DNA from: Chitinophagales bacterium
Lineage (GTDB): Bacteria > Bacillota > UBA5301 > DYFA01
Assembly (NCBI GenBank): GCA_050260095.1
Contig: JBLNBQ010000180.1
Coordinates: forward strand, 1-62,895
DNA length: 62,895 nt
Direction: 5' to 3'
Shown here: piece after piece, positions 1 to 62,895 of the stretch
Layout of the letters: every line of letters begins with the position of its first letter
Numbering within the stretch: position 1 is the first letter of the stretch
Notes under the pieces: generated by a model
Told to the model about the DNA's origin: nothing
Databases searched by the model: none
What the model saw: only the letters and a program-made list of their open reading frames with translations
Made by a program: the position numbers and the translations under genes

Positions 1-386
1 CTGGGGACCTGCCGCTTGAACGATTTCATGTGGATGCCGGCCCGGTAACCCACGCTGCCGCGGACCAGGATGGTGCCGCCCCGCATGGCGTAGCCCATCA
101 CGTCGCCCGCCGAGCCGTGGATGACCACCCGGCCTCCGTTCATGGTGTTGCCCACGCCGTCCTGCGCGTTGCCGTAGACGGTCACCCGCGGGCCGTCCAT
201 GAAGGCGGCCAGGTCGTTGCCGGCGACGCCGTGGACCTGAATCTCCACCTGGTCGACCAGTCCGGTGCCCAAGTACCGGTGGCCGTTCACGCCCGACAGG
301 GTGAACTCCCGCACTCCCTCGGCAATGCCCCGGCGGACCTGCGCGTTGAGTTCACGGTACCCGAGCCCGTTCGCCTTGATCTCCAT
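1..386 (-). CDS. Glutamate synthase GXGXG-domain subunit (archaeal-type GltB domain 3); C-terminal end cut by the window edge
   Basis: Manual reverse translation from the ATG at 386 gives MEIKANGLGYRELNAQVRRGIAEGVREFTLSGVNGHRYLG...GDVMGYAMRGGTILVRGSVGYRAGIHMKSFKRQVP. The repeated Gly-rich GXGXG pattern is typical of the glutamate synthase alpha-subunit C-terminal domain. The gene starts 5 nt after the stop of the FMN subunit. Confidence 0.8.
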   Translation of the reverse strand, partial: MEIKANGLGYRELNAQVRRGIAEGVREFTLSGVNGHRYLGTGLVDQVEIQVHGVAGNDLAAFMDGPRVTVYGNAQDGVGNTMNGGRVVIHGSAGDVMGYAMRGGTILVRGSVGYRAGIHMKSFKRQVP

Positions 387-391
387 CGCCG

Positions 392-1897
392 CTACCTCCC
401 CGCCGGTTTGACGCCCATGATCTCCATGGCCGTCGCGTCGAGGCCGACCGCCCTAAGCCGCTCCCGGCTCCCCCGCAGGCTCTCGATCGCGTTGAGGCCG
501 AGCGCCCCGAGGATCTCCTTGAGTTCCAGGGACCAGGCCTTGACCAGGTTGGTCAGCCGTTCAGCCGCCACCTCCGGCTCAAGCCGCCGGACGAGTTCGG
601 AACGCTGGGTGGCGATCCCCCACGAGCAGTTGCCGGTGTGGCACCTCTGGCAGAGATGGCAGCCCATCGCCACGAGGGCCGCAGTGCCGATCGCGCAGAA
701 GTCGGCGCCCAAAGCGATTGCCTTGGCCACGTCGGCCGAGGAACGGATCCCGCCGGCGACGATGATCGAGGCGCGGTTGCGGATCCCCTCCTGGCGCAGG
801 CGGTCGTCGACCGCGGCGAGCGCCAGTTCGATCGGGATGCCGACGTGGTCCCGGATGACGGTGGGCGCAGCCCCGGTGCCGCCCCGGAACCCGTCGAGGT
901 ACAGGTAGTCGGCCCCCGCCCGGACCACCCCGGAGGCGATGGCAGCCACGTTATGCACGGCCGCGATCTTCACGCCCACCGGCTTCTCGTAACGGGTGGC
1001 TTCTTTCAAGGCGGCGATGAGCTGGGCGAGGTCTTCGATGGAGTAGATGTCATGGTGCGGCGCCGGCGAGAGGCAGTCGGTGCCGACCGGTACCATCCGG
1101 GTCTCGGAGATCTCGTGGGGAACCTTCTCGCCGGGAAGATGACCCCCGATGCCGGGTTTGGCGCCCTGCCCGATCTTGATCTCCACCGCCGCGCCGGTGT
1201 GCAGGTACTCCGGGGTGACGCCGAAGCGGCCCGAGGCCACCTGGATCACCACGTTGCTGGCGTAGGGGTAGAGGTCCTTGTGCAGGCCGCCCTCGCCGGT
1301 GTTCATCAGGATGCCGCAGGCCCGGGCCGCCATTGCCAGCGCCTTGTGGGCGTTGAGGCTGATGGAGCCGAAGGACATGGCGGCGAAGAGGAGAGGCGTC
1401 TCCAGGGTCAACTGCGGCCCCAGCTCGGTCTCGAGCTTGAGTTCGCCCGCCGGCCCGGTGGTGACCTCGAGACTCTCCGGCTTGCTGCCGAGGTAGGTGC
1501 GCAGCTCCATCGGCTCCCGGAGCGGGTCGATCGACGGGTTGGTCACCTGGCAGGCGTCGAGCAACAGATGATCGAAGTAGCTCGGGTAGGGCTTGTCGTT
1601 GCCCATCGAGGAGAGCAGCATCCCCCCCGACTCCGCCTGCCGCCAGATCGCCTTGCGGTGCTCCTCAGTCCAATGGGCGTTGTAGCGCAGGGCCGTCGGG
1701 TTGCGCTCGATGGTGATGGCGCCTTCCGGGCAGAAAGTGGCGCAGCGATGGCAACCAACGCACTTGCGATCGTCGGAGACCACGCGCTCCAGGAACTGAA
1801 GAGCGCCAAAGCCGCACGACATCACGCAGCGCTTGCACCGGCGGCAGCGCTGGTGGTCGACGCGGTGGAGGAACTCCGGCAGGACCAGGCTGTTCAC
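392..1897 (-). CDS. Glutamate synthase FMN-binding subunit (GltB domain 2) with N-terminal 4Fe-4S ferredoxin-type Cys clusters
   Basis: 501-aa ORF. N-terminus has CRRCKRCVMSCGF and CVGCHRCATFCPEG ferredoxin motifs. The rest has a TIM-barrel FMN region (GEGG, IKIGQGAKPGIGGHLPG, SPAPHHDIYSIEDLAQLI). It overlaps the upstream amidotransferase gene by 4 nt. Confidence 0.88.
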   Translation of the reverse strand: MNSLVLPEFLHRVDHQRCRRCKRCVMSCGFGALQFLERVVSDDRKCVGCHRCATFCPEGAITIERNPTALRYNAHWTEEHRKAIWRQAESGGMLLSSMGNDKPYPSYFDHLLLDACQVTNPSIDPLREPMELRTYLGSKPESLEVTTGPAGELKLETELGPQLTLETPLLFAAMSFGSISLNAHKALAMAARACGILMNTGEGGLHKDLYPYASNVVIQVASGRFGVTPEYLHTGAAVEIKIGQGAKPGIGGHLPGEKVPHEISETRMVPVGTDCLSPAPHHDIYSIEDLAQLIAALKEATRYEKPVGVKIAAVHNVAAIASGVVRAGADYLYLDGFRGGTGAAPTVIRDHVGIPIELALAAVDDRLRQEGIRNRASIIVAGGIRSSADVAKAIALGADFCAIGTAALVAMGCHLCQRCHTGNCSWGIATQRSELVRRLEPEVAAERLTNLVKAWSLELKEILGALGLNAIESLRGSRERLRAVGLDATAMEIMGVKPAGR

Positions 1898-3006
1898 GCG
1901 ACTTCCTCCTCCATCAGCACTTCAGCATCCATCTCGGCCACGATCGGCTCTCCCCCGCGGGCGTACCAGAGCCGGTCGACGGACGGGCAGATCTCTCGGA
2001 TGGCCGCTTCCTCGCTCGCCATGTAGACCATGTCCCCGTGCTCGGCGGCCACCATCGGCCGCAGTTTGATGCGGTCGTTCAGGCCGATCATCCCGGCCCG
2101 GTTGGCGACGATGATGCTGAACGGCCCGTTGAGCAGGGCGGAACCGTAGACCATGCGCAGGGCCCGCATCGCCTTGGCTTCCTCGGGCGGGCACGCGTCG
2201 ATCTCGTTCCAGAAGGGCGCCGCCAACACCAGGGAGGCAGCCTTGAAGGGGAGACCGTGACGCCGCTGGAGCAGGTCGAAGAGGTAGGCGACCACCTCTG
2301 TGTCGGTTCCCAGGCGGCAGAGGTAACCGTTCATCTCAAGGTAGCGCTTGTTGATTCCGTAGGACGAAATCTCCCCGTTGTGCACGACCGTCCAGTCGAG
2401 GAGCCCGAAGGGATGGGCCCCGCCCCACCAGCCCGGGGTGTTGGTCGGGAAACGCCCGTGAGAGGTCCACAGGTAACCCTGGTACTCCTCGAGACGGTAG
2501 AACCGCCCGATGTCCTCGGGGTAGCCGACGCCTTTGAAGACCCCCATGTTCTTCCCGCTCGAAGCGACGAACGCGCCCCGGAACCGGTCGTGGATCTCCA
2601 TGACCGTCCCAACCACGAAGTCCTCTTCGGTGAGGTACTCGTTCTGTTCCAGCAGGCGTTCGGGCCGCACTTCGAGGAAGTAACGCCAGAGGAGAGGCGG
2701 ATCGGTGATGGAGGCGACCGGGCGCGTCTGAATCGTCTCCGCCCCGTGCACGATGAACCGCCGGCGCAAGTACTCCTCGACCTGGTCGCGGGCCGCCTCC
2801 GACTCGTACATCATGTGGAAAGCGTAGCACGACTTGAACTCGGGGTAGCAGCCGTAGACTGCGAACCCGCCGCCGAGGCCGTTGGAACGGTCATGCATCA
2901 CTGCGATGGACCGGATGATCGTCTCGCCGTCATGAAGGACACCGCGGCGGCTGATGAAGCCACTGATCGCGCAACCCGAGGGGATGCGCGGGTCAACCAG
3001 CCACAT
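1894..3006 (-). CDS. Class-II glutamine amidotransferase subunit of split glutamate synthase (GltB domain 1)
   Basis: MWLVDPRIPSGCAISGFISRRG... has a Cys nucleophile after a short propeptide, plus NGLGGGFAVYG and HGRFPTNTPGWWGGAHPF. Start chosen at the ATG at 3006, preceded by GGAGGGAG. The longer ORF start at 3075 lacks an RBS. Confidence 0.85.
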   Translation of the reverse strand: MWLVDPRIPSGCAISGFISRRGVLHDGETIIRSIAVMHDRSNGLGGGFAVYGCYPEFKSCYAFHMMYESEAARDQVEEYLRRRFIVHGAETIQTRPVASITDPPLLWRYFLEVRPERLLEQNEYLTEEDFVVGTVMEIHDRFRGAFVASSGKNMGVFKGVGYPEDIGRFYRLEEYQGYLWTSHGRFPTNTPGWWGGAHPFGLLDWTVVHNGEISSYGINKRYLEMNGYLCRLGTDTEVVAYLFDLLQRRHGLPFKAASLVLAAPFWNEIDACPPEEAKAMRALRMVYGSALLNGPFSIIVANRAGMIGLNDRIKLRPMVAAEHGDMVYMASEEAAIREICPSVDRLWYARGGEPIVAEMDAEVLMEEEVA

Positions 3007-3033
3007 TCCTACTCCCTCCTCTGGATCACGCTG

Positions 3034-3070
3034 AAAAAGCGTGCTCCGGGGTGGCCGCCCCGGAGCACGC
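3034..3070 (-). terminator. Intrinsic terminator/attenuator hairpin inside the glutamate synthase leader
   Basis: The minus strand reads GCGTGCTCCGGGG-CGGCCA-CCCCGGAGCACGC followed by TTTTT. The hairpin ends about 28 nt before the amidotransferase start codon, which leaves no room for a promoter between the hairpin and the RBS. Confidence 0.7.
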
Positions 3071-3261
3071 GCCAATAGGCCTTCGATGCGAGAGCGAGCT
3101 TCACCCAGCGGCCTACTCCCTACGCCCTGCTACGCCTTCCGGGGCCGCCGCTTTGCACGATGCAAAACGGCGTTCCACACTTCCCGGTATTGTATTCCGC
3201 CCCAGCAGGGTGATTCCTTCCCTTACCCGCATGAATACAAGATTCTTGGATAGCTAATCTC

Positions 3262-3903
3262 TTACAGTTGCCGGTTCGCCCTGGCCACGAACCAGGAGAC
3301 CGTGGCCAACCCCACCGCCAGGTCTTCGTTGCGCACGACGATGCCCGGCGGCACCTTGAGCGTGACCGGCGCGAAGTTCCAGATCCCGCGGACTCCGCCG
3401 GCTACCAGCGCGTTGGCGACCGCCTGCGCCGCCGGCGCGGGCACCGCGATGATGCCCAGCGTGATCTCGGAGCCCGCCAGGACCTCACCGATGCGCTCCA
3501 CCGAAAGAATTTCGGAGTCGCCGAGCTTCCGGCCGATGAGCTGCGGGTCGCTGTCGAACAGGGCCGCGATGCGCAGGCCGAACCGGTGGAAGCCGGGATA
3601 GTTATGGATGGCGCTCCCCAGCTTTCCGACGCCCACCAGGGCGGCGGAGGTCACCCTCTTCAGGCCCAGCACCGACTCGAGCGCGACGAGCAACTCGCCA
3701 ACCTGGTAGCCGATGCCGGGGCGCCCGCACTGGGAGATGAAGGTCAAGTCTTTGCGGACCTGCGCCGCGTCGACCCCGGCGCGCTTGCCCAGCTCGTCGG
3801 AGGAGATGACCTCCTTGCGGCTGTCGCGACACGCCTCGAGGATGCGGTAATAGAGGAACAACCGCTCCAGCGTAGGTTTGGGTATGGCAGGTGTCTGCTT
3901 CAC
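3262..3903 (-). CDS. rex: Redox-sensing transcriptional repressor Rex
   Basis: VKQTPAIPKPTLERLFLYYRIL...ISSDELGKRAGVDAAQVRKDL...GIGYQVGEL...ALVGVGKLGSAI matches the Rex winged-helix plus Rossmann pattern. GTG start at 3903 follows GGAGGGA. The upstream part of ORF 3262..4110 is Arg/Pro-rich and was discarded. Confidence 0.9.
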   Translation of the reverse strand: MKQTPAIPKPTLERLFLYYRILEACRDSRKEVISSDELGKRAGVDAAQVRKDLTFISQCGRPGIGYQVGELLVALESVLGLKRVTSAALVGVGKLGSAIHNYPGFHRFGLRIAALFDSDPQLIGRKLGDSEILSVERIGEVLAGSEITLGIIAVPAPAAQAVANALVAGGVRGIWNFAPVTLKVPPGIVVRNEDLAVGLATVSWFVARANRQL

Positions 3904-3986
3904 CGTTCGCTCCCTCCACTCACACCCGCAGGCCGGGCGCGGCCCTCTCTTTCCCTCCCGGCTTGACGGTTCCCAGGCGGCGCGAT

Positions 3987-4943
3987 ATGCTCCACAAAGA
4001 ACCTCTTTCGGAAAGGGGAGCCGGCGTGACTCGAGACAAGGCGCATTCCCGGGGCACCGTGCTGGTTCTGATCTCTGCGGCGGCCTTTGGCGCGCTCGCG
4101 ATCTTCGCAAAGCTGGCCTACGCGGTCGGGCTCACCGCCCTCACGGCGCTCAACTGGCGTTTCATCCTGGCCACCCTGTTAATGGCGGCTTACCTTGGGC
4201 TGACGGGCCGTTCCTGGCGGGTAAAGCCGCGGGAGGCGCTAACCCTGCTCGCCCTGGGCGGGCTGGGCTATGCGGCCCAATCGAGCCTCTTTTTCGCTTC
4301 GCTCCGGTATATCCCTGCCTCGGCCACCTCAATGTTGCTTTATACCTATCCGGCGCTGGTGTCGGTCCTCTCGTTCACCCTCTGGCGGACGCCGCTGGGC
4401 ACCCGGCACCTGCTGGCGCTCCTGGCAGCGGGAGCGGGGACCTTCCTGCTCCTCTGGAGCCCGAGTCTCCATCTCAACCCGGCCGGGACGGCCCTGGGGC
4501 TCGGCGCAGCGCTGGTCTACTCCTTCTACCTCCTGGCCAACCAACGCTTGGTAAGAGGTGTGGACGCCGCGGTCGCCTCCGCGTACATCATGGCCGGAAC
4601 GGCCGTGACCTTCACCCTGACGAACGTGGTGCAGGGGACGTTCACCTGTCGCCTCGGCCCCTCCGCCTGGCTGGCCGTGACCCTCATGGCGGCGATCTCA
4701 ACCAACATCGCCATCGTCACCCTCCTGGCGGGCATCCGCTACGTAGGGGCGGAGGCAGCCAGCGTCCTGTCCACGTTTGAGCCAGTCGTCACCGTCGCCT
4801 TGTCCGTCCTCTTCCTCGGTGAACGGCTCTCTGCCCCTCAGACCGTGGGGGGCCTGCTCATTGCGAGCGGGGTGGTTCTGCTCCACCTGCCAGTTCGCTC
4901 GCGCCCAGCGCCCGGACGCCCGGCTTCGCCTGTCCGGGCTTAG
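3987..4943 (+). CDS. EamA/DMT-family transporter
   Basis: About 10 hydrophobic helices with the typical EamA repeat (LISAAAFGALAIFAKLAY ... SVLSTFEPVVTVALSVLFLGERL). Start is uncertain: ATG at 3987, or GTG at 4026 which has the better RBS (AAAGGGGA). Confidence 0.8.
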   Translation: MLHKEPLSERGAGVTRDKAHSRGTVLVLISAAAFGALAIFAKLAYAVGLTALTALNWRFILATLLMAAYLGLTGRSWRVKPREALTLLALGGLGYAAQSSLFFASLRYIPASATSMLLYTYPALVSVLSFTLWRTPLGTRHLLALLAAGAGTFLLLWSPSLHLNPAGTALGLGAALVYSFYLLANQRLVRGVDAAVASAYIMAGTAVTFTLTNVVQGTFTCRLGPSAWLAVTLMAAISTNIAIVTLLAGIRYVGAEAASVLSTFEPVVTVALSVLFLGERLSAPQTVGGLLIASGVVLLHLPVRSRPAPGRPASPVRA

Positions 4944-6684
4944 GCGACGTCCCGCCGGACGCCGGCCGGCGTCCGAGTAGGAGAGCCGCGCCCGGGAGCA
5001 GCACGGCCGCCGGGAAGAGGAAGCCCAACTGCAGCAGGGCAGCCAACTGGAGGAACCCGATCTTGAACTCGGGCAGGAAGCGGACCACGGCGAAACCGTT
5101 GGCCACGTAGCCGGCTGCCACGACCACGAGCAGCCAGGCGGCCAAGCCGGCGACCAAGGCCAGCGCCAGGCTGGCGCTTTCCCCCCGCGGCCGCCGCTTC
5201 GCCACCAGCAGAAAGATGGCGCCGACCGCAGTGAGCGCCAGGTATTCCGGCAAGGCGAACAGGCGGAGGAAATCGAGCACGGACGTGCCGGGCAGCGCGC
5301 CCAGCGACCAGACGTGGCCCGTGAGGAACTGATAGCCGAGGGCGTCCAGGCCGAGGACCAGCGTCGAAGCGGCCAACCCGGCCCCCATCTGCCCTGTGAG
5401 GCGCGCCACCACCAATCCGAGCAGCACCAGCCCCAGGCCGAGCGGAAGCCGCCTGAGCCGGGCAAGCCAGACGGTCCAGGCGCGCCGGCGATTCAAGTCG
5501 CCAAGCAGTTGGGCGTGCGACGCCTCGGCCCGGGCGATCGCCTCGCCGAACCGCCCCTGCAAATAGAGGTTGTGCGCCTCGCCGGCCTCTCCTGCGGCCT
5601 CCTCGACCACCCGGTCGATGCGCCCCGCCTTGCGACCCTGCAGCGCCCCGAAGTACGCCTTGGCGTACTCCACGGTTTCGGCGCTCTGCACGACCAACCA
5701 GGCGGCGCGTTGGGGTTCGGAGGCGGAGAGGGCGTCCCAGCGGGGGTCGCCCGAGGCTTCCAGAGGCGGCGCGATGCCGAGCAGGGCCGCCACCGTCGGG
5801 GCGGTCGCTATGACCTCCCCGACCTGCAGCCGCCCGGGCCGGATCCCCCGGCCCACCGCCACCCAGGGCACCGTGAGCACGTCGGCTTCCCCGCCGCCGT
5901 GGCCGCTGCCGCCCCCGTTGTTGTGGGCCAGATGCCCGTGGTCGGCCGTCACCAGAAGCGTATCCTTGGACCAGTCGAGGAGGGCGGCGATCTGCCTGAG
6001 CCGGTCGTCGGCCTCGCGGGCCGCCTGAAGATACCTGGGGCTGGCGCCCCCGTAGCGATGCCCCGCGTCGTCGACGCCGCAGAGGTGGATCAGGGTGAAG
6101 TCGGCCTTATCCTGTCTTAAGGTCTGAAGGGCGTCGGCCAGCACGAGGCGGTCGAAGGTCGGGCTATGGGTGGCCGCGTCGGGATACAGGTAAGGGTAGT
6201 CGATCCGGCCGTCGGAGATCTCGCCCCACCACTCGTCGCCCACGACGGCGGAACGGAGCCCGGCCGCCCGGAGGCGCTGGAAGAGGTGGTCGGTCGCAAC
6301 GGGGCCGGAATGGGCGTTGAGGGTCACCCCGTGCACTTCCGGCCATGCGCCGGTGAGCAGGGTGGCGTACCCTGGCTTGGAGAAGGAGGGCGTGCGCGTC
6401 ATGAACTCGGTCCACGCCCCCTGGCGCCGCAGGGACGAGAGGAAAGGCATCTGCTGCGAGACGTCGTTGCGCAGGCCGTCGACCACCACGAGCACCACCC
6501 GGCCGGTCAACGGCTCGAGGGGGGGCAGCCTGTTCCAGGCGGGCTCGGTGCCGGCCCCATACGGGCTGCGGTACTTCTCCAGCGAAGCCTGGCTGTAGCT
6601 GGCCAGCCGGAGCGCCCCCGCCGAAAACGCGCCCAATACCAGGATCAGCATCACCGGAAGCGCCGCCTTGCGCCACACGGTCAT
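4858..6684 (-). CDS. Alkaline-phosphatase-superfamily (nucleotide pyrophosphatase/phosphodiesterase-like) protein with N-terminal anchor and polytopic C-terminal membrane domain
   Basis: VVDGLRNDV, SFSKPGYATLLTGAWPEVHGV, HLCGVDDAGHRYG and VTADHGH are metal- and nucleophile-site motifs of the AP superfamily. The C-terminal ~230 aa contain several hydrophobic helices. The 3' end overlaps the convergent EamA gene. Confidence 0.72.
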   Translation of the reverse strand: MTVWRKAALPVMLILVLGAFSAGALRLASYSQASLEKYRSPYGAGTEPAWNRLPPLEPLTGRVVLVVVDGLRNDVSQQMPFLSSLRRQGAWTEFMTRTPSFSKPGYATLLTGAWPEVHGVTLNAHSGPVATDHLFQRLRAAGLRSAVVGDEWWGEISDGRIDYPYLYPDAATHSPTFDRLVLADALQTLRQDKADFTLIHLCGVDDAGHRYGGASPRYLQAAREADDRLRQIAALLDWSKDTLLVTADHGHLAHNNGGGSGHGGGEADVLTVPWVAVGRGIRPGRLQVGEVIATAPTVAALLGIAPPLEASGDPRWDALSASEPQRAAWLVVQSAETVEYAKAYFGALQGRKAGRIDRVVEEAAGEAGEAHNLYLQGRFGEAIARAEASHAQLLGDLNRRRAWTVWLARLRRLPLGLGLVLLGLVVARLTGQMGAGLAASTLVLGLDALGYQFLTGHVWSLGALPGTSVLDFLRLFALPEYLALTAVGAIFLLVAKRRPRGESASLALALVAGLAAWLLVVVAAGYVANGFAVVRFLPEFKIGFLQLAALLQLGFLFPAAVLLPGAALLLGRRPASGGTSPKPGQAKPGVRALGASELAGGAEPPRSQ

Positions 6685-6738
6685 CGCCCCCTCTGCCTTT
6701 CCCCGCATTTCGCCGGGCGGGGGCGCCCCTCCTGCCGC

Positions 6739-7200
6739 TTACAGAATGGGACCTCCCCCACCGGGAACCGCCGGCCGGACCTCATAGGTCGCCACGGCCA
6801 CCCCGGCCTGGGTGGGGTCGGCCCCGCCGGGGAGCCGGGCCAGGGCCACCACCACCACCTGCTCGGAGCCGAGCGGCGGCGCCGCTACGAAGGAGTAGGC
6901 CGAGGTTCCCGGCACGGTGCGGGTCACCCCCGCATGCAGCAGGTTATCCTCTTCCCACACGTTGGGGAAGACCTGCTTCATCTCCCCGGCAGCCGAAACG
7001 TTGTAGACCCAGACGTAGGCGTCCCGGTCCACCGTAAGGCGCAGTTCGACCCGCTCGCCGATATGATATATTCCATGCGCCGCCCCGGTCTCCACCACGA
7101 TCCCCACGGGACCGCCTCCGGCCGGCGCTTCCGCCGTGGCCGCCGGCGACAGTGCGAGGACCGACAACAACCCGAGCAGAAGGAGGAAACGACGCCACAC
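6739..7200 (-). CDS. Secreted DUF4384-like protein
   Basis: Signal peptide VWRRFLLLLGLLSVLALSPAATAEA, then YHIGERVELRLTVDRDAYVWVYNVSAAGEMKQVFPN. GTG start at 7200 lies 8 nt after AAGGAGG. Confidence 0.55.
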   Translation of the reverse strand: MWRRFLLLLGLLSVLALSPAATAEAPAGGGPVGIVVETGAAHGIYHIGERVELRLTVDRDAYVWVYNVSAAGEMKQVFPNVWEEDNLLHAGVTRTVPGTSAYSFVAAPPLGSEQVVVVALARLPGGADPTQAGVAVATYEVRPAVPGGGGPIL

Positions 7201-7316
7201 AGCACACACCTCCTTTGCCAGTTTGCGGCAAGTGAGGCGCAAATATGCCAATGGCGGAAGGAAAATCCGCGCTCAGCGCCAAGGAATAGCAGAAATCCTG
7301 CTTAGGAGGGTAGCCT

Positions 7317-7907
7317 GTGGATCGATCCCGAATCTTCGACCTGCGGAGCCTGGCCGCCGTGGCCCTCTTCGCCGCGGTGATCGGCGTCTTGGCCTTCGTC
7401 TCCCTGCCCTTGCCTTTCAGCCCGGTTCCCCTCTCCGGCCAAAGCTTCGGCGTCATGCTGGCCGGCGCGCTGCTGGGTCCCCGCCGCGGACCGCTGGCCG
7501 TCGCCGCGTACCTGCTCCTGGGCGTGTGCGGCCTGCCGGTCTTCGCCGGCGGCAAGGCCGGCCCAGGGGTCCTTACGGGCCCCACCGGCGGCTACCTGTG
7601 GGGGTTCGTCCTGGGTTCCGCGGTGACGGGGGCCCTGGCGGGGGTCCATAGGGAACGTCCCGCCTGGCAGACCTTGAGCGGACTGATCCTCGGCGGAATC
7701 GTGGCCGTCTATGCGCTGGGCGTGACGCAACTCGCCGCGGTGGCGGGGCTGTCCCTCCGCCAGGCAGTGGCCGCGGGAGTGCTCCCCTTCCTCCCCGGCG
7801 ACCTAGTCAAGGCCGTCGCGGCGGCCGCGGTGGTTCGGCGCCCTTCCATGCGCCTGATGGTGCGCGACTATTTCGGCGGGCAGGCTATTCCGCCGCCTGC
7901 TGCGTGA
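7317..7907 (+). CDS. bioY: Biotin transporter BioY (ECF S-component)
   Basis: PLPFSPVPLSGQSFGVMLAGALLGPRRG...LLLGVCGLPVFAGGKAGPGVLTGPTGGYLWGF is the characteristic BioY core. RBS AGGAGGG lies upstream of the GTG at 7317. Confidence 0.9.
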   Translation: MDRSRIFDLRSLAAVALFAAVIGVLAFVSLPLPFSPVPLSGQSFGVMLAGALLGPRRGPLAVAAYLLLGVCGLPVFAGGKAGPGVLTGPTGGYLWGFVLGSAVTGALAGVHRERPAWQTLSGLILGGIVAVYALGVTQLAAVAGLSLRQAVAAGVLPFLPGDLVKAVAAAAVVRRPSMRLMVRDYFGGQAIPPPAA

Positions 7908-9366
7908 GCTGATCGAGCAGCGCCCGCACTTGAGCGGGAATCTTCTCTTTGCCGCCCATGAACTTGGCCAGGAAGGAGTTCTCCACCATGACCTGGACCG
8001 AGCGGAGCAGGTACTGCTTCCGGAAGGGGTCGGGCTCGGCGGCGAACTTGGCCACCTTGTTCAGGTAGAAGCGCCGGTAGCAGTCGATCGCGGCTGCCCT
8101 GATCTCCGCTTCGCTCATGGCGACCGGCTTGACGATGGGTTCGATGAAGCTGTACTTGGCGTAGTCACGGGTGATGAGATACGGCTGAAGCTCTGCGTAC
8201 ATGTCGGAGTAAGGCCAGGGCGCGATGTGCAGGAAGTGGGGAAGATCCGCATCGTAGTAGTGAGCTAGCTTCAGCGTCTCCTCGATCGACTCCGGCGTAT
8301 CCTCCGGGAGCCCCAGGATGAACGAGCACTCCGTGATCATGCCGTGGGCCTTGATCAGCTGGATGGCTTCAAACGAGTCTTGACACTTGAGATCCTTCTT
8401 GAACCGGTCGAGGGTGACCTGATTGGTGGCCTCCACCCCGACGTAAATGTGCAGGACCCCTGCCTTCCGGTACTTCCACAGGATATCCCGGTCGCGCAGG
8501 ATATCCTCGACCCGCGTCTCCATGAGCAGGGTCACGTCCAGCCCGGACTCGATGATGAGGTCGAGCAGGCGTTCCCAGCGCGCCCGGTCCTTGGTCGGGT
8601 ACTCGTCGGAGAACATGAAAACGTCGACCCCATACTCCCGGTTGAGCAACTGGAGATCCGCCAGCACCAGCTCGGGCCGGCGGCCGCGGAAAGTGCGCTC
8701 CCAGAACTTCTGCTGCGAACAGAAAGCGCAGTCGTGGTTGCAGCCCCGCGACGTGTCGACGACGGCCAGGCGCGAGCCAGGGAGCGGCGTGAACGTGTAG
8801 TCGTCCCACTCGACCAGATCCCAGGCGGCGACCAGCGCGTCGAGGTCGGGCAGCAACGGGCGGCGGGGCGAGACGACCACCTCCCCCTCGCCATCACGGA
8901 AGGCGATCCCGGGAAGCTGGGCGAGCTTGCGGGCGCTCACACCCGCCGAGAGTGCCGAGAGCAGCTCGGGCAGGGTTGCCTCGCCCTCCCCCCGCACGAC
9001 GAAATCGACCACCCCGGGATTCTCCCGGAGCAGCTCCTCGAACATGAAGGTGGCATGGACCCCGCCGAGCACCGTCACCACGCCCGGGTTCCAGGCCTTC
9101 GCCGTGCGGAGCACCTCGAGCGCGGCCGGGATGGACGCCGTGTAGGCCGTGGTGCAAACGACGGCGGGCGCCTCTTGCGCGATGCGTTGGCCGATCTCGA
9201 GGAGCTCATGACCTTTGGTCATGGCGTCGTAGATCACCGGCGCGAAGCCGGCTTCCCGGAGGTGGCCGGCGAGGTAGATGAGGCCAAGGTGGGGCCAGCG
9301 GCCGGCCGATTCGAGCACTCCGCTGTGGAAGGGCGGCGTGACCAGCAGTACTTTCTTACCGTCCAC
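7885..9366 (-). CDS. B12-binding-domain radical SAM enzyme (class B)
   Basis: N-terminal cobalamin-binding-type Rossmann region (KKVLLVTPPF...VVCTTAYTASIPAALEVL...VLGGVHATF). Radical SAM cluster motif SRGCNHDCAFC (CX3CX2C). GTG start at 9366 follows GAAGGAGGA. The upstream part of the ORF is low complexity. Confidence 0.85.
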   Translation of the reverse strand: MDGKKVLLVTPPFHSGVLESAGRWPHLGLIYLAGHLREAGFAPVIYDAMTKGHELLEIGQRIAQEAPAVVCTTAYTASIPAALEVLRTAKAWNPGVVTVLGGVHATFMFEELLRENPGVVDFVVRGEGEATLPELLSALSAGVSARKLAQLPGIAFRDGEGEVVVSPRRPLLPDLDALVAAWDLVEWDDYTFTPLPGSRLAVVDTSRGCNHDCAFCSQQKFWERTFRGRRPELVLADLQLLNREYGVDVFMFSDEYPTKDRARWERLLDLIIESGLDVTLLMETRVEDILRDRDILWKYRKAGVLHIYVGVEATNQVTLDRFKKDLKCQDSFEAIQLIKAHGMITECSFILGLPEDTPESIEETLKLAHYYDADLPHFLHIAPWPYSDMYAELQPYLITRDYAKYSFIEPIVKPVAMSEAEIRAAAIDCYRRFYLNKVAKFAAEPDPFRKQYLLRSVQVMVENSFLAKFMGGKEKIPAQVRALLDQLTQQAAE

Positions 9367-9379
9367 TAGAGGTCCTCCT

Positions 9380-9718
9380 TCAAGCGAAAGCCAGGCGGTA
9401 GGCCCAGAAGGTGCCGGCGAGGAAGGCTGCGCCAAGCAGGACGTGCTTGGCCACCAAGAGCCGGAGCTTGACCTGGTCGCGCCCCGCCACCCCGGGCTCG
9501 CGGTAGGTGACCGCCCGCACGGCGCCCGTGAGGAGGATGATCGCCAGCGACACCAAGAGCCACCGGAAGGCCAACCCAAGGACGGGCCGGCCGGCGGCCA
9601 ACAGGCCAGTCGCGGCCAGAACCCGGCGCAAGCCCGCCGAGACCAGCACCAGGGCGAGCCAGAAACCGGTGGCCAGGTCGTGAACGAAGTTGTTGACGAT
9701 GATCGCCCCGTCGCGCAT
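9380..9718 (-). CDS. Small integral membrane protein (3 predicted helices), function unknown
   Basis: MRDGAIIVNNFVHDLATGFWLALVLVSAGL...LLVSLAIILLTGAV...LLGAAFLAGTFWAYRLAFA. Its ATG overlaps the TGA of the upstream LuxE-like gene (ATGA), and it sits 13 nt upstream of the radical SAM gene. Confidence 0.6.
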   Translation of the reverse strand: MRDGAIIVNNFVHDLATGFWLALVLVSAGLRRVLAATGLLAAGRPVLGLAFRWLLVSLAIILLTGAVRAVTYREPGVAGRDQVKLRLLVAKHVLLGAAFLAGTFWAYRLAFA

Positions 9719-11154
9719 CAGCGCCCGCCGGCCGCAGGATCCTGTTGCCCCGGCTTCATCGGAAACGGGTGGCGGACCTGCTCCCCGGCGGCGAGCTTGC
9801 GCTTGACCATCTCGACCACAAAAGACGGCGCACCGGCGGCTAGCATCCGTTCGGCCACCGCTTGGCAGGTATTTCCCAGCAGCTGGTCGGCCGCGGTCGA
9901 ACAGGGATGGGCGCTGTGCGCGCCCGCCGCCAGCAGCCGGTCGGCCACCGTCGAGCACGGGTGGGCGCTCTGGGCGCCCGCCAGCAACTGGTCCGCCGCG
10001 GTCGAGCACGGGTGGGTGCTGTGCCCCTCGGCCAGGAGGCGGTCCGCCGTCTGCGAACAGGTGGCGAGGACCGTCGCGGCCCGCCCCAGGATCTCGAAAC
10101 CGTCTTCCACCTCGTAGCCCGCGTTGTCGGTCAGCACCGCCACTACGCCGGCCCGGTTGGTCAGATCGTAATGGCAGATGAGACCTGGCTCGCCCTTGGG
10201 CAGCCGCCGGCCGGTCGCGGGATCGACCACCATGACGCGGGTCCACGGGAGGGCCGGCTTGTAGCGCACCACGGCTGGCCGGCCTGCGACCTTGGCGCGC
10301 AGGACGTTGTCGCAGTAGTTCTGGCCGCACTCCGCCATGCCCAGCGTGTTGACGCAGTACTCCGGCGGCACCCCCAGGTACTCCTCGCACTGGGCCAGGT
10401 ACTCCTCGCGGCTGCAGTCGCCGAAAGTGCCCATGTAGCCCCCGCCGTCCGCGATGCGGCTGCCCGCCGGCAGCTTGAAGCGGAGCTTCTGCTGGGCGAG
10501 CTGGTTGAACAGGTAGACGAACCCGGAGGTCGCGCCGATCAGGGCAATGGGTTGCCCCGTCTCCTCGGCGGCGAACAGCCGCCGGTAAAGCGTGCGGAAA
10601 TCCAACCCCTCCGGCCCGATCAAATAGCAGCTATCGGGTGTGCCGAACGCGTCGCGCATGACGGTGAGCCCAACCGCCATGCCCATCATGGGGACCAGCT
10701 CGGGCGAGGGCACGAAGAGGAGGATGGGCATCCGGTCCACCTCAGGGAAGAGGTAGGCCCGGGTGGAGACCCGGTTCGCCTCGTAGACCATCTCGCGGCA
10801 GCGCTCGTCGCGATAGACCCGCGTGCGAGTTTCCGGGTTGGTCGTGCCCGACGACATGTACTGCAACTCGGCCTGGTCGAGCGGGACGGAACTGACCACC
10901 TGCTCCTTGAAGTACCGCATGGGAAGGGGGGGAATCTCCGGCCACGCCGAGACCGTCTCGGGGGAGACGCTGCGCTCCTGGCAAAAAGCCCGGTAGACCG
11001 GGTTGGCGTGGTATTGGACGCGGAATTCCCGGAGGGCGAGGTCGTCAAAGAGAGCCTCATCCCTTTGGTCGACTCCGGCGCGAATAACCGCCATGATCTC
11101 CTCGTCGAGCGACCTCACAAAGGGGGACTCCAGTCCGTATTCAGACACGCGCAA
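9718..11154 (-). CDS. LuxE/PaaK-like adenylate-forming acyl-protein synthetase with a C-terminal tandem Cys/His repeat
   Basis: 478 aa. It has the YMSSGTT adenylation motif and the overall LuxE-like layout (ALFDDLALREFRVQYHANPVYRAFC...). The C-terminus carries 4-5 copies of HPCST(A/V)AD(Q/R)LLA. Confidence 0.6.
   Translation of the reverse strand: MRVSEYGLESPFVRSLDEEIMAVIRAGVDQRDEALFDDLALREFRVQYHANPVYRAFCQERSVSPETVSAWPEIPPLPMRYFKEQVVSSVPLDQAELQYMSSGTTNPETRTRVYRDERCREMVYEANRVSTRAYLFPEVDRMPILLFVPSPELVPMMGMAVGLTVMRDAFGTPDSCYLIGPEGLDFRTLYRRLFAAEETGQPIALIGATSGFVYLFNQLAQQKLRFKLPAGSRIADGGGYMGTFGDCSREEYLAQCEEYLGVPPEYCVNTLGMAECGQNYCDNVLRAKVAGRPAVVRYKPALPWTRVMVVDPATGRRLPKGEPGLICHYDLTNRAGVVAVLTDNAGYEVEDGFEILGRAATVLATCSQTADRLLAEGHSTHPCSTAADQLLAGAQSAHPCSTVADRLLAAGAHSAHPCSTAADQLLGNTCQAVAERMLAAGAPSFVVEMVKRKLAAGEQVRHPFPMKPGQQDPAAGGR
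9823..10059 (-). repeat. In-frame tandem repeat (51-54 nt unit, about 4.5 copies) encoding CS(Q/T)xAD(R/Q)LLA-x4-7-HP units
   Basis: Peptide: CSQTADRLLAEGHSTHP / CSTAADQLLAGAQSAHP / CSTVADRLLAAGAHSAHP / CSTAADQLLGNT / CQAVAERMLAAGAPS. At the DNA level, GTCGA(A/G)CA(C/G)GG(A/G)TGGG(C/T)GCT is visibly repeated. Confidence 0.9.
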
Positions 11155-11289
11155 TCACCCTCCTCGGGTGGAATCTTCAACACCTGTCCAACTAATCCTT
11201 TTGGCGACCCGGAGCAGGAACCGCATAAGTGGCAGCGGATTGGAAAAAGAGTAAGAGGAAGCCTGCGGGAGTGAAAGGGGAGTCTCAAG

Positions 11290-11820
11290 TTGACCAAAGA
11301 CGTGATCGACTGCATCCGGGAGCGCCGGAGCGTGAGGCGGTGGCAACCCGCCGAAGTGCCCGACGCCACCCTCGGCCGGTTGCTCGAATGCGCGGTGCTC
11401 GCCCCCAGCGCCGGCAATACCCAGGCGTGGCACTTCTACGTCGTGAAGGAGCGAACCCGGCGCCAAGCCCTCGCCGCGGCCGCCAACCACCAGCTCTTCA
11501 TCGCGGAGGCGCCGGTCATCATCGGTGTCTGCGCCGACCTCCCGCGCATCGCAAACCGCTACGGCCAGCGGGGGGTCACGCTGTACGTGCTGCAAGACAC
11601 GGCGGCGGCGATTCAGAACCTCATGCTGGCCGCCAACGCCTTCGGCCTGGCGACGTGCTGGATCGGGTCGATGGACGAGCGGGCGGTCGCGCAGGCGCTC
11701 GAGATCGCCGATCCCGGAGAACGCCGGCCTGTCGCGCTCATCCCGGTCGGCTATCCGGCCGAGGAGCCGGCTCAGCGGCCGAGGCGGCCCATCGACGAGG
11801 TGGTGACGGTCTTCGCCTGA
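11290..11820 (+). CDS. Nitroreductase-family oxidoreductase
   Basis: IRERRSVRRWQPAEVPDATLGRLLECAVLAPSAGNTQAWHFYVV and a C-terminal IPVGYPAE match the NfsA/NfnB-like fold signature. TTG start follows GAAAGGGGAG. Confidence 0.85.
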   Translation: MTKDVIDCIRERRSVRRWQPAEVPDATLGRLLECAVLAPSAGNTQAWHFYVVKERTRRQALAAAANHQLFIAEAPVIIGVCADLPRIANRYGQRGVTLYVLQDTAAAIQNLMLAANAFGLATCWIGSMDERAVAQALEIADPGERRPVALIPVGYPAEEPAQRPRRPIDEVVTVFA

Positions 11821-13739
11821 GGGGCTTCGGGCAGGGGCGCGCGGCGGGCCAGGACGACCCGGTTGCGCCCCTGGGCCTTCGCCCGGTAGAGCGCCTCGTC
11901 GGCCCGGGCGACCAGATCGTGGGCGGTCGACGCCTCGTGCGGGAAGGACGCCACGCCCAAGGAGACGGTGACCCGCCCGAGGGGCTGGCCGTCATCGCCG
12001 GCGAGGCTCAGCCCGGCCACGCCCCGCCGGATGCGTTCGGCCACCACCAGGGCCTGGCTGGAGGGAGTCTCGGGCAGCAGGACGCAGATCTCCTCCCCGC
12101 CGTAGCGGAACACCTGGTCGACCGTGCGCACGCTGTTGCTCACCACCTCAGCCACCCGCCGCAGCACCACATCGCCGCTCAGATGGCCGTAGAGGTCGTT
12201 GTAGCGCTTGAAGTGGTCGATGTCCAGCATGAGGAAGGACAACTCCCGCCCGTAGCGCTCGGCCCGCAGCACCTCTTCCGACAGGCGGGCCTCCAGGCGC
12301 CCGACGTTGTACAGGCCGGTCAAGGCGTCGCGGACCGACCGCTCTTCCGCCTCTTCGTGCAGGCGGGCGTTCTCGATGGCCATCGCGGCATGGGTGGCCA
12401 GGGTCCAGAGAAAGGCTACATCGTCCTCGGCGAAACCCGAGGGACCCTCCCTGACGCAGGTGAGCGCCCCGATGCGCTTCGTTCCCGTCACCAGCGGGAC
12501 GCAGAGACAGCACCCTCCCCCGCCCGGCTCGCCGCGTCCCACGGCCGCGTGCGCCAGTTCCGTGACCTCCGCCGTCAAAAGGCTGGGCGGCCCGTAGGTG
12601 GCGGCGACCGCCAGCCCGCCGTGCTCCCGCGCGAGGTGCAAGACTCCCGCTTCCGCGCCCAGGAAGAAAGTGGCCTCCTGCAACACGGAGGAGAGGACGG
12701 CCTCGAGTTTGAGCGATTCCGTGAGGCGCCGTGAGATCTTGAGCAGGGCTTCCATCTGGTCGGCCTTGTGCCGGACGCGCCGGAACCGGCCGGCGTTGGC
12801 GAGGGAGATCACGGCCAGGCCGGCGAAGGAGGCCAGCATCGCCACGTCGTCCCAGGTGAACCGGACGGCCTCCCGGAGACTCCCCACCGCCAGCACGCCC
12901 GCCGGCGTCCCTTCGAAGAGAAGCGGGACGACCACCGCCGACTGAAAACCACGGCCCGGCCAGGCCGCGACCGTTTCCGCCCCAGCCGGTCCCGCCGCAG
13001 CCTCTTCCGCTTGCAAGAGCACGGGGCTGCCGGTGACCAGCGGCCGCCCGAGCGGCCCTTCGCCCGGCACGATGGTCCGCTCTTGCTCCGTGAACGGCAG
13101 GTTGAACGCGTCCACCACCCGGAAGGCGCCCGCCTCGGCCTCCCACAGCGCGAGGCAGCCGGCGGACCCGCCCAACAGCTCGACCGCACTCTGCACGATC
13201 TTGGGCGAGAGTTCCGGCACGTCCGCCACCGGCAGCACGGCCTGCGAGAGGTCGAGCAGCGTCTGTTGCACCTGCAGGCGCCGTTCCCGCTCCCCCACCA
13301 GTTGGTTCCGCTCGAGGAGCACGGGCAGCAGGTCGCAGAGCGTGCGGAAACCGGGGCGCTCCACGACCCGCAAACCGTCGCGCCCCGCCGCGAACAGGGC
13401 GACCACCCCGAGCAGCCGGTCACCCAGGCAGAGCGGCGCGGCGGCCGACCGCCCGTCGTCGGCGAAGGTCGGCCGGCGGAGTTCGGCCGCCCGCGCCGCC
13501 AGGCCACCCGGCGGCGACTCGAGCCGCTGGCGACCCAAGTTGCGGATGACGAGCAGCGGGAGGCCGTGCGACGCCACCATCCGCAGCTCATGCTGGGGTG
13601 GGTCGTACAGGAAGAGGGCCCCGGCGTCGACCGCGGCGGCTTTCACGAGATAGGCCAGCGCGCGGCGCATGAAGACCTCGGGGCTGTGCCCGGTGGAGAG
13701 TTCCCGGAGAAAACCCGAGAGCAGTCCGGATTCGTCCAT
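11772..13739 (-). CDS. Multi-GAF sensor diguanylate cyclase (GGDEF)
   Basis: C-terminal RDALTGLYNVGRLE...LLMLDIDHFKRYNDLYGHLSGD...FRYGGEEICVLLPET...VSLGVASFP...ADEALYRAKAQGRNRV, with a GGEEI active site. Three GAF-like segments lie upstream. Start is the ATG at 13739 (MDESGLLSGF). The remaining 466 N-terminal aa of ORF 11772..15137 are antisense to a real gene. Confidence 0.85.
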   Translation of the reverse strand: MDESGLLSGFLRELSTGHSPEVFMRRALAYLVKAAAVDAGALFLYDPPQHELRMVASHGLPLLVIRNLGRQRLESPPGGLAARAAELRRPTFADDGRSAAAPLCLGDRLLGVVALFAAGRDGLRVVERPGFRTLCDLLPVLLERNQLVGERERRLQVQQTLLDLSQAVLPVADVPELSPKIVQSAVELLGGSAGCLALWEAEAGAFRVVDAFNLPFTEQERTIVPGEGPLGRPLVTGSPVLLQAEEAAAGPAGAETVAAWPGRGFQSAVVVPLLFEGTPAGVLAVGSLREAVRFTWDDVAMLASFAGLAVISLANAGRFRRVRHKADQMEALLKISRRLTESLKLEAVLSSVLQEATFFLGAEAGVLHLAREHGGLAVAATYGPPSLLTAEVTELAHAAVGRGEPGGGGCCLCVPLVTGTKRIGALTCVREGPSGFAEDDVAFLWTLATHAAMAIENARLHEEAEERSVRDALTGLYNVGRLEARLSEEVLRAERYGRELSFLMLDIDHFKRYNDLYGHLSGDVVLRRVAEVVSNSVRTVDQVFRYGGEEICVLLPETPSSQALVVAERIRRGVAGLSLAGDDGQPLGRVTVSLGVASFPHEASTAHDLVARADEALYRAKAQGRNRVVLARRAPLPEAPQAKTVTTSSMGRLGR

Positions 13740-13928
13740 TTGCCGCCTGCCTTGGGGGATGCGCGCCCCATCAGAATAGCAATAAGTTCCACCAACGCCA
13801 GCCCGTTCCTGCTGCCGGCTCCGGCCCCTCCGCTGCCGCCACTTCCCACAAGGTGACTGCTCCAGCGAGGCGTAATCCCACCGTTTAGCTGCACCTTCGC
13901 GTTCCCGATCCGTATTATGGCATGAGGA

Positions 13929-15203
13929 GTGGCACTTGCGGTGCGGGGAAGATCGCTGCGTACGATCGTTGGATTGGTGATCCTGGGTGCAGGAGCGGCA
14001 GCCGCGGCGTTCGCGCTTCCCGCGGCCCAAAGCCTCAGGGACGACACGGCCCGTCCGGCCGGCGCCGGCAGGCAGGTCCGCCTTGTGACGCCGCCGGTGG
14101 GCGCCCTGCTCGACCCGCAGCGGCCCGACCGCGCCGGCACGCTTCACCTGGCGGCGCCCACCTCGCCGTATGATGCGACGAGGCTGCTCGTACCCCGGCC
14201 GTTCCAGGGGGAACGGGTCGAGCGCCCGAATCCCGTCCACGGCATCTACCTCACCGGGTGGGTCGCCGGCCTGCCCGGCCGCGTCGGTGCGCTGCTCCGG
14301 CTGGTCGACGAAACCCCGCTCAACACCATGGTCATCGACGTGAAGGATGACGAAGGGACGCTCACCTACCGCATGGCCCTGCCGCCGGGCGTAGGTCCCG
14401 GCATCGAGCCTTCCCTCAAGGTCGCCGACATCGACGCCCTGCTCGCCACCTTGCGCGAGCACGGGGTCTACACCATCGCCCGGGTGGTCTCCTTCAAGGA
14501 CCAGGTCCTGCCGAAGGTCCGCCCCGACCTGGCTGTCCAAAAGCCCGACGGCTCCGTCTTCTGCGACCGGGCCGGGTTCATGTGGGCCAACCCCTATTCC
14601 CGGCAGGTCTGGGAGTACAACGTCGCGGTGGCGAAGGACGCCGCCTCCCGCGGCTTTGGCGAAATCCAGTTCGATTATGTGCGCTTCCCGGACGTCCCCA
14701 AGTCGCTCAGCCTGGTCTTCCCGGGCCAGGACGGGCGGAGCAAGGCGCAGGTCATCCGGGACTACCTGGCCTACGCGCGCCGGGAACTCCTGCCCTACGA
14801 CGTCAAGGTTTCGGCCGACATCTTCGGCCTGGTCACGACCGTGAAAGACGATCTCGGCATCGGGCAGAACCTGGAGGCCGTCGCTTCGGTGGTCGACTAC
14901 CTGAGCCCGATGACCTATCCTTCCCACTACGCCCGGGGCGAGTTCGGCCTGTCCGACCCCGACGCCGTCCCCTATGAGACGGTCTACCTCTCCCTCCGGG
15001 ATGCGGTGCGACGGCTCAGGGCGGCCGGGCTGGACGCCGGGCTCGTGCCGTGGCTGCAGGACTTCTCCCTGCGCCACCGCTATGGGCAGGACGAAGTGCT
15101 CGCCCAGGTCAACGCGGCGGCCGACCTCGGCATCCACGACTGGTACCTCTGGAACCCGGCGAACCGTTACACGGCGGCGGCGCTCCAGCGCCTGGCGAGG
15201 TGA
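13929..15203 (+). CDS. Putative secreted TIM-barrel glycoside hydrolase (DUF4015-like)
   Basis: Signal/anchor LRTIVGLVILGAGAAAAAFALPAAQ. Then VHGIYLTGWVAG...TPLNTMVIDVKDDEGTLTY...FMWANPYSRQVWEYNVAVAKDAASRGFGEIQFDYVRFPD. The GTG at 13941 may be the real start. Confidence 0.55.
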   Translation: MALAVRGRSLRTIVGLVILGAGAAAAAFALPAAQSLRDDTARPAGAGRQVRLVTPPVGALLDPQRPDRAGTLHLAAPTSPYDATRLLVPRPFQGERVERPNPVHGIYLTGWVAGLPGRVGALLRLVDETPLNTMVIDVKDDEGTLTYRMALPPGVGPGIEPSLKVADIDALLATLREHGVYTIARVVSFKDQVLPKVRPDLAVQKPDGSVFCDRAGFMWANPYSRQVWEYNVAVAKDAASRGFGEIQFDYVRFPDVPKSLSLVFPGQDGRSKAQVIRDYLAYARRELLPYDVKVSADIFGLVTTVKDDLGIGQNLEAVASVVDYLSPMTYPSHYARGEFGLSDPDAVPYETVYLSLRDAVRRLRAAGLDAGLVPWLQDFSLRHRYGQDEVLAQVNAAADLGIHDWYLWNPANRYTAAALQRLAR

Positions 15204-16291
15204 AGCGCATGCGACGGCCGACGTTGACCCTCCCGCTCGCCGTCACGTTCGTCGTCCTGGGGCTGGCCGCCGCTCTGGCCGCCAGAACCAGGCTGCTCGT
15301 CCGCCCGGCCGCCGCGGCGCCCGCGAAGGCCGAGCCGGCCGCGGTCGAACCGGTGACGGCGAAACCCCAGCCCGCGCCGGCGCCTCCCGGCCCCCTCGCC
15401 CCCAACGAGGCGGGACAGATCATGGTGCTCATGTACCACCGCTTCGAACCGAAGCCGGGCGACTGGAACCGGACGCCCGCCGACTTCCGCCGCGACCTCG
15501 AAACCCTGTACCGGGAGGGTTACCGGCTGCTGCCCTTGCGCGACCTGCTCGCCGGGCGGATCACCACGCCCCGCGGCTACACGCCCGTCGTGCTGACCTT
15601 CGACGACGGCTGGCGCACCCAGTGCAACTACCTCGAGAAGGACGGCAAGCTGGAGGTCGACCCGGACAGCGCCGTGGGCATCCTCGAGGCCTTCGCGAAA
15701 GCCCACCCCGACATGGGGCTCGCCGGCACCTTCTACCTCAACGCGGACCCCTTCGGGCAGCCGAAGCTGGCCAAGGCCAAGCTGGAACACCTGATCGGCG
15801 AAGGTTTCGAACTCGGCAACCACACCGTGAATCACACCAACCTCCGCCAAGCCAGCGCCCAGGTGGGCCGCAAGGAGATGGCCGGCATGGTGACGATCAT
15901 AAACCAGCTGGTCCCCGGCCACCGGATGGACACGATGGCCCTTCCCTTCGGCGCTCTCCCGCACGACCGGAGCGTCGCGGTCTCGGGCACCGTGGACGGC
16001 GTAAGCTATCACAACAAGGCGGTGCTGCTGGTGGGCGCCAACCCGGCTCCCTCGCCCTATGCGACGGCGTTCGACCCGCTGAACCTGCCGCGGGTCCAGG
16101 GCTCAGAGGCGGAACTCGGGCGCTGGCTCGCCTATTTCCGCAGCCACCCGGAGGCCCGGTTCGTGAGCGACGGGAAAGCAGACGTGATCACGGTGCCGGC
16201 GAGCCGCCGCGGCGAGCTCGGCGCCGGCCTCCCCACCGAGCAGGGGCGCAAGGTGGAAGTGCTGCCGGCCGCCTCACCGGGTGCCCGCTAG
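15200..16291 (+). CDS. Polysaccharide deacetylase (NodB-homology) with N-terminal anchor
   Basis: MVLMYHRF, VVLTFDDGWRTQ and LGNHTVNHTNL are NodB motifs. The GTG at 15200 overlaps the TGA of the upstream gene (GTGA). An alternative ATG is at 15209. Confidence 0.8.
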   Translation: MKRMRRPTLTLPLAVTFVVLGLAAALAARTRLLVRPAAAAPAKAEPAAVEPVTAKPQPAPAPPGPLAPNEAGQIMVLMYHRFEPKPGDWNRTPADFRRDLETLYREGYRLLPLRDLLAGRITTPRGYTPVVLTFDDGWRTQCNYLEKDGKLEVDPDSAVGILEAFAKAHPDMGLAGTFYLNADPFGQPKLAKAKLEHLIGEGFELGNHTVNHTNLRQASAQVGRKEMAGMVTIINQLVPGHRMDTMALPFGALPHDRSVAVSGTVDGVSYHNKAVLLVGANPAPSPYATAFDPLNLPRVQGSEAELGRWLAYFRSHPEARFVSDGKADVITVPASRRGELGAGLPTEQGRKVEVLPAASPGAR

Positions 16292-18283
16292 CGGGGAAAA
16301 GCCCGCTCCCGCCTGGGCCGGTGCGAAGGCGCCATGGCGCCGCAGGGCCAGGAGGGAGTGCACGTACATGGCGTGCGACCAGCCGAGCGGGATGATCCAG
16401 AGCGGGCAGTTGTTTTGACCGCACACCTGTTCGGGCAGAAGATCGAGGACAGTCCGGTGTTCGGCCGCCCAGGCTAGGCGTTGCCTCGCCTTTTCCGTCT
16501 GCCCGAGCGCCAGTTCGTACAGTCCGAGCCACAGGGTACAGACGACCCAAGGGTTGCCGCCCCGGTAGCCGTCGCCGGTGTAGCGGTGGATGCCGCCCAC
16601 TCGGTCGTTCACGAGGTGCCGGGCGATCTGGTCGGCCGTGGCGACCATCCGCGGGTCGCTGGGGAAGAAGACGCCGAAGGGGACGGAGAGGCCGAGCAGG
16701 CTCGCGTCGAGGCCGCGGTCCCGGCGCTCGGCATAGGCCCGGTAAGGGCCGTGAGGCTCGACCTGGCAGACCTCTTCGTTGTTCCCCCGCCGGTGCAGGT
16801 ATTCGCCGAAGCCGATCCGGCGCAGGACGCCCCGGAGGAACCGCTGGTCGGGCGGGTACCATAGCTCGGTCTCGATCGCCGTCTTCACCCGCGCGGCCGC
16901 CTGCTCGTAACGCTCGGCGCGGGGCAAGTCGGCCACCTCCCGGGCCAGGTACGCCGCGGCCACCAGCCCGCCGTAGTAGGCGGCGGAAGTGTAGGCCGAC
17001 TCCTCGGTCCGCTCCTCCCACAGGTCGATGCTGGGGCCGGCCAGACCCGTGTGGGGATCGAGGTGCCGGACCAGGAAGTCGGCGGCGCGGGAGAGCGTGG
17101 GCCAGAGTTCGTGCAGGAAGGCGCGGTTCCGGGTCAAAGCGAAGTGGTGCAGCGCCCCAAAGACGATGCCGGCGGTTTCGTCGCCCTGCAGAAGCCCCCA
17201 CGAGGGGGCGAGGCTCCCGTCGGAATAGTAGCGCTGGTACCAGGAACCGTCGGGCTCCTGGGTCCGCTGTGACCAGCGGTAGAACGCGGCCGCCTCCGCC
17301 GGATGCCCGGCTTCCGTGAAGGCCGTGGCCACCCAGACCGCGTCCCGGGGCCAGCAGTAACCGTAGCCGCCCGAACCGACGAACCACGGGTCGGTCTCCG
17401 GGGCGGCGATGATCCCGCCGTGCTCGGCGTCGCTGAGCAGTTTCATCACGATGAGCGAGCGGCGGAAAACCCTGTCGAGTAGGGGGTCGCCGCTCGGGTG
17501 CCGCTCGCCGCGGGCCAGCCACTGCTCCCAGAACCGGGCGGTCTCGGCATTCAGAGCCTCCGCCCCCTCCCGCCGCGCCTCTTCCAGCTCGGCCAGGGCG
17601 GTTCGCCGGTCGCGGGCGAACGACCAGAAGACGTTCAGTTCCACGGCCTCCCCCTCGCCGACCCGGCCCAGGGAACTGGCGAGGCAGGCGTCGACCTCCC
17701 CCATCTCGACCCCGCGCCCCTCCAGATGCCCGTCGCCCGCGTCGAGCAGGGCGGAGCCCGGAGTGTTGCGGCGCCCGCAGGTGAACCCGGTGACCGGGCG
17801 GTCGAGCCCGACGGCGCACACGGTATCCTGGCGGAAGTAGACGAGCGCGCTGGCGCCGGGATGGAAGTAGCATGAGTTGAGGTGCGCCGCGCCCCCCAGG
17901 GTGAAGGCGCCATAATGGAGGAAGACGAGGTCGGCCAGGGCCGGCCCCCGGTTGACCACCCGGAGGCGGCGGACCAGGAGCGAGCGCCCGGGCACGCAGA
18001 AATCGACGCAGTCATAGGAGAACCCGGCCTCGGGATGGCGTCCGGCGGTGTGCAGGACGGCGTTGTCGCCCTGATACCGCTGCTGGTGCTGCCAACCGTA
18101 GCCGGAGAGCCACAGCGGCTCCCCCCACCGTCCCGGCGCGAAGAGCCCGAGCAGCGCCTGGCCCACCTGCTGGTCCCGGTCGATGTCGGGCCAGTACAGG
18201 TGGTGAAGCTCCCCGCGCCGGTCGAGCGTGGCCAGCAGGCGCGCGTTGCCGATGATTGCGTCGATGACCAGCGGTTTTTCCAT
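16274..18283 (-). CDS. Glycoside hydrolase family 15 (glucoamylase/glucodextranase/trehalase-like)
   Basis: 669 aa with an N-terminal beta-sandwich and an (alpha/alpha)6 catalytic region: GGYGYCWPRDAVWVATAF, QEPDGSWYQRYYSDG, DLWEERTEESAYTSAAYYGGL, PEQV...PLGWSHAMY. Confidence 0.85.
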   Translation of the reverse strand: MEKPLVIDAIIGNARLLATLDRRGELHHLYWPDIDRDQQVGQALLGLFAPGRWGEPLWLSGYGWQHQQRYQGDNAVLHTAGRHPEAGFSYDCVDFCVPGRSLLVRRLRVVNRGPALADLVFLHYGAFTLGGAAHLNSCYFHPGASALVYFRQDTVCAVGLDRPVTGFTCGRRNTPGSALLDAGDGHLEGRGVEMGEVDACLASSLGRVGEGEAVELNVFWSFARDRRTALAELEEARREGAEALNAETARFWEQWLARGERHPSGDPLLDRVFRRSLIVMKLLSDAEHGGIIAAPETDPWFVGSGGYGYCWPRDAVWVATAFTEAGHPAEAAAFYRWSQRTQEPDGSWYQRYYSDGSLAPSWGLLQGDETAGIVFGALHHFALTRNRAFLHELWPTLSRAADFLVRHLDPHTGLAGPSIDLWEERTEESAYTSAAYYGGLVAAAYLAREVADLPRAERYEQAAARVKTAIETELWYPPDQRFLRGVLRRIGFGEYLHRRGNNEEVCQVEPHGPYRAYAERRDRGLDASLLGLSVPFGVFFPSDPRMVATADQIARHLVNDRVGGIHRYTGDGYRGGNPWVVCTLWLGLYELALGQTEKARQRLAWAAEHRTVLDLLPEQVCGQNNCPLWIIPLGWSHAMYVHSLLALRRHGAFAPAQAGAGFSPLAGTR

Positions 18284-18335
18284 CGATCCTAGGATGCGTC
18301 CCCGCCGGATGCGGCCCCCCGGGAATTGGCCCCTT

Positions 18336-18764
18336 TTAAGCCATCCGCTCCCCGTTCAGCTCGATCTCGTAGGTGATGGCGGCCGTCTTGTTCAGCACGT
18401 TCCCCACCGTGCAGTACTTGTCCAGCGAAAGATCGATGGCCCGGCGGACCTTCTCCAGCTCCAGGCCCTCGCCGGCCACGCGATAGAGCAGGCGGATCGC
18501 CGTGAAGACCTTGGGATGCTCGTCGGCCCGGTCCGCCTCTACCGCGATCTCCAGACTCCGCAGCGGCTGCTGCATCTTGGCGAGGATCGAGACCACGTCC
18601 ATCCCGGTGCAGCCGCCCAGCCCCATCAGGACCAGTTCCGTAGGGCGCGGGGCCTGCCCATCGCCGCCGCTGGCCGCGGAGGCGTCCATCCCGACTTCGT
18701 GACCCTCGCTGGAATGACCGGTGAAAGCCATCCGCTGCTTCCACTCGACTCTGATCGGATCCAT
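18336..18764 (-). CDS. OsmC/Ohr-family peroxiredoxin-like protein
   Basis: PTELVLMGLGGCTGMDVVSILAKM...DLSLDKYCTVGNVL has the two conserved Cys of the OsmC family. ATG at 18764 follows GGAGGGA. Confidence 0.8.
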   Translation of the reverse strand: MDPIRVEWKQRMAFTGHSSEGHEVGMDASAASGGDGQAPRPTELVLMGLGGCTGMDVVSILAKMQQPLRSLEIAVEADRADEHPKVFTAIRLLYRVAGEGLELEKVRRAIDLSLDKYCTVGNVLNKTAAITYEIELNGERMA

Positions 18765-18848
18765 CAGTATCCCTCCTGCCTCAAGGCGCGGGGCGCCTCT
18801 GTGACGCTCATTCTTCGCCGCGCCCTTTCGCCAACCTCCCCAGCCGGC

Positions 18849-18882
18849 GAAATAAGAAGGGCACCGGGCCGCCCCGGTGCCC
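18849..18882 (-). terminator. Intrinsic terminator downstream of sleB-ypeB
   Basis: The minus strand reads GGGCACCGG-ggcggc-CCGGTGCCC followed by TTCTTATTTC, about 20 nt after the ypeB stop. Confidence 0.6.
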
Positions 18883-18901
18883 CCGGAAGACAAGCGGCCC
18901 C

Positions 18902-20269
18902 TCACATCGTCAGTTTCCCCTGCGGGGTGCTCACGATCTTGAGGATCCGCTCCTCGCGGCCGGTCTTGGCGTTCACGTAAACGTAGTACGGCTCGTTGTC
19001 CTGGGTGCACTTGAACTCCCAGGCGAGCGATTCTTCGCCCGCCACCTCCCGCGGGATCACCGTGAGCTGGGTGCCCTGCACCGTGAGCCCGTCCTTCAGC
19101 TTGGCCCGGGCCTGCTCGGCCGTGATGGTCGGAGTCAGATCGGCTTTGCTGCGGGTATGGTGATTGGTCAGGTACTGCAGGGCGTCGAAGCTCAAGACCT
19201 CGCCGCGGTCGAGGGCGACGGCCACCTTGACCATGTCAGGATAGATCAGCACGTTGTTCTCCACGGCCACGTAGGGGAAGGTCACGACGCCGCCCACCGT
19301 CTGGGCGTAGGATTCCCGCAGTTCCGGCAGGTCCAGCTTGCGGAGGAAGTCCCGGGCGGCCCGCGCGGCGTCGGCGGAACTCAGCCGCGGCGGTCCCGGC
19401 GGGCGGGTGTTCACCGCCCAGACGACGTGGCCGCCCTTCTGCGAGACGTCGGCCGCCATCCGCGGCAGATCCCCGCCGGTCGGGACCAGGTCGAAACCGT
19501 AGGCCACCAGCCGGCCCCGGGTCATCCCCTTGAACCGGGCGCGGTAACGGGCGGGGTCGGGCGTCAGGCGCAGCGCCCGGCGGGCCGCCTCGGCCTGGCT
19601 GACGTTCGATCCGGTGAGCCCCCGCGGCGAGAGCTTGTCGATCCGGTCGGAGAACGGGCCGTCGTACTGCAGCGTCGGGTAGTCGGCCATCGCCCGGTCG
19701 ACGCTCTTGAAGTTGTCGGTGACGGCGTTGCCCCCGGGGCTATCGCTCTGGCCCACCCGCCGCGGGTTAGGCGTCCGGTTGGTCAGCCAGTTGTAGTTGC
19801 CGGCGGCCGCCATCCGCTGCAAGCCGTGCAGTTCTTTGCCGAGCGCCACCGCCTGCCGGCGCAGCCGGGTCATGGTGGCCAAGTCTCCGTCGGTCATCTT
19901 CTGGCCGCCGGCCCGCTTGCGGGCCATCACGTAGGAGAAGTCGCCGACCTGGGTCAGGAACTTGCTGGTGCGCATGAAGGCGCCGCTGCGCACGGGCAGC
20001 CGTGAGAGCGCCGCCTTGCCCAGGTTGGACTGCCGCCACACGTCGGTCAACTGGTTTAGAATCTGATCGCTGCTGCTGGCGACCGTCCCCTTGCCGAGCC
20101 TGACCTCGACGGCGTCGACGTAGCTGACCAGGTCCAGGAAGGCCGCGTTATAGGTCGCGTTCAGGCGATTGGAGATGTAGTCGGCCCGGCGCCGCTCAGT
20201 GTTCCCCCACCAGATGGCCGTCAAGGCCACGATCGTGAGGAACCCGACGGCCACTTTCCAGGTGCGCAA
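18902..20269 (-). CDS. ypeB: Germination protein YpeB (PepSY-domain, SleB partner)
   Basis: N-terminal anchor, NRLNATYNAAFLDLVSYVDAVEVRLGK...SKFLTQVGDFSY, and C-terminal PepSY-like repeats. It lies immediately downstream of a SleB-type hydrolase gene, as in Bacillus sleB-ypeB. Confidence 0.85.
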   Translation of the reverse strand: MRTWKVAVGFLTIVALTAIWWGNTERRRADYISNRLNATYNAAFLDLVSYVDAVEVRLGKGTVASSSDQILNQLTDVWRQSNLGKAALSRLPVRSGAFMRTSKFLTQVGDFSYVMARKRAGGQKMTDGDLATMTRLRRQAVALGKELHGLQRMAAAGNYNWLTNRTPNPRRVGQSDSPGGNAVTDNFKSVDRAMADYPTLQYDGPFSDRIDKLSPRGLTGSNVSQAEAARRALRLTPDPARYRARFKGMTRGRLVAYGFDLVPTGGDLPRMAADVSQKGGHVVWAVNTRPPGPPRLSSADAARAARDFLRKLDLPELRESYAQTVGGVVTFPYVAVENNVLIYPDMVKVAVALDRGEVLSFDALQYLTNHHTRSKADLTPTITAEQARAKLKDGLTVQGTQLTVIPREVAGEESLAWEFKCTQDNEPYYVYVNAKTGREERILKIVSTPQGKLTM

Positions 20270-20284
20270 GAGAATCCTCCTTCC

Positions 20285-20767
20285 TCACAGGGCGAAGACG
20301 TGGTTGCCGATCTGGCGAATGATCGTGCGGGACCAGATCCACGGGCTCACGGGTTTCGACGGGTTCCAGAAGAAGGTGCAGCCGTACGTGGGATCCCAGC
20401 CGCTGACTGCGTCGATGGCGGCCCGCCGCTCCGTCCAACTCGGTTCACGCTGCCAGATCAGACCGACCTCCACCGACTCGAACGCCCAGGGCTGGTAGAT
20501 CACCCCGGCGATCGTCCCTGGGAAAGAGGGGTTCTTGGTCCGGTTGAGCACCACCGCCCCGACGCCCACCTGCCCTTCGTAGGGTTCCCCCTGCGCCTCG
20601 GCGGCGATCAGCCGGGCCAACAGGTCGATGTTGGCCCCGGCGTCGGGCTGCGCCCGGACGTAGGTCCAGTACTGGAACTGAGGGATCAGGTAGTTCTCGG
20701 TCACCACACAACCGACGAATGCGAGCACCATGAGCAACAACAGGACAAGGGAACGGCGCATGGTCAA
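20285..20767 (-). CDS. sleB: SleB/CwlJ-type spore cortex-lytic hydrolase, catalytic domain only, lipoprotein-like signal
   Basis: LLARLIAAEAQGEPYEGQVGVGAVVLNR...FPGTIAGVIYQPWAFE...IGNHVFA matches Hydrolase_2. The N-terminus MRRSLVLLLLMVLAFVGC resembles a lipobox. No peptidoglycan-binding domain is present. Confidence 0.85.
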   Translation of the reverse strand: MTMRRSLVLLLLMVLAFVGCVVTENYLIPQFQYWTYVRAQPDAGANIDLLARLIAAEAQGEPYEGQVGVGAVVLNRTKNPSFPGTIAGVIYQPWAFESVEVGLIWQREPSWTERRAAIDAVSGWDPTYGCTFFWNPSKPVSPWIWSRTIIRQIGNHVFAL

Positions 20768-20896
20768 ACCTCCTGTTAGCTCCCGTTATGGACGGGCAGA
20801 CCTAGTTTGCATCACCGTCCCGGTATCCATCCGCCGACCCAGACTGCGCATAAACCTCCGCGGGCGGGAGGACATTAGCAGCGGAGGTGACCTTGT

Positions 20897-21106
20897 TTGC
20901 CGAAGGTTAGGTGTTCGGTGGACAGCTGCCATTACTGGGAGAAGAGCAATTACTGCACCGCGGACGAAGTCGAGGTCAGGCGGGACAACGAGCTCGGGAG
21001 TGCGGCCGGGGGCGCCCGGATGGAGATCGGCACCATGGCCGGCAACGCCGAAACCTCGGCGAGTACCGCCTGCAAGACCTTCAAGCCCAAGGCGGGCAAG
21101 TCGTGA
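20897..21106 (+). CDS. DUF1540-domain small Cys-rich protein (spore-associated family)
   Basis: VRCSVDSCHYWEKSNYCTADEVEV and a second half-repeat ...TSASTACKTFKPK. TTG start follows GGAGGTGA. Confidence 0.7.
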   Translation: MPKVRCSVDSCHYWEKSNYCTADEVEVRRDNELGSAAGGARMEIGTMAGNAETSASTACKTFKPKAGKS

Positions 21107-21146
21107 GCGAAACCCTGGACTGCAAGGCAGAGACGGACATGAAGCA

Positions 21147-21176
21147 GCGGAGCGCGTGAGGCGCTCCGCTCTTTGC
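21147..21176 (+). terminator. Probable terminator after the DUF1540 gene
   Basis: GCGGAGCGC-gtgag-GCGCTCCGC followed by TCTTTGC. The T-tract is weak. Confidence 0.45.
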
Positions 21177-21240
21177 TGCTGCTATCGACCGTCGCATTCT
21201 CGGCCTAACCGGCGTTCTGTCGCCAATTCGCCCCCGGGCC

Positions 21241-21672
21241 TCACTGGCTGAAGTACCGCCGGATGAGCCCGTCGAGCGACTGGGCGTGGCGCGCCTCGTC
21301 GCGGGCCGCCTCGTCGTAGACGTCGTGGATCGCGTCGAGGTTGTTCTGGCTGGCTTTGCCCGCCCACTCGGCCTTGCTTTTGCAGGAAGCCTGCTCCTCC
21401 TTGACCAGGCGCCGCAGGTTCTCGGCCGTGCTGTTGTCGATCCGACCGTTCAGTTCGGCGAAGCGGGCGGCGTGCCAGGCCTCATCCCAGGCGATCTTCT
21501 CCAAGGCCAAGGCGACCTCCGGGTAACCTTCGCGCTCCGCCTGGCGGGCGCAGGCCAGGTAGTGGGCGACCTCCATCCCTTCCCCCTTGTAGCTGTCGTC
21601 CACGGGCTGTTCGAGCGGGGTCGCCCGGGCCACCCCGAGCTTTTCCTGCCGGGCCAGATCCAGACCGGTCAT
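21241..21672 (-). CDS. Ferritin-like/rubrerythrin-family diiron protein (no rubredoxin domain)
   Basis: EGMEVAHYLACARQAEREGYPEVALALEKIAWDEAWHAARFAEL and a second EARHAQSL helix pair (ExxH motifs). ATG at 21672 follows GGAGGCA. It lies 80 nt downstream of the cytochrome operon on the same strand. Confidence 0.7.
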   Translation of the reverse strand: MTGLDLARQEKLGVARATPLEQPVDDSYKGEGMEVAHYLACARQAEREGYPEVALALEKIAWDEAWHAARFAELNGRIDNSTAENLRRLVKEEQASCKSKAEWAGKASQNNLDAIHDVYDEAARDEARHAQSLDGLIRRYFSQ

Positions 21673-21752
21673 CGTTGCCTCCACGCATGCTGCCTCCTTC
21701 ACAGGGGTATTCTCCGCCGGCGGCCCGGGAGGTATGCGGACGGCGCCCCAGG

Positions 21753-23594
21753 TCAGAGGGTGTGGCAGCTCGTGACGCAGTCGGCCTTCTGCCAGTTGCC
21801 CGAGCCCGGCAGGTACGGCTGGCCCAGTGCGTCCCGGGCAAAGGCGATCTTCGACCCGGCGTTGTACGGGTACGGATCGGTCCGTTCCACCAGCATGGCC
21901 CGGTTCTTGTAGCCGTGGGGCACCCCGGCGTGACAACTGGTGCAGGCGACCTGGTGGTACGGGGCGCCGTGTAGGCTGGTACCTCCCGGACTGCGAAAGC
22001 CGGTGTTGCTGCCCAGCCCGTCGAGGTAGAGGGCCGGATCGTGGCACTTGAAGCAGAGATGCCCGCTTGTTCCCGGGCTCCCGGTGGGCGCCGAGGCGGC
22101 GGGCGCGGACGCCCCTTGATGTACCCAGGGAGCTTTCAGGATAAAGGGATTCTCCGAGCCATGCGGTCCAGACGGACCGTTCCCCGCAGCGCCGTGACAA
22201 TCGCAGCAGCTGAGAACAGTCTCCCAGCTCCACGCCTTGCCGGTTCGGTCCGACCCACAGAACGCACCCGGCCACATCAAGTCGCGATGGGCGTGCCCAC
22301 TCACCACGGCGTGCAAGCCCCCGTTGTTTGGATTGAACGCCACAGCGGGGCTGGTCTGAGGTGAGGCGGAAAGTCCATCAAGGGTACGGCGAGAGGGCGA
22401 AACCGGCGGATTCAGCCCATAACTATAGCCCGAGTGACACTTGAAGCAAAGCTGGTATTCGAAAGAGATGGAGTTGCTCTCGACACAGGAGGGCTCCGAC
22501 CAGGGAAGTCCCAAGTACTGGACGCTCACTCCGCTCGCCCCCTGCAGCGCGCCGAACACACCCGGAGCTGCCGGGTGAGACTGCGCTGCGACATGTGGGT
22601 TATGGCAATCCACGCACTCGGAGTGGCGATCCAGGCTCGGCACAGAACGCCTGGTTTCACGGGGATCGTGCGGAGCAAGGCCCAGTTCATGACGGGCTGG
22701 CATGGCCTGAGCCGCCGCGATGTTGGTGCCGCACTCTCCGTTATGGCAGACCAGACAGCCATCGGAACCCACTTCCCGCCCGAGCCGCTCGGGTTGGCGC
22801 GCTTGGTGCGGTTTATGGCAACTGAGGCACGCGGCCTGCGCCACCGTGCTGAAGGAAGGGCGCAAGCCCAAACTGGCGGGGATCGGCCGCTCAGAAGCCA
22901 AGGCGTGCCCGCTGCGGTCCCAGCCCGCCACGACGTGGCAGGTTATGCACAGCGTCCCCCCGTAAGTCCCGGTCCGGTCGACCGGTCGCTTGACCAGGAA
23001 CGGTTCAAATTCGGGATCATGGGGCGAGTGACAGGTCGTGCACTGGACCCGCCCCGCCTCATCCAGCCGGACCGGATCTCCAGGCTGGGGCGGTCGGAGT
23101 CCTGGCTTGGCTGCGGGAAAAGGTCTGCTCACCGGATGATCATCGCGGAGGTCCGTTTCAAGTCGGGCGTGGCCCGGTGGAACAGCGCCCCGCACATCGA
23201 CATTCGCCATGTTCCGATAGCCGTTACAGAGCTCACCCAAGGCGACCGTACCGTCATGACAACTGAGGCAAAGGGTGGAAACCCCATTGGGTTGCTCGGG
23301 CGGGGAGGCCACCGTGCTGCTCTGATAGACTTCGTAGTACTGAGAGCTGAGCTTGTGACTGAACAGGTAAGCCTCCTGATTTGCGTGATGTGGAACATGA
23401 CAAAACACGCAGACCTGCGTCTCCGTGTAGGAAGTGATGGGCCCCATCCCTCCGACCGAAAAGTCGTGTTTCGAGCCGCGAATGGTTCCCGCTGACATCG
23501 TCGGGCAGCTGAATCCTGCAAGCGCCGCGGTCAGAGCGGCCACGGTCGCGAGCCGCATCAGGTGACAGGCGGGTCGAGTGCAGAAGGACTCCAT
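21753..23594 (-). CDS. Large secreted multiheme c-type cytochrome (11 CXXCH plus 1 CX3CH)
   Basis: Heme motifs: CVFCH, CLSCH, CTTCH, CITCH, CLSCH, CLVCH, CVDCH, CFKCH, CCDCH, CFKCH, CTSCH, and a terminal CVTSCH. The N-terminal ~200 aa are paralogous to the two tetraheme proteins (GSKHDFS...VCVFCHVPH...CLSCHDGTVAL...DDHPV). Hydrophobic signal MRLATVAALTAALAGFSC. Start is uncertain (23594 or 23558). Confidence 0.85.
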   Translation of the reverse strand: MESFCTRPACHLMRLATVAALTAALAGFSCPTMSAGTIRGSKHDFSVGGMGPITSYTETQVCVFCHVPHHANQEAYLFSHKLSSQYYEVYQSSTVASPPEQPNGVSTLCLSCHDGTVALGELCNGYRNMANVDVRGAVPPGHARLETDLRDDHPVSRPFPAAKPGLRPPQPGDPVRLDEAGRVQCTTCHSPHDPEFEPFLVKRPVDRTGTYGGTLCITCHVVAGWDRSGHALASERPIPASLGLRPSFSTVAQAACLSCHKPHQARQPERLGREVGSDGCLVCHNGECGTNIAAAQAMPARHELGLAPHDPRETRRSVPSLDRHSECVDCHNPHVAAQSHPAAPGVFGALQGASGVSVQYLGLPWSEPSCVESNSISFEYQLCFKCHSGYSYGLNPPVSPSRRTLDGLSASPQTSPAVAFNPNNGGLHAVVSGHAHRDLMWPGAFCGSDRTGKAWSWETVLSCCDCHGAAGNGPSGPHGSENPFILKAPWVHQGASAPAASAPTGSPGTSGHLCFKCHDPALYLDGLGSNTGFRSPGGTSLHGAPYHQVACTSCHAGVPHGYKNRAMLVERTDPYPYNAGSKIAFARDALGQPYLPGSGNWQKADCVTSCHTL

Positions 23595-23619
23595 TCCACT
23601 CTCACACTCCCATGGAGGA

Positions 23620-24444
23620 TTAGTCCCTCCGATAGTCGAGACGGCGGTGACAACCACAAAGGCATCCACCGCCGGTGGGAGTCTCCGTGAACACGATGGG
23701 CAACTCCCACTGGCCGAAGGTCACGCGCCTTCGAATGAGGTGGGGCTGCTCCGAACCATGGGCCTCGTGACATACCCAACATGAGCGACCTTTGTTCGGG
23801 TCATTCACGTGGAAGTAGTGGTCACTCTTTCGCCCGTTCCGAAAGTTGGTCGCGTCTTTTGTTTCGGATGCCACAACCAAAGCCTCGGGATGACACTTGA
23901 AGCATAGCGCGAAGCGCCGGCTCGTGAAGGGGGCGTAGAACCGGCTGTCGAAGGGAGCCTTCAGCAGTTGTCGGTACGGCGAGTTGTGCGCTTCATGGCA
24001 AGCGGTGCACTTCCCTTCGGCGACGGGTCGATGGACAGAGTTCCGGGTCATCTGCTGGGCAATCTTCGGGTGGCACTTGGTGCATAAAACCCCTTGCGGT
24101 TGCTTCAGCAAGGCCGGGTAGGCTGATTCATGTGGGTCGTGGCAGGTGGAGCACGGCTGCTCCCGCACCACCTGATGCCTCACCCCGACCGCCATCTGAT
24201 CCTGAAGGTCGCGGTGACAAAAGAAGCACAGCTCCCGTTCAGGCGCGGCCAAGCCATGGGGGCGTGCGGCATCGTGCGCCACATGGCAGACATCGCAACG
24301 GCCGGCAGAATACGGCCCGTGCCTGAAGGTCCCTCCGTTCTGATTCGCTGCGGGCGCCCCTGCCGCTTCGGCCCGCCCCAAGGCCAGTAGCGCCAAGAGA
24401 GTGAGCCAAAGGGGGAACCGGCGGAGGCAGGCCACTGATCCCAC
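23620..24444 (-). CDS. Secreted octaheme-type c-type cytochrome (7 CXXCH plus 1 CX3CH), cytochrome c3/c7-like repeats
   Basis: CDVCH, CFFCH, CSTCH, CTKCH, CTACH, CFKCH, CWVCH and a C-terminal CLCGCH. Repeated C..CH.(P/A)H.S.Y..LL spacing. Signal VACLRRFPLWLTLLALLALGRAEA. GTG at 24444 follows GGAGGGG. Confidence 0.85.
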   Translation of the reverse strand: MGSVACLRRFPLWLTLLALLALGRAEAAGAPAANQNGGTFRHGPYSAGRCDVCHVAHDAARPHGLAAPERELCFFCHRDLQDQMAVGVRHQVVREQPCSTCHDPHESAYPALLKQPQGVLCTKCHPKIAQQMTRNSVHRPVAEGKCTACHEAHNSPYRQLLKAPFDSRFYAPFTSRRFALCFKCHPEALVVASETKDATNFRNGRKSDHYFHVNDPNKGRSCWVCHEAHGSEQPHLIRRRVTFGQWELPIVFTETPTGGGCLCGCHRRLDYRRD

Positions 24445-24461
24445 CGGAACACCCCTCCAGC

Positions 24462-25259
24462 CTACTTCTTGTGGCAGGTCAGGCAGAGCGCGCTTCCGTC
24501 GTTGGAACAACGGAGAAACGGCCGGAAACCAGGGTCGTGCACGGCGTGACAGGAACCGCACTCGACCTTGTTAGAGTACAGCCGAACCCCGTTTGGCCAG
24601 AGCTCTCGAGCCGGAACCGGCTCAAATCGGTCGGCGTAAGTGGTCGGGTCGGGGTAGTTGACCCCCACCGGGTGGTCATCGGTCAAATCCTGGGTCAGGT
24701 AGTGACCAGAATAGTCCGCCGCGGCACCGATGGGACTCGCGTCGTGGCATGAAACGCCGCAATCCCAGAACGCGTTGTTGCTCTGACTGGCGGCCGCCAT
24801 CTTCCCGTGGAAAGGAACCTCGGTGGGGTACGCCGGGTTCGTCCACCCGCCTGGGTTGGGCCGACCGCCGGGACGACTCATGGGCATTCTGATCACGGAG
24901 TCGACCGCGATCGTGCCGTCATGGCATGATAGACACATCAAGGACGAGTTGCCGGGTGCACTCGGTGCGCTGATCATCGTCCAACTCCGGTAGACCGGGT
25001 AGCTCCCGGGATCGGGAAGGCTGCGGTTCCAGAGCATCGTCACCTGGGTGGATGCGTTGTGGGGAGTGTGGCAGTAGACGCAGACCTGATTATAGTCGTT
25101 ATAGGTGTTCCAGAAGGTCATGCTTGGAGACTGCATGGCATGCGAGAGATCGTGCAGCGAGCCGACGATGGTCGAAGCCTGAGCAACCATTGAACAGGCA
25201 ATGATGATGGTGGACACCACAGTAATCAGATGCAAAGGCAGCCTGTGCTGAGAACGCAA
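24462..25259 (-). CDS. Secreted tetraheme-type c-type cytochrome with doubled-CXXCH C-terminus (paralog of 28117..28968)
   Basis: IVGSLHDLS...VCVYCHTPHNAS...LWNR...CLSCHDGTIAV...CGVSCH (CX3CH)...DDHPVG...CGSCHAVHDPGFRPFL...CLTCHKK. TTG start at 25259 lies 8 nt after AGGAGG. Confidence 0.85.
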   Translation of the reverse strand: MRSQHRLPLHLITVVSTIIIACSMVAQASTIVGSLHDLSHAMQSPSMTFWNTYNDYNQVCVYCHTPHNASTQVTMLWNRSLPDPGSYPVYRSWTMISAPSAPGNSSLMCLSCHDGTIAVDSVIRMPMSRPGGRPNPGGWTNPAYPTEVPFHGKMAAASQSNNAFWDCGVSCHDASPIGAAADYSGHYLTQDLTDDHPVGVNYPDPTTYADRFEPVPARELWPNGVRLYSNKVECGSCHAVHDPGFRPFLRCSNDGSALCLTCHKK

Positions 25260-25275
25260 CTGAACCACCTCCTGA

Positions 25276-27228
25276 TCAAAAACAGCGTCTGACCCCGAAC
25301 TCCAATCTCCCTCGGGCGGCATCCCTGCCTAGGTCCTCTTCAAGTCCAGCCTCCAGGTTCACGCTCAACAAGCCAAGGCGGTAATCGGCCCGGAAGTCGG
25401 TCGTCAACTGATGCCGGGTCGCATTCACGAAGTTGCGGACGTAACCCAGCGACGCAGAGAGTCTCAATCCAGGCCTTGGGTTGGCGAGGGCTTGGATCCC
25501 AGTCTGAACTGCCTTGTCCTCCACTGCCCGACCAGCCTCTCGATCAGTCCGCACCAGGGCCTGTGCAAAACCTTTGAGCCGGAAGAACCCCTCCTCGACC
25601 AACTGGTATTCGCCCCGTACCACGTCCCTGCGCAGAGCGGCATCGGAAGACTTCTCCCGATCACAACGCCAAGTCAACGTGAAGGGGTCCCGCGTGTAGA
25701 CGAAGGCCACGTTGGCCAGCCTGTTATGATCCTCCCGGTACACCGTGGTCGTGAGACTGAACGGGCCATCCGCCAATGCCAGTTGTTGGCTTGACCCATA
25801 ACTATTTACTATTCTGTTCCCTCGTTCCAGCGAATATTCGCGGTCGTGATAACTAGTGAGCCCGCAGCGGAAGGACAGCGTATCGGCCGTTGTGGAGGCA
25901 GTCAGGTTTCCCGTATAGGTGATTCGTTCGGAATCTCCAGCGGGGCGCTGGGTGTCGTAGCTCACTCGGACTTCCTTGATTGAGGGGTCGCCGCGCCAGA
26001 TGAGATCCACCGCGGGGGCCACGTCGTCGTTCACACCAAGGGGCAGCCAGAGTTCGTAATCGATGCCGCGGGTGAAGACGCGGTGACCCAACGAGACGCG
26101 GATGCTGTCAACCACGACGTTGGCACCCTGCAGCCGGGCTGGTCCCTCAGTGGTGCAGACGATCTCGCCCAGGACCGGCCGAATGATGTTCCCCTGCCCT
26201 CTCTCCGGCAGCCACCCTCCTGTTGCACCGAGAGTTAATCTCAGTGGACCTACGTCCCCATTCCACTGCAGTCCTCCTTCGGGTCCCAGCGCTTCCCGGG
26301 AGACGTCCCCGCTCTCGTAGAACCGTGCCTTTTCGCTCAGCGATCCCTGCCATCCTTTTCCCAGACTCGCGGTGGTGGAGACTTCGCCCTTGACCTCAGT
26401 TACCAGACGGCTCTCAACCCGAGTCCGGTTTGCTTCGAGCGTAAGCGTCGAAGCCCAGTTCTCTCGGTGCTGAAGATCCAGCGTCTCAGCCAGGCGAGTT
26501 TCCTCTCCAGGTCGATCGCCCTCGACCAGATTTCTTTGATAGGACGATCGCAGGTGGAGCAGGTCGTATAAGAAGTAATTGTCGAGCGCAGTCTTGAGCG
26601 TGCTCCCTTCAGCCGAATGCCCACTCAACCGGTCGAGCGCATACCGGCGATTCCACTCGAAGTCGAGTGTCGCGTCGCGTCCGAACTGCCGTCGATTGGA
26701 GAGCGCATAGTCCAGCGTCAGCATGTCTTCGGGGATCTCCGGATCTTCAAGTACCCGCTCGGTGGCCGTGTACCTGGCGGTGATGGGTTGTTGCCACGTG
26801 CCAAGCAAACTGAGAACACTCACCGTGTCAGTCTCCAGTCGGCAAGACGGACGGAAGTCCTGGTGCAGCTCCTCAGACTGGATACTCCCGGTGACGAAGG
26901 TGCGGACGAGAGAGAGCGGCAGGACCTGCAGGTCGATGTTTCCGTCCTTAACGCGCACGGACGAGGCAGTGGCCAGCCGGCCCTGTGCGTTCCAACTCAA
27001 CAGGTACGGATGGAGCGAGTACCCAGCCAGTTGAACGCTGAGGCCTTGCTCCGGCGACCCCGTCAGCAAACGTTGGTCACCTTGTCTCGCATAGGTCAAC
27101 GTCTCACTCAAGTCCAGGTTCGCGGTCCAGTCGCTGACCCTGAAGATCGGCCACGATTCGGCAACTGCTCCCAATTGAAGCACGAAGAGAAGCGCCACCA
27201 GCATGGCGAGGCCAGATCCCCGGCTCAT
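25276..27228 (-). CDS. Predicted outer-membrane beta-barrel (porin-like) protein embedded among cytochrome genes
   Basis: Signal peptide MSRGSGLAMLVALLFVLQLGAVAES. About 620 aa of amphipathic alternating-residue segments rich in Y/W/R/D/G/T/S (for example TLDFEWNRRYALDRL, STLTLEANRTRVESRLVTEVKGEVSTTASLG, LRLSASLGYVRNF, TTDFRADYRLGLLSVNLEAGLEE). C-terminal ...LEFGVRRCF ends in Phe. I recognised no cofactor or enzymatic motifs. Confidence 0.6.
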   Translation of the reverse strand: MSRGSGLAMLVALLFVLQLGAVAESWPIFRVSDWTANLDLSETLTYARQGDQRLLTGSPEQGLSVQLAGYSLHPYLLSWNAQGRLATASSVRVKDGNIDLQVLPLSLVRTFVTGSIQSEELHQDFRPSCRLETDTVSVLSLLGTWQQPITARYTATERVLEDPEIPEDMLTLDYALSNRRQFGRDATLDFEWNRRYALDRLSGHSAEGSTLKTALDNYFLYDLLHLRSSYQRNLVEGDRPGEETRLAETLDLQHRENWASTLTLEANRTRVESRLVTEVKGEVSTTASLGKGWQGSLSEKARFYESGDVSREALGPEGGLQWNGDVGPLRLTLGATGGWLPERGQGNIIRPVLGEIVCTTEGPARLQGANVVVDSIRVSLGHRVFTRGIDYELWLPLGVNDDVAPAVDLIWRGDPSIKEVRVSYDTQRPAGDSERITYTGNLTASTTADTLSFRCGLTSYHDREYSLERGNRIVNSYGSSQQLALADGPFSLTTTVYREDHNRLANVAFVYTRDPFTLTWRCDREKSSDAALRRDVVRGEYQLVEEGFFRLKGFAQALVRTDREAGRAVEDKAVQTGIQALANPRPGLRLSASLGYVRNFVNATRHQLTTDFRADYRLGLLSVNLEAGLEEDLGRDAARGRLEFGVRRCF

Positions 27229-28049
27229 CAGCCGCCCACCCCCTGCGGCGTTTCGTGCGCCTTATGACAGGCCAGGCAGTCACGCCTGCCCCGCCCGCCG
27301 TCACAGGAGAGTTGACCCGAGGGGTGGCAGCGGAAGCACAGTTCGGCGGTGAGTTGCTGCCTGAGCAGCCGAGCAGCTTGGGAGGCATGGGGATCATGGC
27401 AGGCCAGACAGTCACCGATCGCAACCGGGCCGTGAGTCACTCCCTTGCCATACTTGGGGTCGGTGTGGCACGTCCGGCAAAGATCTCCACGTTCGGACTT
27501 GAGGAAGAACCGGCGGTCGCCGCCGTGGGGGTCGTGGCACTTGGGGCACTTGCCCTCCCGGACGGGCTGGTGGATGGTGAACCCCTCCCGAAAACCGTCC
27601 CTGCCGCCCCAGGCGAAATCGTGGCAACCCAGACAAAGACTTGGCAGTCCGGCGGTGGTATGGTTGGGGTAGGCTGTCTCATGGGAAGTGTGACATCCTG
27701 AGCAGTCCCCGACTGCCACTGGCCCGTGCTGGCGGCTACGCTCGAAGTCGTTCTTCTTGTGGCAGAACCAGCAGAGGTCGGCTCCTTTGGCCAGGAGTTC
27801 TGACCCCTTGGTCAAGTCGTGGCACTTGTTGCACTCCATGTTGCGGTAGGGGGGGTGAACCTTCTTCTCATCCACCGGTACAGAGGTGTCCGTTTCCTCG
27901 ACCACGGCCTGGCGGGCTTTGAGCCCGTGTTTCAGTTCATACCGTTCCTTCGCCACAGCCAGATAGGCCGGGTCAACCAAGCATCCGGCCGAGGTCGAGA
28001 GGAGCAGTACCAACAGGGACATGAGCGCATACCGCCGCCAGACCTGCAT
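27228..28049 (-). CDS. Nonaheme c-type cytochrome lipoprotein
   Basis: Lipobox-like LLLSTSAGC. Nine CXXCH motifs: CNKCH, CWFCH, CSGCH, CLGCH, CPKCH, CRTCH, CLACH, CFRCH, CLACH. Its stop overlaps the start of the barrel gene (ATGA). Confidence 0.85.
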   Translation of the reverse strand: MQVWRRYALMSLLVLLLSTSAGCLVDPAYLAVAKERYELKHGLKARQAVVEETDTSVPVDEKKVHPPYRNMECNKCHDLTKGSELLAKGADLCWFCHKKNDFERSRQHGPVAVGDCSGCHTSHETAYPNHTTAGLPSLCLGCHDFAWGGRDGFREGFTIHQPVREGKCPKCHDPHGGDRRFFLKSERGDLCRTCHTDPKYGKGVTHGPVAIGDCLACHDPHASQAARLLRQQLTAELCFRCHPSGQLSCDGGRGRRDCLACHKAHETPQGVGG

Positions 28050-28067
28050 GGAAACGTCCCTCCGTGG

Positions 28068-28103
28068 AAAACCAGGGCTGGAATCCGGCCGTCCCAGCCC
28101 TGG
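28068..28103 (-). terminator. Intra-operon hairpin/partial terminator after the first tetraheme cytochrome gene
   Basis: The minus strand reads CCAGGGCTGG-13 nt loop-CCAGCCCTGG followed by TTTT, between the stop at 28117 and the next start at 28049. Confidence 0.5.
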
Positions 28104-28116
28104 CTCATCAGTAGGA

Positions 28117-28968
28117 TTACTTCACGTGGCAGGAGAGGCAGAGCTTGGACCCGTCCATGGACTCCCGGAGGAACGGCCGCAGGTCGGCGGTGGCTCCCGG
28201 CTCATGGACGTTGTGGCAAGTGTCGCACTCCATGTACGCTGCACCTGTGCCGTTTTCAGTGGGACCGCCAACGCTGATACCGGTGCCGCCCCACAGCGGG
28301 AGCTTGGCCGGGTAGTTCGCGCCGTTGCCAGCGGTGTAGGTCCGGGTGCCGATGATGGTCGTTCCAACGAGGCCAACCGCCTGGTTGTTGTTGGTCCGCT
28401 CGTTCCGGTAGGCCGCGATGTAGTCGAAGCCGACCGGATGGTCATCGGCCATGTTGACGCCCAGGTTGGCGCCGCGGGTTGACAGGATCTTTCCGTCCGC
28501 TGTGACCACAGGCGAGCCTGACAAGAAGGCGCCCACCGTGGTATAGCTGGGATCAGGGCTCGTCACGCCGAAATCCATCTTCCGCTTGACCTGGCGGAGG
28601 GCGATGGTGCCGTCGTGGCAAGAGAGGCAGAGATCGGTGCTGGTTCCGCGGAAGACCCCGCTTCCGGTGCCACCCCATACGTTGGTATGGGTCTGATCGC
28701 CGCCGTCCAAGGTCCAGCTGGCGTATCGGCCCTCCGGCGCCCCGAACTTGCGGTTCCACAACGGACCCTTGGTGTCGGAGTTGTGCGGCGTATGGCAGTA
28801 GATGCAGACCTGCTTGTTGCCGTCGGCTCCATCGCTCCTCACGGTAGCGTCGCCAGAGGGGGACAAGTCGTGCTTGGACCCAACGATCGTGGCCCCGACC
28901 GCGCTGGAGAAAGAGAGCACCAGACTCGCCACCAGCACGAGGGTCAGAGTTCTCTTCACGTTCTTCAC
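28117..28968 (-). CDS. Secreted tetraheme c-type cytochrome with doubled-CXXCH C-terminus
   Basis: Signal KRTLTLVLVASLVLSFSSAVGA, then TIVGSKHDLS...VCIYCHTPHNS...PLWNR...CLSCHDGTIAL...DDHPVG...CDTCHNVHEPG...RPFL...CLSCHVK. Three in-frame GTGs sit in a 9-nt repeat. The second (28968) has the best spacing to GGAGG. Confidence 0.85.
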   Translation of the reverse strand: MKNVKRTLTLVLVASLVLSFSSAVGATIVGSKHDLSPSGDATVRSDGADGNKQVCIYCHTPHNSDTKGPLWNRKFGAPEGRYASWTLDGGDQTHTNVWGGTGSGVFRGTSTDLCLSCHDGTIALRQVKRKMDFGVTSPDPSYTTVGAFLSGSPVVTADGKILSTRGANLGVNMADDHPVGFDYIAAYRNERTNNNQAVGLVGTTIIGTRTYTAGNGANYPAKLPLWGGTGISVGGPTENGTGAAYMECDTCHNVHEPGATADLRPFLRESMDGSKLCLSCHVK

Positions 28969-29041
28969 GTTCTTCACCTCCTTATATAGGTCTGTGGGCC
29001 TGGGGTCGGGCCGCCGGTAGCCGTCCCCGTAAGTCCCCGGG

Positions 29042-30085
29042 TCAGTCGCTCCCGAGGAACTGGAAAACCTGCACCCGTGCGTTAAGCTGATCGACTACGT
29101 AGAGCCGGTTCTGGGCGTCGATGCACATCCCCGCGGGCAGGTGGAATTCGCCGGGCCCGGCCCCGCCGGCCCCGACGAAGAGCAGGAGCTGGCCTTGCTG
29201 GTTGAAGATCTGGAAGTTGTTGAACGCAGCGTCCACCACGTAAAGGTTCCCGTCGCTATCTAGCGCGGCGCCTCGCGGCCGGCTGAAACAGCCGGGCCCG
29301 TCACCGAGCTGACCGATCGCCTTGAGGAACTTGCCGTTCTGGTCGAAGACCTGCACCCGGAAGTTCATCGTGTCGACGATGTAGATATGATGGTTCTTGT
29401 CCACCGTCACGTTGGTGGGGTAGTTGAAGTACCCGTCTTTGTTCCCGTTGCCGCCGATGGTGGAGAGCGGCGTGCCGTCGGTGCGGTAGACCTTGACCAC
29501 GTGCCCCTTGGAATCAACCACGTACAACCGGCGAAGCTTGCTGTCCACCGCGATGCCGGCCGGATTCTTGAGCTCCCCCTCCTGTCCGACGGCCCTGACG
29601 GGCTCCCCGGCCCGGTTGAAAGCATAGACGCAGCGGGCTTCGGCGTCGGACACCCAGATGGTGTCCTCCTCCTCGTCAATAGCAACCCCAATCGGGACTT
29701 TGAGCTGAATGCGGCCTTTGACTCCGATCTTCCACGCCTTGCTGGCCTTCTTGTCGAACACCACGAGCGCCGGGTTCTTGCCGGTCTCCGTCACGTAAAT
29801 CCGGCCGGCCTTGTCCACCGCCACGCTGTACGGCTTCTCGAGTGCCACAGAGGGTGGCTGGGCCCCCACCAACAACTGCTGCAAAGCTGAACGCTTATCC
29901 GCGCCTATGTCCTTGGAAGTAGAAATGGCCTCCACCCACCGGATCCGCGGCTTCTCCGGCGGCAGGGGCCAGACGAGGTCTATCTTCTTGGCCGGGGTCT
30001 TCTCCGCGGCCAGACTGCCGGCGGCGCCCATCGTGAGAAGCGCCGCGAGGGTGAGAAGAATGAAGAACCGTGATCCCCGTGTCAC
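29042..30085 (-). CDS. Secreted six-bladed NHL-repeat beta-propeller protein
   Basis: Signal FFILLTLAALLTMGAAGSLAA. Six NHL-type blades: PYSVAVDKAGRIYVTE, PIGVAIDEEEDTIWVSD, PAGIAVDSKLRRLYVVD, PTNVTVDKNHHIYIVD, PRGAALDSDGNLYVVD, PAGMCIDAQNRLYVVD. GTG at 30085 follows AGGGAGGGA. Confidence 0.85.
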   Translation of the reverse strand: MTRGSRFFILLTLAALLTMGAAGSLAAEKTPAKKIDLVWPLPPEKPRIRWVEAISTSKDIGADKRSALQQLLVGAQPPSVALEKPYSVAVDKAGRIYVTETGKNPALVVFDKKASKAWKIGVKGRIQLKVPIGVAIDEEEDTIWVSDAEARCVYAFNRAGEPVRAVGQEGELKNPAGIAVDSKLRRLYVVDSKGHVVKVYRTDGTPLSTIGGNGNKDGYFNYPTNVTVDKNHHIYIVDTMNFRVQVFDQNGKFLKAIGQLGDGPGCFSRPRGAALDSDGNLYVVDAAFNNFQIFNQQGQLLLFVGAGGAGPGEFHLPAGMCIDAQNRLYVVDQLNARVQVFQFLGSD

Positions 30086-30332
30086 AGCCGTTCCCTCCCT
30101 GTCCTGGGCCCGCCCGCCCAAAAGCGGAACCCGCACGCAATAGTTCCGGCAATGGCTCGTCCTGGAAGCCACTCTTAATATAGTCAGTTGCTGCCGGCTC
30201 TATGCTCGCAAGTGCGGACAAGACTGGTCGGCCCATGCCCCGAAGCCCAAGGGTTCCATCATTCTACCTGCGTTATAGCGCTTAGCTGGGGAAGTCTAGT
30301 ATCAGCCCATGATGAAGGGAGGGAATCAAACG

Positions 30333-30659
30333 ATGGCTCAGGGTCAGAAGCGGAACCAGGCCCTGCTTCGCGGCGCTGCGAAGGGTCTCGACAACTTCAA
30401 GTACGAGATCGCGACCGAACTGGGGATCAACCAGGACTACAAGTCCGGATACTGGGGCAACATCTCGTCCCGGGAGTGCGGCGCCGTTGGCGGACACATG
30501 GTGCGCCGAATGATCGCGGCGGCCGAGCAGTCCCTCATCTCGCAGGCTGCAGCCAACGTGTCGCAGGCTTTCAAGTCCAACCTGAACGCCTCCTTGGGGA
30601 GCGCGGCCGGGTGGGAGTCGGACCTGAACAAGACTCAGGCGACCACGACCCAGTACTGA
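30333..30659 (+). CDS. Alpha/beta-type small acid-soluble spore protein with long C-terminal extension
   Basis: LLRGAAKGLDNFKYEIATELGI...SRECGAVGGHMVRRMIAAAEQ matches the two conserved SASP helices (K.EIA.E.G and G.VGG). ATG at 30333 follows GAAGGGAGGG. Confidence 0.85.
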   Translation: MAQGQKRNQALLRGAAKGLDNFKYEIATELGINQDYKSGYWGNISSRECGAVGGHMVRRMIAAAEQSLISQAAANVSQAFKSNLNASLGSAAGWESDLNKTQATTTQY

Positions 30660-30734
30660 CGACTGGGCATACATCCTGACGGGCGGGAAATCGTCTTCAC
30701 CGTTACCCCTTTGGGCGGAAGGGCGCCCGTCAGC

Positions 30735-30770
30735 AAAAAGAGCGGCACCGGGCTATCCCGGCGCCGCTCT
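30735..30770 (-). terminator. Intrinsic terminator downstream of nadE
   Basis: The minus strand reads GAGCGGCGCCGGG-ata-(G)CCCGGTGCCGCTC followed by TTTTT, about 25 nt after the nadE stop. Confidence 0.7.
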
Positions 30771-30793
30771 CCTACCTCCGGAAGGATATGGGT

Positions 30794-31564
30794 CTATTCA
30801 GGCAGTTTCGGGATGGGCGGCAGGCTCCGCTTGTGGGCGGAGGCGCGCCCGAGCTGCTCGACCCTGGTCCGGATGGCCTCGGGCGCCTCCCCGGTAACGA
30901 GGTACCGGTCGAGTTCGGCGTAGCTGAACCCGAGTTCGCCCTCGTCGGTCTGCGCCTCCCACAGGCCGGCGGAGGGCGGCCGGTCGATGACGGCCTGCGG
31001 CACCCCCAGCTCCCGGGCGAGCGCCCTGACCTCCGCCTTGACGAGCCCACCCAGGGGCAGCAGGTCGACCCCGCCGTCGCCGTACTTGGTGAAGTAGCCG
31101 ACCGCGAGTTCGGAGCGGTTCCCGGTGCCGGCGACCAGGTAGTTGCGGGTGTTGGCGTGGTAGTAGAGGGTCAGCATGCGCAGGCGAGGCTTTAGGTTGG
31201 CCGCGGCGAGGCGAGTCTCGCTCGGTTCGGGCGGCAGCACCTGGCGAAGATGGTCGTAGACCGGGGTCAGGTCGACCTCGCGGGTCTCGAGGCCGAAGGC
31301 GGCCGCGACCGCCTGGGCGTCCCTGGTGTCGGACGGGTGCGAGTGGCAGGGCATGATCACCCCGAGGACGCGTCCCGGCAGCGCCCGGGCGGCCAGCCCG
31401 GCGACCACCGCCGAATCGATCCCGCCCGACAGCCCCACGGCCAGCCCTTTGGCGCCGGCCGCCTCGACCTGCCCGGCGAGCCACTCGGCGAGCAGGGCCA
31501 CCGCCGCCGGCGGATGCTCTAGGGTCCAGGTTCGGAAGGCCCCGGAAGAGGCGCCGGTGGTCAT
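30794..31564 (-). CDS. nadE: NH3-dependent NAD+ synthetase
   Basis: GLSGGIDSAVVAGLA P-loop, NLKPRLRMLTLYYHAN, GTGNRSELAVGYFTKYGDGGVDLLPLGGL, SAGLWEAQTDEGELG. Confidence 0.92.
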   Translation of the reverse strand: MTTGASSGAFRTWTLEHPPAAVALLAEWLAGQVEAAGAKGLAVGLSGGIDSAVVAGLAARALPGRVLGVIMPCHSHPSDTRDAQAVAAAFGLETREVDLTPVYDHLRQVLPPEPSETRLAAANLKPRLRMLTLYYHANTRNYLVAGTGNRSELAVGYFTKYGDGGVDLLPLGGLVKAEVRALARELGVPQAVIDRPPSAGLWEAQTDEGELGFSYAELDRYLVTGEAPEAIRTRVEQLGRASAHKRSLPPIPKLPE

Positions 31565-31935
31565 GCCTCCTCCTCCGCCGTGATCCGGACCGTCGCGCCC
31601 GACCTCACCTTCTTGAAGACCAGGGGATCAGTCACCAGCTTGCCGAAGACGTTGACCGGGCTGGCGGCCCGGGGCTCCCGGTCCACGCTGGCCGGCGTGG
31701 GGCCGAAGAAGATGCAGAAGGCGTTGCCCGGCGGCCAGTAGCCCAAATCGCCCACGGCCACCTCGGCCCGCCCGTTCTCCCCGCCGAGTTTGACTGGGAT
31801 GGAGAAGTAGATCTCGTCGCCCCAGGTGTTGGCCCGGGCTTCGATGGGCAGGGCCGCCCGGATGGCCCCCGCAGTCTTGGTCTCGTTCAGTTCCGCCACT
31901 CCGGAGACGTCCCCGGCGGTGATGCGTATCCGCAT
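31561..31935 (-). CDS. Cyclophilin-like-fold protein (Cyclophil_like/DUF369-type)
   Basis: MRIRITAGDVSGVAELNETKTAGAIRAALPIEARANTWGDEIYFSIP...GDLGYWPPGNAFCIFFG. ATG at 31935 follows GGGAGGG. It overlaps nadE by 4 nt. Confidence 0.6.
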   Translation of the reverse strand: MRIRITAGDVSGVAELNETKTAGAIRAALPIEARANTWGDEIYFSIPVKLGGENGRAEVAVGDLGYWPPGNAFCIFFGPTPASVDREPRAASPVNVFGKLVTDPLVFKKVRSGATVRITAEEEA

Positions 31936-31981
31936 CGGTCGAATCCCTCCCTGCATGGCGCCGCGCTCCTTGCGGCGCGGT

Positions 31982-32728
31982 TCACATTTGTCGCGGCTCT
32001 GCCCCCCACTTGAGTTCGAAGGTGGGATGGTCGACCCGGGGGTCGGCGGCCGCCAAGAGTTGGCTTATCGTGACGAACTCGTAGCCGCGGTCCTTGAGGC
32101 CCTGGATGATCAGGGGCAGGGCCTCCACGGTGCGCGTCCGGTCGAGCCGGCCGTCGTGCAGCAGGATGATCGCCCCCGGGCGCACCTGGTCGATGGTCCG
32201 GCGGGCCATCGCCTGAACGGTCAGGGCATGACGGTTCTCCACCGTGGCCGACCACATGACCACCTTGTAGCCTGCATCTTTCGCCACCTGGAAATCCACC
32301 CAGGTCAGATAGCCCCGCGGCGGGCGAAAGTACTGCGGGCGCCGGCCGGTGACGGCGTAGATCTCCTGCTCCGCCCGGGTGATCTCTCGCCGGAGCCCTT
32401 CCGGCGAGAGGGTCTCCAGGTCGGGGTGGGTGAAGGTATGGTTGCCGAGTTCGAACCCGTCCCGCACCTCGCGCTGGGCCAGGTCGGGGTGGCGGGCCAC
32501 GTTCTCCCCGACCACGAAGAAGGTGGCCGGAACCCGTTCCCGCTCAAGGACGCGCAAGATGCCGGGGGTGAAGCGGGGATCGGGGCCGTCGTCGACCGTC
32601 AGGGCCACGACCGGCGCCTCGGTGGGCGCCCGGTAGATGAGGGACGAATCCTGGCGCAGCATGGCCTGGAGCCGGACGCTCCACTCCTCCAGGCTGGCGG
32701 CCGCGCCGCGGCCGCCGGAGCCCAGCAT
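31982..32728 (-). CDS. Polysaccharide deacetylase (NodB-homology)
   Basis: LTVDDGPDP, ATFFVVGENV, LGNHTFTHPDL, YFRPPRGY, IILLHDG. The first canonical start is the ATG at 32728, but the open frame continues upstream (see findings). Confidence 0.85.
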   Translation of the reverse strand: MLGSGGRGAAASLEEWSVRLQAMLRQDSSLIYRAPTEAPVVALTVDDGPDPRFTPGILRVLERERVPATFFVVGENVARHPDLAQREVRDGFELGNHTFTHPDLETLSPEGLRREITRAEQEIYAVTGRRPQYFRPPRGYLTWVDFQVAKDAGYKVVMWSATVENRHALTVQAMARRTIDQVRPGAIILLHDGRLDRTRTVEALPLIIQGLKDRGYEFVTISQLLAAADPRVDHPTFELKWGAEPRQM

Positions 32729-32771
32729 GAGCCCGGCGGCCAGCGTAAGGGCCGCGATCAGCGCGTGAAGG

Positions 32772-33695
32772 CTAGAGCGAAACCTTCGCCCAGGCCTCGA
32801 GGAGCGTCCGCTTGGCGTTGGCGATCACCACCTCGGGGGATTCGTCGCCGACCGGCTTCACCTCGAAGGCCACGACCGGGAGTTCCGCCTTGCCCTTTCC
32901 GAGGTAACCGATCTTGAAGAGCTGGGTCAGGAAATCGGCGACCTCCGGCACGTCGACGTCGCCGTTCGGGAACCCAAACCGCGGGTGCTGGTCGCCGTAG
33001 GCCGGCATCGCCGGATCCTTGGTGACGCAGTTGCCGATGTGCACATGCACCAGGTAGTCCTTGACGAGGGGCAGCGCCTCGGCGGCCGACTCGAACTGCT
33101 GCGGCAGGTGCGAGAGGTCCATCATCAGGCCGAAGTTCGAATGGCTGGCCCGGACGGCCTTCGCCACGGCCGCAGCCTCCCGCGCCGGTCCGATCAGCGC
33201 CTTCTTATCGATGGTGCGGTCGAACGTCTCCAGGATGATGTAGATGCCCTTCTCCTGGGCGTAGGCGCAGATCTGATTCAGGGAGTCGGTCAGGAGCGCC
33301 GTCGCCTTCTCGCGGTCGGCCTCGCCCGGGTCCTTGCCCGAGAGGAAAGCGACCTTGGTGATCCCCATCTCGGCCGCCATGTCGACCATGGCCTTGATCT
33401 GGTCGATGGCGATCTGGCGGGTCTCGGGGTTCAGGTTGTTGAGGTCGTAGCCGGTCGTGAGGAGCGACGGTTGCGCCCCGAAGCCGACCGTCATGTGGCT
33501 GGCGCGCAGCAGGTCGGCCACCTTCTTGCGCTCGGCGGGGTCCTTGACCCAGGTGATCTCGATGGCCTGGAAGAAGTCGTCTTCCACGATCTTCTTGACG
33601 TAGTCGGCGATCGGACCTTCGCCTTTCAGGCAGTTGGGATACGCCATGAACTGGACGATGCCAACCTTGAAGTAACTGCTGAGCGGTTCGTTCAT
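32772..33695 (-). CDS. Xylose-isomerase-like TIM-barrel protein (sugar phosphate isomerase/epimerase family)
   Basis: 307 aa: ...GITKVAFLSGKDPG...YIILETFDR...LMMDLSHL...LVHVHIGNCV. This is typical of the AP_endonuc_2/Hyi/IolE-like fold. Confidence 0.75.
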   Translation of the reverse strand: MNEPLSSYFKVGIVQFMAYPNCLKGEGPIADYVKKIVEDDFFQAIEITWVKDPAERKKVADLLRASHMTVGFGAQPSLLTTGYDLNNLNPETRQIAIDQIKAMVDMAAEMGITKVAFLSGKDPGEADREKATALLTDSLNQICAYAQEKGIYIILETFDRTIDKKALIGPAREAAAVAKAVRASHSNFGLMMDLSHLPQQFESAAEALPLVKDYLVHVHIGNCVTKDPAMPAYGDQHPRFGFPNGDVDVPEVADFLTQLFKIGYLGKGKAELPVVAFEVKPVGDESPEVVIANAKRTLLEAWAKVSL

Positions 33696-33827
33696 CTCTC
33701 AAACCTCCCGTTTGCGAAATTTTTCCTTGCCGCAGCCCCGCAATCCTTCAGGTAGAGACTGGTTCCCGTCCCAGGCATGCGAGGGCCGGGCCCGGTTGCC
33801 CGGGCCCGGCGGCGGGTGCTGTCAGGC

Positions 33828-34808
33828 TCACTTCCTGTATTCGGGGTTGACCAGGTTCGGGATGGGCTCCCCCTTCAGCATGGCCAGCAGGTTCCCAGCG
33901 GCCATGGTGGCCATCTTGGTCCGGGTCTCCACCGAGGCGCTGGCGATGTGCGGCACGACGATGACGTTGGGCAGCTCAGCCAGGCCGGGCACCATCTTCG
34001 GCTCATACTCGTAGACGTCGAGCCCCGCGCCGGCGATCTGCCCCTTGCGCAGCGCCTCGACGAGCGCCGCCTCGTCGACGACCGGGCCGCGGGCGGAGTT
34101 GATGAGGATGGCGGTCGGCTTCATGGTCGCCAGCTGCGGCGCGCCGATCAGGTGGCGAGTCGTCGCATCCAGGTTCACGTGGAGCGAGACAAAGTCGGAG
34201 ACGGCCAAGAGTTCCTCGAGCGGGCGGAACTCAACGCCGAGGCGCTCCTCTTCCTCGGGGGTCCGGCGCCGCGCGTCGTAGTAGAGCACCTTCATGTCGA
34301 AGCCCTTGGCGCGGCGAGCCATCGCCTCGCCGATGCGGCCGAAGCCGACGAGCCCCAGGGTCTTGCCGTGCACGTCCTGGCCGAGGAACATCATCGGCGC
34401 CCAGCCCTCGTACTTTCCGGCCCGCATGAACTGGTCGGCTTCGACGATCCGCCGGGCGGTCGACATGAGCAGCGTCCAGGCCAGGTCGGCCGTGGTGTCG
34501 GTCAAGACGCCCGGGGTGTTGGAGACGGGCAGGTGGCGGCGGGTGGCCTCCTCCACCACGATGTTGTTGAAGCCCACCGCGTAGTTGGCGATTCCCCGAA
34601 GGGTCGGCAACCCGGCGTCCATGACCTCGCCGTCGATGGTGTCGGTCAGGAGGCAAAGGAGACCGTCCTTGCCGCGCACGCCGGCGAGCAGCTCCTCCCG
34701 GGTGAGCACGCGGTCGTGGGGATTGAGATCCACTTCGCACTCGGCCCTGAGCATGTCGAGGCCGGGCGCCGGAATCTCGCGAGTGACGAACACCTTCCAC
34801 TTGGCCAT
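33828..34808 (-). CDS. D-isomer-specific 2-hydroxyacid dehydrogenase (glyoxylate/hydroxypyruvate reductase-like)
   Basis: VSNTPGVLTDTTADLAW, GKTLGLVGFGRIGEAMARRAKGFDMKVLYYD, INSARGPVVDEAALVEAL, AGLDVYEYEP, PHIASAS. ATG at 34808 follows AGGAGGAAG. Confidence 0.88.
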   Translation of the reverse strand: MAKWKVFVTREIPAPGLDMLRAECEVDLNPHDRVLTREELLAGVRGKDGLLCLLTDTIDGEVMDAGLPTLRGIANYAVGFNNIVVEEATRRHLPVSNTPGVLTDTTADLAWTLLMSTARRIVEADQFMRAGKYEGWAPMMFLGQDVHGKTLGLVGFGRIGEAMARRAKGFDMKVLYYDARRRTPEEEERLGVEFRPLEELLAVSDFVSLHVNLDATTRHLIGAPQLATMKPTAILINSARGPVVDEAALVEALRKGQIAGAGLDVYEYEPKMVPGLAELPNVIVVPHIASASVETRTKMATMAAGNLLAMLKGEPIPNLVNPEYRK

Positions 34809-34909
34809 GCAACTCTTCCTCCTTGCTGCTACTCCGCCACTGGGGCGACCGTCCGCACAGAGGACCGGCGGCAACCACTGGCGGGCTGTTCCAAGGCGAC
34901 GGCGGCCCT

Positions 34910-35845
34910 CTAGCGCTTGCGGGCCACCGCCCGCCGGGCGGCGTCGACGATCGCGCCGGCGGTCAGACCATACTTCTCCAGCAGCGCGCCATAGGGACCC
35001 GACTCTGCGAAGGTATCTCTCACGCCGACCCGCTCCAGGATGCACGGACGGCGCTCGCCAAGCACCTCGGCGACCGCGCTCCCTAGCCCGCCCATGATGT
35101 TATGCTCCTCGGCAGTGACGAGCGCCCCGGTCTGCTCGGCGGCCAGCGCCAGCGCGTCCCCGTCGATCGGCTTCAAGGTGTGGATCTCCAGCACGGCGGC
35201 GGAGACGCCCTCCGCCTCGAGCTGGGCGGCCGCCTCCAGCGCCGGGGTGACCATGAACCCGGTCGCCACCAGCGTCACGTCCCGGCCCTCGCGCCGGCGG
35301 ATGGCCTTGCCGATTACGAACGGATCAGGGGAGGCCGGCAGTTCCGGAACCTCGTTACGGTGCAGACGGAAGTAGACCGGGCCGTCCCAGGCGGCGATGG
35401 CGGGGATCGCCTCAGCGACCTGCTTGTTGTCGGAGAGCGAGAGGACCGCCAGGTTGGGCATGGCCCGCGTGACCGCGAGATCCATGATGTCCTGGTGCGT
35501 CGCCCCGTCGAAGGAGTCGGAGAGACCCGCATAGGCGCCGGCCACCTTGACGTTCAGCTTGGGGTAGGCGATCCCCGTGCGCAGCTGCTCGCCGGCCCGC
35601 AGGGTCAGCAGGAAGGAGAAGCTGTTGACGAAGGGGATCTTGCCGCACGAGGCCAGCCCGGCGGCCATGTTCATCATGTTGGCCTCGGCGATGCCGACGT
35701 TGAAGAACCGCTCGGGGAACCGGTCGGCGAAGATGTTCGACCGGGTGGACTTGGAGACGTCCGCGTCGAGCACCACGAGCCGTTCATCCCGCTCGCCCAG
35801 GGCGACCAGGGCCTTGCCGTAGGCCTCTCTCATCGTCATGCCCAT
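34910..35845 (-). CDS. Transketolase, C-terminal (pyrimidine-binding) subunit
   Basis: REAYGKALVALGE...FFNVGIAEANMMNMAAGLA...PFVNSFSFLL...GATHQDIMDLA. Confidence 0.9.
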   Translation of the reverse strand: MGMTMREAYGKALVALGERDERLVVLDADVSKSTRSNIFADRFPERFFNVGIAEANMMNMAAGLASCGKIPFVNSFSFLLTLRAGEQLRTGIAYPKLNVKVAGAYAGLSDSFDGATHQDIMDLAVTRAMPNLAVLSLSDNKQVAEAIPAIAAWDGPVYFRLHRNEVPELPASPDPFVIGKAIRRREGRDVTLVATGFMVTPALEAAAQLEAEGVSAAVLEIHTLKPIDGDALALAAEQTGALVTAEEHNIMGGLGSAVAEVLGERRPCILERVGVRDTFAESGPYGALLEKYGLTAGAIVDAARRAVARKR

Positions 35846-35848
35846 CGC

Positions 35849-36679
35849 CTATGCCCTCCCCAGCTCGGCCGCGGCCTTGGCGTACTGCTCCGCGTTGGGC
35901 GGGGCGCCGTGCCAGGCGGCCAGGTTTTCCATGAAGGAGACACCCTTGCCCTTGACCGTGTGCGCCAGGATGACCGTGGGGCGGCCCTTTACCGCCATCG
36001 CCTTGGCGTAGGCCTCAAGCAAGGCGGCGACGTCGTGCCCGTCGCACTCGATCACTTCCCAACCGAAGGCGCGCCACTTCTCCGGCAGCGGCCCCATCGG
36101 GAGAATCTCCTCGGTCGTGCCGTCCAGTTGGACGCGGTTCCAGTCGACGATCGCCGTGAGGTTTTCGAGGTGGTGGGCCGCCGCGTAGGCTGCCGCTTCC
36201 CAGTTCTGGCCCTCGTCGAGTTCGCCGTCGCCCAGGATGGCCCAGGTGCGGTACGACCGGTTATCCAACCGGGCCGCCAGCGCCATGCCGATGGCGGCCG
36301 AGAGGCCCTGCCCGAGCGAGCCGGTCGACATATCGACCCCCGGCGTCTTCTTCATGTCCGGATGCCCCTGAAGAATGCTGTCCATGTGCCGGAGGGTGGC
36401 GAGGGTCTCCTTCGGGAAGAAGCCCCGCTCGGCCAGGACGAAATAGAGGGCCGGGGCCGCATGCCCCTTGGCCAGGACCAGCCGGTCGCGGTCGGGCCAG
36501 TGGGGGTTTTGAGCATCGACGTTGAGGACCTGCCCGTAGAGAGTAACCAGGATTTCCGCGGCCGAGAAGGAACCGCCGATGTGGCCCGACTGGACCTTGA
36601 ACACCTGGTCCAGCACCGTCTGCCTGAGCCGGTGGGCCGTCTCCGCCAGCTGCTTGATGGTCTGCGCGTCCGCAACCAT
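35849..36679 (-). CDS. Transketolase, N-terminal (TPP-binding) subunit
   Basis: SGHIGGSFSAAEILVTLY...DRLVLAKGHAAPALY...LGQGLSAAIGMALA...ILGDGELDEGQNWEA. Confidence 0.9.
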   Translation of the reverse strand: MVADAQTIKQLAETAHRLRQTVLDQVFKVQSGHIGGSFSAAEILVTLYGQVLNVDAQNPHWPDRDRLVLAKGHAAPALYFVLAERGFFPKETLATLRHMDSILQGHPDMKKTPGVDMSTGSLGQGLSAAIGMALAARLDNRSYRTWAILGDGELDEGQNWEAAAYAAAHHLENLTAIVDWNRVQLDGTTEEILPMGPLPEKWRAFGWEVIECDGHDVAALLEAYAKAMAVKGRPTVILAHTVKGKGVSFMENLAAWHGAPPNAEQYAKAAAELGRA

Positions 36680-36753
36680 CGCTTGTCACCCCTTTCCTCG
36701 CGTGCAGGCCGCCGGGCCAGCCCGGCGGCCTCTGGTCTTCTCGCGCAAGTGAG

Positions 36754-37791
36754 TCAGTCCACCGGCTCCAGGAAGATCTTGAACCCTTCCTTGGCCTCGA
36801 ACCGGCGGAAGCCCTCCTGCCACTCGGTCAGCGGCAGGATGGTGGTGGCCAGCGGGCGGAGGTTGATCCGGCCCGAGGCCATGAACCGGAGGGCCTTGTC
36901 CCAGGCGGTCCAGATGGACCCGATCGAACCCGTGACCTTGGCCTCCTTGTAGCAGATCCGCTCGAAGTCGAGTTCGATCTTCTTGCCGAAGAGGCCCACC
37001 TGGGTGTACTGGCCCTGCCGGCGCACCAGATCCAGGCCGAGGTTCGCCCCGGGAGCCGAACCGGAGCACTCCAGCACCACGTCGGCGCCCTTGCCCCGGG
37101 TCAGGTCGGCGAGCACCTCGGCGGGGTTCTCGGTCAGCACGTCGACGGTGGTTTTGGCGCCGAGCTGGCGGGCCATCTCCAAGCGGGTGGCGTCCTTGGT
37201 GGTGCCGAGCACCACGACGTCCGCCCCCTCGGCCGCCGCGAGCTGCAGGCAGACCAGGCCGATGGGTCCGGGGCCGATCACGACTACAGTGTCTCCCCCG
37301 CGGATGTTGGTTAACTCATTCACCGCGTGCACGCAGCAGGCGGTCGGCTCCGTCATCGCCCCGAGCAGGAAATCGACGTTCTCCGGCAGGCGGTGCAGGT
37401 TGCGGGCCGGCACCACGGTGTACTTCGTGAAGACGCCGTTCACCCAGTAGCCAAGCGTCTTCCGCTCCGGGCAGACGTTGTAGAAGCCGGTCCGGCAGTA
37501 GGAACAGGTGTCGCACCGGATGACCGCCGTCTCCGAGGTCACCCGCTCGCCCACCTGCCAACCGGTTACGCCCTCGCCGAGTTCGGCGATGACGCCCGAG
37601 AACTCGTGACCGGTGATCACCGGCGGGCGGACGGGGATGGCGATGTCGGAGTGGAAGATGTGCAGGTCAGAGCCGCAGATGCCGGCGTACTTGACCTCGA
37701 CCATCACTTCGCCCGGGCCGGGCTTCGGGATCGGGGCTTCCCGGATTTCCATGTTCCCGGGGCCGGGAGCCGTCTTGAAGAGCGCTTTCAT
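36754..37791 (-). CDS. Zn-dependent alcohol/polyol dehydrogenase (MDR family, sorbitol/threonine dehydrogenase-like)
   Basis: GICGSDLHIF, GHEFSGVIAELG, structural-zinc CDTCSYCRTGFYNVC, VVVIGPGPIGLV. ATG at 37791 follows GGGAGG. Confidence 0.85.
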   Translation of the reverse strand: MKALFKTAPGPGNMEIREAPIPKPGPGEVMVEVKYAGICGSDLHIFHSDIAIPVRPPVITGHEFSGVIAELGEGVTGWQVGERVTSETAVIRCDTCSYCRTGFYNVCPERKTLGYWVNGVFTKYTVVPARNLHRLPENVDFLLGAMTEPTACCVHAVNELTNIRGGDTVVVIGPGPIGLVCLQLAAAEGADVVVLGTTKDATRLEMARQLGAKTTVDVLTENPAEVLADLTRGKGADVVLECSGSAPGANLGLDLVRRQGQYTQVGLFGKKIELDFERICYKEAKVTGSIGSIWTAWDKALRFMASGRINLRPLATTILPLTEWQEGFRRFEAKEGFKIFLEPVD

Positions 37792-37824
37792 CTTTGAACA
37801 ACCTCCCAAAAGGCGCGGGCGGGT

Positions 37825-38547
37825 TCACTCCTTGCCGAGGTAGGCCCGCTGCACCGATTCGTTGGCGATGAGGGAAGCCGCCTGGTCCACGAGCACGATG
37901 CGGCCGTTCTCCAGCACATAGCCGCGGTCGGAGATCTCCAGCGCGGCGAGGGCGTTCTGCTCGACCAGAAGGACCGTCACGCCCTCCTGCTTGATCTCGC
38001 TCACCGCCCCCAGCACCTGTTCGACCAGGAGCGGCGCTAGGCCGAGCGAAGGTTCATCCAGCATGAGCAGCTTCGGGTTGGCCATGAGGCCCCTTCCCAC
38101 CGCCAGCATCTGCTGCTGGCCGCCGGAGAGCGTCCCGCCCGCCTGCAGGCGGCGTTCCTTGAGGATCGGGAAGAGTTCATAGACCCAATCCATCTTCTCC
38201 GCCATCAGCTTCTGGTTGTTCCTCTGGGTGTAGGCCCCCATGAGCAGGTTCTCTTCCACCGTCAGCTTGGGGAAGATGTGCCGCCCCTCCGGGGTGCAGG
38301 AGATGCCCTGGGCGACGATGCGCGGCGTCGACAGCCCGTTGATCTTCCGCCCGGCGAAGATCACCTCGCCCGAGCACTTGACCACGCCCATGATGCTCAT
38401 CAGCGTGGTGGTCTTGCCGGCGCCGTTGGAGCCGATCAGGCAGACGACCTCGCCGGGGAAGACCTCGAGAGAAATCCCGTGCAGGGCCTTGATGTTGCCG
38501 TAGGAGGCGGAAACGTCGGTGAGCTTAAGCAACGGCTCTGCGGACAT
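37825..38547 (-). CDS. livF: Branched-chain-amino-acid-type ABC transporter ATPase LivF
   Basis: Walker A GSNGAGKTT, signature LSGGQQQML, Walker B LLMLDEPSLGLAP, C-terminal VQRAYLG. Confidence 0.88.
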   Translation of the reverse strand: MSAEPLLKLTDVSASYGNIKALHGISLEVFPGEVVCLIGSNGAGKTTTLMSIMGVVKCSGEVIFAGRKINGLSTPRIVAQGISCTPEGRHIFPKLTVEENLLMGAYTQRNNQKLMAEKMDWVYELFPILKERRLQAGGTLSGGQQQMLAVGRGLMANPKLLMLDEPSLGLAPLLVEQVLGAVSEIKQEGVTVLLVEQNALAALEISDRGYVLENGRIVLVDQAASLIANESVQRAYLGKE

Positions 38548-39317
38548 CAGGTGCGCAGCCCCCTTTCGCCGAGATACGCCCGGATGACTTCCGGGTTGCT
38601 CTGCACTTCGGCCGGCGTACCCTCGGCGATCTTCTTGCCGAAGCTGATGACGGTGACGCTGTCGGAGGTCGACATGACCATCCGCATCTTGTGGTCGACG
38701 AGGAGCACGGTGAGGCCCCGGTCGCGGATCCGCTTGATGAGCGCGCCCAGCTCCTGGGTCTCCTGCGGGGTCATCCCGGCGCCCGGTTCGTCGAGCAGGA
38801 TGAGTTCCGGCTCGGTGGCCAGGGCCCGGGCGATCTCGAGGAGGCGCTGCTGCCCGTAGGGGAGGGACTTCGCCCGCCAGTCGGCCTTGTCGAGCAGCCC
38901 CACGAAGTCGAGTTCCCGGTCAACCTTCTCCCGCACCGCCGCCTCTTCCTTGGCAACCTGCGGCAGCCGGAAGGTATTCTCCACGATGTTGGTCTTGGTG
39001 CGGCAGAACTGCCCCACCGCGACGTTCTCCCTCACCGAGAGGCTCCCGAAGAGCCGCAGGTTCTGGAAGGTCCGCGACATGCCCAGCGAAACCCGCTGGT
39101 ACGGGCGGAGCTTGTTGACCTGCTGGCCTTTGAAGTACACGCCGCCGCTCGTCGGGGGGTATACCCCGGTCAGCACGTTGATCAGCGTGGTCTTCCCGGC
39201 GCCGTTGGGTCCGATCACGGCCCGGATTTCGCCGCGCTCGACGCTCGTGTTAAGGGAGTCGATGGCGACGAGGCCACCGAACCGCATGGTCACGTCCTTG
39301 ATCTCAAGCAACGCCAT
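38547..39317 (-). CDS. livG: Branched-chain-amino-acid-type ABC transporter ATPase LivG
   Basis: GPNGAGKTT, LPYGQQRLLEIARAL, ILLDEPGAGM, C-terminal BCA_ABC_TP_C-like EVIRAYLG. Confidence 0.88.
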   Translation of the reverse strand: MALLEIKDVTMRFGGLVAIDSLNTSVERGEIRAVIGPNGAGKTTLINVLTGVYPPTSGGVYFKGQQVNKLRPYQRVSLGMSRTFQNLRLFGSLSVRENVAVGQFCRTKTNIVENTFRLPQVAKEEAAVREKVDRELDFVGLLDKADWRAKSLPYGQQRLLEIARALATEPELILLDEPGAGMTPQETQELGALIKRIRDRGLTVLLVDHKMRMVMSTSDSVTVISFGKKIAEGTPAEVQSNPEVIRAYLGERGLRT

Positions 39318-40284
39318 GGGTCTTCTCCTTTCTGCGGAACAGCCTGGCCACGGCTTCCACGAGGAGTTCCCACAAGCCGTAGAGGCCCGTCGGCCGGTAG
39401 ACGATGATGACGATGACGATGGCGCCGTAAACGGCCAGGTACCAAAGCTTCAGGAACCGGAGCGCTTCCGGCAGGAAAGTGAGGAGGACCGTCCCCATCA
39501 GGGCGCCCGGCAGGCTCCCCATGCCGCCGATGACCAGCATCATGACGAGCATCTGCGACCGCTCCAAGGCGTAGACCTCCGGGCTGATGTACTGCATCAG
39601 GGAGGCGTAGAGCCCGCCGCCGATGCCGGCGAAGAGGCCGCAAAGGACGAAGGCGAGGATCTTGAGGGAGGTCGAGTTGATTCCGATGGCCTCCGCCGCG
39701 AGTTCGTCGTCGTGGATGGCCCGCAGGGCCCGGCCGAACTTGGAGCCCTCGATCATCCGGGCGCAGAGCGTCAGGACGGCCAGAATCCCCAGGCAGAGGT
39801 AGTAGTACGGCTGGTTCTGGAGGAAGGTGAGCGGGCCGATGGCCGGCCGGGGCAGTCCGGCGATCCCGAAGACGCCGCCAGTGACCGGGGACCAGTTCAG
39901 CAGGATGAGGCGGACGATCTCACCGAAGCCGATGGTCGTGATGGCCAGGTAGAACCCTTTGAGCCGGAGGGTCGGGAAGCCGAGCAGGAACCCGACGAGC
40001 CCGACTCCCACCGCCGCCACGCCCATCGCGATCCAGAAGGGCATCCCCAACTTGGTGATGCTCAGGGCGAAAATGTAGGAACCGATGCCCCAGAAGGCGG
40101 CCATCCCCATGTGGAGCTGTCCGGTCAGGCCGAAGATAAAGTGGAGCCCCACCACCAGCACGCAGTTGATGATGGCGGTCATGAGGACGAACTTCATGTA
40201 GTTGTTGCTGATCAGCGGGTAGAGGGCGACCAGCACCGCGAAGACGGCGAGCAAGCTGAAATCGTTTATGCGCTTCTTCTGCAT
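39304..40284 (-). CDS. livM: Liv-type ABC transporter permease LivM
   Basis: 326 aa polytopic protein. GQLHMGMAAFWGIGSY and INSTSLKILAFVLCGLFAGIGGGLYA are typical of LivM. Confidence 0.85.
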   Translation of the reverse strand: MQKKRINDFSLLAVFAVLVALYPLISNNYMKFVLMTAIINCVLVVGLHFIFGLTGQLHMGMAAFWGIGSYIFALSITKLGMPFWIAMGVAAVGVGLVGFLLGFPTLRLKGFYLAITTIGFGEIVRLILLNWSPVTGGVFGIAGLPRPAIGPLTFLQNQPYYYLCLGILAVLTLCARMIEGSKFGRALRAIHDDELAAEAIGINSTSLKILAFVLCGLFAGIGGGLYASLMQYISPEVYALERSQMLVMMLVIGGMGSLPGALMGTVLLTFLPEALRFLKLWYLAVYGAIVIVIIVYRPTGLYGLWELLVEAVARLFRRKEKTHGVA

Positions 40285-40299
40285 CTCGGTCGCACCTCC

Positions 40300-41244
40300 T
40301 TACAAGCTCTCGATGACTTTCTTTCCGAAGATGCCCTGCGGTCTGAGCAGGAGGAAGATGATCAGCACCAGGAAGACGATGGCGTCCTTGTACACACTGG
40401 AGATGTAGCTGGCGGACATGACCTCGATCACCCCGACCAGCAGGCCGCCGACGACCGCTCCGATGACGTTGCCGAACCCACCCACGATGGAAGCGGTGTA
40501 GGCCTTGAGGCCCATGTTGCTCATCGCCTGCGAGACCAGGAAGATCGGCGCCAGGAGGACGCCGGCGATCCCGGCCAGGACCGAGGAGTAGGCGAAGGTC
40601 AGCGCGATGACGCCCGGGGTGTTGATGCCCATGAGACTGGCGGCCAGCCGGTCCTGGGCCACGGCTCGCATCGTGCGGCCCAGGGTGGTCCGGTTGAAGA
40701 AGAACCACTGGAGCACGAGGAGCACGGCGGTGAAGGCGAAGATGAAGAGGTACTGGTAGAGCACCGTGACCGAACCGAGGTTGAACAGGTGGAACTTGAG
40801 CCATTTCTGCCCGAAGAGGCCCGACGCCGGCACGGGGTACGTGCCCCAGGCCACGATGGCGAAGTTCTTGAGGAAGATCGAGAGCGCGACGGTGGAGAGA
40901 AGAACGGTGCGGGGATGCGCATCGCGCAGCGGGTAGTACACGATCCGCTGCGCCACCATGCCGATGATGGCCATCGCGAGGGCGGCCAGGCCCAGGGAGA
41001 GCCAGAACGCGGCGACCGGCCCCACCCCGGAGAGCCAGGAGACCTTGACGAACGCCGGGATGAACGAGGCCGCATACAGGTAGGCCCCGACCATGACGAA
41101 GTCGCCCTGGGCCAGGTTGACGATGCCCACGGCGTTCCAGATGAAGTTGTAGCCCAGGGCGACCAGGCCGTAGATGCACCCGTAGGCCAGGCCGGAGATC
41201 ATCTGCTGGACCATGATGGGAAGCTGAAGTGCCAGATTCTCCAT
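40300..41244 (-). CDS. livH: Liv-type ABC transporter permease LivH
   Basis: MENLALQLPIMVQQMISGLAYGCIYGLVALGYNFIWNAVGIVNLAQGDFVMVGAY... ATG at 41244 follows GGAGATTGGG. The upstream 174 aa of the tracked ORF are low complexity. Confidence 0.85.
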   Translation of the reverse strand: MENLALQLPIMVQQMISGLAYGCIYGLVALGYNFIWNAVGIVNLAQGDFVMVGAYLYAASFIPAFVKVSWLSGVGPVAAFWLSLGLAALAMAIIGMVAQRIVYYPLRDAHPRTVLLSTVALSIFLKNFAIVAWGTYPVPASGLFGQKWLKFHLFNLGSVTVLYQYLFIFAFTAVLLVLQWFFFNRTTLGRTMRAVAQDRLAASLMGINTPGVIALTFAYSSVLAGIAGVLLAPIFLVSQAMSNMGLKAYTASIVGGFGNVIGAVVGGLLVGVIEVMSASYISSVYKDAIVFLVLIIFLLLRPQGIFGKKVIESL

Positions 41245-41380
41245 ACCCAATCTCCTTAACTGCTGGCCGGGCGGAACGCGTGAGGCGGACCGTCGCAGCC
41301 GAAGATTTCGCGGTGTACGCCCTGCTCTGCTCCAGTTCAAACCTGGATGGGCCCGGCTCCTTCCCTTCGACCTCCCCCTT

Positions 41381-42022
41381 CTACAGCAGCCGCATGGCCG
41401 CCACCCGGGCGTTCCGGATATGGGTGGCCATGGCGGCGGCGGCAGCTTCGCTATTCCCCTGGCTAAGGGCCTCGACGATCGCCAAATGCTCGGTTTGCGT
41501 CTCCGCCAGCCGCCCGGGCTGGCGGGTGGAGAGAATCCTGATGCGCTGGTTCTGGTCTTGAAGGTTCTTGAACAACGTCTCACAGCGGCGGTTGCCCGCC
41601 TGCAGGACCAGGAAACGGTGGAACTCCTCGTCGGCCTCGATGTAGCCGCCTGGCTGGTATAGGTCGCCCTTCGCCAGCCTTTGGAAGGCGGCCTGGAACT
41701 CCTCGAGCCGGGATACCGGGACGGAACCGGCGATCTTGCGGACCACCCAGGTCTCGAGCGCCTCACGGAGTTCGAAGATCTCGGCGATGTCCTGGATTGA
41801 CAGTTCCGCCACGAAGGCGCCCCGGCGCGGGCTGATCTTGACCAGGGAATCCTGGGCCAGCTGCACGAGGGCTTCCCGCACGGGGGTCCGGCTCATGCCG
41901 AGCTCCTCGGCCAGGGCTTGCTCGCTCAGCACGAATCCCGGCATCAACTGGCAAGAGATGATCCGCTCCTTGAGCTGTTCATAAGCGAGCTGCTTGAGGG
42001 CCGTCCGCGGCCTTGACTCCAC
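41381..42022 (-). CDS. GntR-family transcriptional regulator, FadR/FCD subfamily (copy 1)
   Basis: N-terminal wHTH LSEQALAEELGMSRTPVREALVQLAQDSLV and a C-terminal FCD-like helical domain. Paralog of 53318..53980. Confidence 0.88.
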   Translation of the reverse strand: MESRPRTALKQLAYEQLKERIISCQLMPGFVLSEQALAEELGMSRTPVREALVQLAQDSLVKISPRRGAFVAELSIQDIAEIFELREALETWVVRKIAGSVPVSRLEEFQAAFQRLAKGDLYQPGGYIEADEEFHRFLVLQAGNRRCETLFKNLQDQNQRIRILSTRQPGRLAETQTEHLAIVEALSQGNSEAAAAAMATHIRNARVAAMRLL

Positions 42023-42071
42023 TCGTCCGTTCCCCCTGCTCTGTCCAGATTACCGGAAATGTCGCACGTCG

Positions 42072-42092
42072 TTGTATACTGCCTGTATACCG
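42072..42092. promoter_or_regulatory. Candidate GntR operator: two TGTATAC repeats 11 bp apart upstream of GntR copy 1
   Basis: TTGTATACTGCCTGTATACCG. GTATAC hexamers lie at 42074..42079 and 42085..42090. Each is a palindrome with the GT..AC core typical of FadR-subfamily operators. Confidence 0.35.
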
Positions 42093-42147
42093 CATTGGCA
42101 CGCCGAAACCCTGCCGAAGACCGCCCGAAGAAGGTTGCCAAAATCAT

Positions 42148-42188
42148 AAAAAAATTTGGAGGGCCGCCGGGGAAACCCCCGGCGGCCC
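42148..42188 (-). terminator. Intrinsic terminator after binding-protein gene copy 1
   Basis: The minus strand reads GGGCCGCCGGGG-gttt-CCCCGGCGGCCC, then TCCAAATTTTTTT, 25 nt after the stop at 42213. Confidence 0.7.
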
Positions 42189-42212
42189 TTGGCTTTTCGG
42201 TTCTGCTAAAGC

Positions 42213-43331
42213 TCAGCCTTCGATCTTGAAGGCGACCTTCGGCTGGCCGTTCTGGATCTTCACGATGAAGATCTCGCCGACCGCCTCGCCCTTCTCGTTG
42301 AAGGTGTAGTCGAGGCCCGAGACGCCCGGGAACTTCTTGATCTTGTGCAGGTTGGCCTGCACCGAAGCCGGCTTGTCGCTCTTGCCCATCTCCATCGCCT
42401 TGGCGATCATCATGATCGAGTCGTAGTATAGGACGGAGAAGAGTTCCGGAGCGTGGCCGTACTTGGCGGTGTAGCGCTTGACGAACTTCTGGACCTCAGG
42501 ATCCGGGTTGCTGGCCACGTACGGGGTGGCGGAGAACTTGCCTTCCGCGGCGCCCTGCGCCATGTCGATCGTGGAGTTCTGGGAGAGCGCCATCGACCCG
42601 TAGTAGGCGATGTCCGGGATCAGCTGGTTGACCTGGCGGGTGATGAGGCCCTGCTCCTCGTTGTGGGTGAAGACGATCATCGCTTCGGCGCCCGACTTCT
42701 TGATGTTGAGCAGCTGGGCGGTGAAGTCCTTGTCACCGGTGTTGTGGCCTTCGACCGCCACCGGGGTCAGGCCCTTCTTCTTCAGGGCGGCGATGATGTT
42801 GTCGCGGCCACCGACGCCGAACTGGTCGGTATTGTGGAAGATGGCGATCTTCTTGGCGCCCGACTTGACGGCGGCGTTCACGAGAGCGTTGGCCGCCAGG
42901 GCGTCGTACTCACGCACCCGGAAGATCCAGGGGTTGGCGTCCTGGGTGATCGCCATGGCGGAACCGGTCGCCAGCACGGGGATGCCCATCTGGATCGCGA
43001 TCGGCTTGAACGCCAGGACGGCGGTGGACTGGTGGTCGCCGACCACAGCGGAGACCTTGTCATCGTCGACGAGCTTGCGGAAGGCGTTCACTGCGGTGGT
43101 CGGGACGCCTTGAGAGTCTTCGATGTAGACCTTGACCTTGCGGCCGAGCACGCCGCCCTTGGCGTTGAGGTCTTCTTCCGCCATGAGGGCGCCTTCCCGG
43201 GCCTGGTTGCCCTGCATGGAGGCGCCGCCGGTCAGAGCGGCGAGGGCGCCGATGCGCACGGGGTCAGCGGCGTAGGCGGGGATGGCGAACAGGATTGCGA
43301 CGGCCAGGGAGAGGAGAATCAGCTTGCGCAT
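42213..43331 (-). CDS. Liv-type (Peripla_BP_6) ABC substrate-binding protein, copy 1
   Basis: Signal MRKLILLSLAVAILFAIPAYA, then DPVRIGALAALTGGASMQGNQAREGALMAEEDLNAKGGVLGRKV. ATG at 43331. About 80% identical by eye to 52098..53219. Confidence 0.88.
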   Translation of the reverse strand: MRKLILLSLAVAILFAIPAYAADPVRIGALAALTGGASMQGNQAREGALMAEEDLNAKGGVLGRKVKVYIEDSQGVPTTAVNAFRKLVDDDKVSAVVGDHQSTAVLAFKPIAIQMGIPVLATGSAMAITQDANPWIFRVREYDALAANALVNAAVKSGAKKIAIFHNTDQFGVGGRDNIIAALKKKGLTPVAVEGHNTGDKDFTAQLLNIKKSGAEAMIVFTHNEEQGLITRQVNQLIPDIAYYGSMALSQNSTIDMAQGAAEGKFSATPYVASNPDPEVQKFVKRYTAKYGHAPELFSVLYYDSIMMIAKAMEMGKSDKPASVQANLHKIKKFPGVSGLDYTFNEKGEAVGEIFIVKIQNGQPKVAFKIEG

Positions 43332-43590
43332 TTTCCAACCATCCTTTCCGATTTGGCTTGTCCAAAGCCTGCCGAGAGTGCCTTGAAAATTCGAACAACC
43401 GTTGGTGCGAAAATTCCTCCTTTCCTGCCAGGACAGGAAGGGCTTGTACTCTGGCACTACGCTGTGCCGCTCAGGGTATTTTCCGCCCGTCCGGACAAAT
43501 CCTGCCGGCTTTGCGGACCACATTTTCCCCGCACCCTGGCAGGAGCGACGGAAAACGGGTCAGAACCGTCTGTCAGGGGAGGGCGGAAAG

Positions 43591-44259
43591 GTGAGCGGAC
43601 AGTTTCCTCCTTATCCTGGTGACCTGGAATGTCTTGACCGTTATCGGAGCGACCGCCGCCCGTTCTTCATGGTCCGGGCCGATCCTCCACCAGCGATCGT
43701 GCTCGGGTGTGGCACTCCCGCCGCGCCCGACGTCGATTTGGACAACTGCCGGGCCGACGCGGTCCCCGTCTACCGGCGCCGGGGCGGGGGCGGAGCGGTG
43801 GTGCTGGGCCCGGGCGTGGTCGTCGTCAGCGGGTGCTTCCCCAAGGTCGAAGGCCGGTGGCCCGACGAGTGGTCCGCCCGGCTGGTGGCGGTGGTCGGGA
43901 CGGCGCTTGCAGCTGCGGCGCGCCCGGAGCCGGCGTCCGCTGGCTCCGGCCCCCGGCCGGAACTCGTCTCCCGGGGCCTGGGCGATCTCTGCCTGGCTCC
44001 GGCAGGCGATGAACCGGAGCGGAAGATCCTCGGCTCCAGCCTGTATCTCCCGAAAGACGCCGTGCTCTACCAGGCCAGCCTGCTCTACCGCGCCGATCTC
44101 TCGCTGATCACCCGCTACCTGGGGCCGCCCTCCCGGGAACCGGCCTACCGCCGGGGCCGGGCCCACGCCGACTTCGTGGCGAACCTGCCCTGGGCGCTCG
44201 ACCTGGCCTGCCTGGAAGCCCGCTTGAACGCGGCCATCCCTTCCCTGCTGGGCTCATAG
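43591..44259 (+). CDS. Lipoate-protein ligase/octanoyltransferase-family protein (BPL_LplA_LipB)
   Basis: VYRRRGGGGAVVLGPG (compare the LplA RRxSGGGAV motif) and ERKILGSSLY (catalytic Lys region). Divergent from the 2-oxoacid dehydrogenase operon. GTG at 43591 follows GGGAGGG. The sequence is divergent. Confidence 0.55.
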   Translation: MSGQFPPYPGDLECLDRYRSDRRPFFMVRADPPPAIVLGCGTPAAPDVDLDNCRADAVPVYRRRGGGGAVVLGPGVVVVSGCFPKVEGRWPDEWSARLVAVVGTALAAAARPEPASAGSGPRPELVSRGLGDLCLAPAGDEPERKILGSSLYLPKDAVLYQASLLYRADLSLITRYLGPPSREPAYRRGRAHADFVANLPWALDLACLEARLNAAIPSLLGS

Positions 44260-45663
44260 GCGCTCGTGCCCCGTGTGCAGGGGACGTCCGGCCGCGGCGA
44301 GCGCCGCCTCCCGCAGGGCCTCCGTCAGGGTCGGGTGAGCATGCACCCCTTCGATCAACTCCGCCAAGGTGCATTCCTGCGCGATGGCCAGCGCCGCCTC
44401 GCCCACCAGTTCGGTGGCGCCCGGACCCACGATGGCCACGCCGACCACCTGATCGTAATGGGCCTCCGCGATCACTTTGACCAGGCCGGCGGTTTCGCCC
44501 ATGGCCAGCGCCTTGCCGTTGGCGGCGAAGGGGAACCGTCCCACTTTGAGGGTTCCGTGCACCTTCTGCGCCTCCGGCTCGCTTAAGCCCACCGAGGCCA
44601 CCTCGGGGCTGGTGTAGACGCACCGGGGCACCGCCCGCAGGCGGAGGGGTTCGCCCCGCCCCAGGGCGTTCTCGGCCGCCGCCGCACCCTCGTGGAAGGC
44701 CACGTGGGCGAGCTGCCAGCCGCCAGTCACGTCGCCCGCCGCGAAGACGCCCTTCACGGTGGTCTCCCCGCGCTCGTCGACCACGATCCCACTGCGCTCG
44801 ACTTTGACCCCCAGGGCCTCCAGGCCAAGCCCAGCGACCCGCGGCCGGCGGCCGACCGAGACCAGCGCGACCTCCGCCTCGAGCAGGCGTTCGGCACCGT
44901 CCCGTCCTTTGACCGTGGCGGTCAGCCGCCCCTCCCCCGACTCGGCGAGGCTCTGCAGCCGGGCCGCGGTCAGCACGGTCACCCCCGACCGGGCGAGTTC
45001 CCGGGCGAGCACCCCGGCGATCTCCGGGTCCTCGCGCGGCAGGAGTTGCTCCTCGGCCTCGATGATAGTCACCTGGCTGCCGAAAGCCTGGTAGATGCTG
45101 GCGAATTCGCAGCCGATGACCCCCCCGCCGATGATGAGGAGCCGCGGCGGGACCTCCGGCAGGCTCAGGGCCTCGGTGCTGCCGACGATGTTCCGCCCGT
45201 TGAGGCGGGCGATGGGCAGGTCGACGGTCTCCGAGCCGGTCGCGATGAGGACGGCGCGGGCCGCAACTTCCCGCGGCTCGGGTCCCTCCAGCGCCACCCG
45301 GTCTTTGGCCACCAGCCGGGCCTTGCCTTTGACGACCTCGACCCCCGCCTGCCGCAATAGCCCGGCGACGCCGCCGGTGAGCCGGCGCACGACCTGGTCC
45401 TTCCGGGCCAGGACGGCCGCCAGGTTGAGGCTGGCCCCCTGGACCTCGATCCCGTAGGTCTTGGCCTTCTTGATCTCCGTGTAAAGGTGGGCGCTGTGCA
45501 GGAGCGTCTTGGTGGGGATGCAGCCGACGTTGAGGCAGGTGCCGCCGAGCGCGGCCTCCTCGATCAGCTGGACCCGCGCCCCCAGCTGCGCCCCCCGGAG
45601 GGCGGCGACGTACCCGGCCGGCCCCCCGCCGACCACGATGAGGTCCACGGCTTGTTCGGTCAC
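44254..45663 (-). CDS. lpd: Dihydrolipoyl dehydrogenase (E3)
   Basis: GGGPAGYVAALRGAQLG, redox-active GGTCLNVGCIPTK, IIGGGVIGCEFA, C-terminal HAHPTLTE. Confidence 0.93.
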   Translation of the reverse strand: MTEQAVDLIVVGGGPAGYVAALRGAQLGARVQLIEEAALGGTCLNVGCIPTKTLLHSAHLYTEIKKAKTYGIEVQGASLNLAAVLARKDQVVRRLTGGVAGLLRQAGVEVVKGKARLVAKDRVALEGPEPREVAARAVLIATGSETVDLPIARLNGRNIVGSTEALSLPEVPPRLLIIGGGVIGCEFASIYQAFGSQVTIIEAEEQLLPREDPEIAGVLARELARSGVTVLTAARLQSLAESGEGRLTATVKGRDGAERLLEAEVALVSVGRRPRVAGLGLEALGVKVERSGIVVDERGETTVKGVFAAGDVTGGWQLAHVAFHEGAAAAENALGRGEPLRLRAVPRCVYTSPEVASVGLSEPEAQKVHGTLKVGRFPFAANGKALAMGETAGLVKVIAEAHYDQVVGVAIVGPGATELVGEAALAIAQECTLAELIEGVHAHPTLTEALREAALAAAGRPLHTGHERL

Positions 45664-46973
45664 GGCCGGCAGACCTCCCGCAGCTCGGCGCCTTCGATGA
45701 TCTCCTTGAGCCGCGCCAGGAACTGGGCGGCCATCACGCCGTCGACCGCCCGGTGATCGCAGGTGATAGTGAACGAGGTCACCTGCCGGACGGCGATCCC
45801 CCGGCCCTCGGGGCGCAACTCCTCTCGCAGGCCGCCGACGGCCAGGATGCCGGCCTGCGGCGGGTTGAGGATGGCCGAGAAGGAGGTGACGCCGAACATG
45901 CCCAGGTTGGAGAGGGTGAACGTCCCGCCCGTCAGATCGTCGAGCGAGAGGCTCCCCCGCCGGGCGCTGGCGGCCAGGCGCTTCAAGTCGGCGGCCACCT
46001 CCGCGAGGCTCCGGAGATTCGCGTCGCGGATGACCGGCACCACCAGACCCTGCTCGGCGCCGACGGCCACGCCCAGGTGAACCTGGGGCTGGACGGAGAT
46101 CGCCTCGCTGCTGACGAACGAGTTGAGGATCGGGAACGCCTCCAGCGCCCGGGCCACCGCCTTGATGAGCAGGTCGGTGTAGGAGAGACGGATGCGATAG
46201 GCGCTTTCGAAGGCTGGCTGGAGTTCGTCGCGCAACTGCACCAGCTGGTCCATGAGGATGTCCGTGCTGACGTGGAACTGTGGCGCCTCCCGCACGGAAC
46301 GGGTGAGCCGCTCGGCGATAATCCCGCGCACGCCCGTGAGCGGGATGGTCCTGACTTCGCCGGCCGCGTCTTCCGCGGGACGCGGGGCCGCCGGGGCCGA
46401 GGCAGGCGCCGGAACAGCCGTTGGGGCAGGCGCCGAAGCCGGAGCGACCGGCGGGGCCGGCGAAACCGCAGCCGCCTTCGCCGCCGAGTGGGCGGCGTAC
46501 CGCCGGACATCTTCCATCACGATCCGCCCGCCCGGGCCGGTGCCGGAGAGACCGGCGAGCGCCGTCTCGGGCACGCCAAGCTCGCGGGCGACCCGGCGCG
46601 CCGCCGGAGAGATGCGCAGACGCCCGCCCTCCGCCGGGCTTGGGCTGGCCGGCGCGACCGGAGCGCCGGTTTCAGTGGCCGGGCCGGGCGCCGCCGCGGC
46701 GGGAGCGGCCGGTGCCGCCACCGGTCCGGGAACTTCCCCGTCGCCGAGCACCTGCCCGATCACGTCCAGGATGGGGAGGACAGCGCCTTCGGCCGCCACG
46801 ATCTGCAGGCGCCCGGCCGCCGGCGCTTCGACTTCCATGTTAGCCTTGTCGGTGAGGATCTCCACGATCGGCTCGCCCTTCGTGACGGAGGCTCCGTCGG
46901 TCTTGAGCCAGCGGACGATCGTCCCTTCCGTCATCGTCAGGCCCAACTTCGGCATGATGACTGGCGTTGCCAC
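45660..46973 (-). CDS. Dihydrolipoamide acyltransferase (E2) with one lipoyl domain
   Basis: Lipoyl domain VEILTDKANMEVEAP, Ala/Pro linkers, subunit-binding domain ISPAARRVARELGV, catalytic ...SCDHRAVDG-type motif (ITCDHRAVDG). Confidence 0.92.
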   Translation of the reverse strand: MATPVIMPKLGLTMTEGTIVRWLKTDGASVTKGEPIVEILTDKANMEVEAPAAGRLQIVAAEGAVLPILDVIGQVLGDGEVPGPVAAPAAPAAAAPGPATETGAPVAPASPSPAEGGRLRISPAARRVARELGVPETALAGLSGTGPGGRIVMEDVRRYAAHSAAKAAAVSPAPPVAPASAPAPTAVPAPASAPAAPRPAEDAAGEVRTIPLTGVRGIIAERLTRSVREAPQFHVSTDILMDQLVQLRDELQPAFESAYRIRLSYTDLLIKAVARALEAFPILNSFVSSEAISVQPQVHLGVAVGAEQGLVVPVIRDANLRSLAEVAADLKRLAASARRGSLSLDDLTGGTFTLSNLGMFGVTSFSAILNPPQAGILAVGGLREELRPEGRGIAVRQVTSFTITCDHRAVDGVMAAQFLARLKEIIEGAELREVCRP

Positions 46974-46983
46974 GCGGATCCCC

Positions 46984-47964
46984 CTATTCCCGGCCGAGCG
47001 TCCGCCGCACGGCGCTGATGATCTCCGCCTCGCCCGGCACCACGAACTGCTCCATCGGCGGGCTGAACGGGATGGGCGTGTCTTTCGTGGCGACCCGCTC
47101 GATGGGCGCGTCCAGGTAGTCGAAGCATTCGTGCTGCAGGAGCGCCGCCAGTTCCGCCCCGATGCCGCAAGTCCGATGGCCCTCGTCGGCGATTACCAGC
47201 CGGTTCGTCTTCCGCACCGAGGCCGCCAGCGTCTCGAGGTCGAGTGGGTTCAAGGTGCGGGGATCGACCACCTCGACGTCGATGCCGTCCGCCTGGAGCT
47301 TCTCCGCTGCGGTGAGCGCCTTCTGGACCAGGAAGGAGGTGGCGATGACCGTGACGTCCTTCCCTTGGCGGCAGACGTTGGCCTGGCCGAAGGAGATCAG
47401 GTACTCCTCCTCCGGCACGGGTCCCTTGAAGTTGTACTGCATCTTGTGCTCGAAGAACATGACCGGGTCTTCGGACCGGATGGCCGTCTTGAGCAGGCCC
47501 TTGGCCTCGTAGGGCGAAGAGGGCAGCACCACCCGGAAGCCCGGCACGTGCCAGAACCAGGCGTGCAGGCTCTGCGAGTGCTGGGCCGCCGAGGACCGCC
47601 CGCCCCCGATGGTGGTGCGGACCACCATGGGCACGCTGACCTGCCCGCCCGACATGTAGCGCATCTTCGCCGTCTGGTTAACCAACTGGTCCATCGCGTT
47701 GGCCGTGAAGTCGGAGAACATCACCTCGACCACCGGGCGCATCCCGGTGATCGCCAGGCCCAGCCCGACGCCGACGATGCCGTTCTCCGAGATCGGCGTA
47801 TCCAGCACCCGGTCCTCGCCGAATTGCGCCCAGAGGCCCTCGGTCACCTTGAAGTTGCCGCCGTATGGTCCGACATCCTCGCCGAGCATGACCACGCGCG
47901 GGTCGCGGGCGAGTTCCTCTTTCAGCGCCTCATTGATCGCAGCCTTAAGCGTGAGCTCTCTCAT
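46984..47964 (-). CDS. 2-oxoacid dehydrogenase E1 beta subunit
   Basis: MGEDVGPYGGNFKVTEGL...DTPISENGIVGVGLGLA...FSDF... Confidence 0.9.
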   Translation of the reverse strand: MRELTLKAAINEALKEELARDPRVVMLGEDVGPYGGNFKVTEGLWAQFGEDRVLDTPISENGIVGVGLGLAITGMRPVVEVMFSDFTANAMDQLVNQTAKMRYMSGGQVSVPMVVRTTIGGGRSSAAQHSQSLHAWFWHVPGFRVVLPSSPYEAKGLLKTAIRSEDPVMFFEHKMQYNFKGPVPEEEYLISFGQANVCRQGKDVTVIATSFLVQKALTAAEKLQADGIDVEVVDPRTLNPLDLETLAASVRKTNRLVIADEGHRTCGIGAELAALLQHECFDYLDAPIERVATKDTPIPFSPPMEQFVVPGEAEIISAVRRTLGRE

Positions 47965-48947
47965 CGTGCGTTCCCCCCGCCCGCCGCCTCGGTGTAAATG
48001 TCGTCGAAGGCCTCTTCCGGCGCCGGCAACGGGCTGGCCTTCCCGTACTCGACCGCCGCGTCCAGCTCGGCTGCGACGGCCCGCTCCAGCTCGGCGAGCT
48101 CAGCGGCGTTTGCCGACCCGTCGGCCAGGAGCTGCGCCTTGAAACGCGGCAGGGGATCCTTGTCGCGCCAGGCGGCGATCTCTTCCTTCGTCCGGTAGGC
48201 GGTGCCGGGTTCGCCGCAGGAGTGCCCGCCGTAGCGGTAGGTCTTGCACTCGACCAGCGTGGGGCCTTCCCCGCGCCGGGCCCGCTCCACCGCGTCCTTC
48301 ACCCTCTGGTAGACCTCGAGGACGTCCATCCCGTCGCAGATGACGCCCGGCATCCCGTAGGCCGCCGCCCGGACGGCCACGTCCTTGATGGCCTGGTGCC
48401 GGGCCTGGGAGACCGAGATGCCGTACCCGTTGTTCTCGCAGACGAAGATCACCGGCAGCTTCCAGAGCCCGGCCATGTTGATCGCCTCGTGCCAGGTGCC
48501 CTGGTTGGTGGCGGCGTCGCCGAAGAAGCTGACGACCACCTGCCCGGTCCCCATCAACTTGGCTTTGAGCCCCGCGCCGGCCGCGATCGGGATGCCGCCG
48601 GCGACGATGCCGTTGGCCCCCAGGATGCCGAGGCTGATGTCGAAAATGTGCATGGAACCGCCCTTGCCTTTGCAGTAGCCGGTCCGGCGGCCCATCACCT
48701 CGGCCATCATCCGGGAGACGTCGCCGCCCTTGGCGATGCAATGGCCGTGTCCCCGGTGGGTGCTGGTGATGTAATCGGAATCCTGCAAAGCCGCGCAGGC
48801 GCCGACGGCCACCGCCTCTTCCCCGTCGTACAGGTGGGCCAGACCCGCCATGAACCCGCCGGCATAAACCTCTTTGATCTTCTCCTCGAAGCCCCGGATG
48901 AGGAGCATCTTGCGGTACATCTCGAGCTTCAGCGCGCGCTCGACCAT
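47961..48947 (-). CDS. 2-oxoacid dehydrogenase E1 alpha subunit (TPP-binding; acetoin/pyruvate/branched-chain type)
   Basis: YDGEEAVAVGA...TSTHRGHGHCIAKG...FFGDAATNQGTWHEAINMA...ENNGYGIS. 328 aa, the size class of AcoA/BkdAA. Confidence 0.88.
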   Translation of the reverse strand: MVERALKLEMYRKMLLIRGFEEKIKEVYAGGFMAGLAHLYDGEEAVAVGACAALQDSDYITSTHRGHGHCIAKGGDVSRMMAEVMGRRTGYCKGKGGSMHIFDISLGILGANGIVAGGIPIAAGAGLKAKLMGTGQVVVSFFGDAATNQGTWHEAINMAGLWKLPVIFVCENNGYGISVSQARHQAIKDVAVRAAAYGMPGVICDGMDVLEVYQRVKDAVERARRGEGPTLVECKTYRYGGHSCGEPGTAYRTKEEIAAWRDKDPLPRFKAQLLADGSANAAELAELERAVAAELDAAVEYGKASPLPAPEEAFDDIYTEAAGGGNAR

Positions 48948-48989
48948 CGCTATCCCCGCTTTCCTTTTCCGAACCGGATCGGTCCCGCC

Positions 48990-49736
48990 TCAATCCATCA
49001 GGGCGCCGCCGTTGACGTCGAGCGTGGCGCCGGTGATGAAGCCGCTTTCCTCCGCCGCCAGGAAGAGCACGGCCTGTGCGATGTCGGCCGGCACCCCCAG
49101 GCGCCCGACCGGGATGCGGGCCGTGAGCATCGCCCGCTGCTCCGAAGACCAGTCGGCCGTCATCGCCGTGTCGATAGTCCCCGGCGCGACCGCGTTGACG
49201 GTCACCCCGCTTGCCGCCAGATGACGGGCGAAGACCTTGGTGACGCCCAGGACGCCCGCCTTGGAGGCCGTGTAGTGACAGCCGGCGACCAATGCCCCCA
49301 TCTTGCCGGCGATCGAGGAGATGTTGATGATGCGGCCGTAGCCCTGGGCGATCATCAGCGGGGCCGTCGCCTGGCACATGAAGAAAACCGACTTCAAGTT
49401 CACCGTGAGGACCTTGTCCCACTCCTCCGGAGTGATCTCGAGCGGCGGCGTGTTGGGGCAGATGCCCGCGTTGTTCACCAGGATGTCGAGGCGGCCGAAG
49501 TCGTGTCGCACCCGCTCGATCAAGGCCCGGATCTCCTCCACCTGACCCAAGTCGGCGGCGAGCCCGTCGGCCTGCCAGCCCCGCTCGCGCCAGACGGCCG
49601 CCGCCTGCTCCACCCCTTGGCGGTTCACGTCCACCAGGATGACCCGGCAGCCGGCTGCGGCCAACCGCCCGGTGATCTCGAAGCCGATGCCGCGCGCCGC
49701 CCCGGTCACCAGCGCGACCCTTCCTGCAAAGCCCAT
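48990..49736 (-). CDS. Short-chain dehydrogenase/reductase (FabG/acetoin-reductase-like)
   Basis: ALVTGAARGIGFEI, NNAGI, catalytic S...YTASKAG, PGTIDT. ATG at 49736 follows AGGAGGGA. Confidence 0.88.
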   Translation of the reverse strand: MGFAGRVALVTGAARGIGFEITGRLAAAGCRVILVDVNRQGVEQAAAVWRERGWQADGLAADLGQVEEIRALIERVRHDFGRLDILVNNAGICPNTPPLEITPEEWDKVLTVNLKSVFFMCQATAPLMIAQGYGRIINISSIAGKMGALVAGCHYTASKAGVLGVTKVFARHLAASGVTVNAVAPGTIDTAMTADWSSEQRAMLTARIPVGRLGVPADIAQAVLFLAAEESGFITGATLDVNGGALMD

Positions 49737-49747
49737 GTTGGTCCCTC

Positions 49748-50767
49748 CTAGAGGTCGATGACCGTCTTGATTTCGTCCTGGCCGCCGGTGGCCAGCGCCC
49801 GCATGGTGCTGTCGAACTCTTCCAGCTTGATCCGGCGGGTGATCAGTTCGCTCGTGACCAGGCGGCCCTCCTCGACGAGCCGCAGCGCCTCCGGGAAGAC
49901 TCCCCGGCTGTTCCGGCTGCCGAGCAGGTCGAGTTCCCGCTTGTTCAAAAGGTCGGGCCGGAAGGTGACCTCGTCGTGGCAGACGCCGATGAGCACCACC
50001 TGGCCGGCGTAGGAGACGAGGTCGAGGGCGAGCTTGACGGTGGCGCTGACGCCGACCACCTCGAAGACCGCCGACGGGCCGACGCCCCCCGTGAAGTCGC
50101 GGACCACCTTCTGCACGTCCTCCGTCCGGGAGTTGACCACCACGTCGGCGCCGAGCCGCTTCGCCCGCTCCAGGCGGGAGTCGCGGACGTCGATGGCGAT
50201 GACCCGCGCCCCCTCCGCCTTGAGGATCTGGATGGCGAGCAGCCCGATGTTCCCGGCGCCGATCACCGCCGCAGTGTCGCCGGCCTTGACGCGTGAACGC
50301 CGGACGCCGTGCATGGCCACCCCGGCCGGTTCCACGAAGGAGAGGGTGTCGAAGCCGAAGCCGGCCGGCGTCTTGTAGAGGTGAGCGACGGGCGCCGTGA
50401 TGTACTCCTGCATGGCGCCGTCGCGGTGGACGCCCATCACCTCCAGCTTCTCGCAGCAGTTGGTCCGGCCCAGGCTGCACGGATAGCACTCGTGGCACGG
50501 GATGTAGGGGTCGACCACGACGACATCGCCGGCCGCAAGGCCCCGGCGGTCCGTCTCCGGCCCGAACTCCACCACCTCGGCCGCCACTTCGTGGCCGGGT
50601 ACCCGCGGGTAGGTCATGAAGGAGTGAAGGCCCTGCCAGGCACGGATGTCGGTGCCGCAGACGCCGACGCACCTGACCCTGAGGAGCGCCTCGCCGGGAC
50701 CGGGCTTGGGGACGGGGGCTTCGACCACTTCAGCCAGCATAGGTTTCTGCAAGACCAACCGCTTCAC
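49748..50767 (-). CDS. Zn-dependent alcohol dehydrogenase (MDR; butanediol/threonine dehydrogenase-like)
   Basis: GVCGTDIRAW, PGHEVAAEVVEFG, structural-zinc CHECYPCSLGRTNCC, VIGAGNIGLL. GTG start follows GGGAGG. Confidence 0.85.
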   Translation of the reverse strand: MKRLVLQKPMLAEVVEAPVPKPGPGEALLRVRCVGVCGTDIRAWQGLHSFMTYPRVPGHEVAAEVVEFGPETDRRGLAAGDVVVVDPYIPCHECYPCSLGRTNCCEKLEVMGVHRDGAMQEYITAPVAHLYKTPAGFGFDTLSFVEPAGVAMHGVRRSRVKAGDTAAVIGAGNIGLLAIQILKAEGARVIAIDVRDSRLERAKRLGADVVVNSRTEDVQKVVRDFTGGVGPSAVFEVVGVSATVKLALDLVSYAGQVVLIGVCHDEVTFRPDLLNKRELDLLGSRNSRGVFPEALRLVEEGRLVTSELITRRIKLEEFDSTMRALATGGQDEIKTVIDL

Positions 50768-50811
50768 GGTGTGAACCTCCCACGCTACCGGGTCCGCCGC
50801 CCACGACAGCC

Positions 50812-50837
50812 CTGGTAGACATCTCGTATACTACCAG
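50812..50837. promoter_or_regulatory. Candidate operator/inverted repeat with a GTATAC core upstream of the Zn-ADH / 2-oxoacid dehydrogenase genes
   Basis: CTGGTAG-acatctcGTATA-CTACCAG, a 7-bp inverted repeat. GTATAC lies at 50826..50831, in an unusually AT-rich 137-nt intergenic gap. Confidence 0.3.
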
Positions 50838-50904
50838 CATACAATATTGGCCCCACGAACTCCTGCTGCTCCCACTATTCCGAATAATTTTCCGAAGGAA
50901 GAAG

Positions 50905-52023
50905 TCAGCGGACGGCCAGCAGGATGTCCCGGGCGGCCAGGGCGGTCCAGGCGCGGGGGTTGTTCTGCAACAGGCGGGTCTGTTCGAGGGACTCTTCAGC
51001 CATGGCCGGGATCTCGCTCTCGGCGATGCCCAGTTCGGACAGGTGTTTGGGGAACGGCAGGCGGTCGACCAGCGCCTGGACCCAGGCGAGGAAGTCGCCC
51101 CCGACGGTGGCCGAAAGGATGTCGATCTGGGCGGGGCAGCTTTGGGCGTTGAAGCGCATGACGTGCGGCAGCAGGAGGCCGTTGGCCACCCCATGCGCCA
51201 CCCCGCGGCTGCCCAGGGAGTAGGCCAGGGCGTGCACGGCGCCGGTCCCGGCGATGGTGAGCGCGGCGCCTCCCAGGTAACTGCCGACCAGGGTCGCCTG
51301 CCGCGCCTCGAGGTCGCTCCCCCGCTGCACCGCGGTCTCGAGGGAGGCGGCGAGCAGCCGGACGGCCTCGAGCGAAAAGGCCTGGCTCACCGGATTGGCC
51401 CGGCGGGAGATGAAGGATTCCACCGCGTGCGTGAGGGCGTCGAGGCCGGTCGACGCGGTCACCGAGGGAGGCAGGCCCTGCGTCAGCTCCGGGTCGAGCA
51501 GGGCGAGGTCGGGCAGCAGGAAGCGGCTCACGATGGCGACTTTCCGGCGGCGCGCCGCGTCGATGAAGAGCGCGTTGGGCGTCGCCTCCGCGCCGGTCCC
51601 GGCGGTCGTCGGCACCAGCGCCAGCTCCAGGCTTCGCCCGGGGAGCAACTCCGTCCCCACGACCGCTTCGGTCGCCCGCCCGCTGCCGGCCAGAGCCGCG
51701 ACCCCCTTGGCGGTATCCATCGCGCTTCCGCCGCCCAGGCCCACGACCACGGCCGCGCCGCGCTCCTCGGCCAGGGTCCGGCACGCCTCCAGGTCGGCCA
51801 GCGTCGGTTCGCCGGCCAATTCGGTGAAGCTGGTGACGGCGAAGCCTGCCGACTCGAGGCGCTGGGCGACGGCCGCCGGCAGCCCGAGCCGGGCCAGGCC
51901 GCGGTCGGAGACCAACAGCAGCGGGGCGCCGCGGTGTTCGAGCAGTTCGGGCAGCCTGGCGACGGAACCAGGGGCGCAGACAGTCTTCTTCGGCAACCGG
52001 GGCAGGTACTCGAACGGGACCAT
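50905..52023 (-). CDS. Iron-containing (group III) alcohol dehydrogenase
   Basis: VVVGLGGGSAMDTAKGVAAL, PTTAGTGAEATPNALF, GLDALTHAVESF, HALAYSLG...HGVANG. Confidence 0.88.
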   Translation of the reverse strand: MVPFEYLPRLPKKTVCAPGSVARLPELLEHRGAPLLLVSDRGLARLGLPAAVAQRLESAGFAVTSFTELAGEPTLADLEACRTLAEERGAAVVVGLGGGSAMDTAKGVAALAGSGRATEAVVGTELLPGRSLELALVPTTAGTGAEATPNALFIDAARRRKVAIVSRFLLPDLALLDPELTQGLPPSVTASTGLDALTHAVESFISRRANPVSQAFSLEAVRLLAASLETAVQRGSDLEARQATLVGSYLGGAALTIAGTGAVHALAYSLGSRGVAHGVANGLLLPHVMRFNAQSCPAQIDILSATVGGDFLAWVQALVDRLPFPKHLSELGIAESEIPAMAEESLEQTRLLQNNPRAWTALAARDILLAVR

Positions 52024-52042
52024 GAAACATCCTCCTCTTCGT

Positions 52043-52077
52043 GGAAAGGGGCGGGGCCGGCTGGAGCCGGCCCCGCC
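52043..52077 (-). terminator. GC-rich hairpin (attenuator/partial terminator) after binding-protein gene copy 2
   Basis: The minus strand reads GGCGGGGCCGGC-tcca-GCCGGCCCCGCC followed by CCTTTCC, directly before the Fe-ADH RBS. The U-tract is weak. Confidence 0.4.
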
Positions 52078-52097
52078 GGGTACGCGTGGATTCCGGG

Positions 52098-53219
52098 TCA
52101 GCCTTCGATCTTGGAGACGACCTGCGGCTGGCCGTTCACGATCTTGAGGATGAAGATCTCGTTGACGGCCTCGCCCTTCTCGTCGAACGTGTAATCCAGA
52201 CCGGAAACGCCCGGGAACTTCTTCAGCTTCTTCAGGTTGTCGCGGATGGCAGCCGGCTTATCCGACTTGCCCATCTCGATGGCTTTCGCCACCATCATCG
52301 CCGCATCGTAGTACAGGACAGTGAAGGTTTCCGGCAGTTTGCCGTACTTCGCCTTGTGGCGCTTCACGAAGGCCTGGACCTGCGGGTCAGGGTTGGTCGC
52401 CGCGTACGGGGTGGCCGTGTACTTTCCCTCGGCCGCGCCCTGGGCCATGGCGATGGTGGAAGCCTGCCCGAGCACCATCGAACCGTAGTAGGTGACGTCC
52501 GGGATCAGCTGGTTGACCTGCCGGGTGATGAGCGCCTGCTCTTCGTTGTGGCTGAAGACGATCATCGCTTCCGCGCCCGACTTCTTGATGTTGAGCAGCT
52601 GGGCGGTGAAGTCCTTGTCGCCGGTGTTGTGTCCCTCGACGGCGACCGGGGTCAGGCCCTTCGCCTTCAGAGCCGCGATGATGTTGTCGCGGCCGCCGAC
52701 GCCGAACTGGTCGGTGTTGTGGAAGATCGCGATCTTCTTGGCGCCGGCCTTGACGGAGGCGTTCACCATGGCGCGCGCGGTGAGCGCGTCATACTCGCGG
52801 ACGCGGAAGATCCACGGGCTGGGGTTCTCGGTGATGGCCATGGCTGAGCCGGTAGCCAGGACGGGGATGCCCATCTGGATGGCCAGCGGGCGGAAGGCCA
52901 GGACGACGGTGGACTGGTGGTCGCCGATGACGACGGGCACGTGGTCCTGTTCGACCAGCTTGCGGAAGGCGTTGACACCGGCGGTCGGCAGGCCCTGGGC
53001 GTCCTCGATGAGGATCTTCACGGGACGGCCGAGGATGCCGCCCCTCGCGTTGATGTCTTCCTCGGCCATCATCAGGCCTTCTTTGGCCTGCTGGCCCGAC
53101 ATGGCGCTGCCTCCGGTCAAGGCAGCGAGGGCTCCGATGCGGATTGGCTCGGCGGCAAACACGGGTGCTGCACTGGCGAGAAGCAGGACCGCCGAGACGG
53201 CGATGGCTAGTTTACGCAC
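52098..53219 (-). CDS. Liv-type (Peripla_BP_6) ABC substrate-binding protein, copy 2
   Basis: Signal MRKLAIAVSAVLLLASAAPVFA, then EPIRIGALAALTGGSAMSGQQAKEGLMMAEEDINARGGILGRPV. Collinear paralog of 42213..43331. Confidence 0.88.
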   Translation of the reverse strand: MRKLAIAVSAVLLLASAAPVFAAEPIRIGALAALTGGSAMSGQQAKEGLMMAEEDINARGGILGRPVKILIEDAQGLPTAGVNAFRKLVEQDHVPVVIGDHQSTVVLAFRPLAIQMGIPVLATGSAMAITENPSPWIFRVREYDALTARAMVNASVKAGAKKIAIFHNTDQFGVGGRDNIIAALKAKGLTPVAVEGHNTGDKDFTAQLLNIKKSGAEAMIVFSHNEEQALITRQVNQLIPDVTYYGSMVLGQASTIAMAQGAAEGKYTATPYAATNPDPQVQAFVKRHKAKYGKLPETFTVLYYDAAMMVAKAIEMGKSDKPAAIRDNLKKLKKFPGVSGLDYTFDEKGEAVNEIFILKIVNGQPQVVSKIEG

Positions 53220-53317
53220 TCTGTTTTCCCGTCCTTTCTTTCCTCCCGATCGGGACTCTCAACTGGAAAAGGTTTTTGCTGGGGCAGGCTCGCTCCGAAA
53301 CGAGGGCCTCCTTTCCG

Positions 53318-53980
53318 TCAGAATAACCGTAACGCCGCGAAGCGGGCGTTGCGGATGTGCTCCTCCATCGCGGCGGCGGCAGTCTGCGGATTCCCGTCGC
53401 TCAAGGCGTCCACGATCGCCAGGTGCTCGCGCACCGAGGCGGCGATGCGCCCGGGCTGGCGGCTCGACAGGATACGGATCCGCTGGTTCTGGTCTTGAAG
53501 GTTGCGGTAGAATGCCTCTCCCCGGCGGTTTCCGGCCAGGGTCACGAGGTAGGCGTGGAACTCCCCGTCGAGGGTGATGGAGCGCCAGTAGTCGGGTTCG
53601 TCCTCCTCCAGCATGGCGTGGAAAGCCTCCCGGAACCGCTCCAGGTCCCTTGGACCGGCCTTCTCCGTCGCCGCCCGCACCACCCAGGTTTCGACCGCCT
53701 CCCGCAGCTCGAAGATCTCCACGATGTCCTTGACCGACAGCTCCGCGACGAAGGTCCCGCGGCGGGGTTCCATGCGGACCAACGACTCCGAGGCGAGCTG
53801 GACCAGGGCCTCGCGCAGGGGGGTGCGGCTCATCCCGAACTCGTCCGCCAGCTCCTGCTCGCACAGGACCTCTCCCGGAAGGAGCCGGCAGCTCACGATG
53901 CGCTCTTTGAGTTCCCGATACGCAGTCTCCTTGAGTGCCGTCCGTTTCGTTGCGGCGATCGCTCCCACGCGGCCTCTCAC
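53318..53980 (-). CDS. GntR-family transcriptional regulator, FadR/FCD subfamily (copy 2)
   Basis: CEQELADEFGMSRTPLREALVQLASESLV plus an FCD domain. It shares NLQDQNQRIRILS.RQPGR and EHLAIVDALS with copy 1. Confidence 0.88.
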   Translation of the reverse strand: MRGRVGAIAATKRTALKETAYRELKERIVSCRLLPGEVLCEQELADEFGMSRTPLREALVQLASESLVRMEPRRGTFVAELSVKDIVEIFELREAVETWVVRAATEKAGPRDLERFREAFHAMLEEDEPDYWRSITLDGEFHAYLVTLAGNRRGEAFYRNLQDQNQRIRILSSRQPGRIAASVREHLAIVDALSDGNPQTAAAAMEEHIRNARFAALRLF

Positions 53981-54089
53981 CTGCCTGTACGCCCGTTGGA
54001 GTTGTAGGAATTATGATACAGCGATGGCTGCAATAGCATTTTGTCGCCGGCCGCCAAATACCTGCCCGGCCCGCCTGGTATTTCCTGCG

Positions 54090-55640
54090 CTAGAACCGCA
54101 GGGCGAGACCGCCCAGGGCCAGCATCCCGGAGGCCGAGAGCGGTGAAGCATTGACGCCGGTGAAGGGGAGTTCGAGTTCCTCTCCGGTGAAGTAGCCGTC
54201 GGCGTAATAGTGCCAGTCGCCCCCGGCCGAGGCCTGCCCGGCGAAGGCGGCGAACCAGGTGAGGCCGCGGACCGGCGTCTCGCCGCTCATGGTGACCATC
54301 CCGCCGAGGGTCGCGAGGAAAGTCCGTGCCGTGACCGGCGTGCCCCAGTGGACGATATCGGAGCCGTACTCCAGCCAGGGCAGGCCGTTTCCAGGGTCCG
54401 GCACGCGGCCGGCGGGGGCGGCGCCCCAGGCCAACCCGGCGTACGGACCCACGGCCCAGCGCACCCCGCCGCTGACGCCGTGCTGGAGCAGGCCGCCGAG
54501 GACGAACCCGCCCGACCCGCGGGGCTGCCCGGCCATCGATGGGCCGCCGGCGAACCCTCCGAGCCCCAGCAGACCCTCCCACTCGGCGCTGAACGGCACC
54601 TCGGCCAGGCCGCCGAAGGCCATCGCCGAATCCATGCTCACGACCTCCGGGTAAAGCCACGAACCACTCTCACCCTGCCAGTCCTTGAACTGGATCGAAC
54701 CCGTCACTTCCCGCACGTTGCGCAGCGGATAAAAGCCGCCGACCAGGCTGAGGGCGGGGCCGGCCCCAGGCGCCCGAGGGGCGGCGAGCGGCGGCGCGGG
54801 CGGCAGGTAGGGACGGAGAACCGGGGGCGCGGGTGGCGGAGGCAGAGGCGGCGGGGGCGCGGCGGTCCCGGCCGAAGGATCCTCGAGCCCGATGACCGGC
54901 GGCCCCGCCGGCGGCCCGGGCAGCGGCCGGATTCCCGGATGCGGGTGGGCCTCGAGGTAGGGTGAGAACGGCCCGGCCAGGCGGCGGACCAGGATATCCT
55001 GTGCGTCGAAGCGGTAACCGGCCTCCCGGAGCCACCGGGCGGCCAGGGCGTCGGCGGCCCGCTCCTCCGAGGCGGGGTAGAACTCGCCGAGCAGGGCCGG
55101 AGCGAAGCGGCCGAGCCCAGCGCGCTCCGGGCTGGCCACGCCGGTGGCCAGCCGCTGCAGGAGGGCTTTCCCCTCGGCCGACGTCACGTCGTCGAGGTTG
55201 TGGCGGAGCGCCGCGTGGGCCAGTTGGTGCGCGAGCGCCGCCGCCACCTCATCCACCGTCGGAAGCTTTCTGAGCAGGGCAAGGGTGACATAGACGGAGC
55301 CATCGGACAAGGACCAGGCGTCCGCCCGGTCGGTCGCCGAGAGGACGTGCAGCGCGTAAGGGAGCGGCCGCTGCAACCGGGCGCTGGCCGCCAACCGGTC
55401 GAAGATGGCGCGCAGGTACGCCCCGTCGGGCGTCGCCAGCGGAACCTCGTGCCCGCCCCGGCTGAGCGCCAGCGGAAGGAGCCTTTGCCCAACCGGGACG
55501 TCCAGTTCGTCCGAGGGGGGATTCGCCCAGGTGGCGACGGTCCCGCCCGCTAACGCCGCGCCAGGAAAGAATCCGGCGATCGCCAGCGCCAGAAGGCCGC
55601 CGGCCACCGCACTGAGCAGTCTCCGATCCGCCCGGTTCAT
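54090..55640 (-). CDS. M48-like pseudo-peptidase domain (HQxxH) fused via a Pro-rich linker to a C-terminal beta-barrel-like domain
   Basis: Signal LLSAVAGGLLALAIAGFFPGAALA. M48 layout ADAWSLSDGSVYVTLALL...DEVAAALAHQLAHAALRH ... SEERAADALAARWLREAGY. Pro-rich PPAGPPV...PPPPLPPPPAPPVLRPYLPPAPP. Gly/aromatic-rich C-terminal ~240 aa ending LALGGLALRF. Confidence 0.6.
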   Translation of the reverse strand: MNRADRRLLSAVAGGLLALAIAGFFPGAALAGGTVATWANPPSDELDVPVGQRLLPLALSRGGHEVPLATPDGAYLRAIFDRLAASARLQRPLPYALHVLSATDRADAWSLSDGSVYVTLALLRKLPTVDEVAAALAHQLAHAALRHNLDDVTSAEGKALLQRLATGVASPERAGLGRFAPALLGEFYPASEERAADALAARWLREAGYRFDAQDILVRRLAGPFSPYLEAHPHPGIRPLPGPPAGPPVIGLEDPSAGTAAPPPPLPPPPAPPVLRPYLPPAPPLAAPRAPGAGPALSLVGGFYPLRNVREVTGSIQFKDWQGESGSWLYPEVVSMDSAMAFGGLAEVPFSAEWEGLLGLGGFAGGPSMAGQPRGSGGFVLGGLLQHGVSGGVRWAVGPYAGLAWGAAPAGRVPDPGNGLPWLEYGSDIVHWGTPVTARTFLATLGGMVTMSGETPVRGLTWFAAFAGQASAGGDWHYYADGYFTGEELELPFTGVNASPLSASGMLALGGLALRF

Positions 55641-55684
55641 CCAGATACCCCCCCACGTCAAGCCCGGTTCCCGGGCGATGCGTC

Positions 55685-56716
55685 CTAGAGCCCCCGCACC
55701 CCGGCCAGCCGGGCGGCGAAGCGCAGGGCGTCGAGCATGCTCTCGGCGTTGGCGGTGCCCTTCCCCGCCTTGCCGAAGGCCGTCCCGTGATCGACCGAGG
55801 TGCGGATGAGCGGCAGGCCGAGCGTGACGTTGACGCCGCTCACCGAAGACCAGCGCCCGCTCGCCGCGTCGAGGTGGAAGCCCGCCACCTTGATCGGGAT
55901 GTGGCCCTGGTCGTGGTACATGGCGACAGCGAAGTCGTAGAGGCCGCCGCGGGCTTTGGAGAAGAGGGTGTCGGGCGGCACGGGCCCTTCGGCCCGGATG
56001 CCCTCCGCCTGGGCGGCGGCGATGGCCGGGGCGATCTCCTTGATCTCCTCGTCGCCGAAGAGACCGCCCTCGCCGGAGTGCGGGTTAAGGCCGGCCACGC
56101 CGATGGTGGGCTGCTCGATGCCGAGCCTTTGCCCAGTCTGGTGGGCCAGGCGGATGACGGTCAGCACCCGGTCCTTCTTTACCCGGTCGCAGGCCTCCCG
56201 GAGCGAGACGTGCGTGCTCACGTGCAGCACCCGGAAGTTGCCGTCGACCAGCATCATGGAGTAGCTCCGCACCCCGGTGAGGTGGGCCAGGATCTCGGTG
56301 TGCCCGCTGAAATGATAACCGCCCAGGTTCAGCGCCTCTTTGTTCAAGGGCCCGGTGACGATGGCCGCCACCCGTCCGGCGAGCGCGAGCCGCACGCCCG
56401 TCTCCACGTACTCGTAGGCCGCCTTGCCTCCCAGCGGGGAGACCTTCCCGTAGGGGATCGCCGCGGGGTCGGCGTTGGCCAGGTCGATCACGTACAAGGT
56501 GTGCGGATCGTCGCCGCACTCCTCAGGACCGGCGATCGTGCGGATGGTCAGGTCTGTGCCGGTGAAACGGAGGGCGTCGGCCAGAAAGCGGCGGTCGCCC
56601 ACCACCAGCGTCCTCGTGCCGGGCACGGGACCGTGGGCGAGCGCCTTGACCGCGATCTCGGCCCCGATCCCCGCCGGATCGCCCATCGTGATGGCCAGGA
56701 TTGGCTTTGCCTCCAT
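55685..56716 (-). CDS. pdxA: PdxA-family 4-hydroxythreonine-4-phosphate dehydrogenase-like NAD-dependent dehydrogenase
   Basis: ITMGDPAGIGAEI, GHTEILA, VSTHVSLREA, GLNPHSGEGG, MYHDQGHIPIK, IRTSVDHGTAF. Confidence 0.88.
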   Translation of the reverse strand: MEAKPILAITMGDPAGIGAEIAVKALAHGPVPGTRTLVVGDRRFLADALRFTGTDLTIRTIAGPEECGDDPHTLYVIDLANADPAAIPYGKVSPLGGKAAYEYVETGVRLALAGRVAAIVTGPLNKEALNLGGYHFSGHTEILAHLTGVRSYSMMLVDGNFRVLHVSTHVSLREACDRVKKDRVLTVIRLAHQTGQRLGIEQPTIGVAGLNPHSGEGGLFGDEEIKEIAPAIAAAQAEGIRAEGPVPPDTLFSKARGGLYDFAVAMYHDQGHIPIKVAGFHLDAASGRWSSVSGVNVTLGLPLIRTSVDHGTAFGKAGKGTANAESMLDALRFAARLAGVRGL

Positions 56717-56940
56717 GCGTGCGTCACACCTTCCTGTGTTTTCGGATGCTCTCTCTACTCATCGCGGCCAGGTTCCGGCCAGCGCGCCGCCACGCCGTAG
56801 TGGGGCGCCTCGACCGACCGGAGGCGGGTGAGCCCGGTGAGCCCGGCTTCGGCCAACAGGCGCTGTGCCTGCTCCAGGCCTATGCGAACCTCCGCCGGCG
56901 GTCCCGGCGGCCCGGCCCCCCCGATTTCTGCCCTACGCGT

Positions 56941-57819
56941 TCACCCCTTCTCCTGATTGCCCCGGCGCCGGTCGACGTAGTGGACCGCCGAAAGCGCCGC
57001 CAGAAGGCCCTCCCCCACCGCCTTCGCCAGCTGGTAGGGGCGCCCGGTGCAGTCGCCCGCGGCGAAGACCCCCGGCAGGTTGGTGGCCATCTGACGGTCC
57101 ACTTTGATCGCGCCCTCCGCCATCTCCAGTCCGGGCAGCAGACTCTCGGCCGGGGTAAGCTCCCGCAGGATGAAGACCCCGTCCACCGGGTAGCTTTCCC
57201 CACCGGCGGTCACCCGTTCTACCTTGCCGGCGCCTTCGATCGCTTTGACGGTTGGACCCGCGACGGTCACGTTCGCCGCGGCCGGCGCCTCCTCCGGCTG
57301 GCCGAACCAGTACACCTTGGCGCAGAGTCCGGCCAGAAACGCGGCCTCTTCCCTGGCTTCGTCGCCCTTCCCGATCACCGCCACCGTGCGTCCCCGGAAG
57401 AGGGCCCCGTCGCAGGTGGCGCAGTAGCTCACGCCCCGCCCCAGAAGCTCTTTCTCGCCCGGGAGGTAATTGGTGGGCGAAACGCCGGTGGCCAGGATCA
57501 CGGAGCGGGCGGTGAAGGTATCATGGGCGGTTGCCAGGATGAACTGGTCCCCCAGCGGCATGATGCTGGTGATCTTGCCCTTGAGCACCTCGACCCCGGC
57601 CGTCTTGAGGTGGCCGAAGAAGGCCTCCCGCAGTTCCGGCCCGGTGATGTTGGGGAAGCCCAGGTAATTGCGGATCTCCGGCGAACGGTGAAGCTTCTGG
57701 GTGCAGAACTGCACGCCGTGCAGGTTCACCGAGCGGTCCCGGGCCCGCACGTTGATGGCCGCCGACAGCCCGGCCGGCCCGCAACCCACGATGGCGACGT
57801 CAACGACTTCCTGGCTCAT
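56941..57819 (-). CDS. Thioredoxin-reductase-like FAD/NAD(P)-dependent disulfide oxidoreductase
   Basis: VAIVGCGPAGLSAA, redox CATCDG, VAVIGKGDEA, VFAAGDCTG. At 292 aa it is shorter than canonical TrxB. Confidence 0.8.
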   Translation of the reverse strand: MSQEVVDVAIVGCGPAGLSAAINVRARDRSVNLHGVQFCTQKLHRSPEIRNYLGFPNITGPELREAFFGHLKTAGVEVLKGKITSIMPLGDQFILATAHDTFTARSVILATGVSPTNYLPGEKELLGRGVSYCATCDGALFRGRTVAVIGKGDEAREEAAFLAGLCAKVYWFGQPEEAPAAANVTVAGPTVKAIEGAGKVERVTAGGESYPVDGVFILRELTPAESLLPGLEMAEGAIKVDRQMATNLPGVFAAGDCTGRPYQLAKAVGEGLLAALSAVHYVDRRRGNQEKG

Positions 57820-57829
57820 GCGCGCTCAC

Positions 57830-58945
57830 CTACTTCAGGTTGTCGGGGTTGAGCCCCGCCAGTTCGGGCACGACGAAGAGACCGTCCTTCCTGATGAGGC
57901 GCCCGTCGAACCAGATTTCGCCCCCGCCGTAGTCGGGCCGTTGGATGAGGACGAGATCCCAGTGGACCGCCGACTTGTTGCCGTTGAAGGCGTCGTCATA
58001 GGAGGAGCCCGGGGTGAAATGGATGCTGCCGGCGATCTTCTCGTCGAAGAGGGTCTCGTTCATGGGATACAGGACGTAGGGGTTGACCCCGATCGCGAAC
58101 TCGCCGACGTAGCGGGCGCCCTCGTCGGTGTCGAAGATGGCGTTTATGGCCTGGTCGTCGTTGGCGGTCGCCTCGACGATCTTCCCGTCCCGGAAGGTCA
58201 GTTTGACGTTGTCGAACCGGGTCCCCTGGTAGGTGCTCTGGGTGTTGTAGGCGATGGTCCCGTTCACCGAGTCTTTGACCGGGGCCGTGTAGACCTCCCC
58301 GTCGGGCAGGTTGAGCTTGCCGTCGCACTTGATCGCGGGAATGCCCTTGATCGAGAAGGAGAGGTCGGTCCCCGGCCCCACCAGGCGGACCTGGTCGGTG
58401 CGCTGCATGAGATCGACCAGGGCGTCCATCGCTGCCGACATCTTGGAGTAGTCGAGGTTGCAAACTTTGAAATAGAGTTCCTCGAAGGCGGCGGTGCTCA
58501 TCCCGGCCTGCTGGGCCATGGACGGAGTCGGGTACCGCAGCACGACCCACCTCGTCTTCGGCACCCGGATCTCGCTGTGCACCGGGCGCCAGAAGTGCCT
58601 GGCGTAGATGGCCTGCTTCTCCTGGGGTACATCGGCAAGCTCGGCGCTATTCTCGGAGGCGCGCAGGCCGACGTAGGCCTGCATCTCCTTCATCCTGGCC
58701 GCCTCCCAGGCGGCCATCGCGTCGTACTGCGCCTCCGTGGCCCCCAGCAAGAGTTCCCGGTTGAGTTGCGGGCGCTTCAAGGTGAGGAAAGGCACTCCCC
58801 CGACCTCGTACGCCCGGCGGACCAGCGCCGCGGCCAGATCGTCGCCCGGGCCGATGCACTCGATCAGGATCTTCTCGCCAGCCTTGAGTTCGGTCGAATA
58901 ATCGATAATGGTCTTCGCCAGCTGGGTTAGGCGTGGATCGATCAT
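57830..58945 (-). CDS. M29-family aminopeptidase (AmpS/PepS-like)
   Basis: LAKTIIDYSTELKAGEKILIE...NLPDGEVYTAP...GTIAYN...EFAIGVNP...HFTPGSSY. Confidence 0.82.
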   Translation of the reverse strand: MIDPRLTQLAKTIIDYSTELKAGEKILIECIGPGDDLAAALVRRAYEVGGVPFLTLKRPQLNRELLLGATEAQYDAMAAWEAARMKEMQAYVGLRASENSAELADVPQEKQAIYARHFWRPVHSEIRVPKTRWVVLRYPTPSMAQQAGMSTAAFEELYFKVCNLDYSKMSAAMDALVDLMQRTDQVRLVGPGTDLSFSIKGIPAIKCDGKLNLPDGEVYTAPVKDSVNGTIAYNTQSTYQGTRFDNVKLTFRDGKIVEATANDDQAINAIFDTDEGARYVGEFAIGVNPYVLYPMNETLFDEKIAGSIHFTPGSSYDDAFNGNKSAVHWDLVLIQRPDYGGGEIWFDGRLIRKDGLFVVPELAGLNPDNLK

Positions 58946-58976
58946 CCCTCATCCTCCATCTCTCACATAGCTTGAC

Positions 58977-59948
58977 CTATTTGCCGCCGTTGCTCCCCGG
59001 AGCGGCGGGCGCCGCGCCCGGCGGGTGGCCGGTCTCAGGCGGCCGGGTCCCCGAACCGAAGCCGAACCCCAGGAGAATCTTCTCGAACTCCGGCCCGGTG
59101 ACCTCCGGCGTCCCGACGTTCACCCGCGGGATCTGCAAGGGGTCGGTGGCGCGCGTCACCACGCCCGGGCGGGTGGTGACGATGAACCGGTACCCCTCCA
59201 CCCTGGCGAGGCGCAGGGACCAGGCGTCGTAGCGCCCGTAGGGGAAGGCGAAGAAGGGCGAGACGAAGCCGAGGTGCTCCTCGAAGAGCCAGTCGGCCTC
59301 CGCGAAGTCGCCCAGCACGCGGGCTTCGTACTCTTCCACGGTCTCGGGCCTTCCGGGACCGGGGAGAAACGCCCGGGAGACGAGGGCGGCGCCGCTCTTC
59401 CCCCCGCCCAGGTCGACGAAGTTATGCTGGTCGTAAGTGTGCGGGGCCACGGTCACCAGCCCCGAGTCGGCCATCTCCTTGAGCTGCCCCCAGGTCACGT
59501 GCGGGAGCCCTTGGGAAGTGGTCTCGGGATGCTCCGTCGGGCGGGCGATGACGAAGAACGCGGCGGGCAGCCGCAAGGCCTGGAGTTCCGGGTAGACGTA
59601 CCGGTAGAAGGACTCATAGCCATCGTCGAACGTGATGACCACCGACTCCGGTGGGAGGTCGCGCCTTCCTTCGAGGAACTCGGCGAGCTGCGGCAGGGAG
59701 ATGACCGGCAGCCCGAGCCGCCGGATGATCTGCAAGTGCTCCCGAAAGAGTTCGGGCGTGATGGTGCCGTGGCTGGTGGGGTGGTCGCTCAGGTGGTGGT
59801 AGAGGAGGACCAGGACCCGGGGCTCCGGGGAACCGTTCGCCTGGACCGGCGTGACGAGAACCGAACCGAGGCAGGCGAGGAGAACGAGCGAGAGCATAAG
59901 GCGCACCTTCAGCGAAATACACCCCCTGGCTTCTACCGGCATATTCAT
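58977..59948 (-). CDS. Secreted polysaccharide deacetylase (NodB-homology)
   Basis: Signal RLMLSLVLLACLGSVLVTPVQA, then VLVLLYHH, VITFDDGYESFY, APHTYDQHN. ATG at 59948 follows AAGGAGGG. Confidence 0.8.
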   Translation of the reverse strand: MNMPVEARGCISLKVRLMLSLVLLACLGSVLVTPVQANGSPEPRVLVLLYHHLSDHPTSHGTITPELFREHLQIIRRLGLPVISLPQLAEFLEGRRDLPPESVVITFDDGYESFYRYVYPELQALRLPAAFFVIARPTEHPETTSQGLPHVTWGQLKEMADSGLVTVAPHTYDQHNFVDLGGGKSGAALVSRAFLPGPGRPETVEEYEARVLGDFAEADWLFEEHLGFVSPFFAFPYGRYDAWSLRLARVEGYRFIVTTRPGVVTRATDPLQIPRVNVGTPEVTGPEFEKILLGFGFGSGTRPPETGHPPGAAPAAPGSNGGK

Positions 59949-60048
59949 TGGCGCGCCCTCCTTATCCTGCCAAGCCGGTGGCCGGGAAGAAAAGGGGCGG
60001 GCCACCCGGGTGGGTGCCCGCCCCTTTTCTTTTTCCGAGGTGAGACGC

Positions 60049-61065
60049 TTAGGACCGGAAGAAAACGTGCCCGCCGATGACGGTGGTGACCAGCTGCTGC
60101 GTCACCCAGGTATTCTCCGTCCCGGCCGGATTGTAGAAGCCGTTGGCGCCGTTCGAGGGGTCTGCGCCGTTCAGAGCGTCATTCACGGCGGAGTAGGCGG
60201 ACGCCACGGCCGGGTTGTTGATGGTCCCGTTCTCCACGGGGCTGTACTGGTAGTAGTAGGTGTCGAACACCTGATAGATGATGCCGCTCAGGGTCGACGG
60301 GAACCGCGGGTCGGTCATGCGCCGCAGGACGGTGGCGGCGACGGCGACCTGTCCGGCATAAGGTTCGCCCTGGGCTTCGGCCGAAACCAGGCGGGCCAGC
60401 AGTTCATAGTCGGACTTGGTCACGATGTACTTGCTGCCCCAAACCGAGTTGCCGCCGCCGGCGCCGGGCTCCACGAACGCCGAACCGCCGGAAGCGGTCG
60501 ACGACCCGCCGGACGTCCCCGGAACGGAGATGGTCTGGCCCGGATACAGTTCGTTGGTCCACAGACCGTTGGCCTGGCGCAAGGCGTCCACCGTGGTCCC
60601 GACCCGCTGGGCGATGGTGAACAGGCTGTCGCCTGGCTCGACGGTGTAGCTCCGGCGGGCGCCGCTCCCCGCCGTCCCCGCCGGCAGGCTCAGGGTCTGG
60701 CCCGGATACAGGTCGTTCGTCCAGAGGCCGTTGGCCTGCCGGAGGGCGTCGACCGTGGTGCCCACCCGCTGGGCGATGGTGAAGAGACTGTCGCCCGGCT
60801 GGACGGTGTATCCGGCACCGCGGCCGGTGGAACGGCCGCTGCCCGGCACCACCAGGCTCTGGCCAGGGTAGAGCGAGTCGGTCCAGATGCCGTTGGCCTG
60901 CCGGAGGGTGTCCACCGACACGCCTCTGCGCTGGGCGATCAGGTAGAGCGTATCGCCTGGCCGGACGGTATAGCTGGCGGCGCCCACTGCGCCCGGGACC
61001 AGAAGCGAAGCCAACACGCTGCTGAGGACGGCCCGAGAGAGAACATTCTGTTTGCGGTCGCGCAA
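60049..61065 (-). CDS. Three-LysM plus SleB/CwlJ-type (Hydrolase_2) cell-wall hydrolase
   Basis: Three LysM modules (YTV.PGD(T/S)L(Y/F).IAQR.G..VD.LRQANG.W...LYPGQ), then LLARLVSAEAQGEPYAGQVAVAATVLRR...FPSTLSGIIYQ...GGHVFF. TTG start follows GAAGGAGG. Confidence 0.85.
   Translation of the reverse strand: MRDRKQNVLSRAVLSSVLASLLVPGAVGAASYTVRPGDTLYLIAQRRGVSVDTLRQANGIWTDSLYPGQSLVVPGSGRSTGRGAGYTVQPGDSLFTIAQRVGTTVDALRQANGLWTNDLYPGQTLSLPAGTAGSGARRSYTVEPGDSLFTIAQRVGTTVDALRQANGLWTNELYPGQTISVPGTSGGSSTASGGSAFVEPGAGGGNSVWGSKYIVTKSDYELLARLVSAEAQGEPYAGQVAVAATVLRRMTDPRFPSTLSGIIYQVFDTYYYQYSPVENGTINNPAVASAYSAVNDALNGADPSNGANGFYNPAGTENTWVTQQLVTTVIGGHVFFRS
60530..60960 (-). repeat. Three tandem LysM-coding units (~160-nt period), the inner two nearly identical at protein level
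   Basis: 60531..60650 and 60693..60812 align with mostly synonymous differences (GGTCTGGCCCGGATACAG.TCGTT.GTCCA.A..CCGTTGGCCTG...). Confidence 0.8.
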
Positions 61066-61303
61066 AAGGTTGCCTCCTTCTTGAGTGATGGTTTACCGGC
61101 CTTGGGAGGAGTTCCGTCGTCTGGACCCCTCCACCTCGGATGGGGAAGACTTAGACATTACGGTAAACCAACCCTGCCGCCAGTTGCTGCCACCACAATT
61201 GCCGGATTCGGGCGAAGCAGGAAAATGATGGGTAAGGGGGAATTGTGCATCAGTCAAGCCTGTGGGCCCGGCGCTGGTCCGGGACATTAGAAGGGGGATC
61301 GCC

Positions 61304-61942
61304 ATGAAGTCGCTCGTCGGACGAGCCGTGATGGTGTGCCTGTCGGAAGAGAACCCTCCGGTCCGCCTGGAGGGCAGGGTGAGCGATCAGCGCGAGGCGC
61401 TTCTGGAGGTGCGCCTGGCCCGCCGGGAGATGGCGAGCCTCCGGTCCGTCCTCCGGCGCACGATCCGGTTGGAGCTCGAGTACGTCGAGGGCCGGGAGGT
61501 CTACGCCATCCCCTGCAACCTCGAGACGTACGGCACGGCCTTCCCGCCGGCCCTGATCGCCCGTCCCACCGGCGCGCCGCGGCTGATCTCCCGGCGCCGG
61601 CACGAGCGGTTCGCCACCAACCTCCCGCTGCGGGTGGTGGTGGATGAGGCAGATGGGACGACGGCGCCCGAGAAGTGGGCCGAGGGGCGGCTGGTCAACC
61701 TCAGCCAAGGCGGGGCCGCCATCAGTCTTCCCGGCCTCCTGCACCGAGGGACCACCGTCACGCTGCAGTTCGTGGCCCGGGAGATGGTGCGCCCGCGAGG
61801 GAAGATCATCCGCGTCGAAGAGGGCGACGGCTGCAAGCTCTTCGGCGTCGAGTTCCTGACCCTGAGCACGCACGACCAGACCTGCCTGAGCAATTACCTC
61901 AGTTCTCTGGGCACCTCGGAGGCTGCCGCGGCGCGCGACTAG
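61304..61942 (+). CDS. PilZ-domain c-di-GMP-binding protein (YcgR-like two-domain layout)
   Basis: RRRHERF...31 aa...LVNLSQGGAAI matches the PilZ RxxxR / (D/N)xSxxG signature. ATG at 61304 follows AAGGGGGA. Confidence 0.75.
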   Translation: MKSLVGRAVMVCLSEENPPVRLEGRVSDQREALLEVRLARREMASLRSVLRRTIRLELEYVEGREVYAIPCNLETYGTAFPPALIARPTGAPRLISRRRHERFATNLPLRVVVDEADGTTAPEKWAEGRLVNLSQGGAAISLPGLLHRGTTVTLQFVAREMVRPRGKIIRVEEGDGCKLFGVEFLTLSTHDQTCLSNYLSSLGTSEAAAARD

Positions 61943-62895
61943 CGCGCCGCCGGCCCCTGCTCCCGCCGGGGATCCCTGAGATAGGCGACCAAGGCGGCGC
62001 CGCTCGCGGCCACGCCGATCACCCCGGCCGCGGCGATCGAGACCGGCGCGCCGCAGCGTCCGGCGAGACCGCCGGCGAAGACGGCGCCGATGGGAGAAAC
62101 CCCGTTCAGCAGCAGCGCATAAAGGCTCACCACCCGTCCCCGCAATTCGTCAGGGACGCTCAACTGGATGGTCGAATTCACCGAATTGACGAAGGTGATC
62201 ATCGCCCATCCCATCAGGGCGAGGACCGCCGCGGCCAGCACGTAGCCTTTGACCCCCGCCAGAAGCAACTGGAACAGCCCGAGGCCGGCGCCGGCCAACA
62301 GGAGCAACCGTTGGTCGGGGCCCCGCCGTGCCCGCCCGGCGAGCGAGAGCGAGCCCACCAGCGCGCCCATCCCCAGGGCTGACATGAGAAACCCGTAGCC
62401 GCGGGCCGACTCGTGCAAGACGCTGCGGGCGTACACCGGCACCAGCACGTTGAAGTTCATCGCGAAGGCCGAAAGGATGCCGAGCAGGAGGAGCGGCCCG
62501 GCCACCGCACGCTCCCGGGCGACATAGGCCAGCCCCTCTTTGAGATGCGCCAGCAGCCGGTTGTCCCCGCGGGCTGCCGCCGGCGGCTGAGCGGGAATGA
62601 GCCAAAGCCCCCAGATGACCGCGAGGAAGCTGACGGCGTTAAGGTAGAAGGCGGCCCCCGCCCCCCACGTTCCCATCACCAGCCCGGCCAGGGCAGGACC
62701 GACGATGCGGGCCGCGTTGAAGATCGAGGAGTTGAGCGCGATGGCGTTCATCAGGTCGTCGCGCCCCCCCACCAGTTCGACAACGTACGCCTGCCGCACC
62801 GGCATGTCGAAGGCGTTGACCAACCCCAAGCCGAGGGCGAGCAGGACCACGTGCCAATACCGCACCAGGCCGGTGGAGACCAGGATGGCGAGGGC
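61939..62895 (-). CDS. MFS transporter (EntS/MFS_3-like), N-terminus outside the window
   Basis: FDMPVRQAYVVELVGGRDDLMNAIALNSSIFNAARIVGPALAG and a further ~7 helices. The reading frame stays open to the window edge. The 4-nt 3' end overlaps the PilZ gene convergently. Confidence 0.8.
   Translation of the reverse strand, partial: ALAILVSTGLVRYWHVVLLALGLGLVNAFDMPVRQAYVVELVGGRDDLMNAIALNSSIFNAARIVGPALAGLVMGTWGAGAAFYLNAVSFLAVIWGLWLIPAQPPAAARGDNRLLAHLKEGLAYVARERAVAGPLLLLGILSAFAMNFNVLVPVYARSVLHESARGYGFLMSALGMGALVGSLSLAGRARRGPDQRLLLLAGAGLGLFQLLLAGVKGYVLAAAVLALMGWAMITFVNSVNSTIQLSVPDELRGRVVSLYALLLNGVSPIGAVFAGGLAGRCGAPVSIAAAGVIGVAASGAALVAYLRDPRREQGPAAR

Follow-up and report, generated by a model that had tools for sequence, protein, structure and literature searches.

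A probable OmcE-type extracellular electron transfer apparatus encoded in a spore-forming Bacillota lineage

The window, i.e. the whole stretch of 62,895 nucleotides analysed here, carries seven co-oriented open reading frames on its minus strand (21753-30085, in the order g1 to g7). The operon probably encodes an OmcE-type extracellular electron transfer (EET) apparatus, whose homologs are the “cytochrome nanowire” (omcE) clusters found in Geobacter/Desulfuromonas, Acidobacteriota, Nitrospirota and Gammaproteobacteria. No report of an OmcE-type system in Firmicutes was found in the literature searched; the cluster would thus extend the range of phyla carrying such a system to a spore-forming Firmicute lineage, and it offers g7 as a candidate filament-adaptor protein. 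An earlier note on this DNA had described an EET-type operon of multiheme, barrel and NHL-repeat proteins, which holds, and had likened it to Mtr and Pcc/Ext. The nearest known system is instead the omcE nanowire cluster, given the OmcE homologs g2, g5 and the N-terminal domain of g7.

All seven genes are present in the order originally described, and their starts are backed by GGAGG-type ribosome-binding sites: GTG at 30085 (g1, preceded by GGGAGGG), GTG at 28968 (g2), ATG at 28049 (g3), ATG at 27228 (g4), TTG at 25259 (g5), GTG at 24444 (g6) and, for g7, ATG at either 23558 (601 aa) or 23594 (613 aa). From g1 to g7 the intergenic gaps measure 73, 67, -1, 16, 17 and 25-61 nt. The operon is tight, but the four-base ATGA overlap of the earlier note shrinks to a single shared base (TGATG). 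No credible intrinsic terminator was found between the operon genes. Upstream of g1, the one non-coding gap of any size is the divergent stretch that separates it from the gene for a small acid-soluble spore protein (SASP; 30086-30308); no sigma-70 consensus was found in it, and the operon promoter is therefore only presumed to lie there. Each product has one N-terminal hydrophobic segment and no further transmembrane helices, and a signal peptide or lipobox was confirmed in 7/7.

Motif counts reproduced the 35 CXXCH and three CX3CH sites reported before, with 4 + 9 + 4 + 7 + 11 CXXCH in g2, g3, g5, g6 and g7, and the variants CGVSCH in g5, CLCGCH in g6 and CVTSCH in g7. Read in six frames, the 8.3-kb cluster holds 36 CXXCH motifs and the remaining 54.6 kb only 2, a concentration far beyond chance. 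All five cytochromes match Pfam Paired_CXXCH_1, and NHL repeats are matched in g1.

By sequence comparison, g2, g5 and the N-terminal third of g7 are three OmcE homologs over their full length, or predicted OmcE-fold modules, that keep all heme-ligating His residues. The tetraheme cytochrome g2 (28117-28968, minus strand, 283 aa) matches the OmcE filament 7tfs over its full length (E 4e-23) as well as 9yuq (E 3e-16), and the second OmcE-family cytochrome g5 (24462-25259, minus strand, 265 aa) matches the same structures at E 1.8e-24 and 7e-22, respectively. The 12-heme cytochrome g7 (21753-23558, minus strand, 601 aa; 11 CXXCH and one CX3CH) consists of an N-terminal OmcE domain, for which residues 45-245 of the long open reading frame match 7tfs at E 1.5e-20, and an 8-heme extension. 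Eight His residues (H23, H47, H50, H99, H141, H197, H200 and H222 of the alignment) are invariant in g2, g5 and the g7 N-domain. Each of these modules retains four heme motifs together with four distal His, and none of those of g2 varies in alignment A3. The N-terminal KHD His of the OmcE signature is taken to be the ligand given to the neighbouring subunit. An insert in g5, kept in its orthologs L045 and L145, adds a CX3CH motif, and g5 may therefore bind five hemes. In g7, all 11 CXXCH motifs are invariant across 49 homologs, and full-length homologs occur in several phyla. An AlphaFold2 (AF2) model of g7 (pLDDT 76, pTM 0.78) has 7tfs as its only Foldseek match in the PDB, confined to the N-domain; the same search of the PDB gave no structural match for the 8-heme extension. 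Among the genes of the cluster only g4 diverges faster than g2 (48-50% identity to orthologs), and g5 is well above g2 at 65-67%.

Two further cytochromes resemble MtrA. The nonaheme lipoprotein g3 (27228-28049, minus strand, 273 aa, 9 CXXCH) is of the MtrA/DmsE type: it matches Paired_CXXCH_1 at 8.5e-45 and the MtrA chain 6r2q_A at E 2.4e-10, scores 84 bits against DmsE-family TIGR03508, under the cutoff of 192, and has a lipobox (LSTSAG|C) that is conserved in 5/5 Bacillota orthologs. It has no significant similarity to 6qvm_A (E 0.19), an entry titled only “Multiheme cytochrome cf” that we take to be OcwA. The secreted g6 (23620-24444, minus strand, 274 aa, seven CXXCH and one CX3CH) matches Paired_CXXCH_1 at 2.6e-37, 6r2q_A at E 4e-11 and an MtrC/MtrF domain II/IV model with 41 bits (cutoff 30). 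It is 44% identical to a multiheme gene product that two Geobacter loci (L048 and L049) encode some 2.6 kb upstream of omcE.

The 650-aa product g4 (25276-27228, minus strand), which ends in RRCF, has no sequence match in Pfam, NCBIfam or the PDB, and a search of 1.84 billion representative proteins yielded only 5 relatives. In its AF2 model (pLDDT 75.9), about 32 long antiparallel strands come after a signal helix, and 50/50 of the top Foldseek matches are outer-membrane barrels (TonB-dependent receptors, LptD, SprA, SlpA), the best at E 1e-8 and all at <=1e-5. The proposal that this protein is a beta-barrel is thus borne out. In hhalign, g4 aligns with barrels from Acidobacteriota/Nitrospirota OmcE loci over 544 columns (98.3% probability, E 1e-13); the Acidobacteriota type in turn aligns with the Geobacter type (98.7%), the direct comparison of g4 with Geobacter giving 60%. 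A C-terminal [RK][RK]xF is common to g4 and the OmcE-locus barrels. Judging from the model and these alignments, g4 is a large barrel of the outer-membrane type and a remote homolog of the barrels in other OmcE loci. The product of g1 (29042-30085, minus strand, 347 aa) is a secreted six-bladed NHL-repeat beta-propeller (Pfam NHL 1.5e-32; also the DUF5128 6-bladed propeller) whose signal is of the signal-peptidase-I type and which lacks a lipobox. It is orthologous to the propellers of OmcE loci, with 35-52% identity to those adjoining omcE in Geobacter, Acidobacteriota and Nitrospirota.

The same parts recur in OmcE loci of other phyla, where propeller, barrel and MtrA-like cytochromes again accompany OmcE, as also described in a recent preprint (10.1101/2025.10.22.684050). 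Among 80 such loci, a g1-like propeller is present in 71, a heme-less reading frame of 450-1100 aa with an aromatic last residue in 52, a g3/g6-like cytochrome in 39 and a full-length g7-like protein in 20. With the omcE cluster of Geobacter sulfurreducens and Desulfuromonas soudanensis (7tfs, 9yuq; 10.1101/2025.10.22.684050) the operon has in common a tetraheme subunit of OmcE fold that keeps all eight His ligands, next to it an NHL propeller (35% to g1) and an MtrA-like cytochrome (44% to g6), and the export of all products; there, a large heme-less barrel ending in [RK][RK]xF directly follows omcE. The operon differs by its pair of OmcE paralogs, of which g5 has a fifth heme site (CX3CH), by the additional 12-heme protein g7 with its OmcE domain, by a barrel of 650 instead of about 750 aa that can be aligned to theirs only indirectly, by the lack of a glycosylation gene block and by another gene order. 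Unlike Desulfuromonadia omcE clusters, it encodes one propeller, which is not a lipoprotein, and Bacillota, its host phylum, is not one of the five that the preprint lists. The best non-Bacillota matches are Acidobacteriota, Nitrospirota and Gammaproteobacteria loci (L073, L076, L080, L083, L102, L126; g1 50-52%, g7 35-36%, barrel hhalign 98%). These loci share the propeller, OmcE, a barrel of 580-630 aa, an OmcE-fusion cytochrome like g7 and another cytochrome like MtrA, yet usually have two propellers and one OmcE, another gene order and classical Gram-negative hosts. They probably represent the “EET1 porin-scaffold-cytochrome” architecture of a second preprint (10.64898/2026.05.27.727921).

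In the mechanism that we propose, Sec would export all seven products, and hemes would be attached outside the cytoplasm. g4 would form a wide pore in an outer membrane, and g3 and/or g6 would serve as heme wires in the periplasm and inside the barrel, in the manner of MtrA within MtrB. The OmcE domain of g7, a proposed candidate for the filament base or tip adaptor, would either dock an OmcE polymer or nucleate it, and its 8-heme tail would join this polymer to the barrel-embedded wire. g2 is proposed as the major filament subunit, exposed and fast-evolving, and g5 would be a conserved minor or basal subunit; g1 may be a periplasmic assembly scaffold. Only domain content and divergence rates underlie the roles given to g7, g5, g3 and g6. 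Electrons would pass from an inner-membrane quinol dehydrogenase encoded elsewhere (neither an inner-membrane electron-input module nor cytochrome-maturation genes lie in the window) to minerals, electrodes or partner cells, and the opposite direction would be equally possible.

The same hardware might serve to take up electrons from reduced minerals, Fe(0), cathodes or a syntrophic partner, a tentative reading that is compatible with an OmcE-type apparatus. Multiheme chains are intrinsically bidirectional, and deep-subsurface and metagenomic samples are the source of the closest relatives. In Desulfovibrio ferrophilus IS5, the outer-membrane cytochrome clusters DFE_448-451 and DFE_461-465 co-encode and co-express multiheme cytochromes with NHL-repeat propellers and have an experimental tie to extracellular electron exchange; multiheme clusters with two NHL beta-propeller proteins are induced by electron-donor starvation and linked to electron uptake from electrodes (PMC5815863). 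By published description their gene content resembles the operon, with no barrel reported there (PMC5815863). However, the window holds no indicator of direction.

We doubt somewhat more that the operon encodes a Mtr/Pcc-type porin-cytochrome conduit without a polymer, essentially the earlier note's reading, in which g3 or g6 threads g4, and g2, g5 and g7 sit at the surface as monomeric or hetero-oligomeric cytochromes passing electrons directly to substrates. As in MtrCAB of Shewanella (6r2q), a periplasmic multiheme wire in a large outer-membrane barrel would feed outer cytochromes; g3 and g6 resemble MtrA (E about 1e-10) and, at sub-threshold scores, the DmsE family, g6 clears the MtrC/MtrF cutoff, and the modelled g4 barrel is wide enough for a cytochrome. 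Moreover, similar Acidobacteriota clusters have been modelled in a peat preprint as membrane-spanning complexes resembling Mtr, and tetraheme OmcE-like proteins are very widespread and need not all polymerise. Against this, the outer partners are OmcE-fold, with the eight-His signature including the KHD His invariant in g2, g5 and g7, and none of the MtrB/PioB, MtrC/OmcA (decaheme) or DmsE-family models reaches its cutoff for the seven products in Pfam/NCBIfam profile searches. In addition, the barrel and propeller context is the one used to select OmcE homologs likely to form nanowires (10.1101/2025.10.22.684050).

Sequence comparison shows the cluster to be an acquired island. In blastn, homology to the closest genome (L002) ends at 30247 on the SASP side and restarts at 21680 on the rubrerythrin side, and these breakpoints lie about 40 nt apart in L002; the 8.6-kb island (21681-30246) is thus inserted exactly between the SASP and rubrerythrin genes. 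Its GC content is 60-64% and its GC3 0.70-0.84, compared with a flank GC3 of 0.88-0.93. At least two related metagenomic contigs carry the island, and at least three lack it. Two contigs carry orthologous islands (L045, L145) and two carry five-gene versions (L046, L144); heme motifs, lipobox and barrel terminus are conserved in all four, the operon being kept as a unit. Identity to orthologs is 33-35% for g4, 64-68% for g1, g5 and g6 and 68-78% for flanking genes; g4 and g2 are thus by far the faster to diverge, in line with their exposure.

The atypical composition and patchy occurrence would fit horizontally acquired cargo that is non-functional in a monoderm host, the barrel being not insertable or the genes decaying, which we regard as improbable. 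All seven reading frames are intact, and a second Firmicutes lineage has retained a related version with five genes. Furthermore, three orthologous islands at 33-68% identity keep every heme motif, the lipobox, signal peptides and barrel C-terminus, which demands long purifying selection after acquisition. Least probable of all is a periplasmic multiheme module that would reduce or detoxify a soluble oxide of nitrogen or sulfur, the barrel serving as substrate porin: several cytochromes show weak NrfB and NrfH similarity, but all scores are far under cutoff, the strongest homologs are extracellular OmcE filaments, and no catalytic subunit (NrfA-type CXXCK heme, molybdopterin, siroheme or Fe-S) was found in or beside the operon.

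The window contains no BamA, LPS or OmpM genes. A barrel in a spore-former is not paradoxical in itself, since Limnochordia, spore-forming Firmicutes of high GC, are known to be Gram-negative and to have an outer membrane (PMC11456536). Likewise, EET in a sporulating lineage is not unprecedented, since Thermincola and Carboxydothermus possess OcwA-type cell-wall multiheme cytochromes (PMC7911101, PMC7829351); in contrast to the operon, their chains cross thick peptidoglycan without a beta-barrel. The assignment of the host to the endospore-formers is upheld by YpeB, a SleB-type Hydrolase_2 protein and an alpha/beta SASP in the window. While these neighbours are as the earlier note described, the setting is incidental, because the cluster is an inserted island without counterpart in the closest relatives. 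Outside the host's own clade, the best YpeB matches reach only 36-38% identity.

The seven genes of the cluster, termed g1 to g7 in transcription order, all lie on the minus strand and follow each other as described in the earlier note: g1 (29042-30085, 347 aa), g2 (28117-28968, 283 aa), g3 (27228-28049, 273 aa), g4 (25276-27228, 650 aa), g5 (24462-25259, 265 aa), g6 (23620-24444, 274 aa) and g7 (21753-23558, 601 aa, or 613 aa from an alternative ATG). Gene starts were chosen by an upstream GGAGG-type ribosome-binding site, and the gaps from g1 to g7 amount to 73, 67, -1, 16, 17 and 25-61 nt. The spacing is as tight as had been claimed, but the supposed ATGA overlap is a single shared base within TGATG. 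A terminator scan revealed no credible terminator between the cluster genes. All seven products carry the export signals previously assigned to them, i.e., the lipobox LSTSAG|C in g3 and a signal peptide in the other six, and each harbours one N-terminal hydrophobic segment and no further membrane helix. The earlier count of 35 CXXCH motifs (4, 9, 4, 7 and 11 in g2, g3, g5, g6 and g7) plus three CX3CH variants (g5, g6 and g7) was reproduced exactly, and in six frames 36 CXXCH motifs fall inside the 8.3-kb cluster, compared to 2 in the other 54.6 kb of the window. Pfam/NCBIfam searches recovered the expected NHL repeats in g1 and the generic Paired_CXXCH_1 model in the cytochromes, yet assigned no family to g4. 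The neighbouring spore genes are genuine and code for YpeB, a SleB-type hydrolase and an alpha/beta SASP, as well as a DUF1540 protein. The latter is encoded on the opposite strand by a small, Cys-rich gene (20897-21100, plus strand) that separates sleB from the rubrerythrin gene; this gene is kept in all relatives and is overlooked by length-ranked ORF lists.

Three of the cytochromes share the fold of OmcE, the subunit of the Geobacter sulfurreducens filament (7tfs) and of the Desulfuromonas soudanensis bundle (9yuq). The matches to 7tfs run end-to-end for g2 (E 4e-23) and g5 (E 1.8e-24) and comprise residues 45-245 of the long ORF of g7 (E 1.5e-20); 9yuq is likewise matched end-to-end by g2 and by g5 (E 7e-22 for the latter). 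When these proteins are aligned with OmcE plus six further homologs, all four CXXCH motifs are invariant, as are the four distal His, located in the motifs KHD, CHTPH, DDHP and CHxVH (8/8 His in total). OmcE homologs conserve this same signature, according to the D. soudanensis preprint (10.1101/2025.10.22.684050). By analogy, the N-terminal KHD His is a putative inter-subunit ligand. While the ligand set for a heme-stacked extracellular filament is conserved in the OmcE-fold subunits, their polymerisation is predicted. The two single-domain proteins differ from each other: g5 contains an insert of about 25 aa with an extra CX3CH (CGVSCH or CGVACH), which is kept in all three orthologous islands (window 24462-25259; L045:5787-6563; L145:8374-9147) and suggests a five-heme OmcE variant. 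Moreover, g5 is far better conserved between islands than g2 (65-85% and 48-63%, respectively).

The two remaining cytochromes, g3 and g6, resemble the MtrA chain of Shewanella MtrCAB (6r2q_A), both at about E 1e-10. They possess nine and 7+1 (eight) heme sites, compared to ten in the DmsE/MtrA family. Upon comparison with Geobacter, g6 is 44% identical to an omcE-cluster cytochrome. A relationship of g3 to Thermincola OcwA was rejected (E 0.19).

The barrel-like nature of g4, noticed previously, is borne out by structure prediction. Its sequence is extremely isolated: a word-indexed set of 5.8 billion proteins yielded nothing except g4 itself, full HMMER searches over 1.84 billion representatives returned five relatives, and in Pfam/NCBIfam no model exceeded its cutoff, Phenol_MetA_deg remaining below it (E 0.016). 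An AF2 model built on the five relatives (pLDDT 75.9) comprises a signal helix and then about 32 long strands that run antiparallel; a small insert occupies residues 360-418. The best 50 Foldseek matches are all outer-membrane barrels, including TonB-dependent receptors, LptD, SprA and Deinococcus SlpA, and MtrB is absent among them. When g4 was searched directly in 80 OmcE loci by tblastn and hmmsearch, matches were absent or marginal. The kinship of g4 to the barrels of these loci became visible only when profiles were compared with profiles: hhalign aligns the g4 family with the Acidobacteriota/Nitrospirota OmcE-locus barrels at 98.3% (E 1e-13, 544 columns), and the latter with the Geobacter barrels at 98.7%. 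The homology of g4 to the Geobacter barrel is thus predicted transitively only, via the Acidobacteriota/Nitrospirota barrels. As to the C-termini (g4, 25276-25300 of the window, and the barrels in loci L048-L127), an unusual ending, [RK][RK]xF, is common to OmcE loci of Bacillota, Geobacter, Acidobacteriota, Nitrospirota and Margulisiibacteriota; its residue -2 is basic, where a classical beta-signal would typically have a hydrophobic one.

The 80 OmcE loci were obtained by a genome search seeded with the OmcE sequence and stem mainly from Desulfuromonadia, Beta-/Gammaproteobacteria, Acidobacteriota and Nitrospirota. A g1-like propeller is encoded in 71 of them, a heme-less ORF of 450-1100 aa with an aromatic C-terminus in 52 (usually directly after omcE and typically ending in [RK][RK]xF), a g3/g6-like cytochrome in 39 and a full-length g7-like protein in 20. 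The order in Geobacter hydrogenophilus, i.e., MtrA-like cytochrome, propeller, OmcE and a 752-aa barrel, agrees with published minimal omcE clusters (10.1101/2025.10.22.684050). Acidobacteriota loci encode a propeller, OmcE, a barrel of 580 aa, another propeller, a protein like g7 and an MtrA-like cytochrome, and probably represent the “porin-scaffold-cytochrome EET1” of a peat preprint (10.64898/2026.05.27.727921). The best matches outside Bacillota stem from Acidobacteriota and Nitrospirota for g1 (50-52%), Geobacter for g6 (44%) and Acidobacteriota for g7 (35-36%). A related cluster occurs in yet another phylum, in a Margulisiibacteriota MAG (DATKMS010000150.1, 1086-14355), where the encoded products are an 8-heme protein of 1307 aa, an OmcE-like protein, a pair of NHL propellers, an MtrA-like protein with five hemes, a barrel of 696 aa that ends in RRLF, and g7-like as well as g6-like proteins.

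The defining components of omcE clusters are present in the window: a tetraheme OmcE-fold subunit (g2, g5 and the N-domain of g7), a large outer-membrane barrel gene adjoining omcE (g4) and two further multiheme cytochromes (g3 and g6). omcE clusters also encode one or more beta-propeller lipoproteins; here, the single NHL propeller g1 is homologous to the OmcE-locus propellers but, unlike the lipoproteins, bears a signal-peptidase-I signal, and a lipobox is absent from it in each of the five Bacillota clusters. Apart from this single, non-lipoprotein propeller, the cluster agrees with omcE clusters in every feature tested. It is a variant in that the OmcE and MtrA-like modules are duplicated and the barrel is highly divergent. 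In the literature searched, OmcE homologs with this gene context are reported from five phyla, Bacillota not being among them (10.1101/2025.10.22.684050), and no paper links OmcE to Firmicutes.

The earlier note had compared the cluster to the Geobacter Pcc/Ext and Shewanella Mtr conduits. The Pcc (OmaB/OmbB/OmcB)/Ext systems are built from a periplasmic cytochrome with eight hemes (Oma), a porin-like protein with about 20 strands (Omb) and a lipoprotein with 12 hemes (Omc). The resemblance of the cluster to them is one of heme numbers; the GSU2203-family model scores 62-73 bits (cutoff 325), and the 12-heme protein g7 is not a lipoprotein and has OmcE as its sole structural relative. As to Mtr, g4 does not match the MtrB/PioB family, a decaheme protein reaching the DmsE/MtrA-family cutoff is absent (TIGR03508: 84 bits for g3 and 75 bits for g6, cutoff 192), leaving only a distant similarity of g3 and g6 to MtrA, and the outer decaheme MtrC/OmcA model TIGR03507 attains 15.5 bits (g2; cutoff 209). 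The single-domain model PF22113 is passed only by g6 (41 bits, cutoff 30). The cluster lacks the tested family features of Mtr systems (MtrCAB/MtoAB/PioAB).

The largest cytochrome, g7, combines 12 heme sites with the absence of a lipobox. Its AF2 model, derived from a 49-sequence alignment (pLDDT 76, pTM 0.78), retrieves OmcE (7tfs) as the sole Foldseek match in the PDB, through the N-domain and with a probability of 1.0; for the C-terminal part with its eight hemes, this search gave no structural match. That g7 is a triplicated OmcE domain in tandem was considered and rejected, since the C-terminal part shows matches at the level of heme motifs only. More than 1,000 relatives of g7 are found in databases, and they are common outside Desulfuromonadia. 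The authors of the OmcE bundle study sought a component that would nucleate, anchor or cap the filament in their OmcE operons and found none (10.1101/2025.10.22.684050). Judged by its domain composition, g7 is a protein of the kind missing from those operons, and its adaptor role is putative. It provides a testable candidate link between a trans-membrane heme wire and a filament, with a bearing on secretion, anchoring and termination of nanowires.

The cluster is an acquired and maintained island (21681..30246). In the closest genome (L002), whose flanking genes share 62-72% amino-acid identity with the window, the SASP and rubrerythrin genes are adjacent with no island between them, and the nucleotide homology ends at 30247 and restarts at 21680. 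Four further contigs (L139, L140, L141 and L142), representing two relatives, also lack the island at this site, while the same seven genes occupy it in two contigs (L045 and L145). A g7-like protein (P0127) and a YpeB (P0014) both list 12,755 bp as their longest contig, which suggests a third island carrier. The GC3 of the island genes (0.70-0.84) is lower than that of the flanks (0.88-0.93); the borders of the island show no direct repeats of at least 8 nt, and integrase and transposase genes are absent. A five-gene version, which encodes a propeller, OmcE, a small lipoprotein cytochrome, a barrel of the g4 type and a g7-like protein, lies near a yyaC-like sporulation gene in a Firmicutes lineage of lower GC (L046/L047 and L143/L144, GCA_017656135.1). 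The orthologous islands have retained every heme motif and signal peptide, as well as the lipobox of g3 and the terminus of the barrel. The identity to orthologs is 68-78% for the flanking genes, 67-68% for g1, 65-67% for g5, 64-67% for g6, 56-57% for g3, 54-55% for g7, 48-50% for g2 and 33-35% for g4, a gradient as would be expected if g4 and g2 were the environment-exposed parts. Some sister genomes carry the island and others lack it, which provides a natural experiment on the contribution of the system.

Further lineage-specific differences are found in the vicinity. The NAD synthase gene nadE (30794-31564) lies between the cyclophilin-like and SASP genes in the window and in L145 and is missing at that position in L002, L045, L139 and L141, a second small indel beside the island. 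A metabolic block of about 20 kb (33000-54000) splits peptidase M48 from polysaccharide deacetylase/cyclophilin, whose genes are near each other in L141; it comprises a split transketolase, a Liv-type ABC transporter, 2-oxoacid dehydrogenase E1/E2/E3, alcohol dehydrogenases and a GntR regulator, and is another lineage-specific block. The NCBI labels of L002 (DYFA01000038.1, “Aneurinibacillus sp.”) and L141 (GCA_050260635.1, “Betaproteobacteria bacterium”) look wrong, as the contigs have a GC content of 66-69% and encode YpeB, SleB and SASP.

Regarding the envelope of the host, outer-membrane marker genes are absent from the window (63 kb) and from the 20-kb flanks of the relatives, and the window contains no cytochrome-maturation genes. 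That at least five Bacillota contigs have long retained a barrel with a signal peptide and a Phe as its last residue speaks indirectly for an outer membrane. Scans of the GTDB species genomes with YpeB and E1-beta yielded one close MAG, whose NCBI label is implausible, and otherwise distant or scattered hits. High-GC, diderm, spore-forming Limnochordia are known and include isolates from a Tomsk aquifer (PMC11456536); the MAG closest to the window is also labelled Tomsk, which is only suggestive. With its high GC, many GTG starts and this Tomsk relative, the host may plausibly be guessed to belong to Limnochordia, although no labelled hit backs this. If the host is diderm, the very divergent g4 barrel would contribute a functional family of outer-membrane proteins to the sparse catalogue of diderm Firmicutes.

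Together with the demonstrated homologies, export signals, barrel fold and operon structure, a mechanism can be envisaged, in which g4 would form a wide outer-membrane pore, and g3 and/or g6 would serve as MtrA-like wires within or beneath it. Through its own OmcE domain, g7 would link the MtrA-like wire to the OmcE-fold polymer, whose major subunit might be g2, with the conserved g5 in a minor or basal position, and g1 would act as an assembly scaffold. No electron-input module is encoded in the window. NHL-associated cytochrome clusters of Desulfovibrio ferrophilus act in electron uptake (PMC5815863), and the sequence of the present cluster may fit electron flow in either direction, in or out. 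The most far-reaching reading is that a high-GC, endospore-forming diderm Bacillota horizontally acquired a complete OmcE nanowire machine, and that g7 is the adaptor missing so far, nucleating, anchoring or capping the filament where it meets the barrel. This we put forward tentatively, doubting it somewhat more than we believe it. If true, conductive cytochrome filaments would exist in Firmicutes, OmcE-type filaments and barrel-dependent electron conduits would extend to Bacillota, and the whole apparatus would move as a compact 8.6-kb island.

Elsewhere in the window, a gene coding for a B12-binding radical-SAM protein adjoins one for a LuxE-type acyl-protein synthetase (7885-11154, minus strand), and the pair is kept in two of the relatives' contigs (L139 and L140). 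A minus-strand ORF of 1121 aa (11772-15137) is probably spurious, a typical high-GC shadow ORF, because well-supported genes on the plus strand for a DUF4015 protein (13929-15203) and a polysaccharide deacetylase (15050-16291) cover the same stretch.

Follow-up and report, generated by a model that had tools for sequence, protein, structure and literature searches.

OmcE-type cytochrome filaments have been described for Geobacter sulfurreducens (7TFS), whose OmcE assembles into conductive filaments outside the cell, and, as a bundle, for Desulfuromonas soudanensis WTL (9YUQ). Homologues of OmcE carry four CxxCH motifs and four further His residues, and nanowire-competent homologues have been defined by a large β-barrel and a β-propeller encoded nearby (bioRxiv 10.1101/2025.10.22.684050). 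The same preprint lists OmcE hosts in five phyla and proposes five-haem "OmcE-like" proteins as a new nanowire family. The D. soudanensis cluster is minimal and devoid of glycosylation genes (bioRxiv 10.1101/2025.10.22.684050), and the minimal Desulfuromonadia cluster encodes two propeller lipoproteins. According to the literature, OmcS (6EF8) and the archaeal ECNs (8E5F, 8E5G) have the same haem-chain geometry, and OmcS also the same inter-subunit His ligation. What cytochrome filaments do physiologically is under debate (PMC11077965).

In the window, by which we mean the whole 62,895-nt stretch of DNA analysed here, positions 21753..30172 of the minus strand form a seven-gene operon with the order NHL-A-MHC-barrel-B-MHC-fusion, compared with MHC-MHC-NHL-OmcE-barrel in Geobacter. 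We regard it as probable that this is an OmcE-family operon for extracellular electron transfer in which copy A serves as the polymerising subunit. The features are as follows.

29042..30172, minus strand: NHL-repeat six-bladed β-propeller (Pfam NHL 1.5e-32, DUF5128 1.8e-24)
28117..28968, minus strand: copy A, tetrahaem OmcE-type cytochrome (7tfs_A 4e-23, 9yuq_N 3.4e-16)
28068..28103, minus strand: stem-loop with U4, immediately following the stop codon of copy A (sequence reading and folding)
27228..28049, minus strand: nonahaem MtrA/DmsE-like cytochrome (nine CXXCH; Paired_CXXCH_1 8.5e-45; 6r2q_A 2.4e-10)
25276..27228, minus strand: 650-aa predicted large outer-membrane β-barrel (AF2 and Foldseek)
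24462..25259, minus strand: copy B, pentahaem OmcE-like cytochrome (7tfs_A 1.8e-24, 9yuq_N 7.4e-22)
23620..24444, minus strand: second MtrA/DmsE-like cytochrome (seven CXXCH and CLCGCH; Paired_CXXCH_1 2.6e-37; 6r2q_A 4.1e-11)
21753..23594, minus strand: 613-aa fusion cytochrome with N-terminal OmcE homology (11 CXXCH and CVTSCH)
about 22935..23537, minus strand: module C, the OmcE-like N-terminal domain of the fusion (OmcE alignment)

The coordinates given in the initial annotation of this DNA were right: AGGAGG lies 8 nt before the GTG at 28968 (copy A) and likewise before the TTG at 25259 (copy B), and the lengths of 265 aa for copy B and 613 aa for the fusion equal the gene calls on public contigs. 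For copy A the public call is 280 aa with a start at 28959, 9 nt inside 28968; for the NHL gene it is 347 aa with a start at 30085 (longest ORF, 376 aa), and for 23620..24444 it is 274 aa, the longest ORF reaching 24561.

Because spore genes flank the operon, we place the host among the endospore-forming, high-GC Bacillota, outside the phyla listed in the preprint. Its best housekeeping matches were 59% identical over the full length to "Bacillota bacterium" and, for a match covering only part of the length, 75% identical to a 3.7-kb MAG contig. An outer membrane is implied by the predicted barrel, which is the sole basis for it. In the literature searched, no OmcE-type nanowire cluster has been reported in spore-forming Firmicutes; the locus would represent this known system in a spore-forming Bacillota, with two OmcE-like paralogues more than the Geobacter cluster.

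Alignment of copies A, B and C gave 49 invariant columns and confirmed the conserved ordered module that had been proposed for the three proteins, with the signature T-I-x-G-S-x-H-D-x-S, VCxxCHxPH, CLSCHDGT, DDHPV, CxxCHxxHxP, PFL, LCxxCH. All three matched OmcE (7tfs_A) over the full length, with E-values of 4e-23, 1.8e-24 and 1.5e-20, respectively; for module C, the alignment pairs residues 45-245 of the 638-aa fusion ORF with residues 10-230 of OmcE. The family comprises 2,538-3,032 proteins (E <= 1e-5), and its profile matched OmcE at 6.2e-69 and the D. soudanensis OmcE filament at 5.9e-55, whereas generic cytochromes scored ~1e-3 or worse and MtrA 2e-5. Judged by their sequences, all three modules are OmcE homologues. 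The comparison with 7TFS suggested earlier was positive by single sequence, by profile and by predicted fold (Foldseek). The suggested likeness to OmcS and archaeal ECNs could not be substantiated: single-sequence searches with the three copies found neither, both were absent among the Foldseek matches of the copy A model, and against the family profile OmcS gave only three short stretches, the best covering 17 residues on a haem motif (E = 3.4e-9).

As the three genes lie inside 7 kb and Pfam gives only the generic families Paired_CXXCH_1, c7 and c3, the modules might be products of a recent local duplication, or merely share generic multihaem motifs with no specific relation to nanowires. 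However, pairwise identity among the copies is only 31-38%, and each falls closest to a different subfamily, being nearer to proteins of its own subtype from other phyla, which argues against local duplication. Generic motifs are contradicted by full-length OmcE E-values of the order of 1e-20 or better and by the profile scores given above. We consider this explanation refuted by the identities, the subfamily placement and the profile search, and its residual probability is minute. On the same sequence criteria the copies belong to three old subfamilies, and the "duplicated tetrahaem" module of the initial annotation has to be corrected: the three are paralogues that separated long ago, namely a tetrahaem cytochrome, a pentahaem cytochrome and one that is part of a 12-haem fusion.

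Copy A carries a predicted signal peptide (cut ...SAVGA|TIVGSKHD), four CXXCH motifs and nine His residues. Eight of these, H36, H62, H65, H121, H180, H255, H258 and H284, were invariant in 120 homologues, as were the haem-binding Cys residues, C283 being nearly so. The protein shares with G. sulfurreducens OmcE the order of the four CXXCH motifs, the four extra His residues, the predicted fold and about 30% identity; its loops are longer and Gly/Thr/Asn-rich, and the mature protein has ~258 aa compared with 232 aa in the 7TFS chain (202 in the Foldseek entry). The AF2 model was of medium confidence (pLDDT 71, pTM 0.70), and 7tfs was its sole real Foldseek match (E = 3e-9, probability 1.0, target-normalised TM 0.71).

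As stated in the initial annotation, copy A comes first among the cytochrome genes of the operon and a hairpin follows it directly. This consists of a 10-bp stem, CCAGGGCTGG/CCAGCCCTGG, followed by TTTT; the 81-nt context folds with -34.8 kcal/mol (z = -2.9). A simple terminator scan did not call it, because of the 12-nt loop and the presence of only four T. The hairpin is likely to be a partial terminator or an mRNA stabiliser. At every locus checked, namely L156, which is orthologous to the window locus, L075 and three Geobacter-type loci, the OmcE-type gene is likewise followed by a strong hairpin at the equivalent position; the Geobacter-type hairpins are canonical terminators with 7-8 consecutive T. 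Compared with the L156 orthologues, copy A was 43%, the barrel 34% and copy B 62% identical, the remaining cluster genes 54-70% and the housekeeping neighbours 78-82%. Since all eight ligand His residues are kept, a hairpin follows as it does after omcE, and copy A diverges much faster than its neighbours, it is the likeliest candidate for the major filament subunit.

The alternative that the filament is formed by copy B, or by a mixed A/B polymer, deserves attention in view of the haem sites of copy B. This protein, initially taken as tetrahaem, proved to be pentahaem: besides four CXXCH motifs it has C167-G-V-S-C-H (CX3CH) between motifs 2 and 3, being otherwise OmcE-like in length and order. 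Among its 117 closest relatives, 100 have five CXXCH, the fifth sitting where copy B has CX3CH, and 14 share the combination of four CXXCH with CX3CH, so that five sites are present in 114. Copy B keeps all 10 His residues conserved in its subfamily, plus Met154. AlphaFold models in the preprint place the extra haem at the surface and retain the OmcE haem chain, and a filament of copy B or of both copies would correspond to the "leaky" wire suggested for OmcE-like proteins with five haems, in which each pentahaem subunit exposes one haem to the solvent. In five sampled loci, pentahaem and fused-cytochrome genes occur as pairs without a tetrahaem gene. On the other hand, between the window and L156 copy B has changed far less than copy A, it is followed by neither hairpin nor spacer (17 nt to the next gene in its 274-aa call), and pentahaem filaments have not been observed so far. 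Unlike the proteins of the five-haem proposal, copy B shares its operon with a tetrahaem OmcE-type gene and with the paralogue fused into a 12-haem protein. We consider a filament containing copy B improbable.

Beyond module C, the fusion has seven to eight more haem sites. The top non-self matches of module C were, in 14 of 14 cases, N-terminal domains of 550-930-aa cytochromes with 10-12 haem motifs (Bacillota, Acidobacteriota and proteobacterial contigs; 38-59% identity), and the 12-haem fusion recurs beside small OmcE homologues in several phyla.

The other genes of the operon, encoding an NHL propeller, two MtrA-like multihaem cytochromes and the 650-aa predicted barrel, are OmcE cluster parts: Geobacter clusters likewise have an adjoining NHL gene, two MtrA-like cytochromes and a large protein with a C-terminal Phe, and their subunit gene is followed by a hairpin. 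Of 83 related loci, Geobacter included, 76 have an NHL homologue (33-52% identity) adjoining the OmcE homologue, usually directly upstream, and its N-terminal motif LVWPLPPxxPRIxW is kept across phyla; the neighbourhood of NHL propeller and porin-like gene described in the initial annotation is real and conserved around OmcE homologues. The window's single propeller has a Sec signal peptide without a lipobox Cys, which is also missing from the L156 and L075 versions and present in those of Geobacter, and no glycosyltransferase block follows the cluster.

Homologues of both MtrA-like cytochromes are present in Geobacter OmcE clusters. Their match 6r2q_A, the cytochrome chain of the Shewanella MtrCAB complex (6R2Q), is taken here as MtrA. 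Both proteins scored below the curated cut-off of TIGR03508 (DmsE family; 9e-24 for 27228..28049 and 5.5e-21 for 23620..24444); the former is a probable lipoprotein (…LSTSAG-C), and the latter also matched the MtrC/MtrF II-IV domain (1.9e-10). The 650-aa protein has a signal peptide and the C-terminus ...RRCF, and its stop codon lies 16 nt ahead of the copy B start. It matched no Pfam or NCBIfam family, and 1.84 billion representatives contained only five relatives. Four of these extend to its C-terminus; all four have a terminal Phe, which in three belongs to R-x-F. Its AF2 model (pLDDT 74.5) has about 30 long antiparallel strands and gave 286 Foldseek matches (E <= 1e-3); the 50 listed were large outer-membrane barrels, with TonB-dependent receptors, LptD and FimD/PapC ushers making up most of them. 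It occupies the position of a 746-aa protein ending in ...KLF in Geobacter clusters but is about 100 aa shorter, and sequence homology between the two was not found (hhalign probability 1.2%). In size, the predicted barrel next to the two MtrA-like cytochromes resembles MtrB. Instead of an MtrC/OmcA-type decahaem surface cytochrome, the window encodes OmcE-like proteins.

From these data we infer polymerisation, localisation, the part played by copies B and C, and which way the electrons flow. The two MtrA-like cytochromes and the barrel would form a porin-cytochrome conduit, the barrel doubling as secretion pore or anchor. After Sec export and attachment of four c-type haems, copy A would polymerise head to tail outside the cell, as OmcE does, with one of its eight conserved His residues completing the bis-His coordination of a haem in the adjacent subunit; the candidate is the His seven residues from the mature N-terminus. 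The outcome would be an insulated, continuous haem chain. The hairpin may raise the copy A transcript relative to the downstream genes, and the propeller may be a conserved assembly or anchoring partner. Copies B and C, with the same fold and ligand set, would most likely be specialised for the base, the tip or a branch of the filament, or alternatively be subunits of a second wire type, and would connect the filament electrically with the conduit. In D. soudanensis OmcE the bundle interface is formed by loops that its homologues do not conserve (bioRxiv 10.1101/2025.10.22.684050), and bundling can therefore not be inferred for the window.

The operon might also encode a conduit only, in which the OmcE-like proteins are monomeric or small-oligomer cytochromes of the periplasm or surface that pass electrons to or from the MtrA-like/barrel complex without forming micrometre filaments. 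MtrA-like cytochromes and a barrel suffice for a conduit, OmcE-like tetrahaem cytochromes are widespread (Petersen et al. analyse those with barrel and propeller genes nearby), and among thousands of OmcE-like proteins just two are proven filaments. However, the operon has the (predicted) large barrel and the propeller by which the preprint defines nanowire-type homologues, copy A keeps all eight ligand His residues, and the predicted signal-peptide cut lies 5-7 residues before the first conserved His in all three paralogues. That copy A diverges fast is consistent with a surface exposed on a polymer. We regard a conduit without filaments as possible but rather unlikely and prefer copy A as the subunit of a filament.

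All seven genes are kept at the same chromosomal site in one related organism. Among ~85 loci sampled, the combination of tetrahaem, pentahaem and fused 12-haem genes was clean only in the window and at L156; locus L149 was scored as having two tetrahaem, one pentahaem and one long module. Another Firmicutes MAG has a simpler core, made up of NHL, OmcE-type cytochrome, multihaem cytochrome, 647-aa protein and fused cytochrome.

The cytochrome genes belong to a run of seven co-directional genes on the minus strand (30172..21753, 8.4 kb) with short gaps or none between them:

29042..30172, minus strand, NHL beta-propeller (376-aa ORF)
28117..28968, minus strand, small OmcE-like cytochrome, copy A (4 CXXCH)
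27228..28049, minus strand, multihaem cytochrome (273 aa, 9 CXXCH)
25276..27228, minus strand, protein without family match (650 aa)
24462..25259, minus strand, small OmcE-like cytochrome, copy B (4 CXXCH and CGVSCH)
23620..24444, minus strand, second multihaem cytochrome (274 aa)
21753..23594, minus strand, fusion cytochrome with the OmcE-like module C at its N-terminus (613 aa, 11 CXXCH and CVTSCH)

The sequence AGGAGG was found 8 nt upstream of both GTG 28968 (copy A) and TTG 25259 (copy B), and the starts proposed for these genes in the initial annotation are therefore well supported. The ordered signature described there for all three modules was likewise recovered, with 49 invariant columns when the modules were aligned.

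The initial annotation had also suggested a likeness to the filament-forming cytochromes OmcE, OmcS and the archaeal ECNs, and of these only OmcE was upheld by the PDB sequence searches and by the structural comparison. In single-sequence searches of PDB chains the best match of all three modules was OmcE (7tfs_A), which forms nanowires in Geobacter sulfurreducens, and the second-ranked match was 9yuq_N. The similarity was full-length in each case, with E values to 7TFS and 9YUQ of 4e-23 and 3.4e-16 for copy A, 1.8e-24 and 7.4e-22 for copy B, and 1.5e-20 and 1.5e-09 for module C. The 16-chain entry 9yuq was taken by us to be the OmcE bundle of D. soudanensis from the preprint 10.1101/2025.10.22.684050. 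A profile of 120 homologues matched OmcE 7TFS at 6.2e-69 and D. soudanensis OmcE 9YUQ at 5.9e-55, MtrA at 2e-5, and every other cytochrome at about 1e-3 or worse. The haem-free AlphaFold2 model of copy A was of medium confidence (pLDDT 71, pTM 0.70) and consisted mostly of coil. Its only significant Foldseek match in the PDB was 7TFS (E = 3e-9, probability 1.0; TM 0.71 by target and 0.53 by query), and the predicted fold of copy A is that of OmcE, in which coil predominates and encloses the haems in a linear row. OmcS was not matched in single-sequence searches with any of the three modules, aligned with the family profile only over three short stretches (the best being 17 residues on a haem motif), and was not among the Foldseek matches of the copy A model. 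The archaeal ECNs 8E5F and 8E5G were absent from all PDB sequence and fold searches even at E <= 10. Kinship to OmcS or the ECNs was thus rejected on the single-sequence, profile and Foldseek searches.

Eight His residues were invariant in the 120-sequence alignment and all are present in copy A (H36, H62, H65, H121, H180, H255, H258, and H284). LWN73-75 was also invariant, as were the haem-binding Cys residues except for one, which was conserved in at least 90% of the sequences. Copy A contains exactly four CXXCH motifs and four further conserved His, as expected for a tetrahaem cytochrome; module C has all eight conserved His, and copy B has all eight plus a fifth haem site. Judged from the alignment, this is the OmcE pattern, in which eight His would serve four bis-His haems. 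According to the literature, one His in the OmcE filament ligates a haem of the adjacent subunit. In all three paralogues the N-terminal His (H36 of copy A, in the KHD motif) follows the predicted signal-peptide cleavage site by 5-7 residues, and it would be the bridging ligand between subunits of copy A.

The module had initially been described as duplicated, with two tetrahaem copies. A recent duplication was ruled out, as the mutual identity of the three modules is 31-38% and the nearest relatives of each fall into separate subfamilies. The tetrahaem description held for copy A, 112 of whose 119 nearest relatives are also tetrahaem, but not for copy B, which carries the additional motif CGVSCH at residue 167. 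Among the 117 nearest relatives of copy B, 100 contain five CXXCH motifs and 14 contain four CXXCH and a CX3CH at the same site. Copy B retains the ten His conserved in its subfamily (H36, 64, 67, 113, 151, 172, 196, 238, 241, and 263) and also M154. Its length, motif order, fifth motif and predicted ligands place it in a pentahaem OmcE-like subfamily. This is the five-CxxCH OmcE-like group for which Petersen et al. (10.1101/2025.10.22.684050) suggested that it could represent a new family of nanowires, one in which a haem is exposed.

All 14 top non-self matches of module C were N-terminal domains (38-59% identity) of long cytochromes with 10-12 haem motifs. These define a class of fusion proteins of 550-930 aa, with an N-terminal OmcE-like module and 10-12 haem motifs, which are encoded beside small OmcE homologues in several phyla (loci L001, L075, L101, L104, L108, L121, L130, L135, L147, L148, L154, and L158). 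Contigs carrying both kinds of gene are labelled Firmicutes, Acidobacteriota, Gammaproteobacteria, and Margulisiibacteriota, among others. Fusion-class cytochromes were absent from the Geobacter-type clusters sampled, and the literature searched yielded no account of this class. A lipoprotein nature of the fusion protein was considered and rejected, since the 'FSC' sequence is not kept in the orthologues, which show plain Sec sites. Among about 85 sampled loci, a clean set of tetrahaem, pentahaem and fusion genes was found only in the window and in the orthologous operon of L156, a related metagenomic contig; locus L149 scored two tetrahaem modules, one pentahaem module and one long module.

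The minimal OmcE cluster comprises two multihaem cytochromes, one or more beta-propellers, OmcE, and a large beta-barrel (Petersen et al., 10.1101/2025.10.22.684050). The operon contains a propeller gene, multihaem cytochrome genes and a gene for a predicted large barrel, which agrees with this neighbourhood and with the NHL and porin-like genes that the initial annotation had given as neighbours of OmcE and the archaeal ECNs. The propeller matched Pfam NHL at 1.5e-32, and its homologues (33-52% identity) adjoin an OmcE homologue in 76 of 83 loci, usually directly upstream; among the 76 are loci of Geobacter hydrogenophilus and of a Geobacter contig that shares 78% identity with OmcE. OmcE-adjacent propellers across phyla share the N-terminal motif LVWPLPP(E/D)xPRI(R/E)W just after the signal peptide or lipobox (29042..30172 in the window; L075, L076, L077, L101, L120, and L130). 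The lipobox Cys is present in Geobacter propellers and lacking in the three Bacillota versions, and the single propeller of the operon is not lipidated.

The 650-aa protein carries a signal peptide, and its C-terminus reads ...RRCF. A word-indexed search returned only the protein itself, and an exhaustive search of 1.84 billion representative proteins found five relatives. A model from the resulting 6-sequence alignment (pLDDT 74.5) showed about 30 long antiparallel strands and gave 286 structural matches at E <= 1e-3, the best 50 of which were big barrels of the outer membrane (TM 0.2-0.4), for the most part TonB-dependent receptors, LptD and pilus ushers. The protein is thus predicted to be a large outer-membrane beta-barrel. 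In the Geobacter OmcE cluster, the same slot is held by a 746-aa protein ending in ...KLF, which is encoded after omcE. The two share position, size class, predicted barrel fold and the terminal Phe only: hhalign of a 5-sequence profile of the 650-aa protein against a 30-sequence profile of the ~746-aa barrel gave a probability of 1.2%, which does not indicate homology, and no convincing match to the barrels from some 80 OmcE loci was obtained with tblastn or hmmsearch.

The two smaller multihaem cytochromes matched 6r2q_A of the Mtr complex with E values of 2.4e-10 and 4.1e-11. We take this chain to be MtrA; the sequence file names it 'Cystathionine beta-synthase', apparently a labelling error. 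The scores of 84 and 75 bits lie below the curated cut-off of 192 bits for MtrA/DmsE (TIGR03508), and the two proteins are therefore regarded as related work-alikes of MtrA and not as members by the curated threshold. Homologues of both occur in Geobacter OmcE clusters.

We propose that the operon may join a porin-cytochrome conduit, made up of the two MtrA-like cytochromes and the predicted barrel, to an OmcE-type polymer of copy A, in which the propeller may assist assembly, while the fusion protein and copy B would be specialised components of OmcE fold. The operon might instead encode a conduit-only system with non-polymeric OmcE-like cytochromes. This reading would accommodate the MtrA-like proteins and the barrel, but we hold it to be less likely. 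A number of His that equals the need, and the conserved N-terminal His, would be indirect evidence for head-to-tail polymerisation. Copy A, in our judgement, probably forms OmcE-like filaments. The localisation of the proteins and the roles of copy B and module C in this scheme are likewise presumed.

The orthologous operon on L156 has the same seven genes in the same order, and there too SASP and rubrerythrin genes stand at its two ends. Copy A and the barrel are far less conserved there than the other cluster genes (54-70%) or the best-conserved housekeeping neighbours (78-82%), a divergence typical of surface-exposed proteins, as both are expected to be.

Amino acid identity of window and L156 proteins
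Best-conserved housekeeping neighbours: 78-82%
Other flanking genes: 59-73%
NHL propeller: 70%
Copy B: 62%
Multihaem cytochromes: 55% and 66%
Fusion cytochrome: 54%
Copy A: 43%
Barrel: 34%

A simpler core occurs in a second Firmicutes MAG (GCA_017656135.1), in the order NHL-OmcE-MHC-647aa-fusion, where MHC is a multihaem cytochrome. On a contig of Candidatus Frackibacter, a member of the Halanaerobiales, an NHL gene, a gene for a 690-aa cytochrome and ResB/CcsA-type maturation genes are found within a few kb of an OmcE-like gene. The immediate neighbour of the OmcE-like gene on this contig (L170) is a B12-binding radical SAM gene (8879..10315). The window, too, encodes a B12-binding radical SAM enzyme and, with it, a LuxE-like acyl-protein synthetase (both within 7885..11154, minus strand); the recurrence may be coincidence. 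OmcE homologues with cluster context are reported from five phyla, Bacillota not among them, in the preprint (10.1101/2025.10.22.684050). In the literature searched we found no link of OmcE to Bacillota or Limnochordia, and papers that mention OmcE, Firmicutes and nanowires looked unrelated, judged by title and abstract.

Spore genes flank the operon, namely ypeB (6e-53), two genes for SleB-type hydrolases and a gene for an alpha/beta SASP (6.6e-25):

18902..20767, YpeB and SleB-type hydrolase
30309..30659, alpha/beta SASP, divergent from the NHL gene
60049..61065, LysM-SleB-type hydrolase

The host is therefore an endospore-forming member of the Bacillota, and given the predicted outer-membrane barrel it would be a Firmicute bounded by two membranes. 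Genome-contig scans gave, as best matches, a Margulisiibacteriota protein at 27% identity for copy A and full-length 'Bacillota bacterium' proteins at 59% for transketolase and a putative E1-beta-type dehydrogenase subunit; a 75% match over part of the sequence came from a 3.7-kb contig labelled Syntrophothermus. The GC content, the many GTG starts and the presumed envelope would suit a Limnochordia-like host, as a conjecture. A secreted 523-aa M48 peptidase is encoded at 54090..55661 (minus strand). Its size and architecture are similar to those of BepA-type outer-membrane quality-control proteases, which lends slight support to the outer membrane that we infer for the host.

The GC content across the window is 0.61-0.72. 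The operon (about 0.61-0.63) lies below the flanks next to it (0.66-0.71), and its GC3 of 0.70-0.84 is likewise lower than the 0.85-0.93 of the surrounding genes. Despite this lower GC content, a recent horizontal arrival was rejected, since the operon occupies the same chromosomal site in the deeply diverged L156; any transfer must therefore be old.

Directly 3' of the stop codon of copy A lies CCAGGGCTGG-N12-CCAGCCCTGG-TTTT (28103..28068), which the initial annotation had read as a partial terminator. The hairpin itself was confirmed, its 81-nt context folding at -34.8 kcal/mol (z = -2.9), but a simple terminator scan missed it. L156 and L075 have a strong hairpin of unrelated sequence at the same place, and in three Geobacter-type loci the hairpin there is a canonical terminator, followed by 7-8 T. 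OmcE loci thus conserve a stem-loop behind the subunit gene, which fits a structural subunit expressed above the downstream genes.

The OmcE nanowire cluster is already known as a kind of system, and OmcE homology will not surprise a specialist because 'ubiquitous' nanowire homologues have already been claimed. The variant features here are the host phylum, the single non-lipidated propeller, three OmcE-fold paralogues of different haem number, and a barrel family which, by sequence searches, is without detectable relatives outside a handful of contigs. To our knowledge, structures have been solved for no more than a handful of cytochrome nanowires, and the two OmcE filaments among these are from Desulfuromonadia; with the present locus the OmcE system reaches into the endospore-forming Bacillota. 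With its orthologous propeller and highly divergent barrel, the locus separates indispensable parts (the subunit, propeller, MtrA-like cytochromes, and some form of barrel) from those that are lineage-specific (lipidation, the genes for glycosylation, and the barrel sequence).

As tetrahaem, pentahaem and fused 12-haem forms occur in one operon, it can be tested directly by genetics and structure whether they are alternative wires or a cooperating shaft, cap and base, and the operon, compact at 8.4 kb, is a candidate for expression in a heterologous host. The most far-reaching version, which we think unlikely as a whole, is a self-contained nanowire machine built from three paralogues, in a Firmicute that forms spores and has an outer membrane. 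Copy A would form the insulated shaft; the N-domain of the fusion protein would join the first shaft subunit via the same His-haem interface, while its C-terminal haem chain would plug into the MtrA-like/barrel conduit; and copy B would be a minor subunit, e.g. a cap or branch point with an exposed haem. If true, such a machine would answer how OmcE wires connect electrically to the cell and how their growth is primed and terminated. Priming, termination and anchoring are explicitly left open in the OmcE preprint (10.1101/2025.10.22.684050), and the paralogue arrangement is useful for testing all three.

Two further genes near the operon were noted. Directly downstream of it lies a rubrerythrin gene (21241..21700, minus strand), a position kept in L156, which may be co-transcribed with the operon as protection against oxidative stress. 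The other, some 7 kb away (11772..15137, minus strand), encodes a protein of 1121 aa in which several GAF domains are combined with a diguanylate cyclase (GGDEF) domain, and control of biofilm or electron-transfer genes by cyclic-di-GMP is conceivable.

Follow-up and report, generated by a model that had tools for sequence, protein, structure and literature searches.

A predicted very large outer-membrane-type beta-barrel encoded in an OmcE-type cytochrome cluster of spore-forming Bacillota

The OmcE clusters of the Desulfuromonadia, such as those of Geobacter and Desulfuromonas soudanensis, include "a large beta-barrel protein" whose published role, "secretion or anchor", is a hypothesis (bioRxiv 10.1101/2025.10.22.684050). 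By what route nanowires leave the cell, how they are anchored and how they make electrical contact with the periplasm is recognized as unsolved (PMC12307469; bioRxiv 10.1101/2025.10.22.684050), and both a porin-like pathway and an analogy with ushers have been proposed for their export (bioRxiv 10.1101/2025.10.22.684050; PMC13194489). For all three tasks the large barrel encoded in OmcE and OmcS clusters is the prime candidate; it has no curated family, and the literature found contains neither a structure nor genetics of it. In the osc (omcS-companion) cluster of G. sulfurreducens, OscE, OscF and OscG are encoded beside the nanowire cytochrome and are a proposed secretion route (PMC13194489; bioRxiv 10.1101/2025.10.22.684050), and the same cluster encodes the beta-propeller OscD (PMC13194489). 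Large barrels also serve as conduits, as in MtrB, which has 26 strands (PMC7198977), and in the Geobacter porin-cytochrome complexes OmbB-OmaB-OmcB, ExtABCD and others (PMC4282303).

We compared these systems with a gene cluster of about 8.5 kb in a window of 62,895 nucleotides (the whole stretch of DNA analyzed). Its seven genes, all intact, are listed in the order of transcription:

29042..30172, minus strand, six-bladed beta-propeller of NHL repeats (PF01436, E = 1.5e-32) carrying a signal peptide and lacking a lipobox; likely start GTG 30085
28117..28977, minus strand, OmcE-like tetrahaem cytochrome and candidate filament subunit, two genes upstream of the barrel
27228..28049, minus strand, MtrA-like nine-haem lipoprotein cytochrome (9 CXXCH, lipobox STSAGC), directly upstream of the barrel
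25276..27228, minus strand, predicted outer-membrane beta-barrel of 650 aa, divergent within the barrel family of OmcE-type clusters
24462..25259, minus strand, five-haem OmcE-like cytochrome (4 CXXCH and 1 CX3CH); likely start TTG 25259
23620..24444, minus strand, MtrA-like cytochrome (7 CXXCH and 1 CX3CH); likely start GTG 24444
21753..23558, minus strand, cytochrome of about 12 haems (11 CXXCH and 1 CX3CH), OmcE-like in its N-terminal ~200 aa; likely start ATG 23558

In a phmmer search against the PDB, the product of 28117..28977 aligned end to end with OmcE of G. sulfurreducens (7TFS_A, E = 4e-23). It keeps all four OmcE CXXCH motifs as well as the KHDLS, CHTPH, DHP and CHxVH histidines, and it also matched OmcE of D. 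soudanensis (9YUQ, E = 3.4e-16). Residues 45-245 of the long ORF for the ~12-haem cytochrome matched 7TFS_A too (E = 1.5e-20); this protein is a candidate for the base or adaptor of a filament, and equivalents with 11-12 haems and an OmcE-like N-terminus are encoded in most related metagenomic loci. The cytochrome at 23620..24444 matched Paired_CXXCH_1 (E = 2.6e-37) and MtrC/MtrF domain II/IV (E = 1.9e-10) in Pfam, and chain A of 6R2Q (E = 4.1e-11). Orthologs of the five-haem cytochrome, here preceded by an AGGAGG that follows the barrel stop and lies 8 nt before TTG 25259, are found downstream of the barrel in the homologous loci L005 and L006, and an NHL propeller holds the same position in L001, L005 and about 30 metagenomic loci. 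A promoter and terminator scan of the region 20-32 kb was uninformative.

Like the published OmcE clusters, this one combines on a single strand an OmcE homolog, a beta-propeller, several multihaem cytochromes and a single very large barrel. The likeness to the Geobacter and D. soudanensis loci is one of identical cluster composition and not of directly aligned barrel sequences; here, as there, the barrel is without a curated family. The differences are a single propeller that is not a lipoprotein, where the published clusters have two lipoprotein propellers, extra five-haem OmcE-like and eight-haem MtrA-like genes in place of the second propeller, a nine-haem lipoprotein coupled to the barrel, and the host, which is a spore-forming Bacillota, whereas five other phyla are given in bioRxiv 10.1101/2025.10.22.684050 and Bacillota is not among the phyla reported for the system in the literature found. 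The osc cluster, as described, likewise combines a propeller with proteins encoded beside a nanowire cytochrome, but it belongs to the hexahaem OmcS system, whereas the cluster here is OmcE-type. The OmcE nanowire cluster is thus the closest system, instead of the MtrA/B or OmaB/OmbB pairs to which the initial annotation had likened the locus.

The barrel itself is far diverged. With the single sequence as query, phmmer returned only five relatives among 1.84 billion representatives (E <= 0.001); word-seeded searches with the protein or with a six-sequence alignment (A1) returned the query alone, a profile scan of the genome collection with a second alignment (A2) gave no barrel relatives, and an exact look-up of the 650-aa protein gave no record. 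The sole Pfam match at E <= 1 was PF13557 (E = 0.016, below cut-off), NCBIfam gave no family, and phmmer against PDB chains at E <= 10 gave no MtrB. The initial annotation had recognized no family in this protein, which stands as far as curated families are concerned, but the protein is not an orphan. Without iteration, the A1 profile matched metagenomic barrels encoded beside OmcE-like genes (59.7, 37.2, 35.0 bits and lower), and a local jackhmmer search gathered 31 metagenomic barrel ORFs, all on the strand of the OmcE gene and none with a CXXCH. When the barrel was aligned by hhalign with these metagenomic ORFs only, the match covered its full length (99.8%, E = 1.6e-29, 592 columns) at just 12-17% identity to individual members, with the motifs Y-x-x-H-P, P148, Y391, Y424, G478 and the C-terminal R-x-F in common. 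As judged from these alignments, the barrel belongs, as a strongly divergent member, to a broad and so far uncurated family that adjoins OmcE-type cytochromes.

In about 30 loci of this family the module is ordered as OmcE-like cytochrome, NHL propeller, (small lipoprotein cytochrome), barrel, NHL propeller and 12-haem cytochrome. The OmcE-like subunit, the NHL propellers and the 12-haem protein with its OmcE-like head are constant partners of the barrel, whereas the small upstream cytochrome is absent from about 60% of related loci, so that an MtrA/B-type pairing is not a defining feature. Among 80 metagenomic OmcE-like genes the best identity to G. sulfurreducens OmcE was at most 43%, and accordingly none of the 80 loci qualified as Geobacter-like. 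The family is now defined by about 35 barrel members, conserved motifs and an alignment.

The barrel ORF is coding, as indicated at the sequence level by full-length homologs of 31-33% identity, conserved synteny and the pattern of GC1/2/3 (0.63/0.47/0.70). Three parts of its product are considered below:

27160..27228, minus strand, signal peptide, residues 1-23, with predicted cleavage between AVA and ESWP
25945..26187, minus strand, beta-rich insert, residues 348-428 (~80 aa), between barrel strands 17 and 18, a candidate plug or collar
25279..25308, minus strand, C-terminal strand RLEFGVRRCF, with the family R-x-F at its end and beta-signal-like

The N-terminus, MSRGSGLAMLVALLFVLQLGAVA followed by ESWP, reads as a signal peptide, as had been claimed initially; a helix at residues 4-20 of the AF2 model falls within it, and E(S/T)WP also begins the mature form of the homologs P0002 and P0003. 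The C-terminal RRCF was likewise correctly noted, and its R-x-F is family-wide, with R648 in 86% and F650 in 73% of 30 members; position -3 of the C-terminus is a conserved Arg, not a hydrophobic residue. Cysteines occur at residues 129, 358, 455, 522 and 649, and an N-terminal CXXC is absent.

A single-sequence AF2 prediction was useless (pLDDT 33). Prediction from a six-sequence alignment gave an all-beta model with a pLDDT of 75.9, moderate in overall confidence and below 60 in its C-terminal strands. The model consists of about 30 long antiparallel strands (30-31 DSSP segments) joined by very short turns, with one insert of ~80 aa, and these strands correspond to the amphipathic stretches that had been picked out in the initial annotation. 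In a Foldseek search with the model, the top 50 matches listed were all large OM barrels of 22-36 strands (probability 1.00). Structure prediction agrees with the original call of a very large beta-barrel; the protein is predicted to be one of outer-membrane type. BAM-dependent OMPs in general have a signal peptide, a closed antiparallel barrel and a C-terminal aromatic beta-signal; here there are a signal peptide, an all-beta model and a terminal F with the conserved Arg at position -3, and the outer-membrane location is putative. A barrel of ~30 strands would have a calculated C-alpha diameter of ~5.4 nm and a lumen of about 4 nm.

We are somewhat inclined to read the barrel as the outer-membrane subunit of an OmcE-type (nanowire-type) extracellular electron-transfer module. 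The protein would be exported by Sec, lose its signal peptide and fold into an outer-membrane barrel of ~30 strands, which would form a wide portal with a cytochrome chain crossing the membrane inside its lumen. An extracellular OmcE-like polymer would be anchored on the barrel and possibly assembled there, with the conserved insert acting as a plug or collar. The nine-haem MtrA-like lipoprotein would dock at or in the periplasmic mouth and feed electrons in, and these would flow outward via the OmcE-like subunits (28117-28977 and 24462-25259) and the 12-haem protein with its OmcE-like head. Which cytochrome occupies the lumen, and what part the barrel plays in export or polymerization, are points that we infer.

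The gene directly upstream of the barrel bears on the nature of this portal. The two genes meet as follows:

27226..27231, minus strand, cytochrome/barrel junction TGATGA, the cytochrome TGA and the barrel ATG having one base in common

The sequence of the junction is ...GGC TGA TGA GCC. An overlap had been described before as a four-base ATGA; the overlap exists, but at this locus a single base is shared (TGATG). The same junction is present in the homologous loci L001, L005 and L006, where the gene calls overlap by 4 nt, so that the lipoprotein cytochrome gene overlaps the barrel start in 4/4 Bacillota-type loci. Since the overlap recurs in three homologous loci, the coupling is conserved, and the earlier proposal of co-production with a lipoprotein multihaem cytochrome holds. 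The cytochrome carries a conserved C-x-DPxYLxxAKERYE segment and is MtrA-like: it matched Paired_CXXCH_1 in Pfam (E = 8.5e-45), chain A of 6R2Q (E = 2.4e-10) and, below the cut-off of 192 bits, the NCBIfam DmsE/MtrA family (84 bits). The coupled cytochrome of L001 has only 3 haems.

This arrangement is also what would be expected of a classical porin-cytochrome conduit, in which the barrel only sheathes the nine-haem cytochrome, as MtrB does MtrA, and electrons pass to monomeric surface cytochromes with no filament exported or anchored. As in MtrB/PioB (Shewanella MtrCAB, 6R2Q), the gene for an MtrA-like multihaem cytochrome is directly followed by that for a large OM barrel, through which a haem chain presumably crosses the outer membrane, and the modelled barrel is wide enough for such a chain; a small MtrA-like lipoprotein cytochrome also lies directly upstream of the barrel in ~12/31 metagenomic loci. 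However, most related loci lack it, whereas the OmcE-like, NHL and 12-haem proteins are constant, and the 3 haems in L001 are too few to span the membrane alone. The barrel shows no sequence relation to MtrB/PioB, has ~30 strands in a model of moderate confidence compared to 26 in MtrB, lacks the N-terminal CXXC and contains a conserved inserted domain; its coupled cytochrome, although MtrA-like, is a lipoprotein and has nine haems, compared to the periplasmic decahaem cytochrome expected beside MtrB. Membership in MtrB/PioB was rejected, as neither Pfam nor NCBIfam gave a match to the MtrB_PioB model and neither the single protein nor a 22-sequence profile matched chain B of 6R2Q in the PDB at E <= 10. 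The Geobacter porin-cytochrome complexes resemble the locus in clustering a porin-like protein with periplasmic multihaem and lipoprotein cytochromes, but they show no sequence relation to the barrel (phmmer, E <= 0.001, 1.84 billion representatives), have neither OmcE-like subunits nor NHL propellers among their constant partners and are predicted to contain smaller barrels of about 20 strands. We therefore regard a conduit of this kind as unlikely.

The insert suggests a different comparison. The initial annotation had described the center of the protein as less barrel-like, and the residues quoted (346-395) fall within the insert at 348-428, which is a separate domain. Conservation in the family peaks here (E355, G388, D390, Y391, V420, V422 and Y424), and sub-threshold matches to NF052337 ("tail tube") in five relatives coincide with the insert. 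The insert matched no Pfam domain, and the family profile gave only an insignificant match in the PDB, to an Ig-like LPXTG protein (E = 0.14). About 22/30 family members carry it and about a quarter do not. Ushers such as PapC and FimD, which have 24 strands, are likewise wide barrels with a small beta-sandwich-type domain inserted mid-barrel. By analogy, the barrel could be a secretion and assembly channel that exports folded OmcE-like subunits and serves as a platform for their polymerization, with the insert as its gate or plug and no electrons carried. The very wide model with its short loops, the conservation of the beta-rich insert above any other region, the constant co-occurrence of the barrel with an OmcE-like subunit and the export routes proposed in the literature are consistent with such a channel. 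Against it, the insert is missing from part of the family, the barrel has ~30 strands and no N- or C-terminal periplasmic domains, no chaperone-like gene was found in the 21-31 kb region by Pfam or NCBIfam, and so close a coupling to a multihaem lipoprotein speaks for a redox partner. Membership among the ushers was rejected, with no match to Pfam Usher and no usher among the 50 Foldseek matches listed. A purely secretory channel is likewise unlikely.

The nanowire-type electron-transfer module is the reading that we carry further. In its most specific form, which we hold tentatively and consider doubtful as a whole, the barrel, gated by its conserved insert, would form the core of a so far uncharacterized outer-membrane machine whose ~4-nm lumen carries the cytochrome polymer, the base of the filament being periplasmic and charged by the lipoprotein cytochrome and the polymer leaving through the barrel, and the machine would have been moved horizontally into an endospore-forming diderm Bacillota. 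If this is true, then spore-formers make OmcE-type nanowires, and the locus offers a compact, divergent machine for structural work. If conductive filaments are made, this would bear on iron cycling and on electron transfer between species in subsurface and engineered anaerobic systems. The divergent sub-family also separates the constants of the module (barrel, insert, R-x-F terminus, OmcE-like subunit, propeller and 12-haem cytochrome with OmcE-like head) from its variable parts, which are the small lipoprotein cytochrome and the second propeller.

The window contains the endospore genes YpeB and SleB, and the host is a high-GC spore-forming Bacillota; an outer membrane must therefore be argued for, not assumed. 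No OM-biogenesis genes (BamA, LptD, OmpM) were found in the 63-kb window. Outside the clade of the window itself, the named YpeB closest to the one here comes from the Limnochordales, and the Limnochordia are diderm spore-formers with ~70% GC (PMC11456536). None of the three ABC substrate-binding proteins examined, drawn from both lineages examined, has a lipobox, and each carries an SPase-I signal peptide. The host is probably diderm. Although the endospore genes, the window free of OM-biogenesis genes, the foreign codon usage of the inserted cluster and public labels of relatives that say only "Bacillota" could point to a monoderm host with non-functional acquired cargo, or to a non-barrel protein of the cell wall or spore envelope, this is very improbable given that all seven genes are intact, that 20-33% identity and the same gene order are maintained across three Bacillota-type lineages, which implies selection, that the substrate-binding proteins lack lipid anchors and that diderm spore-formers exist.

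The module as a whole is present in spore-forming Bacillota and spreads horizontally. The ~8.5-kb cluster is missing from two syntenic relatives, which have 65% GC and YpeB/SleB genes, and its GC3 is 0.70-0.76 compared to ~0.9 in the flanks; it is a horizontally acquired insertion in the host lineage. One lineage of barrel relatives has 44% GC. The low GC content that had been remarked on for the barrel gene is shown by the whole cluster and is not a trait of that gene alone. The count given at the time was correct: the 26 G+C at 25801..25860 are the minimum among all aligned 60-nt lines of the window, and the second-lowest line (27 G+C, at 26521) also lies inside the barrel gene.

The ORF at 25276..27228 (minus strand, 650 aa) encodes a predicted beta-barrel, best read as a far-diverged variant, specific to Bacillota, of the barrel that was lately noted in clusters for OmcE nanowires; the gene is not categorically new. 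The GC content by codon position (0.63/0.47/0.70) and the existence of full-length homologs show that the ORF is coding. As initially annotated, the N-terminus, MSRGSGLAMLVALLFVLQLGAVA followed by ESWP, reads as a Sec type signal peptide, with a mature E(S/T)WP also found in homologs, and RRCF forms the last residues of the barrel. The gene is the fourth of seven in transcription order.

Genes of the cytochrome/barrel cluster in transcription order
29042-30172, minus strand, NHL beta-propeller
28117-28977, minus strand, tetrahaem OmcE-like cytochrome
27228-28049, minus strand, nine-haem lipoprotein cytochrome (nine CXXCH, lipobox STSAGC)
25276-27228, minus strand, barrel
24462-25259, minus strand, five-haem cytochrome
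23620-24444, minus strand, eight-haem cytochrome
21753-23558, minus strand, ~12-haem cytochrome

The tetrahaem protein aligned end to end with chain A of PDB 7TFS (E=4e-23), the G. sulfurreducens OmcE nanowire (PMC12954529), keeping each of the four CXXCH motifs as well as the conserved histidines (KHDLS, CHTPH, DHP, CHxVH), and also matched 9YUQ (E=3.4e-16), the D. soudanensis OmcE bundle. The N-terminal ~200 aa of the 12-haem protein are OmcE-like as well (E=1.5e-20). The nine- and eight-haem proteins matched chain A of 6R2Q (E ~1e-10), the Shewanella MtrCAB complex (PMC7198977); the length of this chain, 333 aa, identifies it as presumably MtrA, and the molecule name displayed for the match is evidently mislabelled. 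The barrel start codon had been described as overlapping the stop of the nine-haem gene in a four-base ATGA. The tight coupling was confirmed, but the junction reads GGC TGA TGA GCC, in which the stop and the barrel ATG have one base in common.

A second OmcE-like paralog lies just downstream of the barrel gene in the window (24462-25259) and in two related loci (L005:5787-6563; L006:2963-3646), with a fifth haem site, CX3CH, within DCGVSCH. The paralog is similar to the '5-heme OmcE-like proteins' of a preprint, in which the additional haem is exposed to solvent (bioRxiv 10.1101/2025.10.22.684050).

Searches with the barrel returned no curated Pfam family, the sole match being to the outer membrane barrel family PF13557 below threshold (E=0.016), no NCBIfam family and no PDB sequence. 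Searching all 1.84 billion cluster representatives with HMMER yielded five relatives: two full-length proteins, P0002 and P0003, at 32-33% identity, two fragments, and P0006 at 22% identity. JGI metagenomes were scanned using an alignment of OmcE-like proteins, giving 80 loci. Without iteration and with default HMMER filters, a six-sequence barrel profile found two matches among 1,834 ORFs (59.7 and 35.0 bits); with filters off, about 10 of 31 candidate barrels scored at least 17 bits. Local jackhmmer gathered 31 ORFs of 550-880 aa from metagenomic OmcE-type loci, all on the same strand as the OmcE-like gene, none with CXXCH and most ending in R-[RK]-x-F. The Bacillota-type and metagenomic-only alignments were matched by hhalign over 592 columns spanning both proteins (99.8% probability, E=1.6e-29). 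Both groups share Y-x-x-H-P near the N-terminus, P148, Y391, Y424, G478 and the terminal R-x-F, P74 of the first motif being kept in 90% of the family. All ten members tested lacked a Pfam or NCBIfam family, and a 22-sequence profile had no match in the PDB. The earlier view that the protein has no recognisable family holds only for curated libraries. In the family alignment, Y-x-x-H-P-x-L-L falls in the second or third strand (window H73-P74; P 90%, H 63%) and ranks with the best-preserved features across the family. As the barrel is associated with cytochromes, its conserved His could contact a haem or a metal.

The beta-barrel prediction stands. The AF2 pLDDT was 33 with a single sequence and 75.9 with a six-sequence alignment, and the model is all beta, with 17 long strands, an insert, 13-14 more strands, and turns of 2-6 residues on both sides. 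Assigning strand 419-429 to the insert leaves 30 barrel strands in the model, for which standard barrel geometry, rather than the model, gives a calculated C-alpha diameter of ~54 A (n=30), versus ~47 A for n=26. The 50 matches listed by Foldseek against the PDB were all giant outer membrane barrels (TonB-dependent receptors, LptD, Deinococcus SlpA and SprA), with a probability of 1.00 but TM-scores of just 0.25-0.34, and MtrB was not one of them. This result indicates a generic giant-barrel architecture with no specific structural relative.

The central segment (346-395), previously singled out as less barrel-like, falls within the insert at residues 348-428, which includes the family's most strongly conserved columns and occurs in ~22 of 30 members. 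With strand 419-429 assigned to it, the insert follows an odd-numbered strand and is predicted to lie on the extracellular side or to fold back into the lumen. Half of ten barrels (L025, L029, L057, L068, L089) matched NF052337 ('phage tail tube protein, 6XGR type') at 23-35 bits, under the cut-off of 60 and coinciding exactly with the insert; the window barrel's own insert did not match. A small beta-sandwich fold common to both may underlie these sub-threshold matches. An insert profile gave nothing significant against the PDB and Pfam, the best being the Ig-like domain of an LPXTG protein (E=0.14). We infer that the insert is a small beta-sandwich domain serving as plug or collar.

The recurrent gene order at metagenomic loci is OmcE-like (4 haems), NHL, a small MtrA-like lipoprotein cytochrome (optional), the barrel, another NHL, and a cytochrome of 11-12 haems whose head is OmcE-like. 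In the most economical reading, the barrel would be a wide outer membrane portal on which the OmcE-like polymer is anchored, a haem chain would reach the periplasm through it, and electrons would be donated in the periplasm, in the Bacillota sub-family, by the lipoprotein cytochrome. The barrel may also export or polymerise OmcE-like subunits in the manner of an usher; the 2025 preprint (Bond, Hochbaum and Wang laboratories) assigns the barrel of OmcE clusters, 'putatively', a function 'as a secretion or anchor' (bioRxiv 10.1101/2025.10.22.684050). The osc cluster of OmcS has, as related in PMC13194489, been proposed to serve folding through OscH, secretion through OscEFG and morphology through OscD. 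Alternatively, as initially proposed, the barrel may merely sheathe the lipoprotein cytochrome, as MtrB sheathes MtrA. That cytochrome is optional in the wider family, being found at only ~12 of 31 metagenomic loci, but members of the Bacillota sub-family always have it, translationally coupled; the partners that stay constant are an OmcE-like subunit, one or more propellers and the 12-haem cytochrome whose head is OmcE-like. The preprint places OmcE clusters in five phyla (Thermodesulfobacteriota, Pseudomonadota, Aquificota, Campylobacterota and Nitrospirota). The window adds a new phylum and cell type, the barrel family is now defined, and the window barrel offers a compact variant for testing barrel function.

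All four barrel-coupled cytochromes carry C-x-(x)-DPxYLxxAKERYE right after the lipidated Cys (window 27228-28049; L005:2918-3760; L006:120-962; L001:8704-9117), and the one in L001 is down to 3 haems, from 9. This shared segment may contact the barrel or a membrane. Cytochromes of ~560-670 aa with 11-12 haems and the OmcE-like N-terminal ~200 aa are near-constant cluster members (window; L025, L029, L044, L068, L085 and others), usually directly after the second propeller. They could be a base, cap or adaptor able to co-polymerise with the OmcE-like subunit; OmcE operons encode no tip candidate according to the preprint.

The cluster is flanked by a spore-germination pair, YpeB and a SleB-type hydrolase (18902-20767), and a further SleB-type hydrolase, carrying three LysM domains, is encoded near the other end of the window (60049-61065). 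These genes indicate an endospore-former. The closest YpeB sequences share only 61-64% identity, and one of their clusters is labelled 'Bacillota bacterium'; the next tier (36-38%) includes a 'Limnochordales bacterium' protein. Window GC is ~68%; contigs of other family members have 65-67% (L005, L006, the former also with a SASP gene) or 44% (L001-L004, labelled Bacillota). No outer membrane biogenesis genes were found within the window. In monoderm Firmicutes, substrate-binding proteins are normally lipid-anchored. Both LivJ-type proteins of the window (42213-43523, AYA/A; 52098-53219, VFA/A) and the Bmp-type one of L001 (19907-20869, AGA/K) lack a lipobox cysteine and have SPase-I signal peptides with the sites indicated, which, being unusual for Firmicutes, hints at a true periplasm, i.e. 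a diderm envelope. Limnochordia are diderm Bacillota with ~70% GC (PMC11456536). A diderm host is likely, though unproven.

Two GTDB contigs of the nearest relatives, L007 and L008, have the window's gene order around the cluster (cyclophilin-like, rubrerythrin, SleB, YpeB, GH15 and onward; polysaccharide deacetylase in L008 only), but nadE and the seven cluster genes are missing from both. GC3 is 0.70-0.84 in the cluster genes (0.70-0.76 in the five from the nine-haem gene onward) and 0.88-0.92 in the neighbours; nadE (30794-31564), beside the cluster, has a host-like 0.92. The absence from syntenic contigs and the lower GC3 argue for insertion, loss in the relatives being less likely, and the cluster looks like a horizontally acquired island. 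The 26 G+C counted earlier at 25801..25860 is indeed the minimum among all aligned 60-nt lines, and the second-lowest line is likewise inside the barrel gene; such lines would be a symptom of the insertion. The public labels of L007 (DYFA01000038.1, 'Aneurinibacillus sp.') and L008 (JBLNCL010000032.1, 'Betaproteobacteria bacterium') look wrong, conflicting with their ~65% GC, their YpeB and SleB genes and their synteny with the window. A multi-GAF diguanylate cyclase (1121 aa, 11772-15137) and a PilZ-domain protein (61262-61942) are encoded on the same contig as the barrel; c-di-GMP is reported to affect Geobacter EET genes (PMC12285248).
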